Assembly (NCBI GenBank): GCA_964188305.1
Contig: OZ076886.1
DNA: 64,000 nucleotides
Direction: 5' to 3' (one strand)
DNA from: Podarcis bocagei
Taxonomy: Eukaryota
In this document: in pieces, positions 1-64,000 of the stretch
Numbering within the stretch: the stretch's first letter is position 1
Layout of the letters: each line of letters starts with the position of its first letter
Translations under genes and position numbers: made by a program
The notes under the pieces: generated by a model
Database searches by the model: none
Told to the model about the DNA's origin: nothing
Seen by the model: the letters and a program-made list of their open reading frames with translations, nothing else

Positions 1-1583
1 GCTTGCAACTAGGTTAAGAGCCTCTTGGAATAAAGACAACGTGATGTTTACAGCCGAGTCATAAACCCCCCGATGGTTTGGAGTGACTCGTAATACAGGG
101 TCTTGCTGGTAGGTGTGCAATTTGCTAAGTTTATGTACCGGCAAAGTAAAGAAACAAATTGCCTGGCGTATTTAGCGCTGGCAAGCCTGGAGGGTTGGAA
201 CAGTGGCAGAGAGAGCCAGCTGCCTCCCATCTCCTCGCTTCTCCATGGCGGCAAGCACAGAGGGTTTAGAAAAGTGGAAGCAGGCGGGCAAAAAGAGAGC
301 GGCAAAGAGTCGCGTTGAGAGCTGCCTGGTATTCCCATCTGTGCTCCGGGTTCCACTTAGGAGCTGGGTTAAAGCAGTGCGCAGCCTGATCCCTGTTCTC
401 AAGGCCCGAAGGCCAATCCCGCCTCTTGCAAGAGAACTCGTTCCCATATATGTGCGTTCGTCGGGTGGTTGCGTGTGCTTCCGCACTTGTTTCTACAGGA
501 GGCGTTCAGCTTGCTAGTTTTGCCTCGCCCCCCCCTTCTAGGGTAGCTCCTGTGCCTTTTTTTAAACACCTGTATGGTAAGTAAAAAAATGTGGCATTCC
601 TACTGCCGCCACCGGTTCCTCCCATTGCCCCTCTTGGCTCCAGATTTGGGGAGCAGATTTGGCCCCTTGGTCTCCCCTTCGTGACAACTAAGGGAGACTT
701 GTGCTATGGTGAGCAGGGCTTTGTGTGGCAGTGCAGGCACCACCCTGTGGCCACAGCTCTCTGCAATGCAGGTGGGTGGCACTGCAATCCATTGGTCTGG
801 TTTATACATCAGTGTGAATACCCATGTGAAACGACCATATTTTCTCTCGACATTTGCTAGGTTTTTCTCGTTGAAGCCTTTGGCCGTGTCCTATCATTAC
901 TAGCCATGTGGATGAGGACTAAAAGACTCCTCTAAGTATATTTAACGGCATTTGCTCACATTCCTCTCCTCTCCCCCTTTCTAACTAATACTGTCAAAAT
1001 TTAGATTGCTGCTTCATGGGGGCAGGGACCTGCCTCCTTTTTTTCTTCTTAAATCAGCGCCGTAAGGGTTCCATGTACAATGATAGTGCTGTATAAATGA
1101 TTAAAAATGTATGCAAGCTTCCAAGCGCGTCGTGTTTTTAATTAAACGTTAAATTTGCATATACCTGACATCCTACATCGCATTTAAATGACTTGCATTA
1201 TAGTAATATACTAGTCCGGGTAAATCTTACTTTGCGTCATCAGATTGCAGGTGTTATTCAGCTCAGTTTTACTCATGGTAGACCCACTGAAATTAATGAG
1301 CACGACTAGGTTAGGTCTGTTAATGTCAGTAGGTCCACTCTGACTAAAGTTTGTTTGAACACCGCTCAATATCAGTATTTACAAGTACTGTGGATCAACA
1401 AACATGAAAAAAAGGAAATTCTGCCTTAGTAGCATCATAAAAATGCACGCTATACTTCTGCTTCATTTAGAGCATAATTGGAGATGTTATTTTGATAGGC
1501 ATGAGGGCTAGAAACTTAAAAGCCAGCTGAGTTGAGGCATAGCTTCCAGCAAGCTCCAACACCAACTTGGGATCCTAAGCATA

Positions 1584-1815
1584 CGGTGGTACCTCAGGTT
1601 AAGAACTTAATTCGTTCTGGAGGTTCGTTCTTAACCTGAAACTGTTCTTAACCTAAAACTGTTCTTAACCTGAGGTACCACTTTAGCTAATGGGGCCTCC
1701 CGCTGCTGCTGCATGATTTCAGTTCTCATCCTGAGGTAAAGTTCTTAACCCAAAATACTATTTCTGGGTTAGCAGAGCCTGTAACCTGAAGCATCTGTAA
1801 CGTGAGGTACCACTG
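1584..1815 (+). mobile_element. Tc1/mariner(pogo/Tigger)-type MITE, family A
   Basis: TIR C(G/A)GTGGTACCTC ... GAGGTACCACTG flanked by TA; similar copies elsewhere in the window. Confidence 0.88.
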
Positions 1816-2024
1816 TACAAATCTGCCACAAGGTTCCATGTTTTGAGCACGAAGCTCTTTGTGAGAAGAGAAACCCTTGAGATAAGCAAGGCCAAAAAAG
1901 TACACTGAGTCTGGTTCATAGCAGGATTGAGAACCAATAGGCTCTTAACCACAGATGTCAAGGGAGAAGGATTGTTCCTCTGTTGTGTGGGAGGTTAAAA
2001 TTCTGTTGAATACATTTATATTTA

Positions 2025-2250
2025 CAGTGGTACCTCAGGTTACATACGCTTCAGGTTACAGACTCCGCTAACCCAGAAATAGTGCTTCAGGTTAAGAACT
2101 TTGCTTCAGGATGAGAAAAGAAATCGGGCTCTGGCGGCGTGGCAGCAGCGGGAGGCCCCATTAGCTAAAGTGGTGCTTCAGGTTAAGAACAGTTTCAGGT
2201 TAAGTACGGACCTCCGGAATGAATTAAGTGCTTTACCTGAGGTACCACTG
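2025..2250 (-). mobile_element. Tc1/mariner-type MITE, family A (inverted relative to 1584-1815)
   Basis: TA-CAGTGGTACCTCAGGT ... ACCTGAGGTACCACTG-TA; internal sequence is the reverse complement of the other copies. Confidence 0.9.
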
Positions 2251-5200
2251 TATTTTCCTTTCCACCACAGCACATCCTTTGCATGCCGAAGGTTCCAGTT
2301 CCAGTCTCTGGCATCTGAACAAAGAGCAGGGAACATTGGATAGTGGAGACCTCAGCCTGAGACCCTCAAGGACCACTGCCAGTCAGGGCAGACTGTGACT
2401 TGACTTGGATACTTGAGATTCCTGCATTGCAGGGGGGTTGGACTAGTGACCTTGGGTCCCCTTCCAACACTTTATCATTTTGTGAAATAACAGCAGAGGG
2501 CTACAGCATTGGGGTCCTACTTGGGACTCCCCAGTGGCATTGTGTTTGCTGCTGCTGGATACAGGATGGTGGAGAAGATGAGTTTTAGTCTGATTTGGTG
2601 GGACCTGGGGAACCTGGTGTCAGGAGCTCGTCCTACACGCAAGTAGGACTGTTGCAGAGACACATGCTGCCCAACTGGCATGTTCTGTCTCTCCTGGTCG
2701 ATCGTTCAGGAGCTTCATTAGCTTTCTTCAGCCCAAACATCATAGCAACCGATGCCAACAGACATTGGCACACTTAGGGATCTGCAGAGTCTTTGCAGCT
2801 TGGGTGACAGACCTCAGCATTTTGGCTAATCTACTTTATTTACATATAAACACACACGGAGCACTGCAACATGGCTCCCTCTCTCTCTAGCATTGGACAG
2901 CAAAGAGAAAAAACAAAGGACAATAGTCCCACTTCATGGAACACAGTAACACAAACATCCTGTCTCCATCACCCATCAAAACATACACCGTCATGTGATA
3001 GACAAAAACCCCATGACTGCAATCATGGAGCAGGAATTCTAACACCTGGGTGGTGGGCCCCAGTCCCCTTCAGACCCACCCAGTAGTCTGGGATGAGGGC
3101 AGTTGTAGTCCAGAAACATTTCATAGGCCTCAGGTGTTCCCACACACCCCATCCCAGACTTTGGCAATAGCGGACTAGACGGACAAATACTTTGTGAGGC
3201 AGTTTCTGGGTTCATATGACCAGGCGGTGAAGACTGCTGTCTATCACCTCCCCGCCCCCCAATATGAATTTAAGTTGTTGATGGAAGACCCAACATGCCT
3301 GATGACAGTGAGCAAGGGTATTTTTCACAGTGGTCAGCCCAGTGCTCTCAAAATAACCTAATTGTCCAGCATGTACAATGCCTTTTCGGCCACCAGGTGC
3401 CGCTGTCTGTCCCCTGCTTTGCCACAGACATGGGGAGCAGCTGTGCCAGTTTCCTGTTCTCCACATCCTGGTGGAGGAGGGAGGCTGGACTGTTGCATTA
3501 TGGGGCCTGATATAGAAACAGGGTTGTGGCGGCTGCTTCTCATTTTTTTCTTTTTAAAGTGGGGGATGGGACTTCCAAAATCTCAGCCTACCGGAAGGCA
3601 GCCTCATGTCCCATTGCGCCAATGTTAAGTGTTACTACATCCTGCAAACGCAGACAGGGAATACCGAGATGGGAAGGGAGTTTTGGAGGGCCTAAGAACT
3701 AAAAATACAAGACTCTGGATTTGTGGGTCTTGAGTTTAGACGTAACGCAGCCAGGACTTGCCGCTGGGTGACAAAGCAGATATTTAGTAGGTAGGTAAAT
3801 TTTACACACACACACACACAACATGCAGATGGTAAAAATCATTTGCTGGTTTTGTGAGAGTCACGTAGCTCTGAAAAACAGCAGCCCTGCTAGAAATCAA
3901 AAAAGGTGGATTGCTCTATCGTGGATGCAATATGGAACACCATATATGTGCATCTACACACCCTACTGGCAAACTGGAGTTCTCCACATTGCAACATATC
4001 CCTGCAGTTCCCACTTTTTTCTCCCTGTCCTTGATTGTTACAGGATCTCCTTTCCTTAGTGGCAGCAACTGCAGAGGGAAGGTTGAGGCCCTCTCTCAGT
4101 GCCCACCGAACCCAGAGCTACCGGATAGCTACGCCACCTCTGTCCCAGCACAATCTACAGCAAAAGGGAATCGGCCTTGGCTAGAGCCACATGGCATTGC
4201 CAAACAGATCTTCTCTCCTCCCCTGCCACCAGCGCTTTCTCCGTACGTGCCTTTTAATTTGCGAGCCTCTACCATTTCTGTTTGGCACCCATCGCTGGCG
4301 CTGTGTACTGAGTTTTAATTGCTCTGACCCATTTCGGGGAAGCAGTCCTGGTCTGAAAAGAGGGACGAAAATACAACTATGCAGCCAGGGGCACGCTCGT
4401 TAATTTCGCCAGGCTTAGGTGAACGCAGCTCGGCTGTGCGGCTTCCTGCTCTGCAGCAGACAGCTCTGTGTTTAGCTGGCTCCCATAGTGGGGGAAGGTG
4501 GGAGGGGTGGCAAACTAATCTACGCAGACACAGGAGAGACGGTGGCTGAGAAAAGACTTCCTGGAACTGCATCCTGCAAATGTATCTAAGACACTTCATA
4601 TGACCAGAGCCACACTTGGCTTCTCTTCAAATGCAAGCAGACTAGCAGCCCATCTAGATCAAGAATAGATAACAGAGTATGACCCACATAAGGTACAGAG
4701 AGTCTAGGGTACCAGACCAGGACTCCTCACAGACAGAGATGGGTGCTGCTTATATTAACACACCTGTGGCCTTGCAGATGTTGTAGGCAGGATTCTCATC
4801 AGCCTCACCCAGGTCATAGACAAGGTGCGCTGTTGTCCCACAGCACCTGAAAGTCCACAGATTCTCCATCTCTGCCCATGTGGAGTCCTGGTCCTGTACC
4901 CCAGCCTCAAAACCTTGTACCTCTATATCACTCTAACTGATGTTGTTTTTAGTGGCTGGCAAGTCCTCCAGAGCTGCCAAAGCTATCTTGACTTTCCAGA
5001 GGCGTAGCCCTTTTAGCCTATTGCGGCGAAAACAATGGAGACTTGTGTGGCACCTTAATGATTAACACATTTACTGCAGCATATGTTTTAATGCACTGCA
5101 AAATTTGATACTGGGCTTCCTCTGAATTCTGCGATAACATATTGTCAACAGGCAAAAGGGCCTATTCGGGATGGAGCACTTGAAATGAGCACCTAAGGCC

Positions 5201-6287
5201 ATTGCACCCAAGGGAGCTCCTCCGACCATCACTTTTTACTCCATTGTTGGTACAGAACTGGTCTCGATCTCTCCCCAGACGCGTTCCCTCCCTTCTTTAA
5301 AAAGTGCTGCTCCTCATTTTTAACACGAAGCTTTGTGAGAAAGGGCGGACGGGCGTTAGAAAAGGATGTACGCCCAAATTCAGGCTGCGCAAGGAGAGCG
5401 GCAGATGAAATTACTATGTGCACAGCACCGCCGATGTTTATAGAGAAGAAAACCGGCCCTTCCCTCAGAGGATTTCCTACTCTCAGGGAAGGCAACCTGT
5501 GCAAAGAGGGGGGGGGATTTTTTTGGGCATGTGTGTGGACAGGGTAAGCTACAAATTATTAGGGCCGCCAAATCTTGTGCACGCTTACTTGGGAACAAAT
5601 CCCGGCTAATTCGGCAGGGCCCCGAGTAAATACGTGCATTATAGGCTTCGGCTACAAGATCGGGGGGGACGGGACGTGAGGCGATGCAGAGCAGGCAAAG
5701 ACAGTCGATCCTGGCGTGGGGAGGGCAGCAGGCGGACGGTAGAAAGACGAGAGGACCGCCGCCGCCGCCACAATAGGGCTTATTGGCAAAGCCCGCATTA
5801 CATCCTGCAGCAGTGCGAGCCGTAACCTGCCCTAAGTAACGAGAGCGCTTCCAGCCTAGCACACACCCCCTTTCCTGGCGCGAATCTCCCCTGCAGTCAC
5901 CCCCGCCCGCCTGCAGCCCAGCCACCCAGGAGGAGGGTGCATGCGCCGTGTTGCAGCCAGCTCTTCCTCCCAGACCGGTTCTTCGGCGCGCATGCACAGA
6001 AGCGTCCTCCGGAGCCAGAGCTGAGCCCGGCCCCTCCCCCCCAACCCCGCTCCCATGCCACGTGTCCCCAAGCAGCACTTAACCCCACGTGGGACTGGCT
6101 AAAGACGAGCCAATCGGAAGATTGCCTCGCCCTTGAGCACGTAGAGCAGCAGACCCACGTGCGCAGAGGCGCGGGCAGCAGCCGAACTGGCCCGAACAGC
6201 TTCTCTCTCTCTCTCTCCTCCCTATTATAGAACCCATCCACCCACCGCACCCGCACTGCTCTGAGCCGGGGAAAGCTGCCGCGCTTG

Positions 6288-6295
6288 CTTTTATA
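6288..6295 (-). promoter_or_regulatory. TATA box (TATAAAAG) of a putative divergent transcript
   Basis: Plus-strand CTTTTATAGCC reads GGCTATAAAAG on the minus strand. An Inr-like CTCAGAG lies ~33 nt downstream (A at 6262). Confidence 0.55.
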
Positions 6296-6559
6296 GCCTT
6301 TGCCGAGGCTGACGCGAAGCTGAGTGGCGTTTCCAACAACCAATAGAGCAGCGGCTGGGGCCGCTGGGGCTTACAGGGGGACGGGATGGGGGCGACCGCC
6401 AGCCCTAAGAGAAGGGGCCCAATAGGAGTCGGGAGAGGCGGGGGCGGGAGGAAGAGCGGAGGGGGTGGAGATCGCGCGGAAAAGCCGGCCAATGAGTGGG
6501 GCCGGGGGGCGTGGCTGGGGCGCCCCTGGCGCCAGCGCTGGGAATCCCCGTGCGCTCAG

Positions 6560-6738
6560 TGCCGTTTCCGCCCGGCCTGCTGAGGAGGAGCTGTTGGCTG
6601 TTCGCTGGTGCCGCGGAGGGGGAGGGGCCGCGGCCGCTGCTCTGTGGAGCTTGAGCTCTCGGTCCCGCCTGCCGCCTAGGAAACACCGTGGCGCCCAGCA
6701 GGGCCTAGTGCCGGGGGCCCGGGCAACGGGCCGGACAG
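6560..6738 (+). other. SETD5: Probable non-coding exon 1 of SETD5 (5' end approximate)
   Basis: Lies just downstream of the conserved promoter core and ends at donor CAG|GTCAGC (GT 6739). Contains AGGAAACACCGTGGCGCC, similar to mammalian Setd5 exon 1 as recalled. Confidence 0.6.
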
Positions 6739-9700
6739 GTCAGCCAAGGCAAATGAAGAGCAGGAAAAAGGGGGCGTGTGGGGTGAAGAGGGGACACCCG
6801 TTCAAAAGGCGGGAGGCGGGTGGGAAAGAGACCCATGGAGGGGGAGGGGCGGGAAACTTATGGTGGTGGTGAGGGGTTGTTTCTCGGTGGTCCTTCCTCT
6901 GCTCCAGCCCCTTCTCTCACCGCCTCCTTTCAAGCTCCCGCATCTTTCCAGCTGCCCCGGAACTCTCTCCATGCATTCTCTGCCCTGCTGTGGGGGGTTT
7001 AGGGGTGTGGGGGGCGGGGAGGGCGAGGGAGAGAGAAAAGCACCTCAGCCTGGCTCTTCCAGGGGAAGTGGAGCCTCTCCCGCATGTCGGAGGGGAAAGA
7101 AAGAGGTCACACTCCCTGGCCTGCGTTGGACACCCCGGTTTCCCTGCACCTTTGGAGGCATCTGGATGTGAAGAGAGGGGTGCGTGTGAATGTATATACA
7201 TATACATATACGTGTGTGCATATATATCTATATACATACATTCACACGCACTCCTCTCTTTACATCCAGATACCCCCAAAAGTGCATAGGTGTGTGTATA
7301 TATTTCTATATACCTCCCTTTTTTGTGTGTCTGTGTGTGTGTGTGTGTGTGTGTGTATGTGAGAGATTGGGGGTGCGTCCATGAGTGGGAATCCCCGCCG
7401 AGGGCTTCCCGCAGGGAGGGAAGGTGGTGGGACTGTTTTCCATTTCGCTCCCACCCATCCCCCACCTTCCTCGCCGTGGGGGGTGCGGGTGAGCTTGCCT
7501 GGTGCCAGGCGCTGGCGGAGAGCGGGGGCGTCATGGCGAACCTGCGTGTCTGGTCCTGGAGGGGGTGGGAGGGAGAGTGGCCTGTGTGTTGTGAGAGGGA
7601 GAGAATGGGTGGTGGGGGAGGGGTGGTAGTCTGAAGGAACCTCTGAATTCATTCCTGTTTCGGGTTCCCAGGCAGGATTCTCTCGGTGCAGTGTGTATGT
7701 GTGCGTGTGTGGAGCAGGGTCGTGCTGGAGGTGGGGAAGTAGCCGGTCCAATCTTCTGTGGAAAGCCTACTGTGAGAATGTGGGAAAATCCCTTTCTGGG
7801 ACGATGGCTTCCACTTCAAAGCAGCTGTTTGCCAGGAAAGGGTGTGTGTATGTGTGTGTGCGTGCGACCGCCCGTCTGTGCTCCTCTGTGAGTTCACCAT
7901 TGCCTCCCCTCTGCTTCCACCCCTCCTCCTCCATGTGCTGAAGCAGCTTCCCCTGAGCTGCTGCTGCTGCTCCTTCCCTTCCCGCCCCCTCCCTTTCCTC
8001 GGCTGTCTGCTTCTGACTTGCTGGCTCCTTCAGGCAACGGGGGAGGAGGTGTTTGACCTGCATTTTCTGCTTTCTCATGGTGCTTGTGTGGCGATGGTGG
8101 TGCACTTTAATAATCCTCTTCTCCTTTTCCCTTGCCTGCTGCTGGAGGCTGCAGTATGGACCCCCTCCCCCAACTTTTTCATTGTCTGACGTGTGTGCTC
8201 TATCAGGGTACTTTTTTCGGTTTTCTTGCATTGATCTCTGCGTCTTAAGTGGTAACACAGCCCCTTGTAAACACAATAATAGTGCTGTGGGCAAGGTCGT
8301 CATAGTCTACCCCCACTCTTCCCTTTAGCAGCTTGTCCTTGGGGTGCCAGTGGCCAGCTACTTGAAACAGAGCTGCCTTGAACTGAGACAAAAATCCTTT
8401 TTACAGTTTTGGGGAATGGTTTGTTTAGCAATCTGGGAAGTGGTTGGTGAGGTTAGAGAATGTCAGGAGCTTCTTCCTTGCAAAGTACCTAGCTGAGAGA
8501 GGTTTTGGTCTCTGCAGTTAACCAGTGGGGTCTCCTGTACTGTACTTCAGGCAGCAGCCCCTATGCTCAGGGAGATTTTTGCAGAATGGAACAAAATATG
8601 CTATTGGGATTCCTTTTGCTGAGGTTGGTGTTACTTTAAGGAGATAATGGCCCTTGCAGTGTGGCCTCCTGCAGTTTCTCTCCCTGGCCCATTATGTAAT
8701 TGGAGTATTTAAGGCTCACTCAGGCAGAGGCTGTGGGCAGCACAATGAATTGGTTTTGTATTGTAGGGGGATGGGGCCATGGCCTCAAAACCCATGATTT
8801 TTGGCAGTGAAGACATAGGCCTGATTGCAAAAATGTTTTCCAAATGAGCTGTCAACACTTGAGGATATGGGTTACAGACTAGACAAAGACGTACTACTTC
8901 CTTAATGGCGTTCAGGACTCTCCCTTTTCACCTATGAAGGTGACATCAGGCAGTCTGCCCCATCCCCCCCTCCAGCTGGCCCAGGAAGTCGGTTTTGCTA
9001 GCTATGTCTTGCAGCGCAGAGGTGACCGAGGTTGTTGCTTTGCTTTGGATCCTGTGGGTGAACGTTCAGAGCGTTGACAAGCAGCTAATGTTGGCTCTGG
9101 AGCTCTGGTTGCTACGTGAGAAGCTTCAGTAGTGTTGGCTGCTGTCTCCAGGGAAGGACAGCAGCACAACCTCCATTAGTGCTGCACTTAGGAGATGGCT
9201 GGTTCATGCACTGAGATGGGACTCTTCTTTCTGGGGCATGCAAGCTTTCAACTAGGATGATGCAAATTGAGTTTTCACCCATCTCTGTCACAGTCTTTGG
9301 GACTGCTTTTAGGATTTGGCCTGAATATCCAGGGATGTCTGTCTCCTTTATAGCCTTTGCAATTGCAAGAACTGATCTGATCTTTCTGAAGTGGGAGATG
9401 CAGCACTGTGATTACAGTTTGTCTGACTTTAGCTTCCCTTCCAGTAAATCAGAGAGCCAGATGCTTTGCTTATTGTTTGTAGGTCTCTTTCCTCCCCTTA
9501 CATTGCCTGGGCCCCATTTGCCTTATTGACAGGAATTTCTGCTTTGTGCAATGGGTGTGTATAGCAGACACTAGCCTCCTAGCGCTGAGAGGATTTTCCA
9601 TTCAGAGAGTGCAGTCAAAATATGACACATTTTGCAAGTGGCAGCAGAGCCCATTTGAAAGAATGGCCCCTTCCAGCTAGGTACCTGGGCAAAGCATACA

Positions 9701-10518
9701 TGGAACTGCTTGAGGCAGGTTTACAACAAGTACACTGTTCCCCGTATAATACAACAGTGGTCTATTTCTGGTGCTTATAAATATCTGCTCCTGCTCAAGT
9801 ATTGTGGTGCTTTAATATACTTGTTTCTTGAAGTCTTACAGTCACCATAGTCTAATCCCATGGTTAAACACTGTGATGCAGGCTTTCTTAAGGAGACACT
9901 GGCAGTTGTAAGGGGAAGACAGAGCTCCTCCTTGACATTGTCTTGTGTGCTGGATCTGTCAGGGAGCAGAGTGTTGAGGTGCCCTCCTCTGGTTGGTAAG
10001 ACATGGGCAGTTGCCTAATATCCATAACTGACAATATGGAGGAGGAGGGGAGTTTTCCTTGCAAGTGCTGTTATATGTTTACACATTATGTGTGCCCCTC
10101 AACCATGATTTGATCCATTTGTCTAGGACTTAAGTGATTATGCTTGCTAAATCTCTGATTTGGTTGGTTTTGGTGGAGGCTGTTAAGATTGTGGTTTTGA
10201 GAACCCCTGGAATAGATGTTCAACACCATTGAAAATGTGAATCTGGCATGATTTGCCTACATTAAAGGGTGGCATTTGTGATGATTTATACTGAAAACGA
10301 TGACACTTTAAAATTGTATCCTGGTTTCATAATATGACATTAATGCAAAAACAAGCTGCAGGGTTTTTCATATTAAAAAGTGTTTTTTTTTAAACCTGCA
10401 GAGCTGCTTTAACACATAAGTCTAGGCTGCAACTCCTTTTGGCAGATTTCTCTCATGAAGAAATATATTTGTATTGCTGTGCTAGGCAGTGTTATCCTAC
10501 AGTGACTGAGTACAAATG

Positions 10519-10617
10519 ATTCTCATATTGAAAATGATCCCAAACAGTATGGTATATTTGAAATATTTCAAATTTCAAATATACCATACTGTTCAGGATC
10601 ATTTTCAATATGAGAAT
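10519..10617. repeat. 46-bp inverted repeat with 7-nt spacer
   Basis: 10519-10564 vs 10572-10617, 44/46 complementary. Confidence 0.93.
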
Positions 10618-13600
10618 TTGTAAAACTGAAAAAATAACTCGTATTCCTGAGACTCAAAATGTTAGGAGCCCTAATATCTGTACATGCTGGTTTTCGCCCC
10701 TCACACAGTTGGAGGAATCCTGATAAAATTCTTGATGTTTCTGCGCCTTGAGTGTCAAGGGTATTAGCTGGTTCTAGGAAAATGAACGTTTTTGCTAAAA
10801 AATGCTTGACTCAGATGCTACAATTTTTAAAAAAACAACGACTTTACAGTGCTTTTCTATTAATTTTAGCTATGATACTGAAGACCACTGTAAACCTTGA
10901 AGTGGCTTTTAGAGTGATTCTGTTGAGCTCATTTGGAAATAATACTTCAGAGTAAGCAGTTTGATGATAGCTTCCTAACTGGTTGTAGAAACAGAAGTAA
11001 AGCAATACAAAGAACAGCAGATAAAGGCAAAAATGTGTGCCACCTGTTCCCTGCTCCAAAGCAACTGCAGTAGACCCTTGAGCTTGTCAGTGAGCAGTGC
11101 CCAAAGATCTTTAGTATTCACTTGGATTTCATTTCTGAATACCACTGAAATTGAGCTAATGGCTGCATGTTCCATTCAGGACACAAACAGAATTAATTGT
11201 AGTGAGAACCTTCATTGGTCTTCAACGTGGCCTGGAGCTCCTCTTCTGTATTCCACAGAAAATATTAAACTGTTTTCAAGGCTGGGATAGCCTGTTATCA
11301 GTCAACTCTGTCCTCCCTTCCCTCTAAATTAGAAGCTTAAGTATATTAAGGAACATGCCAGGGAGCATGTGGCTTCTGAGTATTCACTGGGCCTTTCAAC
11401 CAACTTGTGTTTGATGCCCCTTTCGTAGGGCCATTCCTTTTCTCATTCAGAACATTATTTTTTCACATCATAATTGTTGTTAGAAACTCAGATTTATAAG
11501 CTAGGGGGCAAATGGCTCATTAAACCAATGTTGCAGTCGCCAAAATGGAATGTCTAGTTCTATTTTGGGATAAGATGGCTCTAAAGTCTTGTTTTTCAAA
11601 TGATGGACTGACCGTGATTGATTATTAGTTAAATATCTGGCTTAAGCTACAACCTTAAGCTAGGTTAAGAACTTTGAGAACTTTATCCAGGAACAGTCCA
11701 CATATATATTGACCTATTTCTACTTCTTTTTCTAAATGGTGACATGGACCATTCATGATGTAAGAATACTGTAGTCTTCACAACTGTGAGCAGGGCAGGG
11801 GCTGGGGATGGTGAAGACAAGCTACAACAATTAACCTTAACATTGTTCACTGTTCCTGTTCCACAGAAAATCATTTTGGTTCCTGAAATTCATTATGATT
11901 GTGCAGTTAAAATATTACTGATAGAATTCTACAGGATGTGGTATTAGTGTGTGAAAACAGTCAAGATCCATGGAATTGCACTTTTGTCCCCAATTTCACA
12001 TCTTTTATCAAATGGAATTTCAGTTTGTAAGCCACACTGGTGTGGTTGCCTACATTAAGATGCTTGGTGCCCTTTGTATGTTAGGTAGCACACATTTTGG
12101 GTACCTTAAGCCAGACTGCAATAACACTACAACAATGCAGTTTTGTGGGGATGTTGACTTATAGGAAACATAGGGGCAATAGAAACCGGTATTGAACAAA
12201 TGGCTTTAATTGGAATGGTGTTAGCAAAGAGCTTATCCTATAAGGTGGAGGAACTGAATGAAATTGATAAAGGTTGGCTACTCAGGTTGAATAATGGCTA
12301 ACAGATAAGGAACTGGCTTTCAAGTATTGACAATTGAAAATAAATACATCGAGTTTGAGAAATTGAAAAGTTAGTCATTGCCCTGGCAAATTTTATTCAT
12401 ATTAGGGACAATTCTGGAGCAATTTTCTCTGATGGACATTGGGACTACACTAGTGCAGAAGAGGCACTTGAATGGATTCCTTGAGCAGAAGTTCTGGAAT
12501 TCATTTATTTTGGGAGCATCCCTGCTGAAGACAAAAACAGTTGCTTATAGTCTCACTTCCTGTACATCTAATTTGTGTGACTTTTAAAAATAGAAAGTTA
12601 GGCAATATAAGTTTTTACAGTCTTGCTATGTCCTTCACTCTTCTTTGTGAACCTGGATTATCAGGGTTCTTGCTGCAGTGATGTCTTATCCCAGATAAAT
12701 GATAAGGGGTAGCCTAAATGTTGTGCTTGAATCTTTTAAAATTAAGAACCCAGTCTTGAATACTTTAATTAGCAAATATCAGGCTTTTCAGTTATTCTAA
12801 CAGCTGGTTTAACAAATCTCTTTCAGAGAACAAAATGGGACTTATGTGATGGTAGTGCATTTTCAAAGAAGAATATTTTTCATCTATCTATCCATCTATA
12901 TCTCCTTCTGCTTTACTGCTTGTTCATTAGAATCATAGTAGAGTAGGGATTTCTCTGTTTCTGAGGTATTTCAGTATCCCAAAGGAATGGCAGTCTCTGG
13001 CAGTTGCTTCTAGCACATGGATTGCAAACGGTTAGTGAGTGCTTACAAGCCATCATAGCAGAGGAAAATTTGGGAAAAACTTTAATGACATTTCACTAGG
13101 CCTGATCCTTTTTATCTGGAAGAACTGAGAAAAGTGTATTTCTGTACATACAGATGGATTGAAAACCACAGCTCGTTCTTTCTTTTTTACCTTCTGGCTA
13201 AACAAAGCCAGGGGTGGAAGTTTGACACTATTCTAACTATGGAGGATTCCTTCCCTTTTCCACACTGACAGTATTCAACAGTTACTTTTGTCCTACTGGA
13301 CTCTGCTTGGGGGATAGGACTTGAGTACGTTGCTGGGAATCTTAGTCAGTGCTTTTATAGCATGCTCAATCAGTTTATAATGCTCAGATTAACTTGTTTA
13401 CCACTAAAAGAGTTTCTTTTGGCATGTATTATATAGTGGAGGCTTTTGTGCATTCATACTATAGCCCCAGATATGAAATTTGCTGAAGAGCATGGAAAGC
13501 CATGTGAAAGCTGCTGAAGCATTTCTTATTCTGAAATGTTTTTAAAATCTTAATGCCTTTCTCTGGATCGAAAGAGTGAAATGAAGCACTGACAAGTTGC

Positions 13601-14615
13601 TAGTTGAATGCGACTTTAGGAAATTATGCAAGTGTGACTAAAAGCAACACCTCATGTTTAAAGCTGTAGTTGCTGTTGTTGTTTGATGCAGACAAGTTTA
13701 CTCTTGTTAGTCCTTCAGGGCCCATGGACCTCAAGGTGTGTCAGTTAGATTCTATTGCATCCTATGCCATGACAAAATTGTCAGCTAAACCTGGGCTAGA
13801 AAATGGATGTTTTGAGCCATATAACACAGAAAGTGTGGCATGAAGAGTGCTCCTAGCCATATAGACCACTCCTGAGATGGAGGTCACAAGAACGTTTCTG
13901 AAATTTCATAGCATGAGTTCCTCATTACTGGGAAACAAAATTCATTTCCAGGTTACCTAATCTGATAACATTCAAAAAGTCATATGTTATCTAGATTTGT
14001 GTCCTATGCTGTAGACCTATGGCAGGCTATAAGATTGTCCGGAAAGTAGGTCGTTTTCAGAGGGGTGGGAGAAGGAAACTACACCTTTAACCTCCATTGT
14101 CAGTTTTATTCTTATTTATACTTCCTGCGAACTATAGTCCAGGACTAATTTACTAATACTATTAGTACTGTTGCTGATTAGTACTAGTAATACTAATGCT
14201 ATAGACCAGTGTATAACTTCCTTTACTACGTATAAATCAAGTGTGGAGAGGGGGCGGAGTCAAGAGAATATACGTACCTGCACCAGGTATTAAATTATTG
14301 TTTTTGAGACACAAGTGGATGAGTGGTATCACATTTCAGTTAGTTTCACTTTGTTCCTTGTCACAAATTGTCACATCTGTGTTACTTGTGCTCTTCCCCT
14401 AGATGCCTGATGTTCTTGAATGATCCCTATCATCATTGCTTTGTTTTACATAGCCCTTCAACCCTATGGCATAGTTCATGAATCTCACGTTGTTTGGGAT
14501 ATAAAGTAGAGAGGTTGTGGCTTACTGAAGGTAACTGGGGTCTAAGTTCTTGTTGCATCAGTTGAACTGCAATGTATATTGCTGTAGTCACTTGCTTTTA
14601 ATAAGTGCTGTAGAA

Positions 14616-14742
14616 CAGGCATCGACCCTCCAGATGTTTTGGGACTACAATTCCCATCATCCCTGACCACTGGTCCTGTTAGCAAGGGATGATGGGAGTT
14701 GTAGTCCCAAAACATCTGGAGGGCCGAGTTTGCCTATGCCTG
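14616..14742. mobile_element. hAT-type palindromic MITE
   Basis: Ends CAGGCAT / ATGCCTG; 8-bp TSD CTGTAGAA at 14608-14615 and 14743-14750; 39-bp internal inverted arms. Confidence 0.88.
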
Positions 14743-17700
14743 CTGTAGAATAAATGCTGCTTCCCCTGATTGTTTGTGGGCTAAATTACATAGTTAGTTT
14801 TGAAACATTTTCATGGAGTGAAGTGGAGAGTTGTGAGAACCCTCCAGTAGATTGAATGTATCTTCCATTTTTTAAAATATATTTTTTGGGACTCCTAGGG
14901 TGCCCTGTGACCTGCCTGTCGTTGTGTGTTATAGCTTAGGTCAGGCTTGCATCTGGAGATAAACTTGAGTTGTGTTCCCAAGTCTGTTTGAATGCATGTT
15001 GAAAGTCTGTAAACTGTGTCGTCATGGGAGTTGCCATATGCCTTCCTGATATTTTCACATCAAATGTGTTTCAGCGGCAGTTATGATTGTTAAGAGGACA
15101 GTTGGAGGTGGGGCAGCAGTGATGGGCCTCATTTCTTGATACTGTACTTAGTACCTTACAGCCCAATTCTAACTATATCAGAAGTAAATCCTATTGAGTT
15201 CAAGGAGCTTATTCCCACCCAGATAAGTTGGGTTGGAATTGAAACCTAAAATTCACAATATTACTTGTCCTGGTTTTAAGTGATGCCAACCTTGACTGGA
15301 CACTTACTTTGGTGTTAAGAGTAGCTTATTTCGGATTAGCTTCAATCTGTTCTTAATTGACTTAACCTATGACTGAAATAGGTTTGATAAAATAGAAATA
15401 ATCTTTTGTGCACAGATTTGTACTAGTTGAACTACATCGGTTGATAGTAGTTTTAAAAACTAGAATTATCTTGTGTGCTGAAAACTTCTGTTGTTGTTTT
15501 TTTAGGTAGGTTTTTCTGTTGATCTTTTAGCAAATTTGGGTCACTTTCCAGCTTTGTTAGCTTCACCTTTCTGGAAAAGTCTGATTTCTGTGAAATGGGG
15601 ATAGTATTTTCTTCCTTTTGCGATTTTGTTGTGTCAGACCTTACTTTGGGTGGGCTTAGTATCTCATGCTATGTGTGTCCAGTACTACTAAAGGGAAAGT
15701 AAAATACTGTTTGGAATTTGTTTACCACAAAGCTGCCCCTAATTCTAATTAAATACGGACTATGAATAGTATTTTTGTGGTGTATTCAGTGGCTTGCTAA
15801 CAAATTCTGAAGATAAGTCACTCTTCAATGACTTGCTGATGGTGATCTGACAGTACATCTCTATATGTGGGGGAAAATCTGTGAAACTGGAGAGAACTTG
15901 AGGCTAGAACATCTGTCCTATATCAAGAATGGGGAACCTTCCACATGTTGGACATGAGCTGGAATGGCTAATGGTCAGGAATTATGAGACCCGTGGTCCC
16001 CAGAACAGCTGGAGGGCCATAGGCTTCCCACGTAGACATTAAAAAGATAATGTAATATATCTATAGCCTGGTAAATTTTAGCAAAGTCCAGTCAGAGGGG
16101 TGGTTGCACTGAAAACTTGTCAGAGGCGGATCTGCAGTAGCTTGTTTTAAGTATGCATTGCTGGCTAGTATACACTACAAATCCCCACATGCTGCACTCC
16201 ACCTTAACGCTTATAGCATGCTGGGGCATGAAGGTTTCTCCAGTAAAGTCAGGCGTTTAACAGCTCTGTACCATATTCAATCCATCCCTAGTCTTGAGTT
16301 ATAACCTGTAATATCTTAAAAGTGCTTTCCCTCCTTTTAAATGCTAGTTGAATGGTTAACCAGACTGCATCTTTCAGAACAGTAGTTCATAACAGAAAAG
16401 AAGATAGTCCTCTGGCACCTTTATTGGAACATGAGAATTTGGGCACAGGGGTCTATTTCACTGGGAACATTGGCTTTTGAAGGATAGTTACATCTATCTA
16501 CACACATTCAGAGGGAGGAAAACCCTATTTTGCAGTCCTATTACCTTTATATTTAATTAGTGTCTGTTCTGCTTAACTCCTAATTTCTTAAAGTTAGTTT
16601 TCTTGGTTCACTGACGCATGTCGGCAGCAAGAAACCATAAGGACCAGGCCTGAGGACTTCTATTGCACATTCAGTACAGACTTGTTAGGGTGAATCTGAT
16701 CTACATCTATCGTCCATTTACTTTCAGGAATGGGATTTTGAAGTGTTGCATTTACTAGCTTGGTTTATATCTCTTGGGTTTGTTTCCTTCACCCCATAAA
16801 TGCTGGAATCCTGCTCTTGGTCAAAAATCACTCTTAAAGTTTTCTGAGCATTTTGAAAGGGCCTCTGCACTGATATGGTTGTAAGTGAACCAGCCTGCTA
16901 ATTGTGTTGATGTTGCAGGCCACTAGAATGAACCGTTGCGAGTTCCAGACAGGGCAGGTAGTTTGTAGCACAAAACTACCAGGATATCTGTAAGAGCTTC
17001 ATAATTTCCCACGACATGATCGTTGAAAACCTGTCTGACTCTCCCAACATTGTGTAAACCCTTGCTCCAGGAAAAATCATGTAAGCTTAGGTGTTAAGAA
17101 TCCTTCAGTTTTCTGCAATGGCTAAGCTGAAGTGGGACATTTGACTTCTAGGTAAGCTAAAGATGTTGATTATTGCAGATTGGAGATCCTCTTGCATATT
17201 GCGACTGGCTGAGGAAACAGTTAATGAGACTATGTCTGAGAATGTAGGGAAGTAGATTAGTAGTAGAATCTGCTGGTTTTGGAGGCATGAGAGGAAATCC
17301 GTAGCCTTTTCTACAAGTAGCAGCTGCGTTGCAGCAGCTGAACTCTGTCTAGCAGTGTTGCAGCTCCCTTTCTCCCCTGGAAGAAAGCACTGATTCTAGG
17401 CAGCAAAATGTCTCCCCTTAGAATACAGCAAAGAACTGTGGTAGAATCTGCTTACCTGAGACTCTAGAAAGTTAGGTTTTCTTCTTAGGTCTTTTCTCCC
17501 TTTCTTGCTTTAGCCTTAAGGAGAAAGGGGGAAGCAGATGAGTCAGAGCTTTAAAAACTGACAGAGCAGATGACTCTTGTTTTAATGTAGGGAGTTTGCT
17601 GTGTTGGGGATGTGTGTGATAGGTATGGAACATGTCAGTGGAGGCAGTGTGTTTGGGGCCCCAGTTACAGGAGTTGCAGAATGGAAGCAGATCCTGATGC

Positions 17701-17825
17701 GATGGAAGCAGCTTCCTAATACCAAATATAGTTAAGAATGAATGTTGGATAGCCAGGCAGGTCTTCATTAAAAGCAAGTTCAGAAACCTTTTCTCTGGCT
17801 TAGCTTTTCCTCAGTACATTTGTTT

Positions 17826-17826
<1 letters not shown>

Positions 17827-17874
<48 letters not shown>
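17827..17874. repeat. (CA)n microsatellite
   Basis: Direct inspection. Confidence 0.97.
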
Positions 17875-17878
<4 letters not shown>

Positions 17879-18229
17879 ATCTCCTTGAACCATATATATG
17901 AATATGTTGACACTAAACTAGAAAAATTCAGAGATGCAGTACAGTATGTGAAAACTCCAAGACTTGGGAGTTGCTTTGGAATGATTTGCATAAGGATGAA
18001 GAGTTGTGAAGAATAAGCCTTTGGTCAAGATCTTCAGAAATCAATAACTCAGGAGTGTAAATGAAGAATCTGCCCTTTTTTGGGTGGGAGTCTCCAGGAA
18101 GGGGCAGCAGCACTGCCCTAGCCCTTCATTATGATATGGTCACCATGGTTGAAGATGATAAAAGCAGTGGGTCATTACTGTGATTAACACAGAGTTAGCA
18201 TGCAGAACAAGTACTTTGATCAGTGTTGC

Positions 18230-18265
<36 letters not shown>

Positions 18266-18608
18266 TTATTATTAATAATAATAATTGTTTATACCCTGCC
18301 CATCTGACAGGGTTTCCCCAGCCACGTTGGGCGGCTCCCAAGCGAATGTTAAAAACACAATACATCATTAAACATTAAATTTCCCTAAACAGGGCTGCCT
18401 TCAGATGTCTTTTAAAAGAGAGTTGTTTATTTCCTTGACATCTGCTGGGAGGGCGCTCCACAGGGCAGGCACCACTACCGAGAAGGCCCTCTGCCTGGTT
18501 CTCTGCAACCTCACTTCTCGCAGTGAGGGAATCACCAGAAGGCCCTCGGCGCTGGGCCTCAGTGTCCAGTAGAATGATGGGGGAGGAGACGCTCCTTCAG
18601 GTATACAG
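18230..18608 (-). mobile_element. 3' end of L2-clade LINE with AAT-repeat tail
   Basis: Reverse complement closely matches 46476-46820; (AAT)n tail 18230-18283. Confidence 0.85.
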
Positions 18609-19201
18609 AACCTCAGATATATAAGCTAGGCACCAAATGGCTCCTTAAAACAGGGTTACAGTAACCAAAACACAAAACCTAGTTGCCATTTTGGGGCCAG
18701 ACAACTCGAGAGTTGTATTTTTCAATACAACTTTTAGTTCCTGAAATTCATTCTGGTTGTGCAGATAAAATACAGTGGATAGAATTCATTGTTGACATCT
18801 GAAGGCAGGCCTGTATCAGGAAATTTTTAATGTCTGATGTTTTAAAAAAATTATATATGCTGTAAGCTGCTCAGAGTGGCTGGGGAAATTGTGAGAACAG
18901 TCAAGATCCAAGGATCCCCAGGCATATACCTCAGATGGTGGAGACATCAGTTGCCATCCTGGTGCCAGGGCTTCTTCACTTGGTCGCATGTGGCTGATAG
19001 CCAGCTGCAAAATATGCCTGGCGATTTTCAAATTCTGACTGCAGTCTGTCGTGCCCATGACCTGTGAAGCACATGCTACTTTAATGAGGGAGTGTTGTTA
19101 ATGTTGCTGTGATTTTCAGAAAGCCTCTCTAAGATAGGATAATTATGCTGAAATCAGCAGCAGCATAAAATGTAGATTCTGGATGTCTGATAGCCTTGAT
19201 C

Positions 19202-19358
19202 TTCGTGTTGAATAAGGGGTACATCCCAAAATTATGCTTCCTAAAAAGTTTGAAGAGCGGGAAGTATCAACATTATATTTCGTGTTGAATAAGGGGTACA
19301 TCCCAAAATTATGCTTCCTAAAAAGTTTGAAGAGCGGGAAGTATCAACATTATATTTC
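19202..19358. repeat. Perfect 77-bp tandem duplication
   Basis: 19202-19278 is identical to 19279-19355, followed by a further TTC. Confidence 0.95.
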
Positions 19359-20943
19359 TGCGCTATAAATTTAGAGCTTTTAAGTTAAGCTCTCTGCTCA
19401 GACCATTGTTGAGGTGAGAGGTGGTAGTATACCAGTCAAGAACAGTCCCTTTAACAGTTGTCTGTGCACTTCTTCTGCACTGCAAGTTAATAGTCATAGG
19501 TGTCCCCTTATTCCAGAGTGCAAACTGAGACAGAGAAATAGTAAACTGCCATATCTTTGCAGTACTGAAGTCAAAATGATTGCCTTGGGTTCCCTTATTT
19601 GTTTGGATTAAGGCTGTTGCCACTTGTTCATTACAGTCCTGTGCACGTTGAGTCAGAAGCAAGTCCCAGGGTCGTCAGTGGAGCTTAATCCCTAGTAGAC
19701 GTAAATCTGCTGCACTTCTCTCAGGCCACTGGTGAACAAACAGGTAGCCATGCTCAGATCACCACAGAATGGGCAGAAAGGCACTTCTTGTCATGCCACA
19801 ATGTCTGCTAGAACCAGCCTTTTTAGGGGTACACCCAAACTCCCAACTCACACATTTTCTTTGCTTTCTACTCTCATCATCTAGTGGTAGTTCTGATAGA
19901 CCTGCAACTCTGCTCTGTATTCCTTCTCCTTGTTCACAGGATTGACTGGTCACACTTGCATGTGATCTGTCATTGCTGGCAAATCTCTTCAGACAAATCA
20001 CCTGCCTCTCTCTTGCTATCCAGATCACATATCCCCTTTCTTGAAACGTGCCAGTTTATGCAGTGTCTGCTGTGACCTTAAGAATGTAGTTCCTGACATG
20101 TAAGAATAGACCTGGCTTCACTTGGTTGATAGATGGAAGCCAAAAGTCCTTTTCATTGTTCCTTTAGCCTCCCTTGAATGGTTGTTGCCGTGTCCCCAAA
20201 GTCGTCATAGAATTCTCAAGCAAGCTATGTTGCAATTAAGGAACTTCACAAATTAAGTGTCACATGCAACCAGGCCTATCCCTCTCCCTCTTTTTTTACA
20301 TTGTAGTTCGGACATTGGTCTCTGTTCAGTTGGCATTCTGCTTTGGTTGGCTTCTCTATGCTTCCTCAGAAGTCAGCAAATGCTAAAAAACCGTAATCAG
20401 ATCTCATGTTCCTGGGCCTTGCTTTTCTCTGTTTTAACCACTGAGTGTTTTTTCCTGTTCTGTAGTGATATGTTTTGTGCAGCTCCTGCACTAGTAAGCA
20501 GAATAAAGAGGTAATTCAGACATTCTTTTGAAGGCATAGCTATTTTTAAAAATGCTTACAGTTCCAGCCTTGCAATTGCAAGTATATAATAGCGAAACAC
20601 AGAGCCTTTGCTCTGATCATAGAAGTCTGAGCCTCGGAACATTTTTAGAAATTAGGAGAAATAACAAAAGTGACGTTGGTGATCCTAGTGTTAGTGGAAA
20701 TTTCCAGGGTCATGGGATGTAGATAACACTGTTTACTAACTCTTGTATTTGCTTGTCTTTAGTTGTATGCATGTACAGAAATATGATTGGCAAGGAAGAA
20801 AATGTATAAAGTGGGTGTGTGGACTAGAGGGAGTGGTGTAGAATGTTGCCATTTAACCTAAGACTGGGCAGAGGTGATTATTTTTGTGTAGCAATATCTG
20901 CTCCCCCCCCAACTGCTACTCCCTTAATACAGCTTTTGGCCTA

Positions 20944-21296
20944 CAGTGGTGCCTCGCAAGACGAAATTAATTTGTTCCGTGAATTTTTTCGTCTAGCGAA
21001 TTTTTCTTCTTGCGAAGCACGGTGTCGGAAAAGTTTTGGAAAAGCTTCAAAAATCGCCAAAAACCTCAAAAAAGGCTACCACACCGCGTTCTATGAGTTG
21101 CTCCTCGAAGTCAAGTCGCAACTGTATTAAGGGTGTTAAGAAAAAGGAAACAAACTTGCAAAAAATGCTAGACGTTTTCGTCTTGCGAAGCAAGCCATAG
21201 GGAAATTCGTCTTGCGAAGCAGCTCAAAAACCGCAAAACCCTTTCGTCTAGCGAGTTTTTCGTCTTGCGAGGCATTCGTCTTGCGGGGCACCACTG
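20944..21296 (+). mobile_element. Tc1/mariner-type MITE, family B
   Basis: TA-CAGTGGTGCCTCGCAAGACGAA ... TTCGTCTTGCGGGGCACCACTG-TA; repeated internal TCGTCT(T/A)GCGA motifs. Confidence 0.9.
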
Positions 21297-21554
21297 TAGT
21301 CACTTTCATTCCAGGGCGGAAGGGTATCTTCTTGAGCGACGGAGCCACTGAGAGGAGCAGGAAGCTTTGCATTTTTAAGACACATTTTTTCTCATGTGAA
21401 TATCTGGCTGGGTGTTTATCCTTTCATGATCTCCAAAGCTTTTTTAAAAAGGTTCCTGAATTGTTCTAGCCATGGCAATGGTGTTGTGTGGGTATGGTTT
21501 TTTACACTATACAATTATGTACTTGCAACAGTCGCACCACCCTTCTACTGTATA

Positions 21555-21792
21555 CAGTGGTACCTCTGATTACGAACTTAATTCATTCTGGAGGTCCGCT
21601 CTTAACCCGAATCCGTTCTTAACTTGAGGCGCACTTTCACTAATGGGGCCTCTCGCTGCCACCGCACCGCCGGCGCACAACTTCCGCATCCCGGGGCGAA
21701 GTTCGCAACCAGGAGCATCTACTTCCGGGTTATTGGAGCTTGTTACCCGAAGCGTTCGTAAGGAGGACGGTACGTCGCCCGAGCTTCCACTG
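21555..21792 (+). mobile_element. Tc1/mariner-type MITE, family A variant
   Basis: TA-CAGTGGTACCTC ... CCACTG-TA; internal AACTTAATTCATTCTGGAGGTCC block related to family A. Confidence 0.82.
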
Positions 21793-24700
21793 TATGCCTA
21801 TTTCAGCTTCTCTGATTCAGCTTAGGGAAGCTAGTTCTGGCTTTTTCAGGGCACATCTCAATGAAAATACCAAATCTGATTTTAGTGAAGCCTGTAGGCA
21901 GTGACTCTTCTTGACCATATAGCCTCCGGCTCTGTGAAAAACTGACACTAATAAACACCTGAAGAGGCCAATGGCACCTGGCACCATAGGAATCGCTTTT
22001 GTGGCCAGCAGCTCATAGGAGTGTTTGTTACTTGTGGAACACACACTGCGCTTTCAAGGAGGCTTTCACATCTTCTCCTTTTGGTGCCCACTGCAGCTTT
22101 GGCTTGTAAAGTTTTTGTTGGCATGATTTTGAGCCTACTAAATAGCCAAAAAGACTTCATTGCTTCTTTGGCCTTGGAAACGTTCAGTAGTCTGCATAGT
22201 GCTGCTACAGTGGAGGTCTATGTCTGACTCCAGAGACATAATTTTTGGGCAGGTCTCTGCTTGTTACTGCTTTACATTAAACCAGTTTAAGGACCCAGCC
22301 TTTTGCATTCCCACACACGGCTTGTACCACTCCCTGGAGTTCCTTACCTGTATATGCATGGCCTTGTTGATCAGTGGTGGGTGGATTTTATCCTTGTTAT
22401 TTTACAAGAACCCCAAGATCTCCCAGCCAGAGCCAGGTGCAAAAGACATAGAATTAGAAGTAGAAAACGGACTGCCTGTGAGCATATTTTGAGTCTAGGA
22501 ATTGATTTTCCGTATGAGAGCTGAACTGAGTTCACGGTCCTTTCACACAAAAGCCCTGCTTAGCTTTCTTCATTTTAGCAGCCTAATTTATGTGGGAACA
22601 GTTGTTTTGTTCTTTAAGAACAAAAATTGGGAGTCATTTAAATGATTCTGATCTATCTTCTGCCCACTCACATTGTATGTAGATTGTGTGAGAAACCTGG
22701 GTTCCAATTAAGGAGGATTTGGAATACTTGGACTTCAGTGCCTCTTAGCATTCGTGTGTGGGAGGGGCTAGGCAACTTTAAAATGGAGCCTCATTTAGGC
22801 TTAATTTGACCCCAGAAACAGTTAATTTCTCCCAAAGATACTGCAGCAAGCTGGGTGCAAGGCCTATACAGATGTGCACAAGCCATTAACAAGCTTTACA
22901 GCAGAGTAACTCACCAACATGCAGTCCTAACTTCTCTGTAGTGAATATGGCTACCCGTTCATCTCCCAGTTGTGCTGTTACATGGTACTTACTGCGTTGA
23001 TGGTTCTTAGAACGTTGACCCCCAAAATCATGTGAGTGATGATGTAAACCTGTTTAGGAGTGCCCAGAAAAGGCTTAAATGTCCATTTGGCAGCCTATGG
23101 ACTGATTCTGTGGCTCCTGAATCATACCAGCACCATCAAGCTTACATTTTGTTATGAGTGCTTCTAACAACATGTCAGACCCTGCAAGATGATGAGAGTG
23201 AGTTTGTGTTAAGTAGCTGATCCCACTTCCCTGTACTGAAATTTTCCAAACGGTTTCTAGTTTACTGTTCCACCCTCCCTGCCCTCTCCCCACCCCCATG
23301 GCAGCATCCTGCAAAACATATACGATCAGTTTGATCGGTCTGAAGGATCATTTGCTGGTAACTTTTAAGGGGAGGGAGGAATAAAATCAGGTTTATAATG
23401 GAGGTAGGGGCTGAACCTTAAGTATAGAGTAGCTGCCACGGCTCCATAATTGCTGCACTGTGTCGTGTTGCCATGGTTCCCAGTGCTGTGTCTCTGCATG
23501 GTTTCTGAGAGTAGGGCCAAGGCAGCCAGTCACAGCAGAGCTGCTGTGTACGTGTTTGGGGAGTTTAGACTTTTACTGACAAGGAAGTGATGGGAGAGAG
23601 CCCTGTGCTTATAGTTAGGGTGTTAGGAAAGGATCTGGGTATTTCCCACCCCATATTGCGTGCGTTTTTATTCCTTTCCTTCCTCCTCAGACAGACTGAG
23701 GTGGGAAGCATTCTAAGGCAGCATAAATGCTTAGTTCCTCCCTCCATCGGTCTTCAGTCACGGGGGCAATGACATGAAATGTGGGATTCCTTCCTCTACC
23801 AAATGGTGGGGTGGGGTAGCTGTGGGGAAGGGAGGCTGCTGCCTTTGGATTGGCTCGGGCGTGTTTTCATCAGAGATCCCCTTGGCTGACTTGCCATCTG
23901 CATAGGCTGTGAATACTTCTCTCTGGCGCAGACCTTGTTCCTTGGGATTGCATCATCTCTGGGAGAGCAGCCAGGTCCGGAGCACTAGTACAAAGACTTT
24001 GTGAAGCAGATGCGGCCTGTTCTGTCTCTGAAGCATTTCTCCTCCTTCCTGCTCATCCTTCCCACAGGATTCCAGAAAGAGAGCTTGCTCTGAGAGCCTC
24101 TCAGTAGGTCAGCTGCCCTTTGGACTCTGAATCCCAGCTGCTTCCTGTACACCTGGCTGATGCAATGTCTGCCTTTGAAATCCCTGCTGGAATTCACTCT
24201 GGAGTGGTTTTGTTTGCCTTTTCTGGGAGTGGCCAAGCAGGCAGAGTAGGCCTGTCACATGACGTCCTTGAATATAAGAAGCCTGTCGCCAGATTTCAAG
24301 ATGCAGAGCTCTTTCCTTTTCCAATCTAGCAACCGGTTCCTGGCAAATTTTGTCAGGCATTGCCTTCTCTTGGTGGCAGATATATATCATGCGCACATTA
24401 CAGTTGCTAGCATTGTAATCGGTAATTTGCTGTGGCCTGTGTGATTGTCCTGGGAATTCTGAAGGGGTTGATCTGAATTTGAGTTCCAGTCCAGCTGAGT
24501 CTGTTCACTGCACCGTTTTTTTATGATTCAGCTGTTTGCATTATTTTTCTCCCAAATGCCATCTACGTAAAATAATTTAGGGAGTGATACTTTACTTGAC
24601 AGGTTTGTAAGGATTCATATTTTTAAAAGCAAAGGCCTGCTCTATTTCCAATAAGGTATTTTACTTTCACATATCCACCACTACCACCTCCCACACACTT

Positions 24701-24857
24701 TGGATTGAAAAGCAAGGTATTTATGGGTGCTCATCTTGATGCTTTGGCCCCCTTTACCTGTGAATCTCAGAAAACATGTGGTGTCACTACCTTTTCATGT
24801 GGTGCTTATGATAGAGCATGGACCTTCCTTGTGGTCATCCAGGTTTTTTCACTGTTA

Positions 24858-25183
24858 CAGTGGTGCCTCGCAAGACGAAAAGAATCCGTTCTGTGATTCT
24901 CTTCGTCTAGCGGTTTTTTCGTCTTGCGAAGCAAGCCCATTGAAGGATTAGCGGATTAGCGCTATTAGCGGCTTTTAGCGGCTTATCTGCTGATCGGATC
25001 AGCTGATAAGCGGTTTAGCGGCTTAGAAAAAGGGGGGGAAACCAGCAGGAACTCGCAAGACATTGTCGTCTTGCGAAGCAAGCCCATAGGAAATTCGTTT
25101 TGCGAAGCACCTCCAAAACGGAAAACTCTTTCGTCTAGCGAGTTTTCCGTCTTGCGAGGCATTCGTCTTGCGGGGCACCACTG
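24858..25183 (+). mobile_element. Tc1/mariner-type MITE, family B
   Basis: Same TIRs and TA TSD as 20944-21296 but a different core. Confidence 0.9.
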
Positions 25184-25789
25184 TATATCCTGAATTAGAA
25201 TTCTAATATCAAGGCTTCCAGACAGTTTGGAGTGATAAATTGTGGCCGGATGCTAATTGGGGTTGACTGCTAGACTAGATGATCCATTAGTCTGACTCAC
25301 TATGAAAGTATTTCATATTGGTCCCTGAACCATCCTTTTGTGTCAGAGAAGGACTGGGGAAGGCTTTCCCAATTTAGAGAACTCTCGTTTTCATTTTGTA
25401 AATGTAGCTTTTTGTCCTGTGGCTGAAAAATCGTGCAGTGGCAACGTTTGAATAATAGAAATAGGAAGCAAAGCAGCAAAAAATTGATTGCCCAACTAAC
25501 AAATATCAATCTGGATGTTGAATTTATAATTTAAGGGATAACTCAGGTTTTTCACATCTGAGACAATCGATCACAGTACTGAGGATCCAGTGTAGAGTAA
25601 ATGCAGTATGCCTGGCAACATGCAACTAAAATATGTAAATCAACTGCAGCCCTCTAGCTTGTAATCTATTTCCAGCCCAGCCTTCAGTGCTGAAATGGCT
25701 CACCCCCCCCTCCTGCTTTTTCATATGCTTCATCTACCAGCTTCTGTTTTATTCAGGCCTTATACCCTGTGTCCTATGATTTACAGATA

Positions 25790-27730
25790 GAAAGCTATTA
25801 AGCACAACCCCGCCTTATCCACCAACAAGGCAACTAGCATAAAAACAAAATTAAAGTGGCTACACTTTGTGGAATGGCTGTCTAACAAGAAAAGTGTAGA
25901 ACAAGCTGAATGCCCAAATGAGAACAAAAATGAGCAGTAATTTGAGCAAAAGAAATGTAAGGGATGCAAAAGAAGAATTAGACAGTGCATCAGAAAAAAC
26001 ACTTAAGATCAACTTTTTTAAGAACCCTCTTCAAAATACATTAGAAGCAGCAAACCAGCTGGGGAGATGGCTGGATTTTTGGATGATAAAGGAGTTAAAT
26101 GTGAGCGATTGGAGTAAAAGAGTGAGTGCAGAGAAGCTGAATGAATTCTTTGCATCTATCCTCAATGCAGAAGATGTAGTTCAGATTCCTGTGCCTGTAC
26201 CAACTTTCTTAGGAAGAATCTAAGGTATAGAAACTTTCCTGGGTGACATGCGCAAGGAACCGTGCCAGGAGAGAGATCTTGGTGCTTTTCAGTAGTATTT
26301 ACTGTAGCATCTCTATGGAGAGATTGCCTGAGTTGGGGAGGGGTATACTGCTTTACAGTGGTTCCAGGCTGTTACTCTACTCCCACACATTTAATGGGAT
26401 GTGATTGGCTGATTTTTAAATATCAGCATAATGTTAATTAACTATTCCTGATTATTTTTCATTCTTGGGGGGAGAGAGTGTTGTCTCATTTTATTATACA
26501 CATTTATGTTACAGTTCTAAAAAAATACTTGGTATATTTTAATTGCTGTAAGATGCCAAGTTTTTTTAATAAAGCTTTTCTAATAAATTTAATAAACTTA
26601 CAATTTAAATAGTGGTTGGAGACAAATTCTAGGCCTTGTCAAAAGCTTAACAAATCCCTGGATCCAGATGGCACCCACCCAAATGTGAAATTGCTGTTCT
26701 TGTAATAAAATTATGTAACTTGTCCCTAATAACAGTCTCCTTACCTGGGGATTGTGAAGTGGCCACTGCAATACCATTTTTTTAAAAAATCAGGGGAGTA
26801 GGGAGAGATTCAGGAAATTACAGACCACTTAGCTGTTCTGGGAAAACTAATATGAAAAGCATTATTAAACACAAAATCATCAAGCACTGTTGTTGTTGTT
26901 TGCGCCTGTCTTTCTCAAGAGGCAATGGAGTGAACCTCCGGGGGTGAAGTCAAACCACTGTGTTAGCCGCACTGAAGTGACCTCGCCAGGACGCAAGCCT
27001 GGGCAGTGTGTCTGGAGGTCCTGGGCTGCCCAGACGACAAGACCCTGCTCTCAGCCTCGCTGGTGTGGTCTAAAGAACAGCAGAGCAATACACCTGGCAC
27101 CAGCTTGGCTGCAAGAGTTGCCAGAAGGAGGTGTACAGGGTGCCATCCAACCGCCTTAGGGACTCCACTCTGGATTTGTGTTGGGTTTACTCCTTAGCTT
27201 TTTCTTCTCCTGAAGATATCTCACAAGGCAGCAGAGGTTTAGGACCAGAGTTTTCCTTCTCTTAGGACAGAGGTTTCCTTCTCCTAGGTGGGCTACCATC
27301 CCAGGTTGACGAGCCTCATCCGCCCCTCACTTTCCTCTACAGCACATGCAGAAAACACTTTCTTGACCATTGGACCCACAGTTGGTCTCATCTGTTCAAT
27401 CTGCCAAAGCCTGTCTTCGCATTCAGGTGAAGTCCCTAACTCGCTGAGAGTTTGAGGCCCATTGGCTACCCTCATCTGGTTTAGCCAGCCAGTCGAAGCC
27501 GTATCTGGGGTGTGGCCACTGTCGCATGCTGGCAGCTTCTAGGAGCCACAGTTGAGAGCTCAGCTCTCATTAACAAGCATATTGAAGAACAAATGGTGCT
27601 GAAGAAGAATCAGCATGGCTCCTGCAAATATAAGTGCTGCCTGACTAACCTATTAGAGTTCTTTGAGAGTATCAATATGGATAGAGTTGAATCCAGTAGA
27701 TGTGTACTTGGACTTTCGAAAAACTTTTTG
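25790..27730 (+). mobile_element. Degenerate CR1 LINE ORF2 fragments interrupted by later insertions
   Basis: EKLNEFFASI..ED..P.P..F.G (~26130-26220) and KHIEEQ..NQHG.CK.K.CLTNLLEFFE (~27575-27670) are CR1 RT-region motifs. Confidence 0.75.
26888..27560 (-). mobile_element. RTE-derived non-autonomous retroposon nested in CR1
   Basis: Minus strand has AGAAGGAAAACTCTG..AAACC (RTE 5'-region-like) and a (CAA)n tail; splits the CR1 IIKH|KHIEEQ sequence. Family assignment is tentative. Confidence 0.55.
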
Positions 27731-28922
27731 ATGTGGTGTTAGGAGTGAGCAGTGGTGTTTGTCCAAGTTTACTCATCCCACCAAATTGTTCAGGGAAGCT
27801 ACCAAAAAATCAGGGGATGCAACTGCAGCATTTGATACTGGGCCCCTTCCTCTCATTTGCTCTGTCAGATGCACTATTCCATATGCTATAAGTGAATGCA
27901 GGGGCCTCTTCTGTGACATAATGCCTGTCTTTGTGCTGTTCCAAAACCACCCCAGCTGCTTCGCTCCTATAGTTGATATCAAACTAAGATCTAATGTGCC
28001 TTGTGCTGGCCTCCTCCTTAGCTGTTTCCCCTCCCTCTGAATGTGGTCTGGGGAAAATGAATCCAGAAGTGTTGGCTTGCATTTTTGTTGTTTGGTGTGT
28101 TTCTGAAATTGCTTGTTCCTCTGATTTTCATTCTCATTAATTCTACTTTAGTATCAGCTGCACATGTGTTTCCCCTCTAGATCATTGACTCAATAATGCT
28201 AGTTCTTCCTGATTTTCGCTGTTTGACTCTTTCTTAGTTTCTGTTCATATTTGTGTGCTTTCAGCCAGTTTTCAGGACCATCTCAGAATGACATTTTCAG
28301 GGCTGGCGTGACAAAGAATTGCAATCCTCTAAAATTGCGTGTAGTTGCTACTTTGCTGATCTTACAGAGCTATCAGCATGGCTGAAGAACCCAGTGGATT
28401 TGGAAACAAGAATATGAAGGGAAAGCATATGTGGAGGATGCACAGATCTGAGGGGGAAAGAAATTGAGGAAGAAGTGTTGGGAGAAGTGGTTGTACAAGG
28501 CCTAGAGACTTGGGCTGATAAGGAAGGTTTGAAATATGGAGGCTGTGATCCAGAAGCCAAGGAGGCAGTGGCCCAGTTTGCAAACAATATTAAGAGATCG
28601 TTTTAACACATGCAGGTGTTTTGCTCCTCGCTCAGCTCTTTCCTGTGCTTTGTGGTCAGAGGAAACAAGCTAGTGTTGGGCCTCATGTGCAAACCCAAGC
28701 TTTTGTGGGCTCGTGGTTTGTTTCTCTCCAAACAACGATAGGCTGGCCAAGAACAAACCTTGGCCCCTCTTCGTGGTTTGTTTGGAGAGAAACAAAACCA
28801 GGGGCCTGCTCCTCATGACATGGCCCACCAGACTCTGCCTTGTTTATAGCTTGTTTCTCCCACACACAGTGCATCCAGGAGCTGGAGAGGAGCAAAGAAT
28901 TTGCACATGCTAAACACAAGTT

Positions 28923-29069
28923 CACAGAATCATAGATTTGTAGAGTTGGAAGGGACCACAAGGGTCAACTAGTTCGACGCTGCAGTGCAGAAATCTCTCA
29001 ACCGACTTGGGGCTCAAACCCACAACTCTGAGATTAAGAGTCTCATGCTCTACACCAAACTGAGCTATC
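28923..29069 (-). mobile_element. SINE with tRNA-Lys(CTT)-derived head and CR1-like 3' tail
   Basis: Minus strand reads TAGCTCAG..GTAGAGCATGAGACTCTTAATCTCAG..GTGGGTTTGAGCCCCA followed by GGTCCCTTCCAACTCTACAAATCTATGATTCTGTG. Confidence 0.8.
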
Positions 29070-29908
29070 ACTCAACCTGTTCAGTTTAATGTTATGTGTC
29101 AACCATCTTGATCACTGTGTTAGTATGTTAAAAGTGAAAACTGTGACTGCAGTTTTCTTGCAAGCATAATTCTCCCAACTTTTTTTGTTAAGATGACAGT
29201 ATATTTTGTAAATATGTGGCAGTTTATAACTGTATCCAAATGTGAAGAAACTTGGAAAAATATAATTAAGGTTTTTTCTTCTTCACCTTGGCTATTATAT
29301 ATGCTAGGAACACCCACCCACACCCCTGCATAATGCAAACTGCTACAAGCCTTAAAGCAATGTTTCAGGTTCAACATCCAACACAGACTTTGTCACTACC
29401 CCTATTTTATGCATTATTGCACTTGACCTTTACACCCAACCAGGTATACAGGGCCTGAATACAGTACTAGGCTTCCTTGATAATTTTCAGAATGTGACAC
29501 CCAGATTGAAGGGTGACCAGCAGATCACTGCTGATCACATCACATCATTGTTTTGGATAGATACACAGAACTCCCAAGTTTTGATATTCACCAGTTTTGA
29601 TATTGGATGTTATGTGGCTCTGTCTAGGATACAAGTTAATGCTGTATCATAACCTGTCTTAAATCTTCAGAGGCCATTGGCCTTTGAAATGTGGATGATT
29701 GGCATTTTAAGCTTGCAGTTAATCAAATGACTATTTTATTTGTAAACTGCTTTGAATTTGATTTCATCCTAGGGTGGAATATGAATACCTTAATAAATAA
29801 AGAGTTGTCTGTAGCTTCATAAGTTACCATTAATTACCTGATTACAGCTGCAAATCTATGTGTTTGTTTGTTTGGAACCATATTCACTGTATAGAGGCTA
29901 TTTATTCT

Positions 29909-30156
29909 CTCCTGCCAACCTAGCAGTTCGAAAGCACGTCAAAGTGCAAGTAGATTAATAGGTACCGCTCCGGCGGTAAGGTAAACGGCATTTCCATGCA
30001 CTGCTCTGGTTCACCAGAAGCGGCTTAGTCATGCTGGCCACATGACCCGGAAGCTGTACGCCGGCTCTCTCGGCCAATAAAGCGAGATGAGCGCTGCAAC
30101 CCCAGAGTCGGTCACGACTGGACCTAATGGTCAGGGGTCCCTTTACTTTACCTTTA
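29909..30156 (+). mobile_element. 5'-truncated Sauria-type SINE
   Basis: CCTGCCAACCTAGCAGTTCGAAAGCAC core through CCTTTACTTTACCTTTA tail. Confidence 0.88.
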
Positions 30157-33100
30157 AGAACTGTGTGTTGAGGATGACAGTAAAAGTTGCACATGGGTCA
30201 CTCAGAGTTTCTCTCCTCAATCTCACCGGTGGTATAGCTTTTTCTTCACTGTCATATGAGTCTTGAAGTCACCTGAATCTACCCTATGCAATGTAGAAAG
30301 TAAGATCAGTGTGGGAGACTTGTATAGACTGATAAAACCTTTCAGGAGAGTTCTAATTCTGATTCCTGTCCAGCTCCCCCCCTCTTGATTTACAATGCGG
30401 TTTTCAAAAGATGCATGCCCTTTTTGGTCTTTAGAAGAAAGGTGGACATTATCACCATTATTGGGTGTTAGAAATGTTTGAGATTGTTTGGTGCTTTGTA
30501 TTGGCTGCATTATGTAGGCCAAATAGAATTCTAATGACTGGGCATCCTTCTGCCCTGTCTGGGGCTCAAACTAGACTGGGAGCCCTGCCCCCTTCTTTTT
30601 CGGAATTCAGAGACACAGCTCATGAGATTCAGCAGAAAAGGATTAAGCCCCCACAGAGCAGCCCCTTTGGTTTGAACCCAGCCTAGTCCAGAGGAGGGGG
30701 CACTGAGCTTCATTGTCCTATTGTTTTTATAGACAAAACGTTCCAGCCGGCTCTTCATCTTGCCTCCAAAGTCTCAGCCACATCGGTCAGATGGGAGTGA
30801 AGGATAAAGGGAGATGGCTGAAACAAAGATTGCACTATTCTGTTGCTCTTGCATCCTGAATGTTGAGGCAGTTTCAGATTTGATAGTCATGGAGTTGATA
30901 TATAGATGGCATATTTAGTCTATTCTGGCCATTTCCATATAACACTACCAGGAAAAAATTGATACTGCCCTCTCTCCCTTGAACAGATCCCCAGATCAAG
31001 GCATCAGGTAATTTCAATTCCTGTACGACAGCCTGGTTGTACACCTGCCCTGGTGTTGTTGTTGTTGTTACTAGAGAACCTCGTTGTGTAGTATGGGTGA
31101 GACCTTCTCCTTAATGTTTGTAGGGCTGCATGAATCAGCCTAGTGGCTTCTTCCAGTCTCTGCATAATCCTCACTTGTAAGGTCCAAAACATGTCCCTGC
31201 TCTTCCATTTATCAAGCCTTGTTGGCTCCCATTTTCTTTGTTATTTCTGTTGTACTTAGTTTTGTGAGCTCTTTATTCAGGGGTCATGTCGCACTGGTAT
31301 TGGGTTCCATGTCTAGCACATTGTTGGTGCTCCACTATTAAGTAGCGATAGTGTTGTGGGTGAAAGCAGCTAAATTCTCCTGTCCTTTTCCATTACTGAA
31401 GTTCCTCCTACAAGATACTGTCCATAATTAAGCTGTTGTTGTTTTTCTTAATTAAGGATGAGCCTTGATGTTCTTCCTAAGTCCTTGCGAATCTGGCTTA
31501 GGGCTGTTGGACTAGAAACAGCAGGCCTTTCTTTCATTGCGTGGCCAGATCTCAGAAGGAACCAGAATGGTGCTTGCCATTCAGTGCAAGCAAACCCATA
31601 TTTGGACTGTTTGGCAAACCTTAAAGGAACCCCTGGGATTCCCATGCTCTCGCCTGTGAATAAGTGGGGCAAAACCTTGTTTGAGTACCAGTGCAGCCCA
31701 CATTCACTGCTTTACACAGTAGTGAGCATTCCTGGACAGAATGGAAGACTCCAAAGACAATCTGCAATTGCATATTCTCTTACCTCGTGTGTGTGTGTGT
31801 GTATGTATATTCAGGCACACGGTCACACACAGGTTCTAATGTGCCAGGTAAATACTTCCTCTGTAGAAATGTGCATGTGATGTAGCTCCTTTTATGGCTG
31901 CAGATAATGCTATTAACTGTAGAAACATTCTGAAGAAATTTTCCAGCCCCTCCTAGCAAGATGTGATCCATATTTCTACACCCTCTTTCAGAGGGGAACA
32001 ATTACTAGCCTTTTCTCGGCTTCCCTATCGGTGAAGTGATTTGATACCTGATGGTGCCTTGCTCATAGGGAGCGATGCATGTTAAGTTCTGTGCCTTCTG
32101 CATTTGGCCCAACCTGTACTAGTAATAATTACAAAGCTTGAATGCTTGTTTCCCACACAAAGAGCTGCCCTGATGGCATGGCTAGCCCTGAAGAATGGGA
32201 AGAAAGTGCAAAGGAACTAGGTCAGAAAGAAAGTGCAACATTTATTTGCTTCTCCCACATTCCACCACGATCACATCACAGACCTCATCCTTGTATATGG
32301 GTGATTTGTGGAGGTAGGAAAGATCTTGAAAGGCTACAGTGGGCAGCAGCTGTTCCAAGTTCTCTGTAATAGGAATGAACAGATTGTTAATTAGTAATAT
32401 GTCTACCATGGGCAAAGAACCATTGGTTTCACAAAAGCAGTTTGTGGCAAGGCAAGGTGGATGGTCGATGATTGAACCCTTTAGAGCCAGCAGCACCTAC
32501 TGGTGAGCTTTCCCCACCTGCTTTAATCCACAAGTTCCTGCTGCCCTCCAAGAGCTTGGGAGTAAACACCTCCCCCAAGTGATCTGCTCTGCAGATACAA
32601 ATCTATTCCCAAAGGATAGAGCCCCCCTGCACAGCCTGGATACACCTGCAAGGCACAAACTAAATATCCTCTTACTTACTGGAAGGCCTCGAGCTCTGTT
32701 GAGGCAGGTACAGACAGGTTGCATGTAGGCCGAACCATCCACTGCAACTCTCACTTCATGCTCCCTTCCTTACTTAAGTCCTCCCCCCCCCCCTCAAGTT
32801 GGCCTTTGTATCAGGGCTGCTTCTCATTCTGTACTTAGTTGCAGTTGAGTGTAGATGCCGGATTACATAGCATACCAAATCTGAATGGTGGATCTGTGTG
32901 TGTTTAGTTACTTGTCTCTGCAAAATATATGAAAGAGTAGGGCCCATTCCTTTCCTGGTAGCTGCTTCTCTGTATATTTCCAAGTAACACAGTGGTTTAA
33001 ATGTCCATGTTGTGTTCAGGTCTGAAGAGAGGCACATGTACTGTATGTTGTACTTTAGTATCAGAGTACAAAACAGAGAGAGGCACGGCCTTTGGGCTCA

Positions 33101-33383
33101 TTACTTCCTTCAATTGTGCAGCCATCTGCCTTCGACTGTTCCCCCTTTCACCACCATGTCAGATATGCCCCTTTCCCCCTGTTCCTCTTGTGTTAAACCT
33201 TGTCCCAAGTGAGCATGAGGGATTTGGGAGATGACTTTGCATCTCATGCACATCTGTGAAGCTCAGGAACTGGGTTTTGGCACTAGGGTTGTCATGAGGA
33301 TCATTCTGAAATAAATCATTACAGAAATGAATAAATGCCTTCCATGCTGCTTTCTTTTCTCATTGGCTGCTGTGGGATTCTAT

Positions 33384-33389
<6 letters not shown>

Positions 33390-33435
<46 letters not shown>
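33390..33435. repeat. (AC)n microsatellite
   Basis: Direct inspection. Confidence 0.97.
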
Positions 33436-33438
<3 letters not shown>

Positions 33439-33755
33439 GTGCTCTGCCTCCCCTACTGGCAGTTTTACCCATGTGACTGTCTTTTGCAAGACAGGCCTGC
33501 GGGCCTCTTGCCTGTGCTTGGCATTCTCTTTTATGGCACGAGGAAATATCTGCATGTGAACCAGGTGGCCATATTTGAGAGGAGATTATGTAAAAGTAAT
33601 GCAGAGGCAAGAGACAACACGCATCCTCTGAAGTTTCTCATTCCTTCAGCCTGCACTGTCCTCAACTTTAGGATGGTTTTGCAGGCAGGGTGAACCATAT
33701 GTCTGTGGCAATGATACACAAAAATGCAGTGCATTGTTTCTTTTCCCCTTGGCAG

Positions 33756-33859
33756 GTTTCCCCATGTCCGTGACGTGTTGGCCGAGGCTCTGCGGCTGCT
33801 CCCCGCCCTTGGAGCCGCCAGTCGCTACCCTTTGGACTCCGTGATCCCTGACAAACGTC
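33756..33859 (+). other. SETD5: 5'-UTR part of the first coding exon (contains uORF 33764-33844)
   Basis: Pyrimidine tract and acceptor TTTCCCCTTGGCAG| at 33755; continuous with the ATG at 33860. Confidence 0.8.
33764..33844 (+). CDS. Upstream ORF, 26 aa: MSVTCWPRLCGCSPPLEPPVATLWTP*
   Basis: ATG 33764 to TGA 33842-33844, same frame as the SETD5 ATG and ending 15 nt before it. Translation is not demonstrated. Confidence 0.6.
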   Translation: MSVTCWPRLCGCSPPLEPPVATLWTP

Positions 33860-33930
33860 ATGAGCATTGCAATCCCTCTGGGAGTCACCACACCAGATAC
33901 ATCTTATTCAGATATGGCTGCTGGATCTGA
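33860..33930 (+). CDS. SETD5: SETD5 coding exon 1 (MSIAIPLGVTTPDTSYSDMAAGS)
   Basis: ACGTCATGAGC start context; donor GA|GTAAGT; 71 nt, phase 2. Confidence 0.96.
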
Positions 33931-36553
33931 GTAAGTTCTGCCTTGCCTGCTAGCGTGTGAAGGGCATGGAATCAGGCCTCGGTGTTCAGACTTGAGCTGT
34001 CCTGCTGAGCCCGGGATAGCAGGGAGTAAGCTAGCTTTGCAACAGATAAACCAGAAAGCAGAGATGGTATCTGGTGCACACATTTGATCGCGACGGAACA
34101 CCAAACAGAAGCACTTCCCCCTTTCCCTCAAATTGCGTCCAAGAAGAGGCACTGTCTAGAATACTGCTTTCCCAGTGATCTTTAATTCACACCTGTTGTA
34201 TCATACCTTGGTTGATAGGTATCTTGCAAGACATGAGCCCTGACGGTACTCTTCTTTTCCTCTCCTGTAGCCTAAGTTGCATGGTGCTGCTGATACAGAT
34301 GGCTGTGTGATGTGGGTAAGGAGGATCTTTCAGGCATCGGGCCTCTTGCCTATCTCAAACTGTTAAGTAGATTTTTCACCCCTTTAGTGTGGCTCTTTTC
34401 CCGAGGGAGGCTTGTAAGGTAGCTTGTGGGAAACTTCCTGCGCCAAAACCCAAATGAAGTGTCTACACTACAGGAAGGAAGATGCCTGGAGTTGAATTGA
34501 TCGTTGAGCTTAGTCAGGCACGGAAAGAGGGTCATGCCTTGCTGATGCTGTTCTGTGCTCCTGCACTTGTCTTCAGCAGTTTCTCCCAAGAATGGAGCAC
34601 TGTGAAGGGCCAGACACACTGTTTGAACCACCTGCTTGACAGACTGTACTCAGGAGACACTGAAAGCTCTGTGTATCTGGCCTCTGTTTGGTGGGCTTTT
34701 GTGAGGCGCTAGCATTCATGAAACACTCCTTTTTCCTGCATCTTTTTGTGTATCTGGATACACGGTGTAGTATATCGTGTCTGGTTTTGTTTCATACCAC
34801 GGACCTGATCAGGCTTTGTTGAGCACCTGTCCAGCTCAGCTTCAATCATACTGCATCTGGAGTATTCTCAGCAAATAAGCGCACTACAAAATAAATGTCC
34901 TTTGCTTTGTTTCCTGTCTAATGTTAGATCTGTTCTGAATATACGTCTCACTTCATAGCTATTTCTGTCAGGTCTTCTTGTTTTGATGACAGTTTTTTGT
35001 GTTTTGTTTTACTGGGAATGTTTAGGATCACATTCCATGATACTGTCAGGTTGCAGTGGCCTTGCGTTCTGTCGTCTTATATATAGAGCCCTGAAAAGGC
35101 TGTAGCTGTTACCCGTCCTGTCCTTGCCCTCCTTGGGAGCGTGGAGGTAGAAGCAGCTATGTTAAGATTGTTTCATAGCACTAGACTTCAGATGCATGTA
35201 GGTAAAGGGTCTGCCAGTCAACGTTTGCTCTGCTATCATGTGCCACCAAACCTTCATGGCCAAAGAGTAGCCACAATTTGAAGAAGGGTCTCTGCTTGAG
35301 TTGTATTAATTTTCAAGAGCAAGCTCCAGGGACTTGGGATGCAAAAGTAGAAATGGGCATGGAAAAGCTACTTTTGTTAGTAGGGTATCAAGAAAGGAAC
35401 ACATTGATTCAAGATTAAGCTTCTATAGGTAGAGGAGTTGCTGGTTTTACCAGTCCCACTGTTTTGAAGATCTCTGTAATTTAATTTAGCACAACAGAGC
35501 AGTAGTTAGGAATGAGGAGTTTGCGGTCATCTTGGAGAGAGACAGGAGTTCCAATAAGCAAGTACCGTGTGGCCACCCGTCCTCTTCCTGGCTGTAGCTT
35601 TTGAAAGTTGACTGCAGTTGCAGAAAGGACATTTCCTGAACCATATCCCTAATGCGTGCTTGCAGCGGCAGCTCCTCCTCCTCTTAGTCCTCCCCCCTCC
35701 TTCCAAAGAGAGCAATTTCTCCTTCTGGCATCAAGGCTTTGGCTTCATCACCTACGCTTTTCCTGTTTCCTTTTCTATAACAAGGACTCCCACAGCCTTT
35801 CACTAATTGCCCATTTTGTACAGTACCGTATTCTGAGTTGATTTTTTTCTGCCACCTTGTGGTGGAATGTTGCAATTTTCGGTCAGTAATTAGTTGGGAA
35901 TTCACCGCATCATCCCATAAGAAAGCAGGGTATCCTGAATATTTTAGTTTGTCCGGAGTTCCTTCCGATCCAGGTCATAGATATTCCTGTAGCTCTTGGC
36001 CTATTTTTGTCAAGTACTCTCAAGAGCTCCCATCACTAGAAAATTGTGTCTCGGCTCCTATCTGTATTGAGCAACTCATTGCATTTGAAGCAGCAGTATG
36101 TAGACGTTGTGGCCTGAAAGGTATTGCCCTTTAAAGTCTGAGGCTGTGGCGGGGTGATCTCAAATTGTATAGAGTTGAGTGGGGATCAGGAGGAGGAGCA
36201 AATCCACGAAGGGTTTAAAGTGAAATGAACAGCTAGCAGAATAATCCAGCGAGCAGCATTGTCAGCAGCTTTTACCTTCCTGTTGCCTCTTGCTGAAGCA
36301 GGGTTGCTCGTATTGCTTATCCGGGATGCCTCATTTTGAGGCAGCTGCCAGTCACTCGCCCTTCCCTAGCCCCTGCTTTATGCAGAATCCGGCCTTCATG
36401 GATTCCATACCTCACTTGCCCCTCAGAAAAGGTATGTCCATTCTCGGCCGGATATCTGTGTGGCATGAGAGAAACTGCTAAGACCTGGCTAATTTTTTTC
36501 TTCAAAGAACCACTTCCTCTACTGATTGGTTCTGCTCTTGGCCCTTTCTGCAG

Positions 36554-36659
36554 CCCAGAGTCTGTGGAAGCTAGCCCAGCTGTTGGTGAGAAAAATGTGT
36601 ATGCAAGTCATGGCTACGGGGCCTCCCAGAGGCACAGCTACCGAGGGCTGCCTTATGCA
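36554..36659 (+). CDS. SETD5: SETD5 coding exon 2 ([13 protein letters not shown]...RGLPYA)
   Basis: TTCTGCAG| acceptor, |GTGAGT donor, 106 nt. Confidence 0.96.
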
Positions 36660-38358
36660 GTGAGTACCGTCTCTCTTATCTGCAGCCGACTCATCTATTT
36701 TACCCATCCCCTCTCCCTGGCTTGTGCATGATTGAGCTGTATATCTTCTTTGAGGACGGCAGCATTGCCAAGTAACACATGGGCACTGAATTTCTAGCCC
36801 CGCGTTTGTGTTTGTTTAGTGCTTGCAGACAACTTACTGCGAAAGGGAAGTATGGAACTAGAACAGCCTAGTAAACAAGCCCACAAAGTTACTGCATTTC
36901 CAGAAAATCAGCCGGCATGAGAACATAGGCTACCCGCCTCTTAGCAAGACAGTGTTAAAAGAAAGCTTTCTGCCGAGGGAGCTGGCAAGAGGAGTGGTCT
37001 ACCGCTCTTCCGCCGTGTGCCAGTCACAGAGGAAGGGCTGCCTTTCCACTGTGACCAGCACAGAAGGCAAACTGGCTGGTGGAGGAGGAGGAGGACAGAG
37101 TGATGGGCCTGTTCGTTCACCTGCATTGAATACCTGGCCTCCTTTGCCTGCCGAGTGAGTTGTTAAATGCAGGCTTGGACTAGAAGGTGAGGGGGGCATC
37201 TCTTTTTCCCTTTTTGGTCTTTAGCACTGACTGCTCATAGAAACTACTACCCAGGGTAGACCTACCGATTGCAGGTAGATTTTTCTAATGAAGTTCCCCT
37301 CGCCCCTCCCCCAAAAGTGTATTGATAAGCCCCAGTATTTTGAAAGTTGAAAGCATAGGTTTCAGAATCAAGCCAGTTTGAAAGACAGCTTGCAGTTTTT
37401 CTGTGCTTAACAGTGCAGAATGCTTGCATACACATGCAGGTCTCTGCCTTAAGAAAAGCAAGAGGGACCTGCAAGGAAATGTTATGGTGTGGAGTGTGCT
37501 GGCTCAGGTTTTCAGCTGTCCCATTCCATCGTTTTTCATTCTCCATCACTGCCACCCTGTCTACACCTGTCAGCCAGCCAGTATTTCGTGCCCATCGAGA
37601 ATGCTCAGTCCTCACAGGATGGTTTGGGGCATTTTTTTCCATTTTGGGGGTTTGAGGAGGTGGAGTGGGTATACTTATGCTGAACCCCAAACACATTAAA
37701 TTATTGAATTTCTCTGTCAATATCTGTGAGCAGCTCTCATTCCAAACTTGGGGACAGTTTAAAATAACTTCTTTGAACCAGAAAATGACGTATCCAGACA
37801 TTGAGATGCTTATTTCTACCCTATACATATGCATACATACTCTGTCTTCTGGTTCCAGACACTCCATTCTCCCCCTGCATCCCACCCGGTTGCCATTTTC
37901 ACCCCTTAGTCTCCACATTTTGTGCCTTGAAAAGATAGCATAGAGCTGTTTGAGGCGTTTTCCCTGCAGATTTTTTTGGTACTTGTTGCAAGCCCCTGAT
38001 TTCCTCTGAGACTGCTGGTACTTCTTTCTTGTGTGTGGGTAGTGTGGTTTTGTTTCCATTAGCACAAGCATAGGTAGTTCAAATCAGTGTTAGTACATTT
38101 TGCTAAGACGCCTGGATATCAGGGCTTTCTTTATCTGTGGTTGGACTGAGAAAACAATTGCTCCGCCCAGTTTTAGAGAGAGTTCAAAGTTGTAGGTCCT
38201 TGCTCTGTTAGCCAGAGTTCCTGTCGCTCCTCAAATCTGTGCATGTGGTGGTGGGTAGGTTTTGGAAGTGTCTTAGGGCTCACATGTTGTGTAAAGTCAT
38301 GCCTCTTGCTCTCCTCCCCCGCATTCAAAATAAAACTGATGCAAATGTTTGTTTTCAG

Positions 38359-38570
38359 GATCATAATTACGGAGCCCCTCCTCCTCCGACCCCTCCTGCT
38401 TCTCCCCCTGTCCAGACCATCATCCCTCGTGCAGAACTGAATGGCCTACACTCTCATGATGAGGAGAATTCTGGGGACACAGAGAGTTCTTCAGAAGCAG
38501 AGTCTATTCCTAGCTGGTGTCACTGTAGTCTCTCCCAAGATGGTTTCCTCATCAAATGTGAGAAGTGCAG
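38359..38570 (+). CDS. SETD5: SETD5 coding exon 3 ([10 protein letters not shown]...[18 protein letters not shown]); alternative acceptor at 38416
   Basis: TTTTCAG| acceptor and internal in-frame TCCAG| acceptor; donor AG|GTAAGT; encodes DHNY motif and degenerate half-PHD. Confidence 0.95.
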
Positions 38571-39366
38571 GTAAGTTCTTGCCTGTAGGCAGCTTCATAC
38601 ATGGGAAACGAGGGGGGTGGGGAGAATGTTTAAAGAGGCTTCCTGATTGCTCAGTGGACCATTTTCTTTACCTTCAATTGGTCACTGCAGCAAAGGAGCT
38701 GACTTACACAAAATCAACACGCACATTTTCACAATCCAGAAGCCAAATCCTGCAAGTTCATCAGATCAAATAAATAGTACCAATGTCAGATTGTCTAAAA
38801 GTGATTTGTTTGAGCTGACCAAATGCAGTTGGTTAAATAATCATACCTTATGCTCAGTGGAGTGTGTCTGAAACTCTCCATGAAGTTAGGTGCTTCTAAT
38901 GCAATGGTGAAAGAGTAATAGCGAAGGAGAGGTGGAACTTCTTCAGAGATTGGCAAGCAGCAGAAGGGGGCTTGGGGGTCATAAGGAACATGAGATCTGA
39001 TGTCTTTCCACTTTCCTGTCCTTCCAGGCCATCACTGGTCCAGGGCATTTCAGTGGCTCTGCTTTCACCCACTGTAGGCTTATTTCCACACATACGAGAG
39101 CTAAGAATGTGGTCTTTCTGAAACTTGAAAGATGGGGCTCTTGAGAACATGAATATTGCACTGGGCACACAGCCCATTATTTGCTGAAGCGATGGCCTTG
39201 GACGTGAATGTGTGAAGCCGAGACGTGGCCATTAAATTCATTTTAACTTTATATAACACTTTGATGTCAGGTGATCTGGTGTTCCGCTGAAGACCCAAGG
39301 TTAATTTATTTTAAGCAATATAACCCTTAATAATGCCTACTTTTGGTTTCTGTTGCCCTTTTGCAG

Positions 39367-39425
39367 GGGGCTTAACCGAGGGAAAGTGATCAGACTTCGT
39401 CGGAGGAAGCAAGACAACGTGTCAG
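39367..39425 (+). CDS. SETD5: SETD5 coding exon 4 (GLNRGKVIRLRRRKQDNVS)
   Basis: TTTTGCAG| ... G|GTGAGT, 59 nt. Confidence 0.95.
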
Positions 39426-39738
39426 GTGAGTTAGTGCCCCCAGGCTTGCGGGATTTGAATGAGCGGGTGCCCTGATGCAGTGAGAGTGCTCTGTGTCTCA
39501 TTGCCTCTCTTTGTCATCTTTCCCAGTTTACCTGAGATCTCAAGAGTATAGGGTAGGTACAATGGAAGAGCTGAAAGGGGCAAGCGCAAAGCAAGTTGCC
39601 ATTGTGAGTGGAAGATGATTGTTCCTTGCAGCCTTTTGGGGAGAAGAGTGCAATGTTAACTCACCGGGGTGGGACAGGGCAGGCACAAGTTTTTTCAGAA
39701 CAAAGGGGAAGTTGCCAACAAGACATTTTTCACGGCAG

Positions 39739-39926
39739 GCGGGGACAGCAGTGCAACTGAGAGCTGGGACGAGGAGCTCTCTCCCTCCACAGTGTTGTAC
39801 ACTGCTACACAACACACCCCTACGAGCATCACTCTGACCGTCAATCGGGTCTGCAGAACCAAACCCAAAAAGAGGAAAAGAAATACAGAGAGAACTCGTA
39901 CGGCACCAAAAGCCAAAAAAATCAAG
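39739..39926 (+). CDS. SETD5: SETD5 coding exon 5 ([34 protein letters not shown]...KKIK)
   Basis: GGCAG| ... AAG|GTATGT, 188 nt. Confidence 0.96.
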
Positions 39927-41148
39927 GTATGTCAATAGATACGGTTGTCGGTGAATCCAGCCAGTTACTAAGTAAGCGTTTGGGAGGATGTCTGGTCGTT
40001 TTCCTCTAATCTCCTCCTTATTGGTATGCAGCCTTCCATATCCTGATGATGATCTCCTTCTGGGTTTTTTTGGGGGGGGTAGTGGGGGGACAGATGCTGT
40101 GGACAAAACGAACACGAACAGTGACAATGTGTTCCACCGATGCCTGAAGTGGAATTGTGTCACCATGCCCACAGCTCAGGCAGGGCTGCAACTGTGGGGA
40201 AAGGGAGGGCTTTTCTGATTGCTTAAGCAGTCGTTTGAACAACAACAACAAAACCACACCAACAACCCCAAAGGACTCTACATGCATCTTACTTACGGAG
40301 ATACAAAACTAATATTATTGAATTAGTAAGAACTAAACTGACTTCCAGCATTCTAGCCAATCAGCATCAAGTAAAAAAATGAATGCTAAGCATCTACCAC
40401 TAAATAAGAACAACAATAGTATTTTAATCATACAACATCAAGAAATGACTTGCATTTAATTTTTTCCATTTCAAATTGACACCCCACCCTCCCAATGCAT
40501 AAATGATCTTTGGTTCCTTTACCACACAATGTTCAGACTTTGGATATAGAGACCCATGGGTGGAAAACTGTGGGTTTGGATGCAGCAAAATCTGGCTGAT
40601 CTATATTGTGCATATACAGAAGAATTGTTCCTACAAAGCAAATTTGTTTATAAAAAGTTACTTTTTGGTTAATATTCTACACATTTTACATGATTCTCTC
40701 CTGCATAAGCTAACAAAAATAATGCATATTAAAGTAATTCTTAAGCAGCAGCTCTCTTCTTACTTAGAAGGGACTCTGGATACTTGGAAGAGTTTTTATT
40801 TGGGAATTTCGTTTTGCTGTTTGATACCCACAGAAAGATTTTATGGTGGCATAACTGTGTATACTCTGCTGTGGTTCCTTTGCTCTTCTTTCAGAGCCTG
40901 TTCTTTGCTTTGTGGAAGTGCTACTTGGCCAAAGCTGCGACAATCCGTGCTTGTCGTCTAGGGAGGTTCTGGAAAAGGCAGCCAACCCTTTAGGGAGGTG
41001 GGGGAGTCTACCATTGAAAGTTACACTGGGATCAGTTTTTCTTCTAGTCCTTGTTGCAGTTTTGCATCTGTGCCCCTTATTTAGCATGAATGAGCACAGA
41101 TATATAGGGCAAAAATACTGATGGTCATTTGTCTTACTCTTTCAACAG

Positions 41149-41187
41149 GCTTTTAGAGAAGGTTCACGGAAGTCTTTGCGGATGAAG
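41149..41187 (+). CDS. SETD5: SETD5 39-nt exon (AFREGSRKSLRMK), probably a cassette
   Basis: CTCTTTCAACAG| ... AAG|GTGAGT; symmetric phase 0; similar to the AFREGSRKS peptide of paralogue KMT2E as recalled. Confidence 0.9.
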
Positions 41188-41686
41188 GTGAGTTAAGCCA
41201 CATACCTGATCCCAGAATACAGTTTCATGCCTGTAACGCAATTAATGACTCCTGGTTTTGTTCTCAAGGACTACTGAGCCCAGCTTACTGGTCATCAGCA
41301 TGTATGAAACTTCATGGTTATCATTTGACCCGGTCCAAGATGGTTGTGGCATTATTGTTGAGACAGGTGCACATTTAAAGGACTTTGGTGTGCAAGGCAG
41401 GGATGTTGAAGAGCAGAGACGTTGAAGGGCTCATTAGTTTTCTAAGCGATGTGGTTGGAATGGGCTCAAGTACTGTTGTGCTGGTTACCTGAGGCTACTT
41501 GAGTAGAGACCAGGATGGGGAGAACTTTGAAAATGCCACAAAAAAAGCTGGCTGAGAACAAGGACCACACAGAGTTAGGTGGTTATTTTCCTAGTTATAG
41601 GCTGCTCTGTCACCACAAGCAGCCCCGGTGCTTTTCACAGAGCCCTTATGCCGTATAGACATTGAACTGACTCCCTTTTGGTGCAG

Positions 41687-41929
41687 AACTCTCCTTCAGA
41701 AGCCCATGCCCTGGATGAGAATACGGCAGAGGGGTGGGAAAACCGCATAAGGCTCTGGACCGATCAGTATGAAGAAGCCTTCACTAACCAATACAGCGCG
41801 GATGTACAGAACCTCCTGGAGCACCATCTAAATGCCAATAAAGAGTTTGTGGGCAAGGCGGCTGTGCTGGACACAATCAATAAGACAGAGCTGTTCTGTA
41901 ACAACACTGTCATTGGCTCTCAGATGCAG
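41687..41929 (+). CDS. SETD5: SETD5 coding exon ([12 protein letters not shown]...[10 protein letters not shown])
   Basis: GGTGCAG| ... CAG|GTAAAC, 243 nt. Confidence 0.97.
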
Positions 41930-42233
41930 GTAAACAAGTAGACCCCCAAGTGGCGGTAGGCCAGTTGGCTGCATGCTAGGGTGGTGGGTCATTGATAAGG
42001 CCCGGGTTTGAAAGATGCTCTTTTGCCTCTAGATGCAAGCAAGCTTATACATAGGGGAGAGCAGATAAGGTGAAGCTCGGGGAGGTATGAAACGACAGTC
42101 CTTCTCTCCCCGTCCTCCTTTCCTGGCTCATTAGATAAGATTCTTTTCAGGTATAAAATATTCCTGGTCTGGCCAGCAATGCTACCTTGAGCATGTCTGC
42201 TACTTCAGTTCATGCATTCTGGTAGACAATTAA

Positions 42234-42497
<264 letters not shown>

Positions 42498-42656
42498 TAA
42501 GAATGCTGAGCGGTCTGAAAAGTGGAACCGTTTTGGGGGCTGGTGCGGGTGGGAGGTTCCCCACAATCGATTGGTTTTAGAAATGAATATGCGTTATGCG
42601 GTGGTGCGTCCAGCGCTCCACGGATGCCTTGTAGGCTTGGCTGTGTTTGCCATTAA

Positions 42657-42863
<207 letters not shown>

Positions 42864-43267
42864 TGAGTTTGTGGTCGGCCACGACTTCAAACAAAGATCG
42901 CCCTACCAGCCCAAAAGTGCTGGATCCTCAGATCCTTTATACAATATTGATCCTGCAGAATATTTTACCAGTAGCCCCAGAAGGACAAACACTTGGACAT
43001 TGTGGTCTTCAGCAGGTGGAATTATGGTCCATCTGTCCTGCATTCTCCATCAAGTATCCCAGTCCTCGACAGAATTCAGAATTCCCTACCTAGCAAAGCA
43101 AATCCTTCCAGTCTCAAATGTATACATCACGTTTCACAACTTGGTTGTTCTAAACTAACAGTTGCTTAAAGAGACTGGCTTTGCTGCTACTTCATTGAAA
43201 CTCAGCTTTTGCAATGTGGCACATGCTTGACTTTTGGAATTGTAACGTTTCTGTTTGTGTGTTGAAG

Positions 43268-43377
43268 GTTCGCCATGTGATAGCAGGTGGGATGATTCAC
43301 CTGTGCATATATGCTGTTACATCCATTGCCAAGGATGCAGAGGTCACCATTGCCTTTGACTATGAGTACAATAACTG
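43268..43377 (+). CDS. SETD5: SETD5 SET-domain exon ([36 protein letters not shown])
   Basis: GTTGAAG| ... TG|GTGAGC, 110 nt. Confidence 0.96.
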
Positions 43378-43627
43378 GTGAGCGTTTGTTACTTGCTTAT
43401 TGGAGACTTGCCCTTCTTCCCTCAGTACTGACCTTTTCATTTGTGCCCCTGCTTTTTGGTTTTTGTTGTCAAATTACATTCTCAGCCTCTCGGGTGGTAA
43501 AGGTCATAATGGGAGCAGTTCCCCCATCTCTTTCCTAGACATTTAGCTCAACGGTATACTTACATATTGTTTCTCAAGACATTGTGAAGCGATACTAATA
43601 TATTCTGTGTCTTTTGTGATGGGGCAG

Positions 43628-43868
43628 CAACTATAAAGTGGATTGTGCCTGTCACAAGGGAAACCGGAGTTGCCCTGTGCAGAAACGGAGTCCAAACACT
43701 GTAGAACAGCTGCCTCCACCTGTTCTAGACACTCTGATTGGAGCAGAGACCAGGCGTCGGAAAGCTCGTCGGAAGGAGCTAGAGCAGCGGGAAGCTGCAT
43801 CAGATGAGAACAGCAATCCACAGCCAGAGGAAGTCCCTGAGGGACTTGCTGCAGCCAGTGATAATGAG
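43628..43868 (+). CDS. SETD5: SETD5 post-SET exon ([20 protein letters not shown]...ASDNE)
   Basis: GGGCAG| ... GAG|GTAAAG, 241 nt. Confidence 0.95.
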
Positions 43869-44057
43869 GTAAAGTCTCCACTATCCTATAGCATTGAGTG
43901 TTGGTCACTAACTCTGGAGGAACTTGTTCCCAGAGGGAATGACTTCCCTGGGCACAGAGCAGCCCCAGCCCCAGTGAAATGCTGGACGTTCACGGTAATT
44001 GTCCCATATCTTTTTGCAGCTGTGACTGCTGCTGAGGTCCATTCTCTCACATTTCAG

Positions 44058-44138
44058 GTTGCAGACAAAGAAGAGAAGCAAGAAGAGGAGAAAGAAGCCA
44101 CTGCGGATGACCAGGGAGGTCTCACTCAGAACAGACGG
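44058..44138 (+). CDS. SETD5: SETD5 acidic exon ([13 protein letters not shown]...QNRR), GC donor
   Basis: ATTTCAG| ... CGG|GCAAGT, 81 nt; joins in frame to TREDRK. Confidence 0.9.
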
Positions 44139-44905
44139 GCAAGTATCTTTTCCTCTCTCTTTTTTTGTAATGGGTAGAGTCCCTCCCATAGGTAGTGAGT
44201 TTTTATCCTGCCTTCTCACACAGTGTTGTCTGGTTAACTAGTCTGATCTGCCTCCCTCATGTCAGCATTATTGTTCTGCTCCTGTTCTTCAGGGTTGCTG
44301 CTGTTTTCACTAGCCCAGGTGCCATGTTGGCTATGGATTCTGATTATGTGGTTTAAAATAGTGGTTTTCAAAGTGTCTGCGTTCAGGGAATCTTTTCCAT
44401 GTTGGCTTGTCTGCAGCAGAACCCTGCACACTGCAAAGGATTCTGGGACATAGTGTCCATGTTCTGTTCAAGCAGGAAACTGGCCAGATCTGTTGGGCCT
44501 CACCAGTGCCCTGTTTGAACTAAGTCTTAGCCTGTGGCTTTGCATTTGTAGGGAAGATCAAGAGTAGTGGCCGTGCTGTCTTCAATGACGCTTGTCCACT
44601 ACAGTGTCTATCTTCTTACTAAGGAGAGCTTTGTTAAGCTTCTGAGAAACAGCAGGATGCCCTGCAAAACAAAGATGCAAAAGCAAGATTACTTGTGGAA
44701 GGGAGTCAGAGTCAGGGGCTCAGCAGGCTTGATTCAGGAACCTGTTAAGAAATCTTAACAACCATCTAGGCCTCCTCATGGCAGTTTTAGAAACAGATAT
44801 TAAAGCTAGGAGCCACATGGCACCTTTTAACCTAGTCTTCAGTTGCCGCTACGGAATGCCTCAGCGCCCTGCTGATCAGCTGATCTATGCAGCAGCATAA
44901 CACCG

Positions 44906-44989
44906 AAAGATGTGCCTCTTTTGGTGCTGTGCTGCTCTGCAAATCAGCTGCTCTGCAGCGCAGCGCAGCACCAAAAGAGGCATTTCTTT
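44906..44989. repeat. 36-bp imperfect inverted repeat with 12-nt loop
   Basis: 44906-44941 vs 44954-44989; 32/36 Watson-Crick plus 2 G-U pairs. Confidence 0.88.
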
Positions 44990-45173
44990 TGCTGCCGTGC
45001 TGCCCCACCAGCCAGCTGACTGGCCCAGCAGGGCAGCAGTGCCAGCCAGCCAGATGGAGATGTTATTCAGCAAACCTGGCGACCAGGTATCTCCACTTCC
45101 TCACAAAAGGCTGGTTGCCTATTGTGAAATGTGGCTGGCGCTCTGATATTTTCAAGCACTACCCCATGGCTTA

Positions 45174-45536
45174 GGGACGCGGGTGGCGCTGTGGGAAAAA
45201 CCTCAGCGCCTAGGACTTGCCGATCACATGGTTGGCAGTTCGAATCCCCGCGGCGGGGTGCGCTCCCGTCGTTCGGTCCCAATGCCTGCCAACCTAGCAG
45301 TTTGAAAGCACCCCCGGGTGCAAGTAGATAAATAGGGACCGCTTACCAGCGGGAAGGTAAACGGCGTTCCGTGTGCTGCGCTGGCTCGCCAGATGCAGCT
45401 TCGTCACGCTGGCCACGTGACCCGGAAGTGTCTGCGGACAGCGCTGGCTCCCGGCCTATAGAGTGAGATGAGCGCACAACCCTAGAGTCTGGCAAGACTG
45501 GCCCGTACGGGCAGGGGTACCTTTACCTTTTTCCTT
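45174..45536 (+). mobile_element. Full-length Sauria-type SINE
   Basis: tRNA-like head (GGTGGCGCTGTGG; GTTCGAATCCC), CCTGCCAACCTAGCAG core, (ACCTTT)n tail; 12-bp TSD TACCCCATGGCT at 45160-45171 and 45537-45548. Confidence 0.92.
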
Positions 45537-46475
45537 TACCCCATGGCTGTTGAAAGTGAAGTAAAATGGCAGCAGCTCAGATAACAGCAGTTCCTTTTCA
45601 TCCTTGAACCTAAGAATAGACAGACAAGAAAAGAAGAGAGGTTAGTCAACATGAGGAAGCTTCAAAGGAAGCCTACAGACATAGGAAATGGAAGGTAAAC
45701 GACAATAGTCCCCCCCTTGAATCTTAGCACTGCCTATCCGTGCCAAACAAAAAAATATAACTTGGTCCAGTTAGCCAGTGTATGTATATGAGGGATAGGA
45801 TTGAATAGGGTGGGAGATGAGGAAAAGCTGGCATTTTCCCTAGCAGCAACACTAGCTTGTTGCTTGTATCACTGTTTTGAATCCCCTGGAGCGTATATTG
45901 CCTGAACAGCCATCTTTTTATGTTATTCTAATGGCCACTGCTACTGCTTCTTTCTTATTTCCTGCTAAAACCGATATGAGCGGCACACACTTTCATCGGT
46001 TGGGCTTCTGTAGCCTTGGAAACAAGGTGCTTTCTTGTCACGGCCTTTAAAAACGAAACAGTGTCCTTTAAACGGTTATACAGAGAAGTGGAATATTCAT
46101 TATCAATTTAAAAACAGCAACAACCAAAGTTTGATTCAAAAGGCAGAATCCAAAGCACAGAATATCCTGAGAGGAAGGTACAGTTGAGGAAGACCTAAAG
46201 TTGGGGGGGGGGGTTAGGAAGAAGCAAGTGAGAGATGACTTAGCAAGCAGTTTAATGACTTAAGTATAAATGTGGGGGGGGGGGAGACAGGGGTAACACG
46301 CATTTTAATCCTAGGCACCTAATATTTCCACATGACCATGCTGTTCTGAATTGCAATTGCTTTGAGATCAGTGTATTCTGAGTTGACAGAGAACTAGCAC
46401 CCTGTGTTCCGTGTGGTCAGTGCTCAGGCAAGTTGATCCACGAGGAATGGAGAGCAGGACATTATTGGGATGTCT

Positions 46476-46820
46476 ACTGAAGGAGCGTCTCCACCCCCAT
46501 CGTTCTGCCCGGACGCTGAGGTCCAGCACCGAGGGCCTTCTGGCGGTTCCCTCATTGCGAGAAGCAAAGCTACAGGGAACCAGGCAGAGGGCCTTCTCGG
46601 TAGTGGCGCCCGCCCTGTGGAACGCCCTCCCACCAGATGTCAAAGAGAACAACAACTACCAGACTTTTAGAAGACATCTTTAAGGCAGCCCTGTTCAGGG
46701 AAGCTTTTAATCTGTGATATTTTACTGTATTTTTTGTTTCTATGGAAGCCGCCCAGAGTGGCTGGGGAAACCCAGCCAGATGGGCGGGGTACAAATAATA
46801 AATTATTATTATTATTATTA
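46476..46820 (+). mobile_element. 3' end of L2-clade LINE
   Basis: Encodes ...RTLRSS..LLAVP..RAFSVVAPALWNALP..FRRHL, a typical L2 ORF2 C-terminus, then 3' UTR and (ATT)n tail. Confidence 0.88.
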
Positions 46821-46941
46821 CTGGTTTGCCACTGTTGATCTGTTGTGTTTCCCCTTCTTCCCTTCTTCCCTGGTCTGCCGTTTTTTTTTTACCCATTTGT
46901 ACCTGTTCTGCTGACTTTGATTTGTGCTTCGGTTGGGCTAG

Positions 46942-47205
46942 ACCCGAGAAGATCGGAAGGTAGAAGCCATCATGCACGTGTTTGAGAACCTGGAAAAAAG
47001 AAAGAGGAGGCGAGATCTCCCATCGGACCGAAGCAGCACAGACGCAGAAGTGGTGGTCACGGCAGAGACTCCAGAACCGGAGGAAGTAAAAGCTGAGCCA
47101 AATGAAACTGAGGAGAGCAGTTTGGCTTCAAGTGTTTCTGTGCCAAGTGCCCCTTCCAGTGCCAGCAGCGTTGGAGTGAACACACGGAGGTCTTCACAGG
47201 CCGGG
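46942..47205 (+). CDS. SETD5: SETD5 coding exon ([25 protein letters not shown]...RRSSQAG)
   Basis: GGCTAG| ... GGG|GTAAGA, 264 nt. Confidence 0.96.
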
Positions 47206-47888
47206 GTAAGAAGAAGGGCAGAACTGCCAAGGGTTTGGCCCCAGTAACTTTGGGAATTACAGTGGAATTGCTGTGTGCAACTCCATGTTCAGAAAGGATA
47301 TCCTTCCAGCTACCAGATGCTGGAAGTGTAATTCAACCTTCCTGTTGTATTAAAACGTCCACTGGAATGTAATTATATATTATATAATTAGACCATTGGC
47401 TTGATCCAACATGACAATTGGTTGTGAGCCCCTGACTGGTAGCATTTTCAGTGTTACAAGGCATGTGCTGGATTTGAAAGAAGTCACGTTTCATTGGGCG
47501 TGCTGAGAGCACAAGGGAAGGTGGGGGCCATATTTTGGCATGGACTTGCTGTCTACAAATCAGCACAGTTACTTTCACAGACCATGTTGTACTGGCACCC
47601 TTGGACACTTCTTATTGGACTCAGAATATGCCAGCTGGCACCTGTTTGGCAAATGCTTCAAGGGGTGAAAACAGTATTCTAGAGGGAGCATTGCATTAAG
47701 ATGCAAGTAAAACTCCCCCAACCCCCAAAGAATACTAGCGTCCCAGATTTTCCCTTGACTCTCCCTTTACACTCCAGGAATTAAACCTTTACAAATATAT
47801 TTCGCCAGGCTGCTCCTGTTTGAGAGCAAATGTGTACAGGCGCAGGTTCTCAATAATTCCATACCTTACACTGGGCTTTGCTCTGCAG

Positions 47889-48209
47889 GAAACGGCAGCA
47901 GAGAAACCAGTCTCTAAAACAGCACCGTCAAAACCAGCTAGGCCGCGACCCAAAAGCCGGTTTTCCCGTTATCGGAGTAGTTCCGCACAGCGGCTGAGAA
48001 GGCAAAAACAAGCCAGCTCCCAACAGGCTGAGCTCTCTCAAGCAGCTCCAGAGGAGGGAAACGCCGTGAGCACAGTAATGGCGGCGGAAGTCAGCAGTGT
48101 GGAGGGTCCTGGAGAAGGGAAGCAGTTGATGGGTTCTGACCCAGCTGTGGCTGCAGTTGCAGGAACACAGGCCAGCCGGGCTGCACTCAAGTATCCCAAA
48201 ACGAAAAAG
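47889..48209 (+). CDS. SETD5: SETD5 coding exon (ETAAEKP...[18 protein letters not shown]...KYPKTKK)
   Basis: CTCTGCAG| ... AAG|GTAAAT, 321 nt. Confidence 0.96.
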
Positions 48210-48244
48210 GTAAATCAACTGAGGTATGGGCAGGATGTATCTTA

Positions 48245-48581
48245 AAGGTAAAGGTGCCCCGACCATTAGCTCCAGTCGCGGATGATTCTGGGGTTGCGGT
48301 GCTCATCTCGCTCTATAGGCCGAGGGAGCCGGCGTTTGTCCGCAGACAGCTTCCGGGTCATGTGGTCAGCATGACTAAGCTGCTTCTGGCGAACCAGAGC
48401 AGCGCACGGAAACACCGTTTACTTTCCCGCCAGAGCGGTACCTAGTTATCTACTTGCACTTGTCGTGCTTTCGAACTGCTAGGTGGGTAGGAGCTGGGAC
48501 TGAACAACGGGAGCTCACCCCGTCGTGGGGATTCGAACTGCCAACCTTCTGATCGGCAAGCCCTAGGCTCTGTGGTTTAGA
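48245..48581 (-). mobile_element. Sauria-type SINE, antisense, 35 nt after a SETD5 donor
   Basis: Reverse complement of the Sauria-type body; 15-bp TSD GCAGGATGTATCTTA at 48230-48244 and 48598-48612. Confidence 0.92.
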
Positions 48582-49866
48582 CAAACATAAGCATATTGCA
48601 GGATGTATCTTAGGACCCTGCAATATGCTTATGTTTGGGTAACAAACACAGTGTGTGGCAGGTTTATAAATTACAACAGGAGCTGTACAGAGACTTCAGT
48701 GGTACTATCTGAGTCAAGAAGACAAGATTTGACAATCCTGATTTTCCAAAGCCTCCTCCACTGGTTTCCCAACCCTATCAACATTCTCCAGTGAATTACT
48801 ATCCATTTTCTAAAGGGTGAAAATAATTTTAGCCCAGTGAAAAGAAATGGAGGAAAATGGCTTTTTATGAGATTCCAGTGAGACAGAAATTCTCAAACTG
48901 TGTGAGCTCCAGGCAGGTTGACTGTGGAAAGGTTGCAGAACATTTGAGAATATCTGTGCTTGGACCTGCACTTGCCTTATTTTTTCTCTCTGAGTAATGG
49001 AGATGGGAGGCCATTTTGACCCAGGGACAGATTTATTGAACAGACAAACAAGTCATTTCCTAGGGCCTGTGATTTTCGTAATAGTGCACTGATTTTGATA
49101 ATGGTGCCAGAACCATCAAAAAGGTTTATTAAGTGGACTGCTAAGACCTCCAGCAATTTACAAGTGGTCTGCCAAGAAAATAAATAAAATAAAAATTGAA
49201 AACTGCTGCAGTAGAAACTTAACATTGCTAGAACCATTTGAGGAAAAGCAATCAAGCTGAACTTAATTTTCTATGGTGTAACCCATCTTAAGCCAAGATC
49301 TGTTTTTTAATGGACACTTCTTCAACTCAGTTTTTAATAAGAGATTCAGAACATGATTTCTAGACCTTTAAAATGATACAAGTGGCACTCTTGCAGCCCA
49401 ACAATGGGGCAGGTTTTGGCACCTTCCAGATCAGAGGGATTTCTTCCAGGAAGAGGTGATTGATGAGAACAGCAGTTCTCATTGTAAGACCTTATGAATT
49501 ACACCAATGAGACCTTTCCAAAGATGTCATTGCCAGGCCACTTGTATATATCTTACGCACCAGATTTAAGAATGCATTTGAGGGTTTTCATGGCGGGGGG
49601 GGGGGGGGTATTGTTGTTGGCCCATAACCCAATGGTAGGGCATATACTCTGCCTCAGGTCTCATCTCTGCTACTTCCAACCTTAATAAAGAGATGTTTGG
49701 TAGCAGGGCTGGGGAAGTTCCCTGCTTGAAACCATGGACAATCAGGGCCCAGGCAGAGTAGACAGTTCTGGGCCCACCTATTCCCACCTCTCCCTATTGA
49801 CTATTTTGTCTTGTCTTTACAAGTTCCTTGCATAGTAAGACACATTTCTGTTATTTCTGCTTTCAG

Positions 49867-50109
49867 TATCTAGTTACAGAATGGCTGAATGACAAGGCAG
49901 AGAAACAGGAGTGCCCCATTGAGTGCCCTTTACGTATCACCACTGACCCAACCGTGCTGGCTACCACCCTCAATATGTTGCCAGGCCTTGTCCACTCCCC
50001 CCTCATTTGCACCACGCCCAAACACTACATCCGTTTTGGTTCTCCCTTCACCCCAGAAAGGCGAAGGCGGCCGGTTCAGCTGGATGGGAACTACAGCTCA
50101 TGCAAAAAG
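49867..50109 (+). CDS. SETD5: SETD5 coding exon ([36 protein letters not shown]...SSCKK)
   Basis: CTTTCAG| ... AAG|GTATGT, 243 nt. Confidence 0.97.
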
Positions 50110-50481
50110 GTATGTCTGCTTTTGGTTGTGGTCCGTGCACTTGGCCCAATATTTCTTTTTTAAAAAAAGAAAAGAAATTTGAATGTCTAATGAACATGCA
50201 TGACTTTCCTTAAAGCACCCCAAAATATGCCCAGGTTTGGTTTACTGAAACTCTTCCTGGAAAAGAAACATACAACTAAAATTGTTTTAACTGGTTCTCG
50301 TATTTTCAGTGGATGTAGGGAACAGCTTCTCCCTGCTTACAACACTGCCTCATGACACTTTAAAAATTACAGAAAAGGCATGGTCTTCTTCCATAGGCTC
50401 ACTAGCTGTTCCTAGATGTGAATAGATTATGCACTGCATGCATTGTTAGAAAGACAAGACTGGTGTGTTTGAACTCCTATA

Positions 50482-50697
50482 CAGTGGTACCTCAGGTTAA
50501 GAACTTAATTCGTTCTGGAGGTCCGTTCTTAACCTAAAATTGTTTCTTAACCCGAGGTACCAATTTAGCTAATGGGGCCTCACGCCACCGCCACACAATT
50601 TCTGTTCTCATCCTGAAGCAAAGTTCTTAACCCGAGGTACTATTTCTGGGTTAGCGGAGTCTGTAACCTGAAGCATCTGTAACCCGAGGTACCACTG
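50482..50697 (+). mobile_element. Tc1/mariner-type MITE, family A
   Basis: TIRs CAGTGGTACCTC / GAGGTACCACTG with TA TSD. Confidence 0.9.
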
Positions 50698-52762
50698 TAT
50701 TTAAATACAGGCTCTTGCAGGATTTCTTAAAACGCTTTATTGTATGGGTTTAAAAAACTGCAGTAGCTGAAACATCTAAGTAGTAATTGATGCACCTTGC
50801 CTACTGGGACTAAGATTCTAAATTAGGTGCACTGTACACATCTTGAATTTTGTGGTTGCCAAGATATTGCTGATTGAGATCTCTTGAACAGAGATAACCT
50901 GTGATGATTCTCGGTTAGGTGAGCAGGAAGGAAAGTGCATTTCACACCTGTTTTCTCTCTGCACCGCAAGCTGTAGCTAGATTAGGGAGACTCGGAAAGT
51001 CAAGAGTATCTGTTTCAAGAAGGGCTTTGCATAGCCCAGGACTGGGTGTGAGACATTCACCATGATGCACACATTGTGATGCCAGCTCTAGATTTTCCGT
51101 AGACAAGTTTTCATTTTAATCTTTTGCTTTATTTTTCTAGGCTACTAGTTACGTTGTGTGTCTAATGCTTTCTTTAAATGTATTTTTTGCCTTGAGAGGC
51201 AATACCTACTCAGAGTCTGCCTAAAGCAGCTTGTTTTTCATGCCTTACAAAGGCAGGATTAATAGCTGGGTTTCCAGAGGGCTCTAAGCTGCAAAGGAAT
51301 GGCCCATGGACACAGGAATGCCCTGTATGCAGTTTCCTGGGCCTCACGAGTTACCTGGTATAAAACAACAAAACAACCCCCCACCCATAAAATTGTGTCA
51401 ACATAACCCCTCAGGCAGATAAGCAGATTGGGAGTCTATTCTGGTTTAGGCTGCTTAAGTAATGAAAGTAGTTCTCATAATACATGACAGCTTTTTAATA
51501 AAGCTAATATTTGGGTATCTTGCTTGTATTTTGCCAAGTTGCCTGTCAAGGGCAAGGTTCAAGAAAGGGGATAGCCAGCAACAGGACTATGAGGAAGTGG
51601 CTTCTGTCTACTTGAGTCTTGAGTGGGCCAATGCATTTCCACAACTATCTTGAACACCCACAAGGGCTTTGAAACTTGTTTTCCAACAAAATTGTGGGAT
51701 GGTCTATGTGCACATTTGCGTGGTGAGTCTAGAGCAGCATAGGATGGCCATACTACTGGTCGTCTCTATTTCTTTGCCTGCTTTTGTTGAATGTATATTC
51801 TATGCTGCAACCAGGCCAGAAATGGGCTCCCAGCATTTCCTTTTAGACTGCTAAGCATATCTTTGCCATATCTTGCTCTGACACAGCGGGATAAGCCGTA
51901 TTTAGAATGCACCTTCTGCTAATTGGGCCCTGAATCCGGTTCATTTCTCCGTGTGAATGTCCTGGCCAGCTAACCCCAGTGTGCTTTTGGGCACAAAGCA
52001 AAGAATTCAATTTTACTTTCCTAATTTCAGTTTAGAGCATTAATAACATAATCCTGTGTGCTTAATTAGCATCGGTAATTTCCAGATTTGGTTTTACCGT
52101 GTGCGTGTTCAACATATGAGAGTCTTGGACTAGGTAGGAGTGGCAAGCTGTTGTTTTTATGTTTCCATATGCTAAAATAGTGGTACCTCCCTAGTAAAAA
52201 AAAAAGGCAAAGCAAAAAAGCCGGATGCTGGCGTTCAAATCTTTTCATATAAAGATACTGTTCTAGTTGTCATGGCTTGTGGAGATGCATTTGAAAATGG
52301 GCTATAATAGGTGAATGGCTCAGAGTCCAAGGGGATGAAACTTTTGGCCTGCACTGGCTCCCTCTCTCTCCTTTAAGGCTCCTAGCTAAGTTTCCCTACA
52401 CACAAGCCCCTGTTGCCCTCCCTGCCTTAGGCCATTTCCTTCTCCTACTGCACCATCATTTGCCAGTTAAAAATATGGGCTCAGCCTAAAACATGTATAT
52501 TGAGTGACGTCATGGAAAATAGACTATTTGCATAGAGGCATCACTTATTTTTAGTAAAAACAACAACTTTGAGTTGGGGTACAGGTTGTAAACGGCCCCA
52601 CCCATAAAGCGATTGAGGTGAAAACAGATCCTCCCCATCCCCTGGGGCATTGACCAATAACAGATGGAAATTGCTGAAAGTGGTCTGTTGCAAGTCGGGG
52701 GCGGGGGGAGAAACACTTTAAGTGGGAGCCTGTGCATTATTAAGCAAGGTTTGTTTTTGCAG

Positions 52763-52892
52763 CGTTGGATGAAGCAGGCTCTGGAAGAAGGGATGACTCA
52801 GACCTCAGCTGCTTCCCAAGAGAACAGAACTCAGTGTCTATACCAAAGCAACGAGAGCGGTAGCACTTCTGGCATCTGCAAGGAAAACGCAG
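52763..52892 (+). CDS. SETD5: SETD5 coding exon ([15 protein letters not shown]...CKENA)
   Basis: TTTTTGCAG| ... G|GTTGGT, 130 nt. Confidence 0.95.
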
Positions 52893-53035
52893 GTTGGTTG
52901 AGAGGCCTCCATGTTTCAGTGGTGCACCGTGGACGTCGTTTCAGTTTTCCACTCCTTGAAGGGCCACTTAGAAAGCAAGCAAGCATGATTGCAGTCAATA
53001 ACTCTACATAACTCTGGCCTCCGTGTACTAACCAG

Positions 53036-53197
53036 TTTATTTATTCGTTTGTTTACTGCATTTGTATCTCACCTCGTTCTCCAAGGAACTCGAGGTGGAG
53101 TGCATAGTTATTCCCCTCCTCAATTAGTCTTCTGAACAACCCCATGAGGTAGGTTAGGCTGAGAAGCAGTGACTGGTTCAAGGTCACTCAGTGAGCT
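53036..53197 (-). mobile_element. MIR/CORE-type SINE fragment
   Basis: AACAACCCCATGAGGTAGGTTAGGCTGAGA..CAAGGTCACTCAG core-like motif with a (TTTA)n end. Confidence 0.6.
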
Positions 53198-53264
53198 AGT
53201 GAGCAATAATAGGTACAGTGCACATAGAGTTGCATAGTGTTTTGCTACCTGTTGATACAGGCAG

Positions 53265-53331
53265 CTTCTTCTTCTTCTTCTTCTTCTTCTTCTTCTTCTT
53301 CTTCTTCTTCTTCTTCTTCTTCTTCTTCTTC
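53265..53331. repeat. (CTT)n microsatellite
   Basis: Direct inspection. Confidence 0.97.
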
Positions 53332-53442
53332 ATTCCTTCTTGTTATTTCCCAACAACTCAGGAGCCCAGGGTTTGTGATGGATTAGAGCTCAGAAATGCC
53401 ACTCTCCTCATTGTATAACATCCTGTCCTTCACAGCTCCTCA

Positions 53443-53585
53443 GGTTGCTACGGTGGTTAGAGCGTGGTGCTAGCACCAAGGTTGTGGGCTCGAACCCCGT
53501 ATGGGCCACCTCCATATTCCTGCATTGCGGGGGGTTGGACTGTGAACCTGGGGGTCCCTTCCAGTTCTACAATTCTGTGACTATG
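53443..53585 (+). mobile_element. tRNA-derived SINE with CR1-like tail
   Basis: GTGGTTAGAGCGTGG..GGCTCGAACCCC head; GGGTTGGACT..GGTCCCTTCCAGTTCTACAATTCTGTGA tail. Confidence 0.72.
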
Positions 53586-54987
53586 GCATGGGCCTGTTGC
53601 CATTCTGCAGATATCAACCCACCTGTTAGCCTGCTCCTGAGGGGAATGCAAGGGGGAACAAGCAGAAAAACCGCACAAGCTGCGTGAATGGTGTTTCTTT
53701 TGCCGGGTGACTACTCATTCTGACATTTCCCTTGCAGAGGGGGGCAGGGAGGAGTGTAAGAAGGGGATCCTCCTTTTCCAAGATCAAGAGAACCCATTCC
53801 CCTTTGGGCTTCATCTAGAAACAGAGACCTTATTCCCAGGGAGGAAGTGCACTGCACCAAACCCAGTGCTACCACCTTCCTCCACTTGCTGGGAAAATAA
53901 CTGGTTAAAAGAGCAGGCACCTGGTTGCAGAACAGCCACTCTGCAGCACCGGAGCATACATCTGTGAGCAAAGCAAAAAGACAAGTTTTAAAAACAGTAA
54001 CTTTGCATCTGTCTTTGCAGAGGAAGAGGGTGGCGATCTATCCAAGTCAGGGATCAGTTTTCCAAGGACGCGAGACGAGGCCCTAGGCAGTGTACAGATA
54101 ACTGTGTGTTACACAAAGGTTAGAGGCATCGAAAGCAGAAAAGCACTAGTTCTGGGCAAATTGCAATTTTAAGCGAGAGGTGGGTGGGGGGAGCAGAAAA
54201 GGCTCTCTGGTGATCTTTCTAAGAGGCTTCTATGGGTTGGATTCTTTGAGTTAAAAGTTGTCCAGTGGCATTTCTTAGGACCACGAAATCATTTGGCTTT
54301 TGAGGGGTTTCTTGCAACTCAGATTAAGTTCTGTCACAGGACGTAAAGAAGTGCTGGGAAGGGCAGGCCTATGCAACTCCCTTGTTAATAGGGTGGCGGG
54401 AGAGAAGAGAGGTGCTGTTGTGGCTTGAGAAGGAAGGGAAATTGGGGGGAGGACTGTGTACAAGATTCTTATGCAAGGGACAGCTCACATATGCAAGTCA
54501 GCATCTTGGGGGAACAACTCAAGAGTGCTTTTTGCAGCTACTGAAATCAATAGTTGTGGGGTTGGGGATCTAACCTACCAGCAAAAACTTGGCAAATGAC
54601 CTCCCACTATCCACTTACAACTATCCCGGGGCTGCTGTTAGGCAAAGGTTTGCATTGTGTGTTGAAGGGTAGAGCACAATCTTATCAGTAGATGGATGGA
54701 AACACTGGAGCAGCCCTAGTTCCCTTGGAATAGTTGACTCTTACTGGTTAGAAGGCAACTGTGGTTTTTTGGCCAACAGGATTGATGTCTGTCGATGGAA
54801 TATCGGCTAATAGAGGTTCCCTTTGGGATGCAGGTGGGCAGCTTGCAGCTCTGAGCCAGATTCCATTTGGCCTGATTCCTTTTGTGTGGCAAGGAGGGAA
54901 AGAGGAGAAGGTATTGGAGAGCAGAGTGGACACTTTGACCTCTGACCCCACTCTCACTTTTGGCTCAGGCTCCACCCATCACCAATA

Positions 54988-55193
54988 CAGTGGTACCTCG
55001 GGTTAAGAACTTAATTCGTTCTGGAGGTCCATTCTTAACCTGAAACTGTTCTTAAACTGAGGTACCACACTAGCTAATGGTGCCTCCCACTGCCACCACG
55101 CGATTTCTGTTCTCATCCTGAAGTAAAGTTCTTAACCAGAAGTACTAGTTCTGAGTCTGTAACCTGAAGCGTTTGTAACCCGAGGTACCACTG
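54988..55193 (+). mobile_element. Tc1/mariner-type MITE, family A
   Basis: TIRs CAGTGGTACCTCGGGTTA / TAACCCGAGGTACCACTG with TA TSD. Confidence 0.9.
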
Positions 55194-56308
55194 TATGTGA
55201 CTCCAGCAGATTACCCTCCAGGGCATGTGACCCCCCCAGCAGAAAAAAGGCTGCCTGCCCTGCTTTAGACGTTCTACTGATAGTGTGACGGGTGGCTTAC
55301 TGATGAGCAGCTACTTTGCAGCTGGGAAAAGTGTTTCAAGTTATCCAACTGTACGAGTGGGCGAAAGAAGCCTTGGTCTATTGAGAAAGAGAGATTAGCT
55401 TGTGTGTGCAGATGCAAAACACTCCAGTTGAAGGAAAGTGGGGGCTTCAAAGTTCTCTTTTGGTCTTGCCATCAGTAGCTGGTCTCTACCCTAGCAGGAG
55501 ACTTGCTGCTGCAAGGGTAGTGGAATTTTGACAAAATAAAATTAACAAGGCCTCACCAGTGAAGATTGCTTGGTGCCTGAGGATAGAGATAATAGAGCCG
55601 AACAACCCTTTTACTGTACTTTGAGGATTGATTTGAAAGCATTGGGGGCAGTAAAGAGTGCAGAGAGGGAGGCCTGGATGTTGTCAACAGGAAACTTAAC
55701 AGGGGGACTTGTGGGCATTCCTGCAGGACCTGCTGGATGTTTCCTGCAAGGACTAGTTCTTGTTCCGCCTTGTTTTGAATCCTTGCCAGATTTCCCATCA
55801 GCCTAATGAGTGCAAGGAAGATGCACCATTCCTAGCTCAGGAAGACTGCAGGTAAATGAAAGGAAGCTTCACAAGGAAGTGATGCGGCTGAGTGGCAGAG
55901 GGAGAGGCTTGGGTTATCACTTTCTGGGCCACGACCCTGTCTTTTGGCAAGATACATACTGCTGTGTTGGTGGAGATAATATGGAGATGATGTAGAGAGG
56001 CTTAGATTTTGGACAACCTAGACCTTATTAGCTTGTTGATTGCTTTTGGTTTGGACCCTTTTTTAATCTCAGCGAGTTCCCTTGAGCCCTGAAATTGGCC
56101 CCCTTTCTTACCTCCCCCTGTTTTGGTAGTGCTCCTCTTTGGAGAAAAGAAGGGTTCTTTTAGAGAGAGAGAGGGAGAGCTGAAGAGTTGTCAGTATGGC
56201 AAGAACCAGTCAAAAATTTAAAGATTCGTGTAGGGGGAGTAGATGATGAGCGTGGATTGGGGCTTTGTAATGGTAGAGTCACTACCTGGATGCTGTGTTG
56301 CCTTTCAG

Positions 56309-56562
56309 ATTTCCTGAGCCCCCTGAAGAAGTGGAAGTCTCGCTATCTAATGGAGCAGAGTGTTACCAAGTTATTGAGACCGCTTTCTCCAGTCACTCCC
56401 CCACTTCCCGACCCCTCGGTTCCAGATGCGCTGAGCCCACACCTCACCACGTCCTCCTCATCCATGCCAGGAGAGGAGGAATGTCGAAGTAGCTGCGGTG
56501 TGATCTTCTCACCAATTCCCTCCTTGGCTGCTAGTCGTTGTAATACTCCACTACAGTTTGAG
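56309..56562 (+). CDS. SETD5: SETD5 coding exon ([16 protein letters not shown]...[10 protein letters not shown])
   Basis: CCTTTCAG| ... GAG|GTAAGT, 254 nt. Confidence 0.96.
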
Positions 56563-58633
56563 GTAAGTTGGGGGGCAGGATGGCAGCTTTCCCTGCAGAC
56601 CTAGGATGTATGCATCAAAACTCCTTGGAAAGACACAGGTAGACCTAAGAAACGAGAAGATAGGTTTTTTAAAGAATCCTGTGTATTCCGAGAATTTGGC
56701 ACCTGCAGATTATAAAGTCCCTATTCTCCTTTATTGTTATGCACAGTAGATGGATACTAGAGTGTGCAAAGAGTTACAGGTTACCAGAAACACTATTCCC
56801 TGCCCTCTGGTTCACTTAATCTCAGCTTCCCTACCCCAGTAGTATCCAGAGATGCTGTCAGCTTCTGGGCTGCTGCTCTCCTGCATTCACCTCTTAGCAA
56901 ACTCTAAGCTTTGGAGAACATTAGCTGTATTGCATCCCAAGAATTCCCCATCTGCATGATGTGTTTCCTGTTCTTCTTACAGCCATTTGCCTCCCCCTTT
57001 CAAAACTTCTGTAAACCTTTGTAGTGCAATGCAGGTGTGAGTTGTGCAGGTAGCCTCAGTTTTGCAGTTTCCCTCATGACAAGCACGTGCCAGTGCTTTC
57101 ATTCTGAAGCATCCCATTTTCTAACTTTTTATTGTGTCCCATATTTGTGCTTTGGGTGGAGTTGGCGCTTCCGATTCCCATTTTTCAATATTGGGCCACT
57201 AAACTCTTTAGGTCTGCTGCTGCCCCTTAGCAAAACTCCCTGGAAATGTCTATTCTTATGAAAGTTGAGATGACCACAATTTGGGATTCTGGACTTTCTG
57301 CTATTCTCAACTTTCTGCATAATTGTATGGGCTTTGAGTCTGGGCTGTGCATTTCTGTACACATAAGAAAACGCTATTGTACCGAGACAACCCAGACTGT
57401 TGGAATCCAGATTCTGCAGCTTCTAAAACGGTGCAAATCGGAAGCCTTTGCATGATTTCTCGTTCTTTGCAGAACTCTACTTCTGTTTATTTTTTATTTA
57501 ACGAAATGTATGTACCGCTTGATTGTAACATAACCTCTAAGTGGTTTACAAGGAGGATTTATTCTGCTGACTGGGATGGCAGCTCTTAAGCCGCTTTAAA
57601 TCCTGCTCACCAGCAGCCCTGACTCCTAAGATTCCATCAGGCATTGCCCACATATTCTCAAGTGTAGCTTCGCAACCATAGTTGCTCCTTTGGAAAAAAA
57701 AAAAAAGAGAGAAAAAAAATTCTTAAGCTGAATTCTGTGGCTGGTGTCCTGTGGCTTTTCTATACTTCCATATAATTGTAGCATTTCCACCACCGCGATT
57801 ATGGCCCTGCTGCTTGAGCGCAAGTAGGTTGGTCATTATACAGTGCCTGATCATTAATTTTGCTTACTATCCAAATGGCAAGATCCCCAATCACTTTCCC
57901 AGTGCCTTTGGATTCAGGTCTCGTGGGCTCTTGCACAGTTAGGCCACTTCCAGTTCTGCACGGAAACAGAGACAGGACTCGTTGGGCTGGGGGAAATGCA
58001 GAATCGTGGTGTTGCCAGAAGCCACAGAAACTTGAGTGGCCTTAGCTGCACCAGTCTTAGTGAGACAGTGGCATGGGATGTCACTAGGACTTTGTATCTT
58101 GAGACTGGACGTTGGTCCCAATTTGCACTCCTGATTTGAAGCAGCACTTAAGGAGTGTTGGTCATAGCAAACTTCAGTTGGACTTCAAAGGTTTCTGCCC
58201 CGTGTAAGAAAGTGAGCGGCTTCTGCTGCTGTATGACTGAGTTTTCTGCCCACCTGCCCCTCTTTCTGTGTGTTGCAGGGAAAGGAGCCTTTCAATGTGT
58301 TAAAGTTTCTACCACCCATTCTCCCCAGTTTCCCTGTGTTGAGGCTTCCCCTTTTCACACCATTCCACTCATTCATGACACGTTATTTATGTTTCCTTTA
58401 AATTATTTCCTGCTGCATTTCTGCCCGATCCATAATTGTCTTTTTAAAAAAGGAAGAAGCAAGTTAAATAATAGTGCATTGTTAAACAGCAGATAGAAAT
58501 AGTTCAAAGCAGCTTGAGCAGCCATCAAGTTGAGCCTACCTCCTATAAAATCAACAGTGAAGCTATAAAAAGTTACAAAAAAACCCTCAACCACACAAAA
58601 ACAAACACAATAAAAAAATAGCCCAAAGCGCTA

Positions 58634-59023
58634 AGGGCCTTCTGGAGGTTCCCTCACTGCGAGAAGTGAGGTTACAGGGAACCAGGCGGAGGGCCTTCTC
58701 GGTAGTGGCACCTGCCCTATGGAACGCCCTCCCAGCAGATGTCGAGGAAATAAGCAACTAACTTACTTTTAAAGGACATCTGAAGGCAGCCCTGTTTAGG
58801 GAAGTTTTTAATGTTTAATGCTGTATTGTGGTTTTAACATTCGCTTGGGAGCCGCCCAGAGTGGCTGGGGAAACCCAGCCAGATGGGCAGGGTATTAATA
58901 ATAACATCATTCTTCTTCTTCTTCTTCTTCTTCTTCTTCTTCTTCTTCTTCTGTTGGACTATTTTGACTGTTGTTAGCCGCCCTGAGCCCAGCTTCGGCT
59001 GGGGAGGGCGGGATATAAATAAA

Positions 59024-59083
<60 letters not shown>
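58634..59083 (+). mobile_element. L2-clade LINE 3' end, (TTC)n, then a second L2-like 3' terminus with long (ATT)n tail
   Basis: 58634-58905 matches the 46530-46800 region; 58952-59025 has GTTAGCCGCCCTGAG..GGGCGGGATATAAATAAA; (ATT)n to 59083. Confidence 0.8.
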
Positions 59084-59084
<1 letters not shown>

Positions 59085-59213
59085 TCCCAAGCTTGGGAAT
59101 TCAGCTGTTGTTGAACTGCAACTCCCAACATCCCTAGCTAGCAGGACCATTGGTCAGGGATGATGGGAACTGTAGTCCAAAAACAGCTGGAGACCCAAGT
59201 TTGGGAACCCCTG
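59085..59213. mobile_element. Related hAT-type palindromic MITE, diverged
   Basis: AACTGCAACTCCCAACATCCCT ... AGGGATGATGGGAACTGTAGTCC, similar to 14616-14742. Confidence 0.7.
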
Positions 59214-60237
59214 CTCAAGAACATATTTCACTGTGCTTATGTGGTTTAGAGTTTAACCAGTCTTTCTCAATTCCATGTGTTCTCGATGTTTGAACTACAT
59301 ATGCCATCAGCCTAGGAGTTATTGTCCAAAGCATTTGAGGAGCCCCGGGGTGGGGAAGGGTAGTTTAGATAAAAGTACTTGTTGTGGGTCTGTGTCTCAT
59401 GGGCTTCTGCGCTTAGGGATCTGAAGCTGTCTTACCTTGGAAGTGTTCAGAAGCTCAATATTTAATCTGTTATTAGTGGGGGGTTTTAGAGAGAGACCCA
59501 AAGTGACTTTCTTGGTAAGAGGATTTATGGCATGGCGACATCAGCTTAATAAAGGGGTTCTGCCATGTGTCGCTGCTCTTTTTGCCCCAACCAAATGTGG
59601 CTCTCCGGCCAGCACAACCCAGCAGATTCTGAGGGGGGCAGGTCTCCTCCTGCAGCTCGTGCTTTCCAGCACTGCATACCTCAGGAAGGGTCCCTAGGTT
59701 TACGGAGGAAGAGAATGATGCTTTCATGCAACGTTGCAGTTCCAGGTATGGAAGCATCTCCCATGCTTCATGCCCACCTTCCCTCAAGGAGCTAGTACCA
59801 TAATTTCATATCCACTGTATCTCAAGGAGCAGCCAGCTGAGGATTTTCTACATAATGCCTTCACCTTTTAGTCTAGTCTGAAAGCAAGGCATTGTGGGTA
59901 GAGAGTGATACGCCAGCTCTCATCCGAGTGATGGGCTTCGTGAGGTGTTGCTGGTTGGCTGGGCATCCTCGGAACGCAAGGCAATGGAATGATCTCCAGT
60001 TTCTGCGCTGTCCTTTCATCCGGATACTAAAGTTGTAGCATGAGACACAGTAACTCCATCCTGGTTTTTTTCCCTACTCTGAAATCCATGTAATGTGTTT
60101 ACTTCCCCCCCTAAGTGATGAGGCCACCCCTTTGATAGTCTCTTATCCTGCCCCCCACCCCCCGCAAATAGTTGTGGCTAACCTCTATGCTTGTTTCTTT
60201 TCTTTTTTTTTACTTCATTTTATTTTGCTTCTTGACT

Positions 60238-60367
60238 NNNNNNNNNNNNNNNNNNNNNNNNNNNNNNNNNNNNNNNNNNNNNNNNNNNNNNNNNNNNNNN
60301 NNNNNNNNNNNNNNNNNNNNNNNNNNNNNNNNNNNNNNNNNNNNNNNNNNNNNNNNNNNNNNNNNNN
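60238..60367. other. Assembly gap (130 N)
   Basis: Run of N. Confidence 0.99.
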
Positions 60368-60389
60368 AGAGTGTGTAGTTTGCGTGGTG

Positions 60390-60392
<3 letters not shown>

Positions 60393-60432
<40 letters not shown>
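60393..60432. repeat. (GT)n microsatellite next to the assembly gap
   Basis: Direct inspection. Confidence 0.95.
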
Positions 60433-60435
<3 letters not shown>

Positions 60436-62751
60436 CACACTTGGAGGGAGGAGGGATAGGGGAAGCAGTGGGTGGGGAAGAAGGGGCTAGTCAAGTCAGA
60501 TTCCTTTGTTGTTGAAGTTGAGCATTGAGTGGTGAACGAAGGGAAAATGCCCACCACTTTCCAGTTAATTCTTCTGAAGTAGCATTTCCTGGGGAGTGGG
60601 GGAGAGAGAGAGAGAGAGAGAGAAGGGAAGGGAGAGGAGAAAATGAATCAGACTTTTAATTTTTGGTGGCTGGCCCTGGGCCTTGCAACCACTGTGCTGT
60701 ATGTTTTATTGAACCCATCTTCTTAATCCATTGCAGCATAGACAGTCCTGCTCCTGCTCTGTGCCAAAAGTCCACATTCTTCAATATACAAACTCTGCGG
60801 TCAGATTCAATTGTGCAACTTGATAAGCATAATGCAAAGTTAATTGTTTTGTCTGGTGGAGTTTGGAGTCTGAGGCCAGGGAGCGATATGGCTCCTAAGA
60901 GGGCAAGGATGGCTATGTGGTTGTACAGACCTAGAGATAATTTTCTGGCAGGATTTGTTCTGTTTTTGTTTTTAGGCCATGATTGTTTTATAACAAACTG
61001 TTTTGATGCATGGCATCCACCGAAAAGCAATGTAACACACTTTTATAAAACAAATGCATGAGTAGCAGAACATAGAGCCCAAGAGGAGAAGGGAGGGACA
61101 GGTTCTGAAAGAGGACAGAAACTTAGGTCTAGCTTACCAGAAATCTAGTTAAAACAGTGTGCCGGGTGCCACAGTCAGTCTGGAACTGCAAAAGGCCAAC
61201 GGCCCTCAACCTGAATGTCTCAAACAAGTACCAAACGGGGGAGTTGATCACTGACGGCTGCCCTCCCAGATAGCCAAAAAGTGCCTGGACTTTCCAAAGC
61301 CTTAGACACAGCATGATGAGAACTCCCATTTAGCACACTGGTAACGTGAAGTCTTACCGGGCCAATAAGGTCTGGTTGCATCCCTCCAGTCTGTCCTCCA
61401 TCGTGAAGAGCAAAATGGATTGAAGACTGCAGGTCATAGGATTCCGGCAGAGGCTTACGGGTACCTTCATGCCTTTATGCATTTGTACTCCCCCCCCCCC
61501 GTGCCCTAAATCTGCCACACACATCTTGTCTGATGTATGTATTTGCACCCACATGGCATTTTGTGCATTACAGTACACACAAGCACGGACACCTTTCCTT
61601 GCCTAGAGATTGATCTTTGTGAAGGAAAGGGGTGCGGCGCGTCTCTAAGGTTTGTCTGCTTTCACTCCAGGGCAGCGGGACAATAGAGCTTTGTTTTGTA
61701 ACCCTCCCACCTCCAGCCTATCAAACGGAGAAGCAGCACTTTGTGGAGCAGGGTTAACCCCCCCCCCTTTCAGTTTAGGTGGTCAGCCTGCAAGCATAAT
61801 GTTGGGATGCTGTATATAAGCACCACCATGCCAAAAATTCAAGATAACAGCAAAAGGGATAGAAGCTAATAATGGACATAGCTGCAAAGCTTGAGGTAGG
61901 CAGTGCACTGCCAACAGTTTTCTAAGTTGCAGAGCAGGAATGAGCTATGCAGTATGGTTTATGTTTGTTGGTCTTATTTTGATCAGAGTACAGAGGCTTT
62001 TGTAAATCCTTGACAGCTTGGACAGGGATGGGAGTTATTGGGAGCAGAGGAAAGTTTGGGAGCAGTGCAGGGTGCCAAAGATTCATCCCCATTGAATGGG
62101 CAGCTCCCCTCCCAATTGCTTTTTAATATAGCCACCACCCACACTTTTTTAAAGGGCCTTTTAATAATTGGAAACCTGTTAACCCAGGATTCTGCCCGTG
62201 GCTTGCATGCCATCCCGCGAAGCTTAGATTCTGCCACGTGTGCTTGTCAGTTCTCTTCTTAAGAGATTTCTGAATGTCGTGAAGCGTGCTTGCAAAGTGT
62301 GCTTGTGACTAGCTTTACAACAAAGAGGTTGGTGGATACGAGTACCTGGTGTGTGGTGCCTTGAAGTTTTCCTTGATTCTTCACCTTTTATTGAAATGGT
62401 TGTGACGTTATATGTTAAATAGTGACCTTGAAAACACACCGAGGCTCATTTGAGCCGCCAACATCTCCATCCACGAGGGGGAGGGACCCTGCAAATTTAA
62501 TTTGCCTCCAGAAATTCTGCAGAGGAAGAGAGCGACTATGCAGCTAGGGGGGAGAAAAAACCCAGGCAGAGCGGAGAGCAAAAGACTGGGAACAAAGAGT
62601 GAGAAAGCCGTATATGTTCTGTCCATGGGAAAGGGGGTCTTTCCTGAATTAAAAGTGTTTTTCTCTTGTCTGCCCCTTTCACCTGCTTCTCTACCCTGTC
62701 TGATATCCTCTCCCTCGCCCGCCCCCACACCCCCTTTGTTGGTCCTTCCAG

Positions 62752-63207
62752 CTCTGCCTCAGGACGGACCTTGACCTACAGAAGGCAGGATTCCTGGATG
62801 CCAGCGCTAACAGCTGTCCAGAGAAACCCTCCTTGCTCACTCCGGGGCATTCTGACCTGGCATCCCAGCCCTTGGAGACCAGCTTCCCGGGAAAGAGTGG
62901 AGAAGCCCAGGCGCTGCTACGAAGTTCCGACCAGGCTTTTCGGACAGAGTTTAACTTGATGTATGCCTTCTCCCCTCTGAATGCTATGCCTCGGGCAGAC
63001 GGATTGTTACGAGAGTCTCCGCAGATGGCCGACGGGAAGCTTCTGAATCCAGACAGGGGCTGCTGCAGCTCCCCTGCGGAGGGATACTTTGGCAGGCACG
63101 AGCAGGCGCTTCTGAAAGAAGCCGCACACGGACCCTTGCCCCCCTGCGGCGAGAAAACCTGCGAAGGCGTTAAATCCACACCCCAGAACCCTCCGCAGAG
63201 GAAAAAG
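62752..63207 (+). CDS. SETD5: SETD5 coding exon (LCLRTDLDL...[24 protein letters not shown]...QNPPQRKK), GC donor
   Basis: CCTTCCAG| ... AAG|GCAAGT, 456 nt. Confidence 0.93.
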
Positions 63208-63687
63208 GCAAGTAACATGAGTAACACGAGCACAGTCACTCCAGGGAGAAAGGAAGGCCTGCCCGGGATGTGTGTGTATGCGCGCGCACTGGGAAATCAT
63301 ACAAGAGGAGGCAGCCTGGAGCCTGCTGAGAGACATGTAGACTCTCCATTTCTTGGTAGGGTGAGCAGCTGAGGAATCTTTCTTTGGTGGGAACAGGATG
63401 AAAGCAGACATCACGTTCCCTGGAGGCTCAGAAGTCCTTGCAACAGGGTGCGGAGTCTGTTCTTAGAGGCTGGTTCTGATCTCCGCTTTGTGTTGTGCTC
63501 AGGTCTGTGTGACCCGGAGATCTGGCTTTAGGTTTCCTGCTGGCCATAGGCTGGAGAGCAGCTTCCTTGCACCAGCACAAAAATGTAGCCCACAGGGCAT
63601 TGCAGCAGGTGCCTTTTAAGCGCACGCACACATGAGTGTTGAGTAATGTCACCTGCCTGAAGCTGATGATAGCCTTTTCTCTCCTAG

Positions 63688-63965
63688 GTATCCCTTCTGG
63701 AGTACCGCAAACGAAAGCAAGAAGCCAAGGAGGGAGGGGATTCTTCTCGATGCACAGGGACACCCACCCGGCTGAGTGTCAGCTGCTCGGGGGCGGATGT
63801 GGATGCTGCTGGTATCCTGCAGGGCTCGGGGCCCCACACCCTGTCTTCTCCACAGCATGGCTTCTCCCCTTCTCATTCTTCTTCCTCTCACCTGGAGGAA
63901 GTCAGCCCACCGGAACCACGGGGGACCACGCACAGCAAATCCCAGGACAGCATCAGCAGTAGATG
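63688..63965 (+). CDS. SETD5: SETD5 coding exon ([15 protein letters not shown]...DSISSR)
   Basis: CTCCTAG| ... TG|GTGAGT, 278 nt; last exon within the window. Confidence 0.95.
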
Positions 63966-64000
63966 GTGAGTCTCAGGAAGCAAACTGTGGCAGAGACATG

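Follow-up and report, generated by a model that had tools for sequence, protein, structure and literature searches.

This locus raises the question of whether a lizard carries a counterpart of the promoter that is called ROSA26 in mammals and, if so, how much of the mammalian arrangement surrounds it. In mouse the promoter goes by the name of Gt(ROSA)26Sor and in human by that of THUMPD3-AS1; ROSA26 has also been described in rat, pig, rabbit, sheep, cattle, goat, ferret, and hamster. In the mammalian layout, THUMPD3 lies beyond ROSA26, and the 3' end of THUMPD3 overlaps the ROSA26 long noncoding RNA. According to PMC4099177, one bidirectional promoter serves both ROSA26 and SETD5 in mouse, human, and pig. 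No description of a ROSA26 orthologue in a reptile was found in the literature. The DNA analysed here is a stretch of 64,000 nucleotides from Podarcis bocagei, hereafter the window. An earlier note on it, which compared a minus-strand string with a mouse Rosa26 promoter sequence, had claimed that positions 6485-6575 are the squamate orthologue of the ROSA26/SETD5 promoter core, a deeply conserved amniote element that would mark the site for ROSA26-type knock-ins in lizards.

A 50-nt block shared with the mammalian ROSA26 promoter

Two published supplements provide the mammalian side of the comparison. The mouse, rat, and pig rows are those of Supplementary Figure S1A in PMC4099177 (ROSA26 promoter and exon 1; mouse, rat, pig, human), an alignment used as machine-read text in which some letters are dropped and whose human row was excluded from all comparisons. 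The sheep Rosa26 sequence comes from the supplement of PMC4827023 and is cleaner than the PMC4099177 text. Mammalian identities given below are to be read throughout as identities to machine-read supplement text with dropped letters.

The string quoted in the earlier note is real: it is present on the minus strand, inside 6485-6575. A 33-mer from the mouse/rat/pig promoter alignment finds its sole match in the 64 kb at 6539-6571 on the minus strand, with two mismatches (31/33); no match was obtained in 100 dinucleotide shuffles. The surrounding 50-mer (6571..6521, minus strand), which we call block A, constitutes the conserved core that the locus shares with the mammalian ROSA26 promoter. It is identical to sheep at 46 of 50 positions, the remainder being three substitutions and one gap, the latter probably a letter lost in the machine-read text. 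An alignment widened to the 85-nt sheep segment running from block A to the first CCAAT box has 88 columns, of which 73 are identical; its local score is 99 against 22.8 +/- 3.1 (sd; maximum 34) for shuffled queries (z about 25).

With a G+C content of 65-71% and recurrent short GC-rich motifs, the region is the kind of setting in which two unrelated G+C-rich promoters might come to resemble each other by chance. We consider the probability of this negligible. The shuffle controls refute it, with 0/100 and, for the second block described below, 0/300 shuffles reaching the observed matches, and the local score stands far above its shuffled distribution; in addition, the blocks are collinear, their spacing is kept, and the orthologous gene adjoins them. 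The mouse sequence given in the earlier note agrees with the published one, and the significant alignments to the mouse/rat/pig and sheep texts bear out the claim of orthology. Judged by its sequence, block A is orthologous to the core of the ROSA26/SETD5 promoter of mammals.

Other searches with the block were negative within their scope: it had no match in the cattle and rabbit ROSA26 supplements, a full-text search of the literature with its 12-mers returned nothing relevant, and no spurious open reading frames called across it were found in other species. Degenerate patterns run against metagenomes and genomes gave a single match, on a bacterial contig of 60% G+C, which was rejected as a chance match. 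Separately, a 16-nt motif (GGAAACGSCACTSAGC, minus strand) occurs twice with 88% identity, at 6554-6569 inside block A and at 6319-6334 beside the third CCAAT box.

SETD5 and the architecture of its promoter

SETD5 had been placed beside the element, and its coding exons do lie on the plus strand from 33756 onwards; from these identified exons it follows that the gene is directed away from the block. The first coding exon occupies 33756-33927, with an acceptor, coding sequence starting at ATG 33861, and a donor, and SETD5 exons are recognisable in plus-strand stop-free frames from 36.5 kb to the end of the window. Pfam gave a weak SET match on one SETD5 exon. When the exon at 38212-38571 served as the query of a word search, the matches comprised a protein named as SETD5-like and numerous exon or transcript fragments without a name; the search also led to a transcript contig (L001) that encodes a 1328-aa protein 87-93% identical to the listed mammalian SETD5 proteins. 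The promoter core is located ~27 kb upstream of the SETD5 start codon, in a head-to-head layout as in mammals. Mammals also have a long SETD5 5' UTR intron: the 10-kb upstream flanks of the armadillo and mouse loci lack the block because that intron is longer than the flank. The leaders of L001 and of a further transcript contig, L003, are only 40-53 nt long.

Several other features of the gene were recorded in passing. Among the fragments returned by the word search, the exon at 38212-38571 is conserved from fish to mammals. Intron 1 of SETD5 contains a TA/CA-rich simple repeat that includes 7198-7239, and an interspersed repeat is present in two copies in SETD5 introns, at 46411-46683 and about 58561-58769, with a plus-strand frame that reads ...RAFSVVAPALWNALP... 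A run of 130 N at 60238-60367 adjoins a (CA)n/(GT)n microsatellite.

The whole promoter is held in a CpG island at about 5600-6800, where 200-nt windows have a GC content of 0.60-0.71 and a CpG observed/expected ratio of 0.69-1.04, versus 0.33 for the whole window; this is the only promoter-type CpG island in the first 40 kb. Near 6500 the AT skew switches sign, as would be expected of divergent transcription. Sequence homology, a position in front of SETD5, and the CpG-island context are directly established for this stretch.

Along the plus strand, the elements follow in the order CCAAT box (6489), GT box (6507), block A (6521-6571), block B (6680-6707), and splice donor (6738/6739). The motif scan places the first CCAAT box at 6489-6493, the second at 6419-6423, and the third at 6340-6344, all on the plus strand; the mouse/rat/pig and sheep texts likewise have three in the corresponding stretch. 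The first of them is contained in CATTGGCC (6493..6486, minus strand), and block A and CATTGGCC start 77 nt apart in the lizard and 78 nt apart in the mouse row, as counted from its printed position numbers. In between, the stretch CACGCCCCC (6514..6506, minus strand) forms a GT/GC box of SP/KLF type (6506-6514; GGGCGTGG at 6507-6514 on the plus strand) that aligns with sheep ACACGCCCCC. Block A itself contains a candidate kappaB/Rel-type decamer at 6540-6549, palindromic and identical in the mouse/rat/pig text, and, at its SETD5-proximal end, an ETS-like CGGAAAC on the minus strand (6564-6570; CGGAA at 6566-6570) that is identical in the mammalian text. GGCGCC was found at 6519-6524 and 6528-6533.

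All transcription-factor assignments in this analysis are consensus matches only, and on that footing the labels given in the earlier note divide. The ETS core, the GC (here GT) box, and the CCAAT box were recovered by the scan, and the kB-like label stands as a consensus match to GGGRNWYYCC on both strands at 6540-6549. The E2F-like label fell away, as TTTSSCGC has no match in 6150-6800, and so did the ZNF143-like label: beyond the 7-mer TTCCCAG, the 18-nt SBS consensus has no match at <=3 mismatches in the window.

An initiator-like CTCAGT on the plus strand (6555-6560, A at 6558; matching BBCABW) also lies inside block A, followed by the ETS-like motif. Read along the plus strand, it follows the CCAAT box by about 65 nt and the GT box by about 45 nt, and this spacing makes it a plausible candidate for the SETD5 start site. 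Further along, block B (6707..6680, minus strand) is a second conserved block, collinear with block A and identical to the mouse row at 23 of 28 positions, a score reached by none of 300 shuffles; an 18-mer from it, allowed three mismatches, is unique in the window (0.01 expected). Block B is probably inside SETD5 exon 1. The predicted donor of that exon is ACAG/GTCAGC at 6735-6744 on the plus strand (cut 6738/6739), which aligns with sheep GGACAAG/GTAAGG. From block B to this candidate donor, the alignment with sheep is modest, and 3/300 shuffles reach its score.

Taken together, these features suggest how the promoter might work. A fixed array of sites—three NF-Y CCAAT boxes, the SP/KLF GT box, and block A with its CGGAAAC, Rel/kappaB-type decamer, and GGCGCC repeats—would keep a nucleosome-free, unmethylated region open in all tissues, and ubiquitous factors bound to it would drive SETD5, by analogy with the homologous mammalian stretch. 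In the mouse promoter, a deletion from exon 1 to -228 abolishes basal activity and a deletion only to -60 leaves high constitutive activity; mouse-human identity is unbroken down to -228, and a CCAAT box lies at -56 (PMC3484877). By sequence, the mouse stretch from -228 to -60 contains block A, the GT box, and two CCAAT boxes. In the lizard, SETD5 transcription would probably start in or just after block A, at CTCAGT (A at 6558), and the transcript would run through block B to the donor at 6738/6739 and be spliced to the exon at 33756.

Alternatively, block A, block B, or both could be conserved at the level of RNA, as a structure or upstream open reading frame in the SETD5 5' UTR or as a protein-binding site in the mRNA, rather than as DNA sites. 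Block B, and possibly block A, would indeed be transcribed if the start site lies at or before 6558. The predicted exon 1 (6558-6738), however, folds less stably than its shuffles (-88.8 versus -95.8 kcal/mol, z +1.46), the two C/G differences in block A are not mutually complementary, and no Rfam family was matched in 1-7190. We therefore hold an RNA-level explanation to be very unlikely.

On its plus strand, block B has a GGAAAC...GGCGCC arrangement that mirrors the minus-strand GGAAAC...GGCGCC of block A. SETD5 is a haploinsufficient chromatin regulator. One could imagine block A as a composite element spanning the start site, nearly unchanged since the amniote ancestor, on which a specific, unnamed combination of factors sets SETD5 dosage and couples it to a divergent RNA, its mirrored arrangement with block B being part of a two-way switch. 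Such a scheme seems to us improbable.

The side facing ROSA26 exon 1

Past the first CCAAT box, in the direction of mammalian ROSA26 exon 1, the sheep sequence has no significant alignment with the lizard. What is kept on this side is layout only: CCAAT boxes, TATAAAA, an initiator, and a GT donor. The TATAAAA box (6295..6289) is on the minus strand and points towards lower coordinates, at the place where the pig and sheep texts have CCTAGAGAAG. Downstream of it by 33 nt is an initiator-like CTCAGA (6260-6265, A about 6262, minus strand), and minus-strand GT donors follow at about 6249, within about 15 nt of CTCAGA. CTCAGAG is also found in pig and sheep ROSA26 exon 1, just ahead of its donor. 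We accordingly label CTCAGA and the GT donors a predicted ROSA26-like first exon, and the TATAAAA box and the initiator at about 6262 would be suitably placed for a divergent ROSA26-like transcript towards lower coordinates, which is likely to exist on the evidence of these motifs.

The claim of a deeply conserved amniote element consequently holds in part. It stands for the SETD5 side, represented by blocks A and B, and it does not extend to the ROSA26 exon-1 side, where alignment is not significant; as that side keeps layout only, the deeply conserved part is the SETD5-proximal one. The same pattern fits a narrower interpretation in which the stretch is a promoter of SETD5 only. Blocks A and B would then be a core promoter spanning the start site together with 5' UTR, divergent activity would amount at most to unstable upstream antisense transcripts, and, with no stable ROSA26-like RNA, there would be no ROSA26-type intron to target. 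Significant conservation limited to the SETD5-proximal side, and an exon-1 side that is not significantly alignable, are what this interpretation leads one to expect. Synteny points in the same direction. In 1-5600, neither THUMPD3 nor any other coding-like open reading frame or Pfam match was found, though the gene could sit beyond the window. In the chicken genome, THUMPD3 and SETD5 are not neighbours (PMC10290409), so that ROSA26-type synteny is already broken there and should not be assumed in sauropsids.

Against a promoter of SETD5 only, a consensus TATAAAA is present 33 nt upstream of an initiator, and the three CCAAT boxes, CTCAGAG, and a GT donor close by follow one another in the same order as at mammalian ROSA26 exon 1. 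We regard the narrower interpretation as a real possibility, but not the favoured one. The explanation that we prefer, with a probability of roughly 0.8, is that the stretch represents the CpG-island promoter core of SETD5, orthologous to the mammalian ROSA26 promoter, and that a divergent minus-strand RNA is likely.

Relation to known promoters and value as a landmark

The lizard element resembles mammalian ROSA26 in its 50-nt core, the spacing of the GT box and first CCAAT box, the CpG island, and the head-to-head arrangement with SETD5, as well as in having three CCAAT boxes, a TATA-like box, and CTCAGAG ahead of a donor. It differs in three respects. Blocks A and B are separated by about 109 nt in the lizard and by about 230 nt in mouse; the TATA box has the full consensus, unlike the CCTAGAGAAG of pig and sheep ROSA26; and the exon-1 side, as described, is not significantly alignable. 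Generic CpG-island bidirectional promoters of the NF-Y/SP1/ETS kind also have CCAAT boxes between divergent start sites, a GC box, and an ETS core, and they share with the lizard element the absence of methylation-type CpG depletion. Unlike them, the lizard element contains a 50-nt composite block that is unusually deeply conserved between the two main branches of amniotes.

The nearest precedent outside mammals is the chicken safe-harbour candidate "cROSA" (PMC10290409), which likewise carries the ROSA26 concept to a sauropsid. Its site is upstream of THUMPD3 and was picked without sequence similarity because chicken SETD5 is not adjacent to THUMPD3; the lizard anchor is sequence homology at the SETD5 promoter. 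The chicken study, the only sauropsid attempt that we found, relied on loose synteny. At the present locus, the position equivalent to ROSA26 in an amniote outside the mammals is marked by sequence. By its sequence, the element is the expected orthologue of a known promoter rather than a new type of element, with a strikingly conserved 50-nt core. The conservation would show in any vertebrate genome alignment. In evolutionary terms, what is called the ROSA26 promoter is the core promoter of SETD5, and the part kept through all of amniote history is the SETD5-proximal 50-nt block. For knock-ins in lizards, the minus-strand region just below about 6250 is a candidate site to try; the idea of a safe harbour there is a sensible lead rather than an established result.

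Finally, some minor features surround the promoter core. Two inverted-repeat pairs, 6345-6365/6623-6643 and 6299-6313/6739-6753, form near-symmetric flanks; in the second pair, the right arm starts at the predicted SETD5 exon-1 donor and the left arm abuts the TATA box. Both may be chance matches in G+C-rich DNA. On the minus-strand side of the CpG island, 5930-6165 contains three CACGTG E-boxes, an ETS core adjoining a CCAAT box (CTTCCGATTGGCT), and two NRF1-like motifs of the GCATGCGC type, all within the first intron that a ROSA26-like RNA would have. A similar CTTCCGG...GATTGG pair is present in the sheep text downstream of exon 1.

What the first reader, a model, noticed from the sequence alone, without database searches (positions are those of the whole stretch)
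33764..33859. 26-codon uORF in frame with SETD5 and ending 15 nt before its start
Seen: ATG 8 nt into the exon, MSVTCWPRLCGCSPPLEPPVATLWTP-TGA, then five sense codons (TCC CTG ACA AAC GTC) and the main ATG. The short spacing should disfavour reinitiation, and readthrough would give an N-extended SETD5. From memory, the human leader has a same-length uORF at the same position (approximately MSITCWMRLC...WTP*) and the KMT2E leader has one ending TP*; this needs verifying. A conserved W-T-P-stop end would suggest a sequence-dependent stalling peptide or microprotein controlling a haploinsufficient chromatin regulator.
Basis: partly seen in the sequence, partly recalled or inferred. Interest (0 to 1): 0.75.

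Follow-up and report, generated by a model that had tools for sequence, protein, structure and literature searches.

The report
Conserved upstream reading frame before SETD5
The short reading frame just ahead of the SETD5 start codon is real and has kept its start, stop and length from bony fish to reptiles, so it probably damps how much of this dosage-sensitive chromatin regulator is made; its amino acids drift, so it is unlikely to encode a working small protein.

Summary
A 26-codon ATG uORF (33764-33844, TGA) starts 8 nt into the start-codon exon of SETD5. It ends 15 nt before the main ATG and is in frame with it.

I recovered orthologous leaders from 11 other sources: 3 squamate-like contigs, 4 from an unidentified second tetrapod group, and 4 teleosts. 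All 8 tetrapod versions keep the same start, the same stop, 26 codons and the 15-nt spacer. Three teleosts keep the same start and TGA with 25 codons. One teleost transcript is frameshifted to 20 codons.

The arrangement is not vertebrate-wide. In teleosts the stop lies 94-100 nt from the main ATG and the frame relative to SETD5 varies. This rules out readthrough as an old function.

The peptide is not under clear selection. pN/pS is 0.45-1.2 and no lower than in the other frames, conserved columns show no codon periodicity, and Trp-24 is tetrapod-only. Constraint sits on the nucleotides around the weak start and on the last codons plus the stop.

Mammals and human were not examined.

Most likely this is a position-conserved, translation-dependent repressive uORF, a new member of a known kind. 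This scan reached a similar reading for an SCN8A uORF elsewhere in this genome.

The parts
33735..33755 (+). Polypyrimidine tract and CAG acceptor of the start-codon exon
   Evidence: Read. The last ~35 nt of the intron are alignable between the squamate-like and the second tetrapod group, and similarity becomes complete from the AG onward. Use of this site was not shown by reads.
33756..33763 (+). First 8 nt of the exon, giving the weak context of the upstream ATG (C at -3, T at +4)
   Evidence: Invariant in 8 tetrapod sequences. C at -3 and no G at +4 in all 12 sequences, including teleosts.
33764..33844 (+). uORF: ATG, 26 codons, TGA
   Evidence: Same length and boundaries in 8 tetrapod sequences. 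25 codons with the same start and the same TGA in L025, L026 and L023. 20 codons in L001.
33764..33787 (+). Conserved block 1: uORF codons 1-8
   Evidence: No variable site among 8 tetrapod sequences, synonymous positions included. Partly kept in teleosts: ATG-TCC-GTG and Arg-8.
33788..33832 (+). Variable middle of the uORF: codons 9-23
   Evidence: 8 variable sites at codon positions 1,2,3,2,2,3,1,3. Replacements at residues 9, 12, 16, 18, 19, 21 and 22.
33833..33847 (+). Conserved block 2: codons 24-26 (Trp-Thr-Pro), TGA and the next 3 nt
   Evidence: Codons 24-26 and the stop are invariant in 8 tetrapod sequences, and the following TCC is identical in all 8. Teleosts keep [Thr/Ser]-[Pro/Leu]-TGA-T.
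33845..33859 (+). 15-nt in-frame spacer between the uORF stop and the main ATG
   Evidence: Length is fixed in 8 tetrapod sequences, but 5 of 15 sites vary. In teleosts it is replaced by a 94-100 nt (112 nt in L001) C/T-rich stretch.
33860..33931 (+). SETD5 main start codon and first coding part (23 codons plus 2 nt); donor GTAAGT follows at 33932
   Evidence: tblastn of fish SETD5 P0019. 10 of 72 sites vary among tetrapods, 8 of them at third positions.
6560..6739 (+). Putative non-coding exon 1 in the CpG island, donor at 6739|6740, without any ATG (boundaries inferred)
   Evidence: CpG island; sequence read. If it splices directly to 33756, the uATG is the first AUG of the mRNA. Not shown by reads.

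Best explanation
This is a position-conserved, cis-acting regulatory uORF of SETD5 that works through being translated, not through its peptide.

Inferred mechanism. Scanning 43S complexes meet an upstream AUG in a weak context. A fraction initiates there, translates 26 codons and terminates at UGA. In tetrapods that stop is only 15 nt from the main AUG. Reinitiation should therefore be poor, and a terminating 80S cannot coexist with a 48S sitting on the main AUG. SETD5 synthesis would then depend on leaky scanning past the weak uAUG. That makes output damped and sensitive to start-codon stringency and initiation-factor status. uORF termination upstream of many exon junctions could also expose the mRNA to NMD.

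Shown here: the anatomy; conservation of start, stop, length and weak context from teleosts to reptiles; and the lack of coding-type selection.

Inferred, not shown: that the uORF is translated, that it represses, and the leaky-scanning route.
For: The anatomy was read directly.

The uATG is kept in 12 of 12 leaders. The aligned TGA is kept in 11 of 12. Length is 26 codons in 8 tetrapod sequences and 25 in 3 teleosts.

The only indel inside the uORF between tetrapods and three teleosts is 3 nt. Immediately after the stop, an ~80-100 nt length difference is tolerated.

The weak uAUG context (C at -3, T or A at +4) is kept in all 12 sequences. The main AUG has G at -3 in all.

The uORF lies in mature mRNA in teleost transcript contigs L001, L023 and L026.

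Nucleotide constraint is strongest at the start (0 of 32 variable sites) and at the stop (0 of 12). The neighbouring CDS varies at 8 of 23 third positions. The chance of 0 of 11 uORF-end third positions varying at that rate is 0.009.

The peptide is not selected: pN/pS is 0.45-1.2 and no lower than in the other frames, and invariant columns by codon position are 9/24, 10/24 and 9/24.

From established knowledge, not tested here: reinitiation efficiency falls with short intercistronic distance (Kozak 1987, 2001), and conserved uAUGs are generally repressive.
Against: The synonymous sites of codons 1-8 and 24-26 are frozen. That also fits a nucleotide element unrelated to translation.

One teleost transcript (L001) has a 1-nt deletion and a different uORF end, so the exact stop is not indispensable, unless that is an assembly error.

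The short spacer central to the proposed mechanism is not conserved in teleosts, so at least the quantitative behaviour must differ between lineages.

Species identities of the Logan contigs are unknown. Mammals and amphibians were not sampled.
Confidence: 0.55

Rival explanations
1. Peptide-dependent pause at termination. The C-terminal residues (hydrophobic-x-Thr-Pro) with Pro-tRNA in the P site and UGA in the A site slow peptide release. The paused ribosome blocks the main AUG 15 nt downstream, perhaps in response to a cellular signal such as eIF5A or polyamine status.
For: The last three codons, the stop and the next 3 nt are invariant in 8 tetrapod sequences. They are also invariant, by antisense-ORF threading, in 9 clusters of the second tetrapod group and 5 squamate-like clusters. 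[Thr/Ser]-Pro-UGA is also present in two of four teleosts. Pro-stop ends are known to slow termination in UL4 uORF2 (PMC9648851). The paralogue KMT2E has a translated uORF ending Thr-Pro-stop.
Against: Trp-24 is not kept in any teleost. Pro-26 is Leu in L023. L001 has a different end altogether. The UL4-type stall needs a terminal Pro-Pro, and this uORF ends Thr-Pro. The invariant end is frozen at synonymous sites too, so it does not point specifically to the amino acids. There is no coding-type signature anywhere in the uORF. No footprint data are available.
Confidence: 0.17
2. A conserved nucleotide element (a protein-binding RNA or DNA site, or a splicing signal of the exon) that happens to contain an ATG and a TGA. 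Under this reading the reading frame is incidental.
For: Conservation shows no codon periodicity. Synonymous positions of the two end blocks are more conserved than those of the adjacent CDS. An open frame of this size is expected in 59-71% of shuffles of this C/G-rich sequence. An ACGT-core motif sits in codons 3-5 of the tetrapod versions.
Against: An ATG in a leader is normally selected against. Here it is kept at the same place in 12 of 12 sequences over the teleost-tetrapod split, while the codons just after it (4-7) change freely in teleosts. The in-uORF indel is a multiple of three, whereas large indels begin right after the stop. No stable or covarying RNA structure was found: z -0.34, covariation term -0.96. 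No Rfam family matched. The ACGT motif is not kept in teleosts.
Confidence: 0.2
3. The uORF encodes a stable 26-residue microprotein with a function of its own in trans.
For: The first three residues, Arg-8, Gly-11, a Pro-Pro-Leu-Glu patch and Val-20 recur between tetrapods and two teleosts: 15 of 26 and 13 of 26 identical. Two changes are synonymous only in this frame (AGG/CGG Arg-8, TTG/CTG Leu-16).
Against: pN/pS is close to 1 and not frame-specific. There are eight replacements in the middle among close relatives. Only 9 of 26 residues are identical in L023, and L001 is frameshifted. No peptide evidence is known to me, and no paper in the library mentions one.
Confidence: 0.04
4. Programmed readthrough of the uORF stop yields an N-terminally extended SETD5.
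For: In all 8 tetrapod sequences the uORF is in frame with SETD5, and the 5 spacer codons contain no stop.
Against: In teleosts the uORF is out of frame in L025 and L026. In L023 it is in frame but separated by 99 nt that, on my own reading, carry an in-frame stop. The stop context is UGA-U, not the known UGA-CUAG readthrough context (established knowledge). The spacer varies at 5 of 15 sites with amino-acid changes.
Confidence: 0.02

Closest known systems
Human cytomegalovirus UL4 (gp48) uORF2
   Same: A short uORF (22 codons there, 26 here) with a weak start context. It ends in Pro-stop and acts in cis on the downstream ORF (PMC9648851).
   Different: UL4 uORF2 needs a terminal Pro-Pro and a specific peptide. 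Here the end is Thr-Pro, the peptide drifts, and no stall has been shown.
Conserved-peptide uORFs that sense metabolites (AMD1 MAGDIS, AZIN1 uCC with Pro-Pro-Trp end, fungal arginine attenuator peptide; from established knowledge)
   Same: Vertebrate-wide or wider conservation of a uORF in a dosage-critical gene, a weak or non-canonical start, and the strongest constraint next to the stop.
   Different: Those families show amino-acid-level conservation. This uORF shows none that can be separated from nucleotide conservation. No ligand is suggested.
KMT2E (MLL5) leader uORF MHRTP, in the paralogue of SETD5
   Same: It ends Thr-Pro-stop. It is translated in human Ribo-seq (141 P-sites, 72% in frame) and is classed as conserved to vertebrates (PMC10032668 Table S4).
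   Different: 5 codons against 26. No sequence homology between the two leaders was tested here. Two shared residues can be chance.
Position-conserved, peptide-independent repressive uORFs
   Same: Start, stop and length are kept across vertebrates while the amino acids drift, and the start context is weak.
   Different: Nothing essential differs. The special points here are the very short in-frame spacer in tetrapods and the frozen end blocks.
DENR/MCTS1-dependent reinitiation uORFs (PMC7494916)
   Same: The identity of the last sense codon before the stop is a conserved feature and could set the fate of the post-termination 40S.
   Different: The dependence described there is for ATG, GCG and CTG as last sense codons. 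Tetrapod SETD5 has CCG; only teleost L023 has CTG. The 15-nt spacer makes reinitiation unlikely anyway.

Membership tests
Position-conserved regulatory uORF | Upstream ATG kept at the homologous position across distant species | tested here: met
   12 of 12 leaders from squamate-like, second tetrapod group and teleost sources.
Position-conserved regulatory uORF | Stop position and length kept | tested here: met
   26 codons and TGA in 8 tetrapod sequences. 25 codons and the same TGA in 3 teleosts. One exception, L001, has 20 codons.
Position-conserved regulatory uORF | Lies in the mature mRNA leader | tested here: inconclusive
   Shown for teleost transcript contigs L001, L023 and L026.
Position-conserved regulatory uORF | Ribosome occupancy and repression of the main ORF | not testable with these tools
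   No Ribo-seq or reporter data were accessible.
Conserved-peptide (nascent-peptide arrest) uORF | Amino-acid-level purifying selection specific to the uORF frame | tested here: not met
   pN/pS is 0.45-1.2 in frame 0, against 0.38-2.2 and 0.21-2.0 in the other frames. Invariant columns by codon position are 9/24, 10/24 and 9/24.
Conserved-peptide (nascent-peptide arrest) uORF | Critical C-terminal residues invariant across the whole range | tested here: not met
   W-T-P only in tetrapods. Teleosts have Q-T-P, Q-S-P, G-T-L or a frameshifted end.
UL4 uORF2-type stall | Terminal Pro-Pro before the stop | tested here: not met
   The end is Thr-Pro. The requirement is stated in PMC9648851.
Stop-codon readthrough extension | uORF in frame with the main ORF, with an open, coding-like spacer across species | tested here: not met
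   Frame relative to the main ORF is 1, 1, 0 in the three intact teleost uORFs (0 in L001), with spacers of 94-126 nt. The tetrapod spacer varies at 5 of 15 sites.
Structured cis-regulatory RNA | Unusually stable or covarying secondary structure, or an Rfam match | tested here: not met
   MFE -28.2 kcal/mol against a shuffle mean of -27.1, z -0.34. RNAalifold covariation term -0.96 with 2 compensatory pairs. No Rfam hit at E<=1.
DENR/MCTS1-dependent reinitiation uORF | Last sense codon ATG, GCG or CTG | tested here: not met
   CCG in all tetrapod versions; CTG only in L023. Codon list from PMC7494916.

The most novel reading that the evidence does not exclude
SETD5 and its paralogue KMT2E may both carry descendants of one uORF that predates the vertebrate genome duplications. 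Its essential part would be a Thr-Pro-UGA end acting as a termination-pause sensor (for example of eIF5A/polyamine or release-factor status) that sets the dose of this chromatin-regulator family. The frozen last codons plus stop in tetrapods would be the footprint of that sensor.
Probability: 0.07. Interest if true: 0.8.

Novelty: new member of a known kind. Interest (0 to 1): 0.4.

Why it matters
SETD5 is haploinsufficient: loss of one copy causes intellectual disability and autism-spectrum features. Non-coding 5'UTR variants of SETD5 have already been accepted as diagnoses (PMC11998461).

A uORF kept for over 400 million years, immediately in front of the start codon, is a plausible built-in brake on SETD5 output. 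This has three consequences:
- Variants that destroy, strengthen or extend it become candidates for interpretation in unsolved cases.
- Blocking the uORF is a conceivable way to raise SETD5 protein from the remaining good allele.
- The tetrapod/teleost difference (15 nt in frame versus about 100 nt of C/U-rich spacer) offers a natural experiment on how spacing sets uORF strength.

The finding is not surprising in kind, because conserved uORFs are common in developmental regulators. No paper in the searchable library describes this one.

Tried and rejected
1. Literature. Four full-text searches found no paper discussing a SETD5 uORF. The ESUCA animal CPuORF paper has no SETD5 or KMT2E in its text and its supplements are not held. 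The GENCODE Ribo-seq ORF paper is not held. Two further supplements are not held. The stored Sandmann 2023 supplements have no SETD5 entry, but at least file 5 was cut when stored.

2. Named tetrapod SETD5 proteins. The representative search gave only fish full-length proteins and exon fragments. The word search with a pipefish SETD5 listed only teleosts. I tried building a tetrapod-leaning profile by aligning window exons to a fish scaffold, but MAFFT stretched the fragments and I abandoned it.

3. What did work. Searching with the exon C frame and with the antisense frame across the uORF exon. Gene callers had called that antisense frame on genomic Logan contigs.

4. P0121 (Takifugu) is not on record.

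6. I first used the 'AGSE' N-terminal end to argue that the second group was non-mammalian. That was a splice-junction artefact and I withdrew it (exon ends 33931).

7. A hairpin I saw by eye (CCGAGG/CCTTGG, with a U-to-C change in the second group) did not survive RNAalifold and the shuffle test.

8. Codon-model likelihood tests in the other frames were not possible because of stops. I used Nei-Gojobori counts instead.

Full report
OBSERVATION

- A polypyrimidine tract and CAG end at 33755, and the exon begins at 33756.
- An ATG at 33764 opens 26 sense codons giving the peptide quoted in the finding.
- TGA is at 33842-33844. Fifteen nucleotides (five sense codons) follow, and the main ATG is at 33860 in the same frame.
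- The main frame encodes the SETD5 N-terminus. The remaining SETD5 exons, including the SET domain, follow on the + strand to the end of the window.
- Correction: the exon ends at 33931. The donor is GTAAGT at 33932, and codon 24 is split to give Asp.
- The upstream ATG has a weak context (C at -3, T at +4). The main ATG has G at -3 and A at +4.
- The CpG island at about 5-7.5 kb holds a probable non-coding exon 1 with a CCAAT box, no ATG and a donor at 6739|6740. If it splices directly to 33756, the uATG is the first AUG of the mRNA. This is inferred.

HOW COMPARISON SEQUENCES WERE OBTAINED

No vertebrate genome collection was directly searchable.
- An exon query against the representative library gave two full-length fish SETD5 proteins and exon fragments.
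- A word search with one of the fish proteins listed only teleosts.
- A search with the exon C frame found one squamate-like genomic contig, P0154/L002.
- The most productive step was a search with the antisense frame that runs across the uORF exon. Gene callers had called that frame on genomic Logan contigs, and it returned 14 clusters.

Resulting set, in SETD5 sense:
- Window.
- Squamate-like: L002:2922-3002 (+), L027:1466-1546 (-), L028:3024-3104 (-).
- Second tetrapod group, with unrelated introns: L003:3024-3104 (-), L009:794-874 (-), L017:3024-3104 (-), L022:2580-2660 (-).
- Teleosts: L025:2829-2906 (Oncorhynchus clarkii genome), and the transcript contigs L026:341-418, L023:488-565 and L001:38-100.

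The organisms of the Logan contigs are not given. Each cluster occurs on at most 12 contigs, which argues against human or mouse origin. I could not identify the second group further. Mammal-type fragments P0155-P0157 were deliberately not fetched because they could be human.

WHAT IS CONSERVED

All 8 tetrapod sequences have the uATG 8 nt into the exon, 26 codons, TGA, a 15-nt spacer and the in-frame arrangement.

Threading the antisense-frame proteins onto the window reproduced the known cases. That frame shares its wobble positions with the uORF frame. The threading adds two more squamate-like variants (P19L and A21T) and shows one identical peptide in nine clusters of the second group.

Among the tetrapod sequences:
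- The 8 leader nucleotides plus codons 1-8 have no variable site (0 of 32).
- Codons 24-26 plus the stop have none (0 of 12).
- Codons 9-23 have 8 variable sites of 45.
- The spacer has 5 of 15.
- The first 72 nt of the CDS has 10, eight of them at third positions.
- Flanking introns are essentially unalignable beyond about 35 nt.

Teleosts:
- In the cutthroat trout genome the exon again starts 8 nt before the uATG.
- The three teleost transcripts join different upstream exon sequence at exactly that point. This supports the acceptor.
- Trout, L026 and L023 have 25-codon uORFs with the same start and the same aligned TGA followed by T.
- The single indel relative to tetrapods inside the uORF is 3 nt.
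- L001 has a 1-nt deletion in a C run and ends at a TAG after 20 codons. Whether that is real or an assembly error cannot be told from one contig.

WHAT IS NOT CONSERVED

In teleosts the stop is 94-100 nt (112 nt from the aligned TGA in L001) from the main ATG. The difference is a C/T-rich insertion. The uORF frame relative to SETD5 is 1, 1 and 0 in the three intact teleost uORFs (L025, L026, L023) and 0 in L001. The 'in frame, 15 nt' design is therefore a tetrapod feature, and readthrough to an extended SETD5 cannot be an old function.

At the peptide level:
- Trout shares 15 of 26 residues with the window, L026 shares 13, and L023 shares 9.
- Recurrent residues are Met-Ser-Val at the start, Arg-8, Gly-11, a Pro-Pro-Leu-Glu patch, Val-20 and the final Pro.
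- Trp-24 is tetrapod-only.
- The ends are Q-T-P, Q-S-P and G-T-L.

IS THE PEPTIDE UNDER SELECTION?

- Nei-Gojobori counts give pN/pS of 0.45-1.2 in the uORF frame. The two other frames give 0.38-2.2 and 0.21-2.0, so there is no frame-specific signal.
- Columns invariant across the five lineages are spread evenly over codon positions: 9/24, 10/24 and 9/24.
- Among tetrapods the variable sites of the uORF fall on codon positions 1,2,3,2,2,3,1,3, while the adjacent CDS has 8 of 10 at position 3. The Fisher test on these small numbers gives P = 0.14.
- Including the threaded variants, I count by hand at least 8 amino-acid replacements and 4 synonymous events in codons 9-23. This is close to the neutral expectation.
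- The third positions of codons 1-8 and 24-26 are frozen: 0 of 11 vary, against 8 of 23 in the CDS, P about 0.009. Constraint there acts on nucleotides, not only on amino acids.
- An open frame of this length is expected in 59-71% of composition-matched shuffles.
- The meaningful facts are therefore retention of the ATG, of the stop, and of a length that changes only by a whole codon. They are not openness or peptide identity.
- Two substitutions (AGG/CGG at Arg-8, TTG/CTG at Leu-16) are synonymous only in this frame. That is suggestive but too few to weigh.

OTHER READINGS TESTED

- RNA structure: the 98-nt leader folds no better than shuffles (-28.2 against -27.1 kcal/mol, z -0.34).
- RNAalifold on ten sequences gives -12.3 kcal/mol with a covariation term of only -0.96 and two compensatory pairs.
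- Rfam finds nothing at E<=1 in 33300-33853.

Reads:
- The run search listed RNA-seq runs under the same species label as the best holders (organism A); the run holding most of the stretch is labelled organism D.
- There is thus no direct evidence here for expression, the acceptor site or ribosome occupancy in this species.

LITERATURE

- No paper in the searchable library discusses a SETD5 uORF.
- SETD5 5'UTR splice variants are accepted causes of disease (PMC11998461).
Table S4 of PMC10032668 lists a human KMT2E uORF MHRTP with 141 P-sites, 72% in frame, conservation class 'vertebrata'.
- UL4 uORF2 stalls through a terminal Pro-Pro and has a weak start context (PMC9648851).
- DENR/MCTS1 dependence is tied to ATG, GCG or CTG as the last sense codon (PMC7494916).

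MOST LIKELY MECHANISM (confidence about 0.55)

This is a translation-dependent, peptide-independent repressive uORF. A fraction of scanning complexes starts at the weak uAUG. In tetrapods they terminate 15 nt before the main AUG, where reinitiation is inefficient (Kozak's intercistronic-distance rule, established knowledge). By footprint geometry, a terminating 80S and a 48S on the main AUG exclude each other; this is inference. SETD5 is then made mainly by leaky scanning. Output is damped and responds to start-codon stringency. NMD coupling is possible.

The frozen nucleotides around the start and the stop fit selection on initiation and termination efficiency. They equally leave room for two rivals:
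- a Thr-Pro-UGA termination pause (about 0.17);
- a non-translational nucleotide element (about 0.2).

A trans-acting microprotein (about 0.04) and readthrough (about 0.02) are disfavoured.

COMPARISON AND NOVELTY

It works like the common class of position-conserved uORFs. It fails the defining tests of conserved-peptide uORFs, of the UL4 Pro-Pro stall, of readthrough extensions, of structured RNA elements and of DENR-type uORFs (see the membership table).

It is a new member of a known kind. What is specific to it is the gene (a haploinsufficient neurodevelopmental regulator), the depth of conservation (teleost to reptile), the contrast in spacer design between tetrapods and teleosts, and the shared Thr-Pro-stop end with the paralogue KMT2E. 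I could not test whether that shared end reflects homology.

LIMITS

- Twelve sequences, most of unknown species.
- No mammals, amphibians, cartilaginous fish or KMT2E leaders.
- Small substitution counts.
- No expression or translation data.

Noticed in passing
L026:321-332, L023:469-480, L001:19-30: Teleost SETD5 leaders carry a second, 3-codon mini-uORF (ATG, two codons, TAG). Its stop ends exactly at the exon junction in front of the uORF exon, so two uORFs sit 7-8 nt apart in the spliced mRNA. Exon 1 of this window shows no counterpart.
   Followed up: partly
L025:2907-3000, L026:419-518, L023:566-664, L001:115-226: Teleosts have an 80-110 nt C/T-rich (polypyrimidine) stretch between the uORF stop and the SETD5 start codon. 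Tetrapods have only 15 nt there. It could serve reinitiation or bind pyrimidine-tract proteins.
   Followed up: no
proteins P0158-P0184; window 38323-38358 for comparison: In many teleosts the intron just upstream of the 'DHNYG' exon is open. It encodes a conserved Met-Gln-Gln-Ser-Ser-Val-Val-Cys-Cys-Gln lead-in, and some gene models (P0023, P0029) start there. This looks like a fish-specific alternative first exon that would bypass the uORF leader. The squamate has no ATG there.
   Followed up: no
window 33770-33778 and the main start region: ACGT-core motifs. A TGACGTG-type site lies in uORF codons 3-5 and is invariant in tetrapods but absent in teleosts. A CRE-like half palindrome overlaps the main start codon and is kept from teleosts to tetrapods. 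Possible DNA- or RNA-level sites; untested.
   Followed up: no
window 33649-33891 minus strand; L002:2822-3049: An antisense open frame across the uORF exon is called as a 'gene' on many Logan contigs. It is most likely an artefact of prokaryote-style gene calling on a C/G-rich conserved exon. It shares wobble positions with the uORF frame, which made it useful as a handle for fetching orthologues.
   Followed up: yes
L028 (SETD5 sense on minus strand), first 10 codons of SETD5: One squamate-like contig has two amino-acid changes (A4E, T10A) in the otherwise invariant SETD5 N-terminus, and L9F in the uORF.
   Followed up: no
window 33380-33437: A (CA)n microsatellite of about 55 nt lies about 320 nt upstream of the uORF exon.
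   Followed up: no
window 60238-60367: A run of 130 N inside a SETD5 intron.
   Followed up: no
window 21001-22000: A local rise of the CpG observed/expected ratio to 0.89 in the long first intron, away from the main CpG island at 5-7.5 kb. Possibly an alternative promoter or a repeat.
   Followed up: no

Follow-up and report, generated by a model that had tools for sequence, protein, structure and literature searches.

In a lacertid lizard close to Podarcis, the 5′ coding end of SETD5 (positions 33756-38570 of the window, by which we mean the whole 64,000-nucleotide stretch analyzed) probably carries three separate post-transcriptional features that nothing links into one device: an upstream open reading frame (uORF), a stop-carrying alternative exon that we call exon A, and a tandem acceptor, each of them ordinary in kind. 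An initial annotation of this interval had described a uORF, three well-formed PTC-generating exons, and an alternative acceptor controlling DHNY, and had read them as one dosage-control module. Its observations were confirmed in part, and its interpretation is partly supported: the uORF, exon A, and the DHNY choice were recovered, and two of the three proposed poison exons were rejected. The features are listed in Table 1.

Table 1. Features at the 5′ coding end of SETD5, in window coordinates.
Feature	Position	Strand	Details
SETD5 exon with main start codon	33756..33930	+	main ATG 33860; AG 33754-55, GT 33931-32; 71 coding nt
uORF	33764..33844	+	26 codons + TGA (MSVTCWPRLCGCSPPLEPPVATLWTP*); ATG 33764, inside exon 33756-33930
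Alternative exon A (candidate poison exon)	34271..34315	+	45 nt; acceptor score 10.5, donor score 7.7
Candidate B (pseudo-exon)	36386..36431	+	46 nt; good site scores; not conserved
SETD5 coding exon	36554..36659	+	106 nt (PESVEAS...GLPYA); squamate identity 93-100%
Lacertid-only intron segment	36945..37359	+	~415 nt; window flanks abut in Rhineura
Candidate C	37059..37154	+	96 nt; acceptor score <5
SETD5 coding exon, two acceptors	38359..38570	+	212 nt; upstream acceptor 38359; begins GAT CAT AAT TAC (DHNY)
Optional segment	38359..38415	+	57 nt, 19 residues beginning DHNY; acceptor scores 7.2 (38359), 10.7 (38416)

The locus was compared with eight sauropsid loci (Lacerta, Rhineura, Pogona, Heteronotia, Eretmochelys, Crocodylus, Chamaea, and L001, which is crocodilian-like by its exon spacing) and with bowfin. 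Positions 33854-33903 were kept out of the database searches and masked with N in the BLAST and MAFFT comparisons; exons were searched individually and joined for translation checks only. The layout of three SETD5 exons implied by the initial annotation holds. The acceptor of the exon with the main start codon is conserved in the locus comparison, and the untranslated part of this exon shows 97-100% identity in four squamates and also persists in turtle, crocodile, and bird; at the nucleotide level, the UTR is more conserved than the coding exons. Skipping of the following 106-nt exon shifts the frame. In every squamate of the comparison, intron 1 can be aligned over its full length (100% aligned in Pogona and Heteronotia, versus about 50% for the whole gene). 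Further blocks within it, at 35700-35860 and 35940-36000, are conserved and show no exon features. The remark that the interval has no recognizable transposon is consistent with our test, in which the repeat families found within the window had no copy between about 30057 and 44876. An Rfam search of 33904-38800 returned no match.

The uORF is present as proposed, and it is very old. Its AUG and in-frame stop lie within the transcribed 5′ UTR upstream of the main AUG, with which it is in frame, and the stop falls 15 nt before the main ATG; its start context is weak (C at -3, T at +4). Length and position are unchanged in all eight sauropsid loci. Bowfin has a recognizably similar uORF of 25 codons (common residues MS..CW.R.CG.SPPLE....WTP*), which keeps the peptide ends despite an altered spacing to the main ATG. 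Conservation of the uORF is above that of neutral sequence. In the sauropsid alignment, counted by eye, amino-acid-changing differences are about as many as silent ones, a balance that does not demonstrate selection on the peptide; the nucleotide-level conservation could instead reflect another constraint. Ribosomes translating the uORF would probably be unable to re-initiate across the 15-nt gap, and the main AUG would be reached by leaky scanning past the uORF. The uORF should therefore lower SETD5 translation. Our literature search found no paper on a SETD5 uORF.

Of the three proposed exons, exon A is the one that stood. Its splice sites at least match the real SETD5 sites in strength. Read in the main frame, it encodes D L S C M V L L I Q M A V followed by a stop (TGA 34308-34310, after 36 codons), which is premature given the more than a dozen coding exons downstream within the window. 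An ATG at 34310-34312 overlaps this stop (TGATG) and is followed by TGG and then by the donor. Identity of exon A is 100% in both Lacerta and Pogona, falling to 96% in Rhineura and to 76% in Heteronotia, where the exon is 42 nt long; its flanks are conserved as well. All four squamates retain the AG, the GT, and the pyrimidine tract, and the TGATG overlap and a length that is a multiple of three persist even in the gecko. Among the AG/GT pairs, only that of exon A survives in all three distant squamates compared, and exon A is the best conserved of 4111 windows of 45 nt. It was not found in the turtle, crocodile, or bird loci; among the loci compared, it is confined to squamates.

Use of the exon A donor is suggested by Gnomon protein models in two close relatives, and use of its acceptor by conservation. 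NCBI isoforms P0169 and P0176 (L. agilis and P. raffonei) begin with MW joined directly to DHNY and need this donor: ATGTGG followed by GT is unique upstream of exon 3, and in both species protein X4 equals MW plus X1 from residue 60. Inclusion of exon A would put an in-frame UGA into the message and make full-length SETD5 impossible. Such a transcript would presumably either be degraded by NMD or, if the next exon is skipped, encode the MW-DHNY protein. Exon A appears to be a real stop-carrying alternative exon and a candidate poison exon.

Candidates B and C fared differently. Candidate B shows an identity of 0.33-0.70 in distant squamates (0.15-0.70 in its acceptor region), with loss of the splice dinucleotides, and was rejected as a chance match. 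Candidate C was rejected with an identity of 0.17-0.36 and splice sites that are absent in distant squamates; it lies inside the lacertid-only segment, of which no second copy was found in the window or in the loci compared. Acceptor/donor pairs at real-site strength number 27 and 18 in the two introns, versus 26.8 and 17.3 in dinucleotide shuffles. Since shuffled sequence gives equal numbers of pairs, a count of three well-formed PTC exons is at chance level, and, as judged by their conservation, B and C are chance splice-site pairs. Counting well-formed intronic splice-site pairs is uninformative without conservation or RNA data.

The alternative acceptor controlling DHNY is likewise present. 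The outer AG (38357-58) is followed by an inner AG (38414-15) that sets the exon start 57 nt (19 codons) downstream, in frame, and both AGs are used according to annotations in relatives. The inner acceptor draws its pyrimidine tract from the C/T-rich proline codons of the optional segment. In five squamates, neither acceptor differs in sequence. Isoforms with and without DHNY are annotated in P. muralis, P. raffonei, L. agilis, Rhineura, Paroedura, birds, and mammals; the splice event is therefore already known from NCBI models of the two forms. DHNY itself (38359-38370) fits the HCF-1 binding motif [DE]HxY and is kept from hagfish-type and fish relatives to mammals. Acceptor choice would include or remove the 19 residues starting with DHNY, and may thereby affect HCF-1 binding.

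The initial annotation had combined the uORF, poison exons, and DHNY switch into one coordinated, possibly autoregulatory, SETD5 dosage rheostat. A haploinsufficient gene does have three regulatory features here within 4.8 kb of sequence at its start, and intron 1 is unusually alignable among squamates. Against this reading, two of the three exons are chance matches, and the parts differ greatly in age: the uORF reaches back to ray-finned fish, the DHNY forms occur in squamates, birds, and mammals, and exon A occurs in squamates only, which argues against a single co-evolved module. Moreover, SETD5 is, to our knowledge, neither known as an RNA-binding protein nor a splicing factor, and direct autoregulation is for the latter reason not expected. 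We consider a coordinated rheostat very unlikely. The opposite view, that nothing here is regulatory, would make exon A a conserved intronic enhancer or splicing silencer, the MW isoforms model artefacts, and the uORF a by-product of some other UTR constraint. It could draw on the intron 1 blocks that are conserved without exon features and on a UTR more conserved than the coding exons. However, exon A retains its splice sites, pyrimidine tract, and frame across the deepest squamate split compared, two independent annotations require its donor, and the uORF peptide ends survive in bowfin despite the changed spacing; we judge this view unlikely.

A further possibility, which we entertain with some doubt, is that exon A serves mainly as a coding device: with exon 2 skipped, its terminal AUG would open an N-terminally shortened SETD5 (MW + DHNY...), by re-initiation at UGAUG or in transcripts without the main AUG. 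The NCBI annotations of L. agilis and P. raffonei contain exactly this protein as a model, and the preserved overlap and exon length would fit such a role. In birds, intron 1 holds a separate alternative N-terminal exon, and in some mammalian protein models an alternative N-terminus is spliced to exon 2; the exon it comes from was not located. Yet annotation pipelines choose the longest ORF, whether translated or not; the TGG and ATG lie next to the donor and may owe their conservation to splicing; and the upstream 36-codon ORF would block most ribosomes. A more elaborate proposal is that exon A is a squamate-specific switch, with re-initiation at UGAUG in exon-2-skipped transcripts giving a SETD5 that begins at the HCF-1 docking motif, and that it sets, together with the uORF and the acceptor choice, both the amount of SETD5 and its HCF-1 docking. 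This strikes us as quite unlikely.

Taken as three separate features, the elements of this interval each resemble known systems. Splicing and chromatin regulators, SR protein genes among them, carry highly conserved poison exons. Exon A is like these in being short, in its in-frame stop, in the near-perfect conservation of exon and flanks, and in belonging to a dosage-sensitive regulator; unlike them, it is conserved within squamates only, and its NMD sensitivity and regulated inclusion are putative. Human SETD5 has a natural 97-bp poison exon in intron 17, included at a low level and bringing a premature stop, and a deep intronic variant by which this exon is included more often is pathogenic (PMC9912651). 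That exon and exon A are alike as small intronic exons that introduce a premature stop into the same gene. They differ in position (intron 17 versus intron 1) and have no sequence relation, and exon A is squamate-specific and may open an alternative start. The suggestion that the interval offers targets for antisense upregulation in human is not sustained: the turtle, crocodile, and bird loci lack exon A, which is therefore not a candidate human target, and because it is the only conserved stop-carrying exon of these introns and is lizard-specific, it says nothing about one.

Conserved-peptide uORFs that repress the main ORF are a known class. The SETD5 uORF shares with them its short length, weak start context, proximity to the main AUG, and peptide ends kept over more than 400 million years; it differs in that repression is putative. 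Loss of one SETD5 copy causes a human neurodevelopmental disorder, and natural brakes on SETD5 output are therefore of practical interest. Since the uORF is kept from bowfin to sauropsids, it is the feature most worth checking in mammals.

For the DHNY motif, the closest parallels are MLL5/KMT2E and THAP1. PMC10940595, citing Zhou 2013, states that MLL5 binds HCF-1 through a motif of its own, and the SETD5 motif, which fits the same [DE]HxY pattern, sits at the homologous position of this paralogue (P0044, P0045). DHNY is also the essential HCFC1-binding motif of THAP1, with which the SETD5 motif is letter-for-letter identical (PMC11811203). For both MLL5 and THAP1, the literature shows binding to the Kelch domain of HCF-1. 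Unlike in these two proteins, the motif of SETD5 is optional by splice choice, and its direct binding is a prediction by analogy. SETD5 co-purifies with HCF-1, the site and isoform not being stated (PMC10940595, PMC8979820), and our literature search found no DHNY or HBM isoform of SETD5. Because the optional DHNY stands at the position of the MLL5 HCF-1 motif, isoform-specific HCF-1 binding of SETD5 is a directly testable idea.

The interval 33756-38570 corresponds to the 5′ coding end of SETD5 on the plus strand, and further exons of the gene run through the window to ~63.9 kb. One translated exon was 99.3% identical to SETD5 of Podarcis muralis and 98.7% identical to that of P. raffonei, P. 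lilfordi, and Lacerta agilis, which places the DNA in a lacertid lizard. The following small coding exon (…MSRGKVIRL…) is probably the short block at 39357-39432, which is kept to turtle, crocodile, and bird. The deposited P. lilfordi model P0175 (1735 aa) joins SETD5 to the product of an upstream gene (UniRef name "peptidyl-tRNA hydrolase"), probably through read-through or an annotation artefact.

Exons at the 5′ coding end of SETD5 in the window
Feature	Position	Strand	Description
ATG exon	33756-33930	+	acceptor AG 33754-55; main ATG 33860; donor GT 33931-32
Exon A	34271-34315	+	45 nt; candidate alternative exon; conserved in squamates; stop-carrying
Coding exon 2	36554-36659	+	106 nt; PESVEAS...GLPYA
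Coding exon 3	38359-38570	+	212 nt; first codons GAT CAT AAT TAC, encoding DHNY

Full-length SETD5 proteins were found via the related protein P0006 and then through their 90% clusters. The loci compared were those of the squamates Lacerta, Rhineura, Pogona, and Heteronotia, together with a turtle, Crocodylus, a passerine, and bowfin (L002 to L009, in that order). Three mammal-like spliced ORFs among the matches (P0014-P0016), possibly human, were left out of the comparison. Exons were searched singly, splicing joins were made solely in local translation checks, and 33854-33903 was masked with N in the local BLAST and MAFFT comparisons. Against turtle, crocodile, and bird, alignment was confined to exons and exon edges. 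Among the squamate loci about half of the whole gene could be aligned: intron 1 from end to end, with identities of 0.77, 0.61, and 0.60, and intron 2 poorly. Intron conservation was scored on a five-species MAFFT alignment of squamates.

The uORF that the initial annotation had placed here is present. It starts at ATG 33764, spans 26 codons (MSVTCWPRLCGCSPPLEPPVATLWTP), and ends at TGA 33842-44, 15 nt upstream of and in frame with the main ATG; a weak context surrounds its start codon (C at -3, T at +4). Its length and distance are identical in the squamates L. agilis, Rhineura floridana, Pogona vitticeps, and Heteronotia binoei, as well as in the turtle Eretmochelys, Crocodylus porosus, a crocodilian-like Logan contig, and the passerine Chamaea. 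Among squamates, the 5′ UTR portion of the ATG exon shows 97-100% identity, above the 93-96% of the coding exons. In the bowfin Amia, the homologous exon opens with a 25-codon uORF (MSARCWLRHCGSPPLEWSAAAIWTP) that shares MS..CW.R.CG.SPPLE....WTP-stop with the lizard peptide. There a C-rich insertion has displaced it to -148 and put it in a different frame from the main ORF, so that it is the uORF itself that is conserved, not its spacing or frame. Because 15 nt separate the uORF stop from the main AUG, poor re-initiation would be expected and the uORF would likely lower SETD5 translation, with leaky scanning bringing ribosomes to the main AUG. No paper on a SETD5 uORF was found in the literature searched.

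Three poison exons had also been proposed. Simple weight matrices, tuned to real sites (7.2-12.1 for acceptors, 5.0-12.5 for donors), were used to score all AG and GT dinucleotides of both introns. With the weakest real sites as the threshold, intron 1 held 27 acceptor/donor pairs of 25-300 nt and intron 2 held 18, against 26.8 and 17.3 in dinucleotide shuffles, and numbers were similar on the opposite strand and in the large upstream intron. Since almost every such pair introduces a premature stop, three well-formed stop-generating candidates are what chance would supply. What singles out one of them is conservation. Across both introns, 7 of the 53 acceptors and 2 of the 23 donors that score at least 4 have an intact dinucleotide in each of the three distant squamates; the two donors are both found where exon A ends, which makes it the only conserved acceptor/donor pair. 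The other two candidates, 36386-36431 (identity 0.33-0.70) and 37059-37154 (0.17-0.36), were rejected as unconserved. The latter lies inside a segment of ~415 nt (36945-37359) present in lacertids only, which could be an unrecognised insertion.

Exon A matches its Lacerta and Pogona counterparts at every position (100%), and identity is 96% for Rhineura and 76% for the gecko (MAFFT, five species), where its 42 nt keep the frame. It ranked best among 4111 windows of 45 nt, and its pyrimidine tract, AG, GTAAG donor, and ~40-60 nt of each flank are conserved as well. It was not found in intron 1 of turtle, crocodilians, or bird. Translated in the main frame, it encodes D L S C M V L L I Q M A V before a TGA at 34308-10; the reading frame would close after 36 codons, with many exon junctions still far downstream. 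When exon 2 is included, the overlapping ATG at 34310 meets a stop after 8 codons and no long ORF follows, which would make the transcript a textbook NMD substrate. The stop and its TGATG overlap are kept in the gecko. We favour the reading that inclusion of exon A yields an unproductive transcript, predicted to undergo NMD. Its live rival is that exon A serves as an alternative start, since skipping exon 2 would put ATG 34310 in the reading frame of exon 3, opening a SETD5 protein that begins MW-DHNY. NCBI isoform X4 of L. agilis (P0169) and P. raffonei (P0176) consists of MW joined to isoform X1 residues 60 onward (MW|DHNYG...), which requires an exon ending in ATGTGG joined to acceptor 38359. 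On the plus strand of window 1-38358, ATGTGG|GT occurs once, at 34310, the end of exon A, and likewise once in the Lacerta locus. These gene models support use of the exon A donor with skipping of exon 2.

Other alternative N termini were seen. The N terminus of Passer domesticus isoform X1 (MDLTLYQSESPKGLLQRLDYVASST.) maps to intron 1 of Chamaea SETD5 (L008:3306-3383), so birds have their own alternative exon there, unrelated in sequence to exon A. Mammalian and marsupial isoforms (P0052, P0107, P0131, P0140, and others) swap the first 23 residues for MEVLRDPIKKNSSESKPAQSGFSRGNSPLSC, spliced to exon 2; this alternative N terminus begins MEVLRDP.... The model of isoform X3 in the newt Pleurodeles waltl (P0120) skips the 106-nt exon 2 and, from an upstream ATG, translates the ATG exon in a different frame into DHNY; that frame is also open across the entire lizard ATG exon (33715-33927). 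The second-best conserved intron 1 blocks, 35700-35860 and 35940-36000 (0.87-0.90 identity to three distant squamates), had neither a conserved donor nor an Rfam match. At ~35997, lacertids lack ~20 nt retained in Rhineura, Pogona, and Heteronotia (...GCATGAAGTATGTA...); the missing segment holds a donor-like GTATGT just past the conserved acceptor 35974, and lacertids may have lost a small exon here.

The proposed alternative acceptor controlling DHNY was also borne out. An inner AG (38414-15) lies 57 nt inside exon 3, and its use deletes 19 residues in frame; C/T-rich proline codons double as its pyrimidine tract. It scores 10.7 against 7.2 for the outer acceptor, and both are identical across five squamates. 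Both forms appear in the NCBI annotation of P. muralis, P. raffonei, L. agilis, Rhineura, Paroedura, birds, and mammals, and the splice event is therefore already public; among the 119 relatives listed, 68 were DHNY-plus and 33 DHNY-minus. DHNY matches the HCF-1 binding motif [DE]HxY and is the essential HCFC1 motif in THAP1 (PMC11811203). The paralogue MLL5 binds HCF-1 via its own motif (PMC10940595), and that motif (P0044) occupies the homologous place. HCF-1 and OGT co-purify with SETD5, site and isoform not being given (PMC8979820). An isoform-dependent SETD5-HCF-1 contact is plausible and testable. In ray-finned fishes (P0017-P0042, P0065), the 30 nt directly before the DHNY exon form a conserved open frame (MQQSSVVCCQ|DHNY); bowfin isoform X1 takes them in (MRRSSVLCCQ), pointing to a third acceptor in fishes that lies upstream.

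The initial annotation is thus partly confirmed, and nothing tested supports its view of these elements as one coordinated, perhaps autoregulatory, module. The ages of the parts differ greatly: the uORF reaches back to ray-finned fish, exon A was found in squamates alone, and squamates, birds, and mammals all have models of both DHNY forms. The poison exon that PMC9912651 reports for human SETD5 lies in intron 17 and differs from exon A. We consider the region of moderate interest, for its deep uORF and the splice choice over the HCF-1 motif.

The proposed absence of a recognisable transposon is consistent with the results: of the repeat families detectable within the window itself, no member lay from ~30057 to 44876, and Rfam gave no match in 33904-38800. 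The introns on both sides of 30057-44876 contain repeat copies that coincide with stretches unalignable in other lizards. One interspersed family in the neighbouring introns carries an ORF-like stretch (...SLREAKLQGTRQRAFSVVAPALWNALP...) and lies at 46387-46680, 58561-58781, and, inverted, 18284-18567; other families occur at 1581-2254, 21552, 50479-50699, and 54985-55204, and also at 20942-21298 and 24856-25185.
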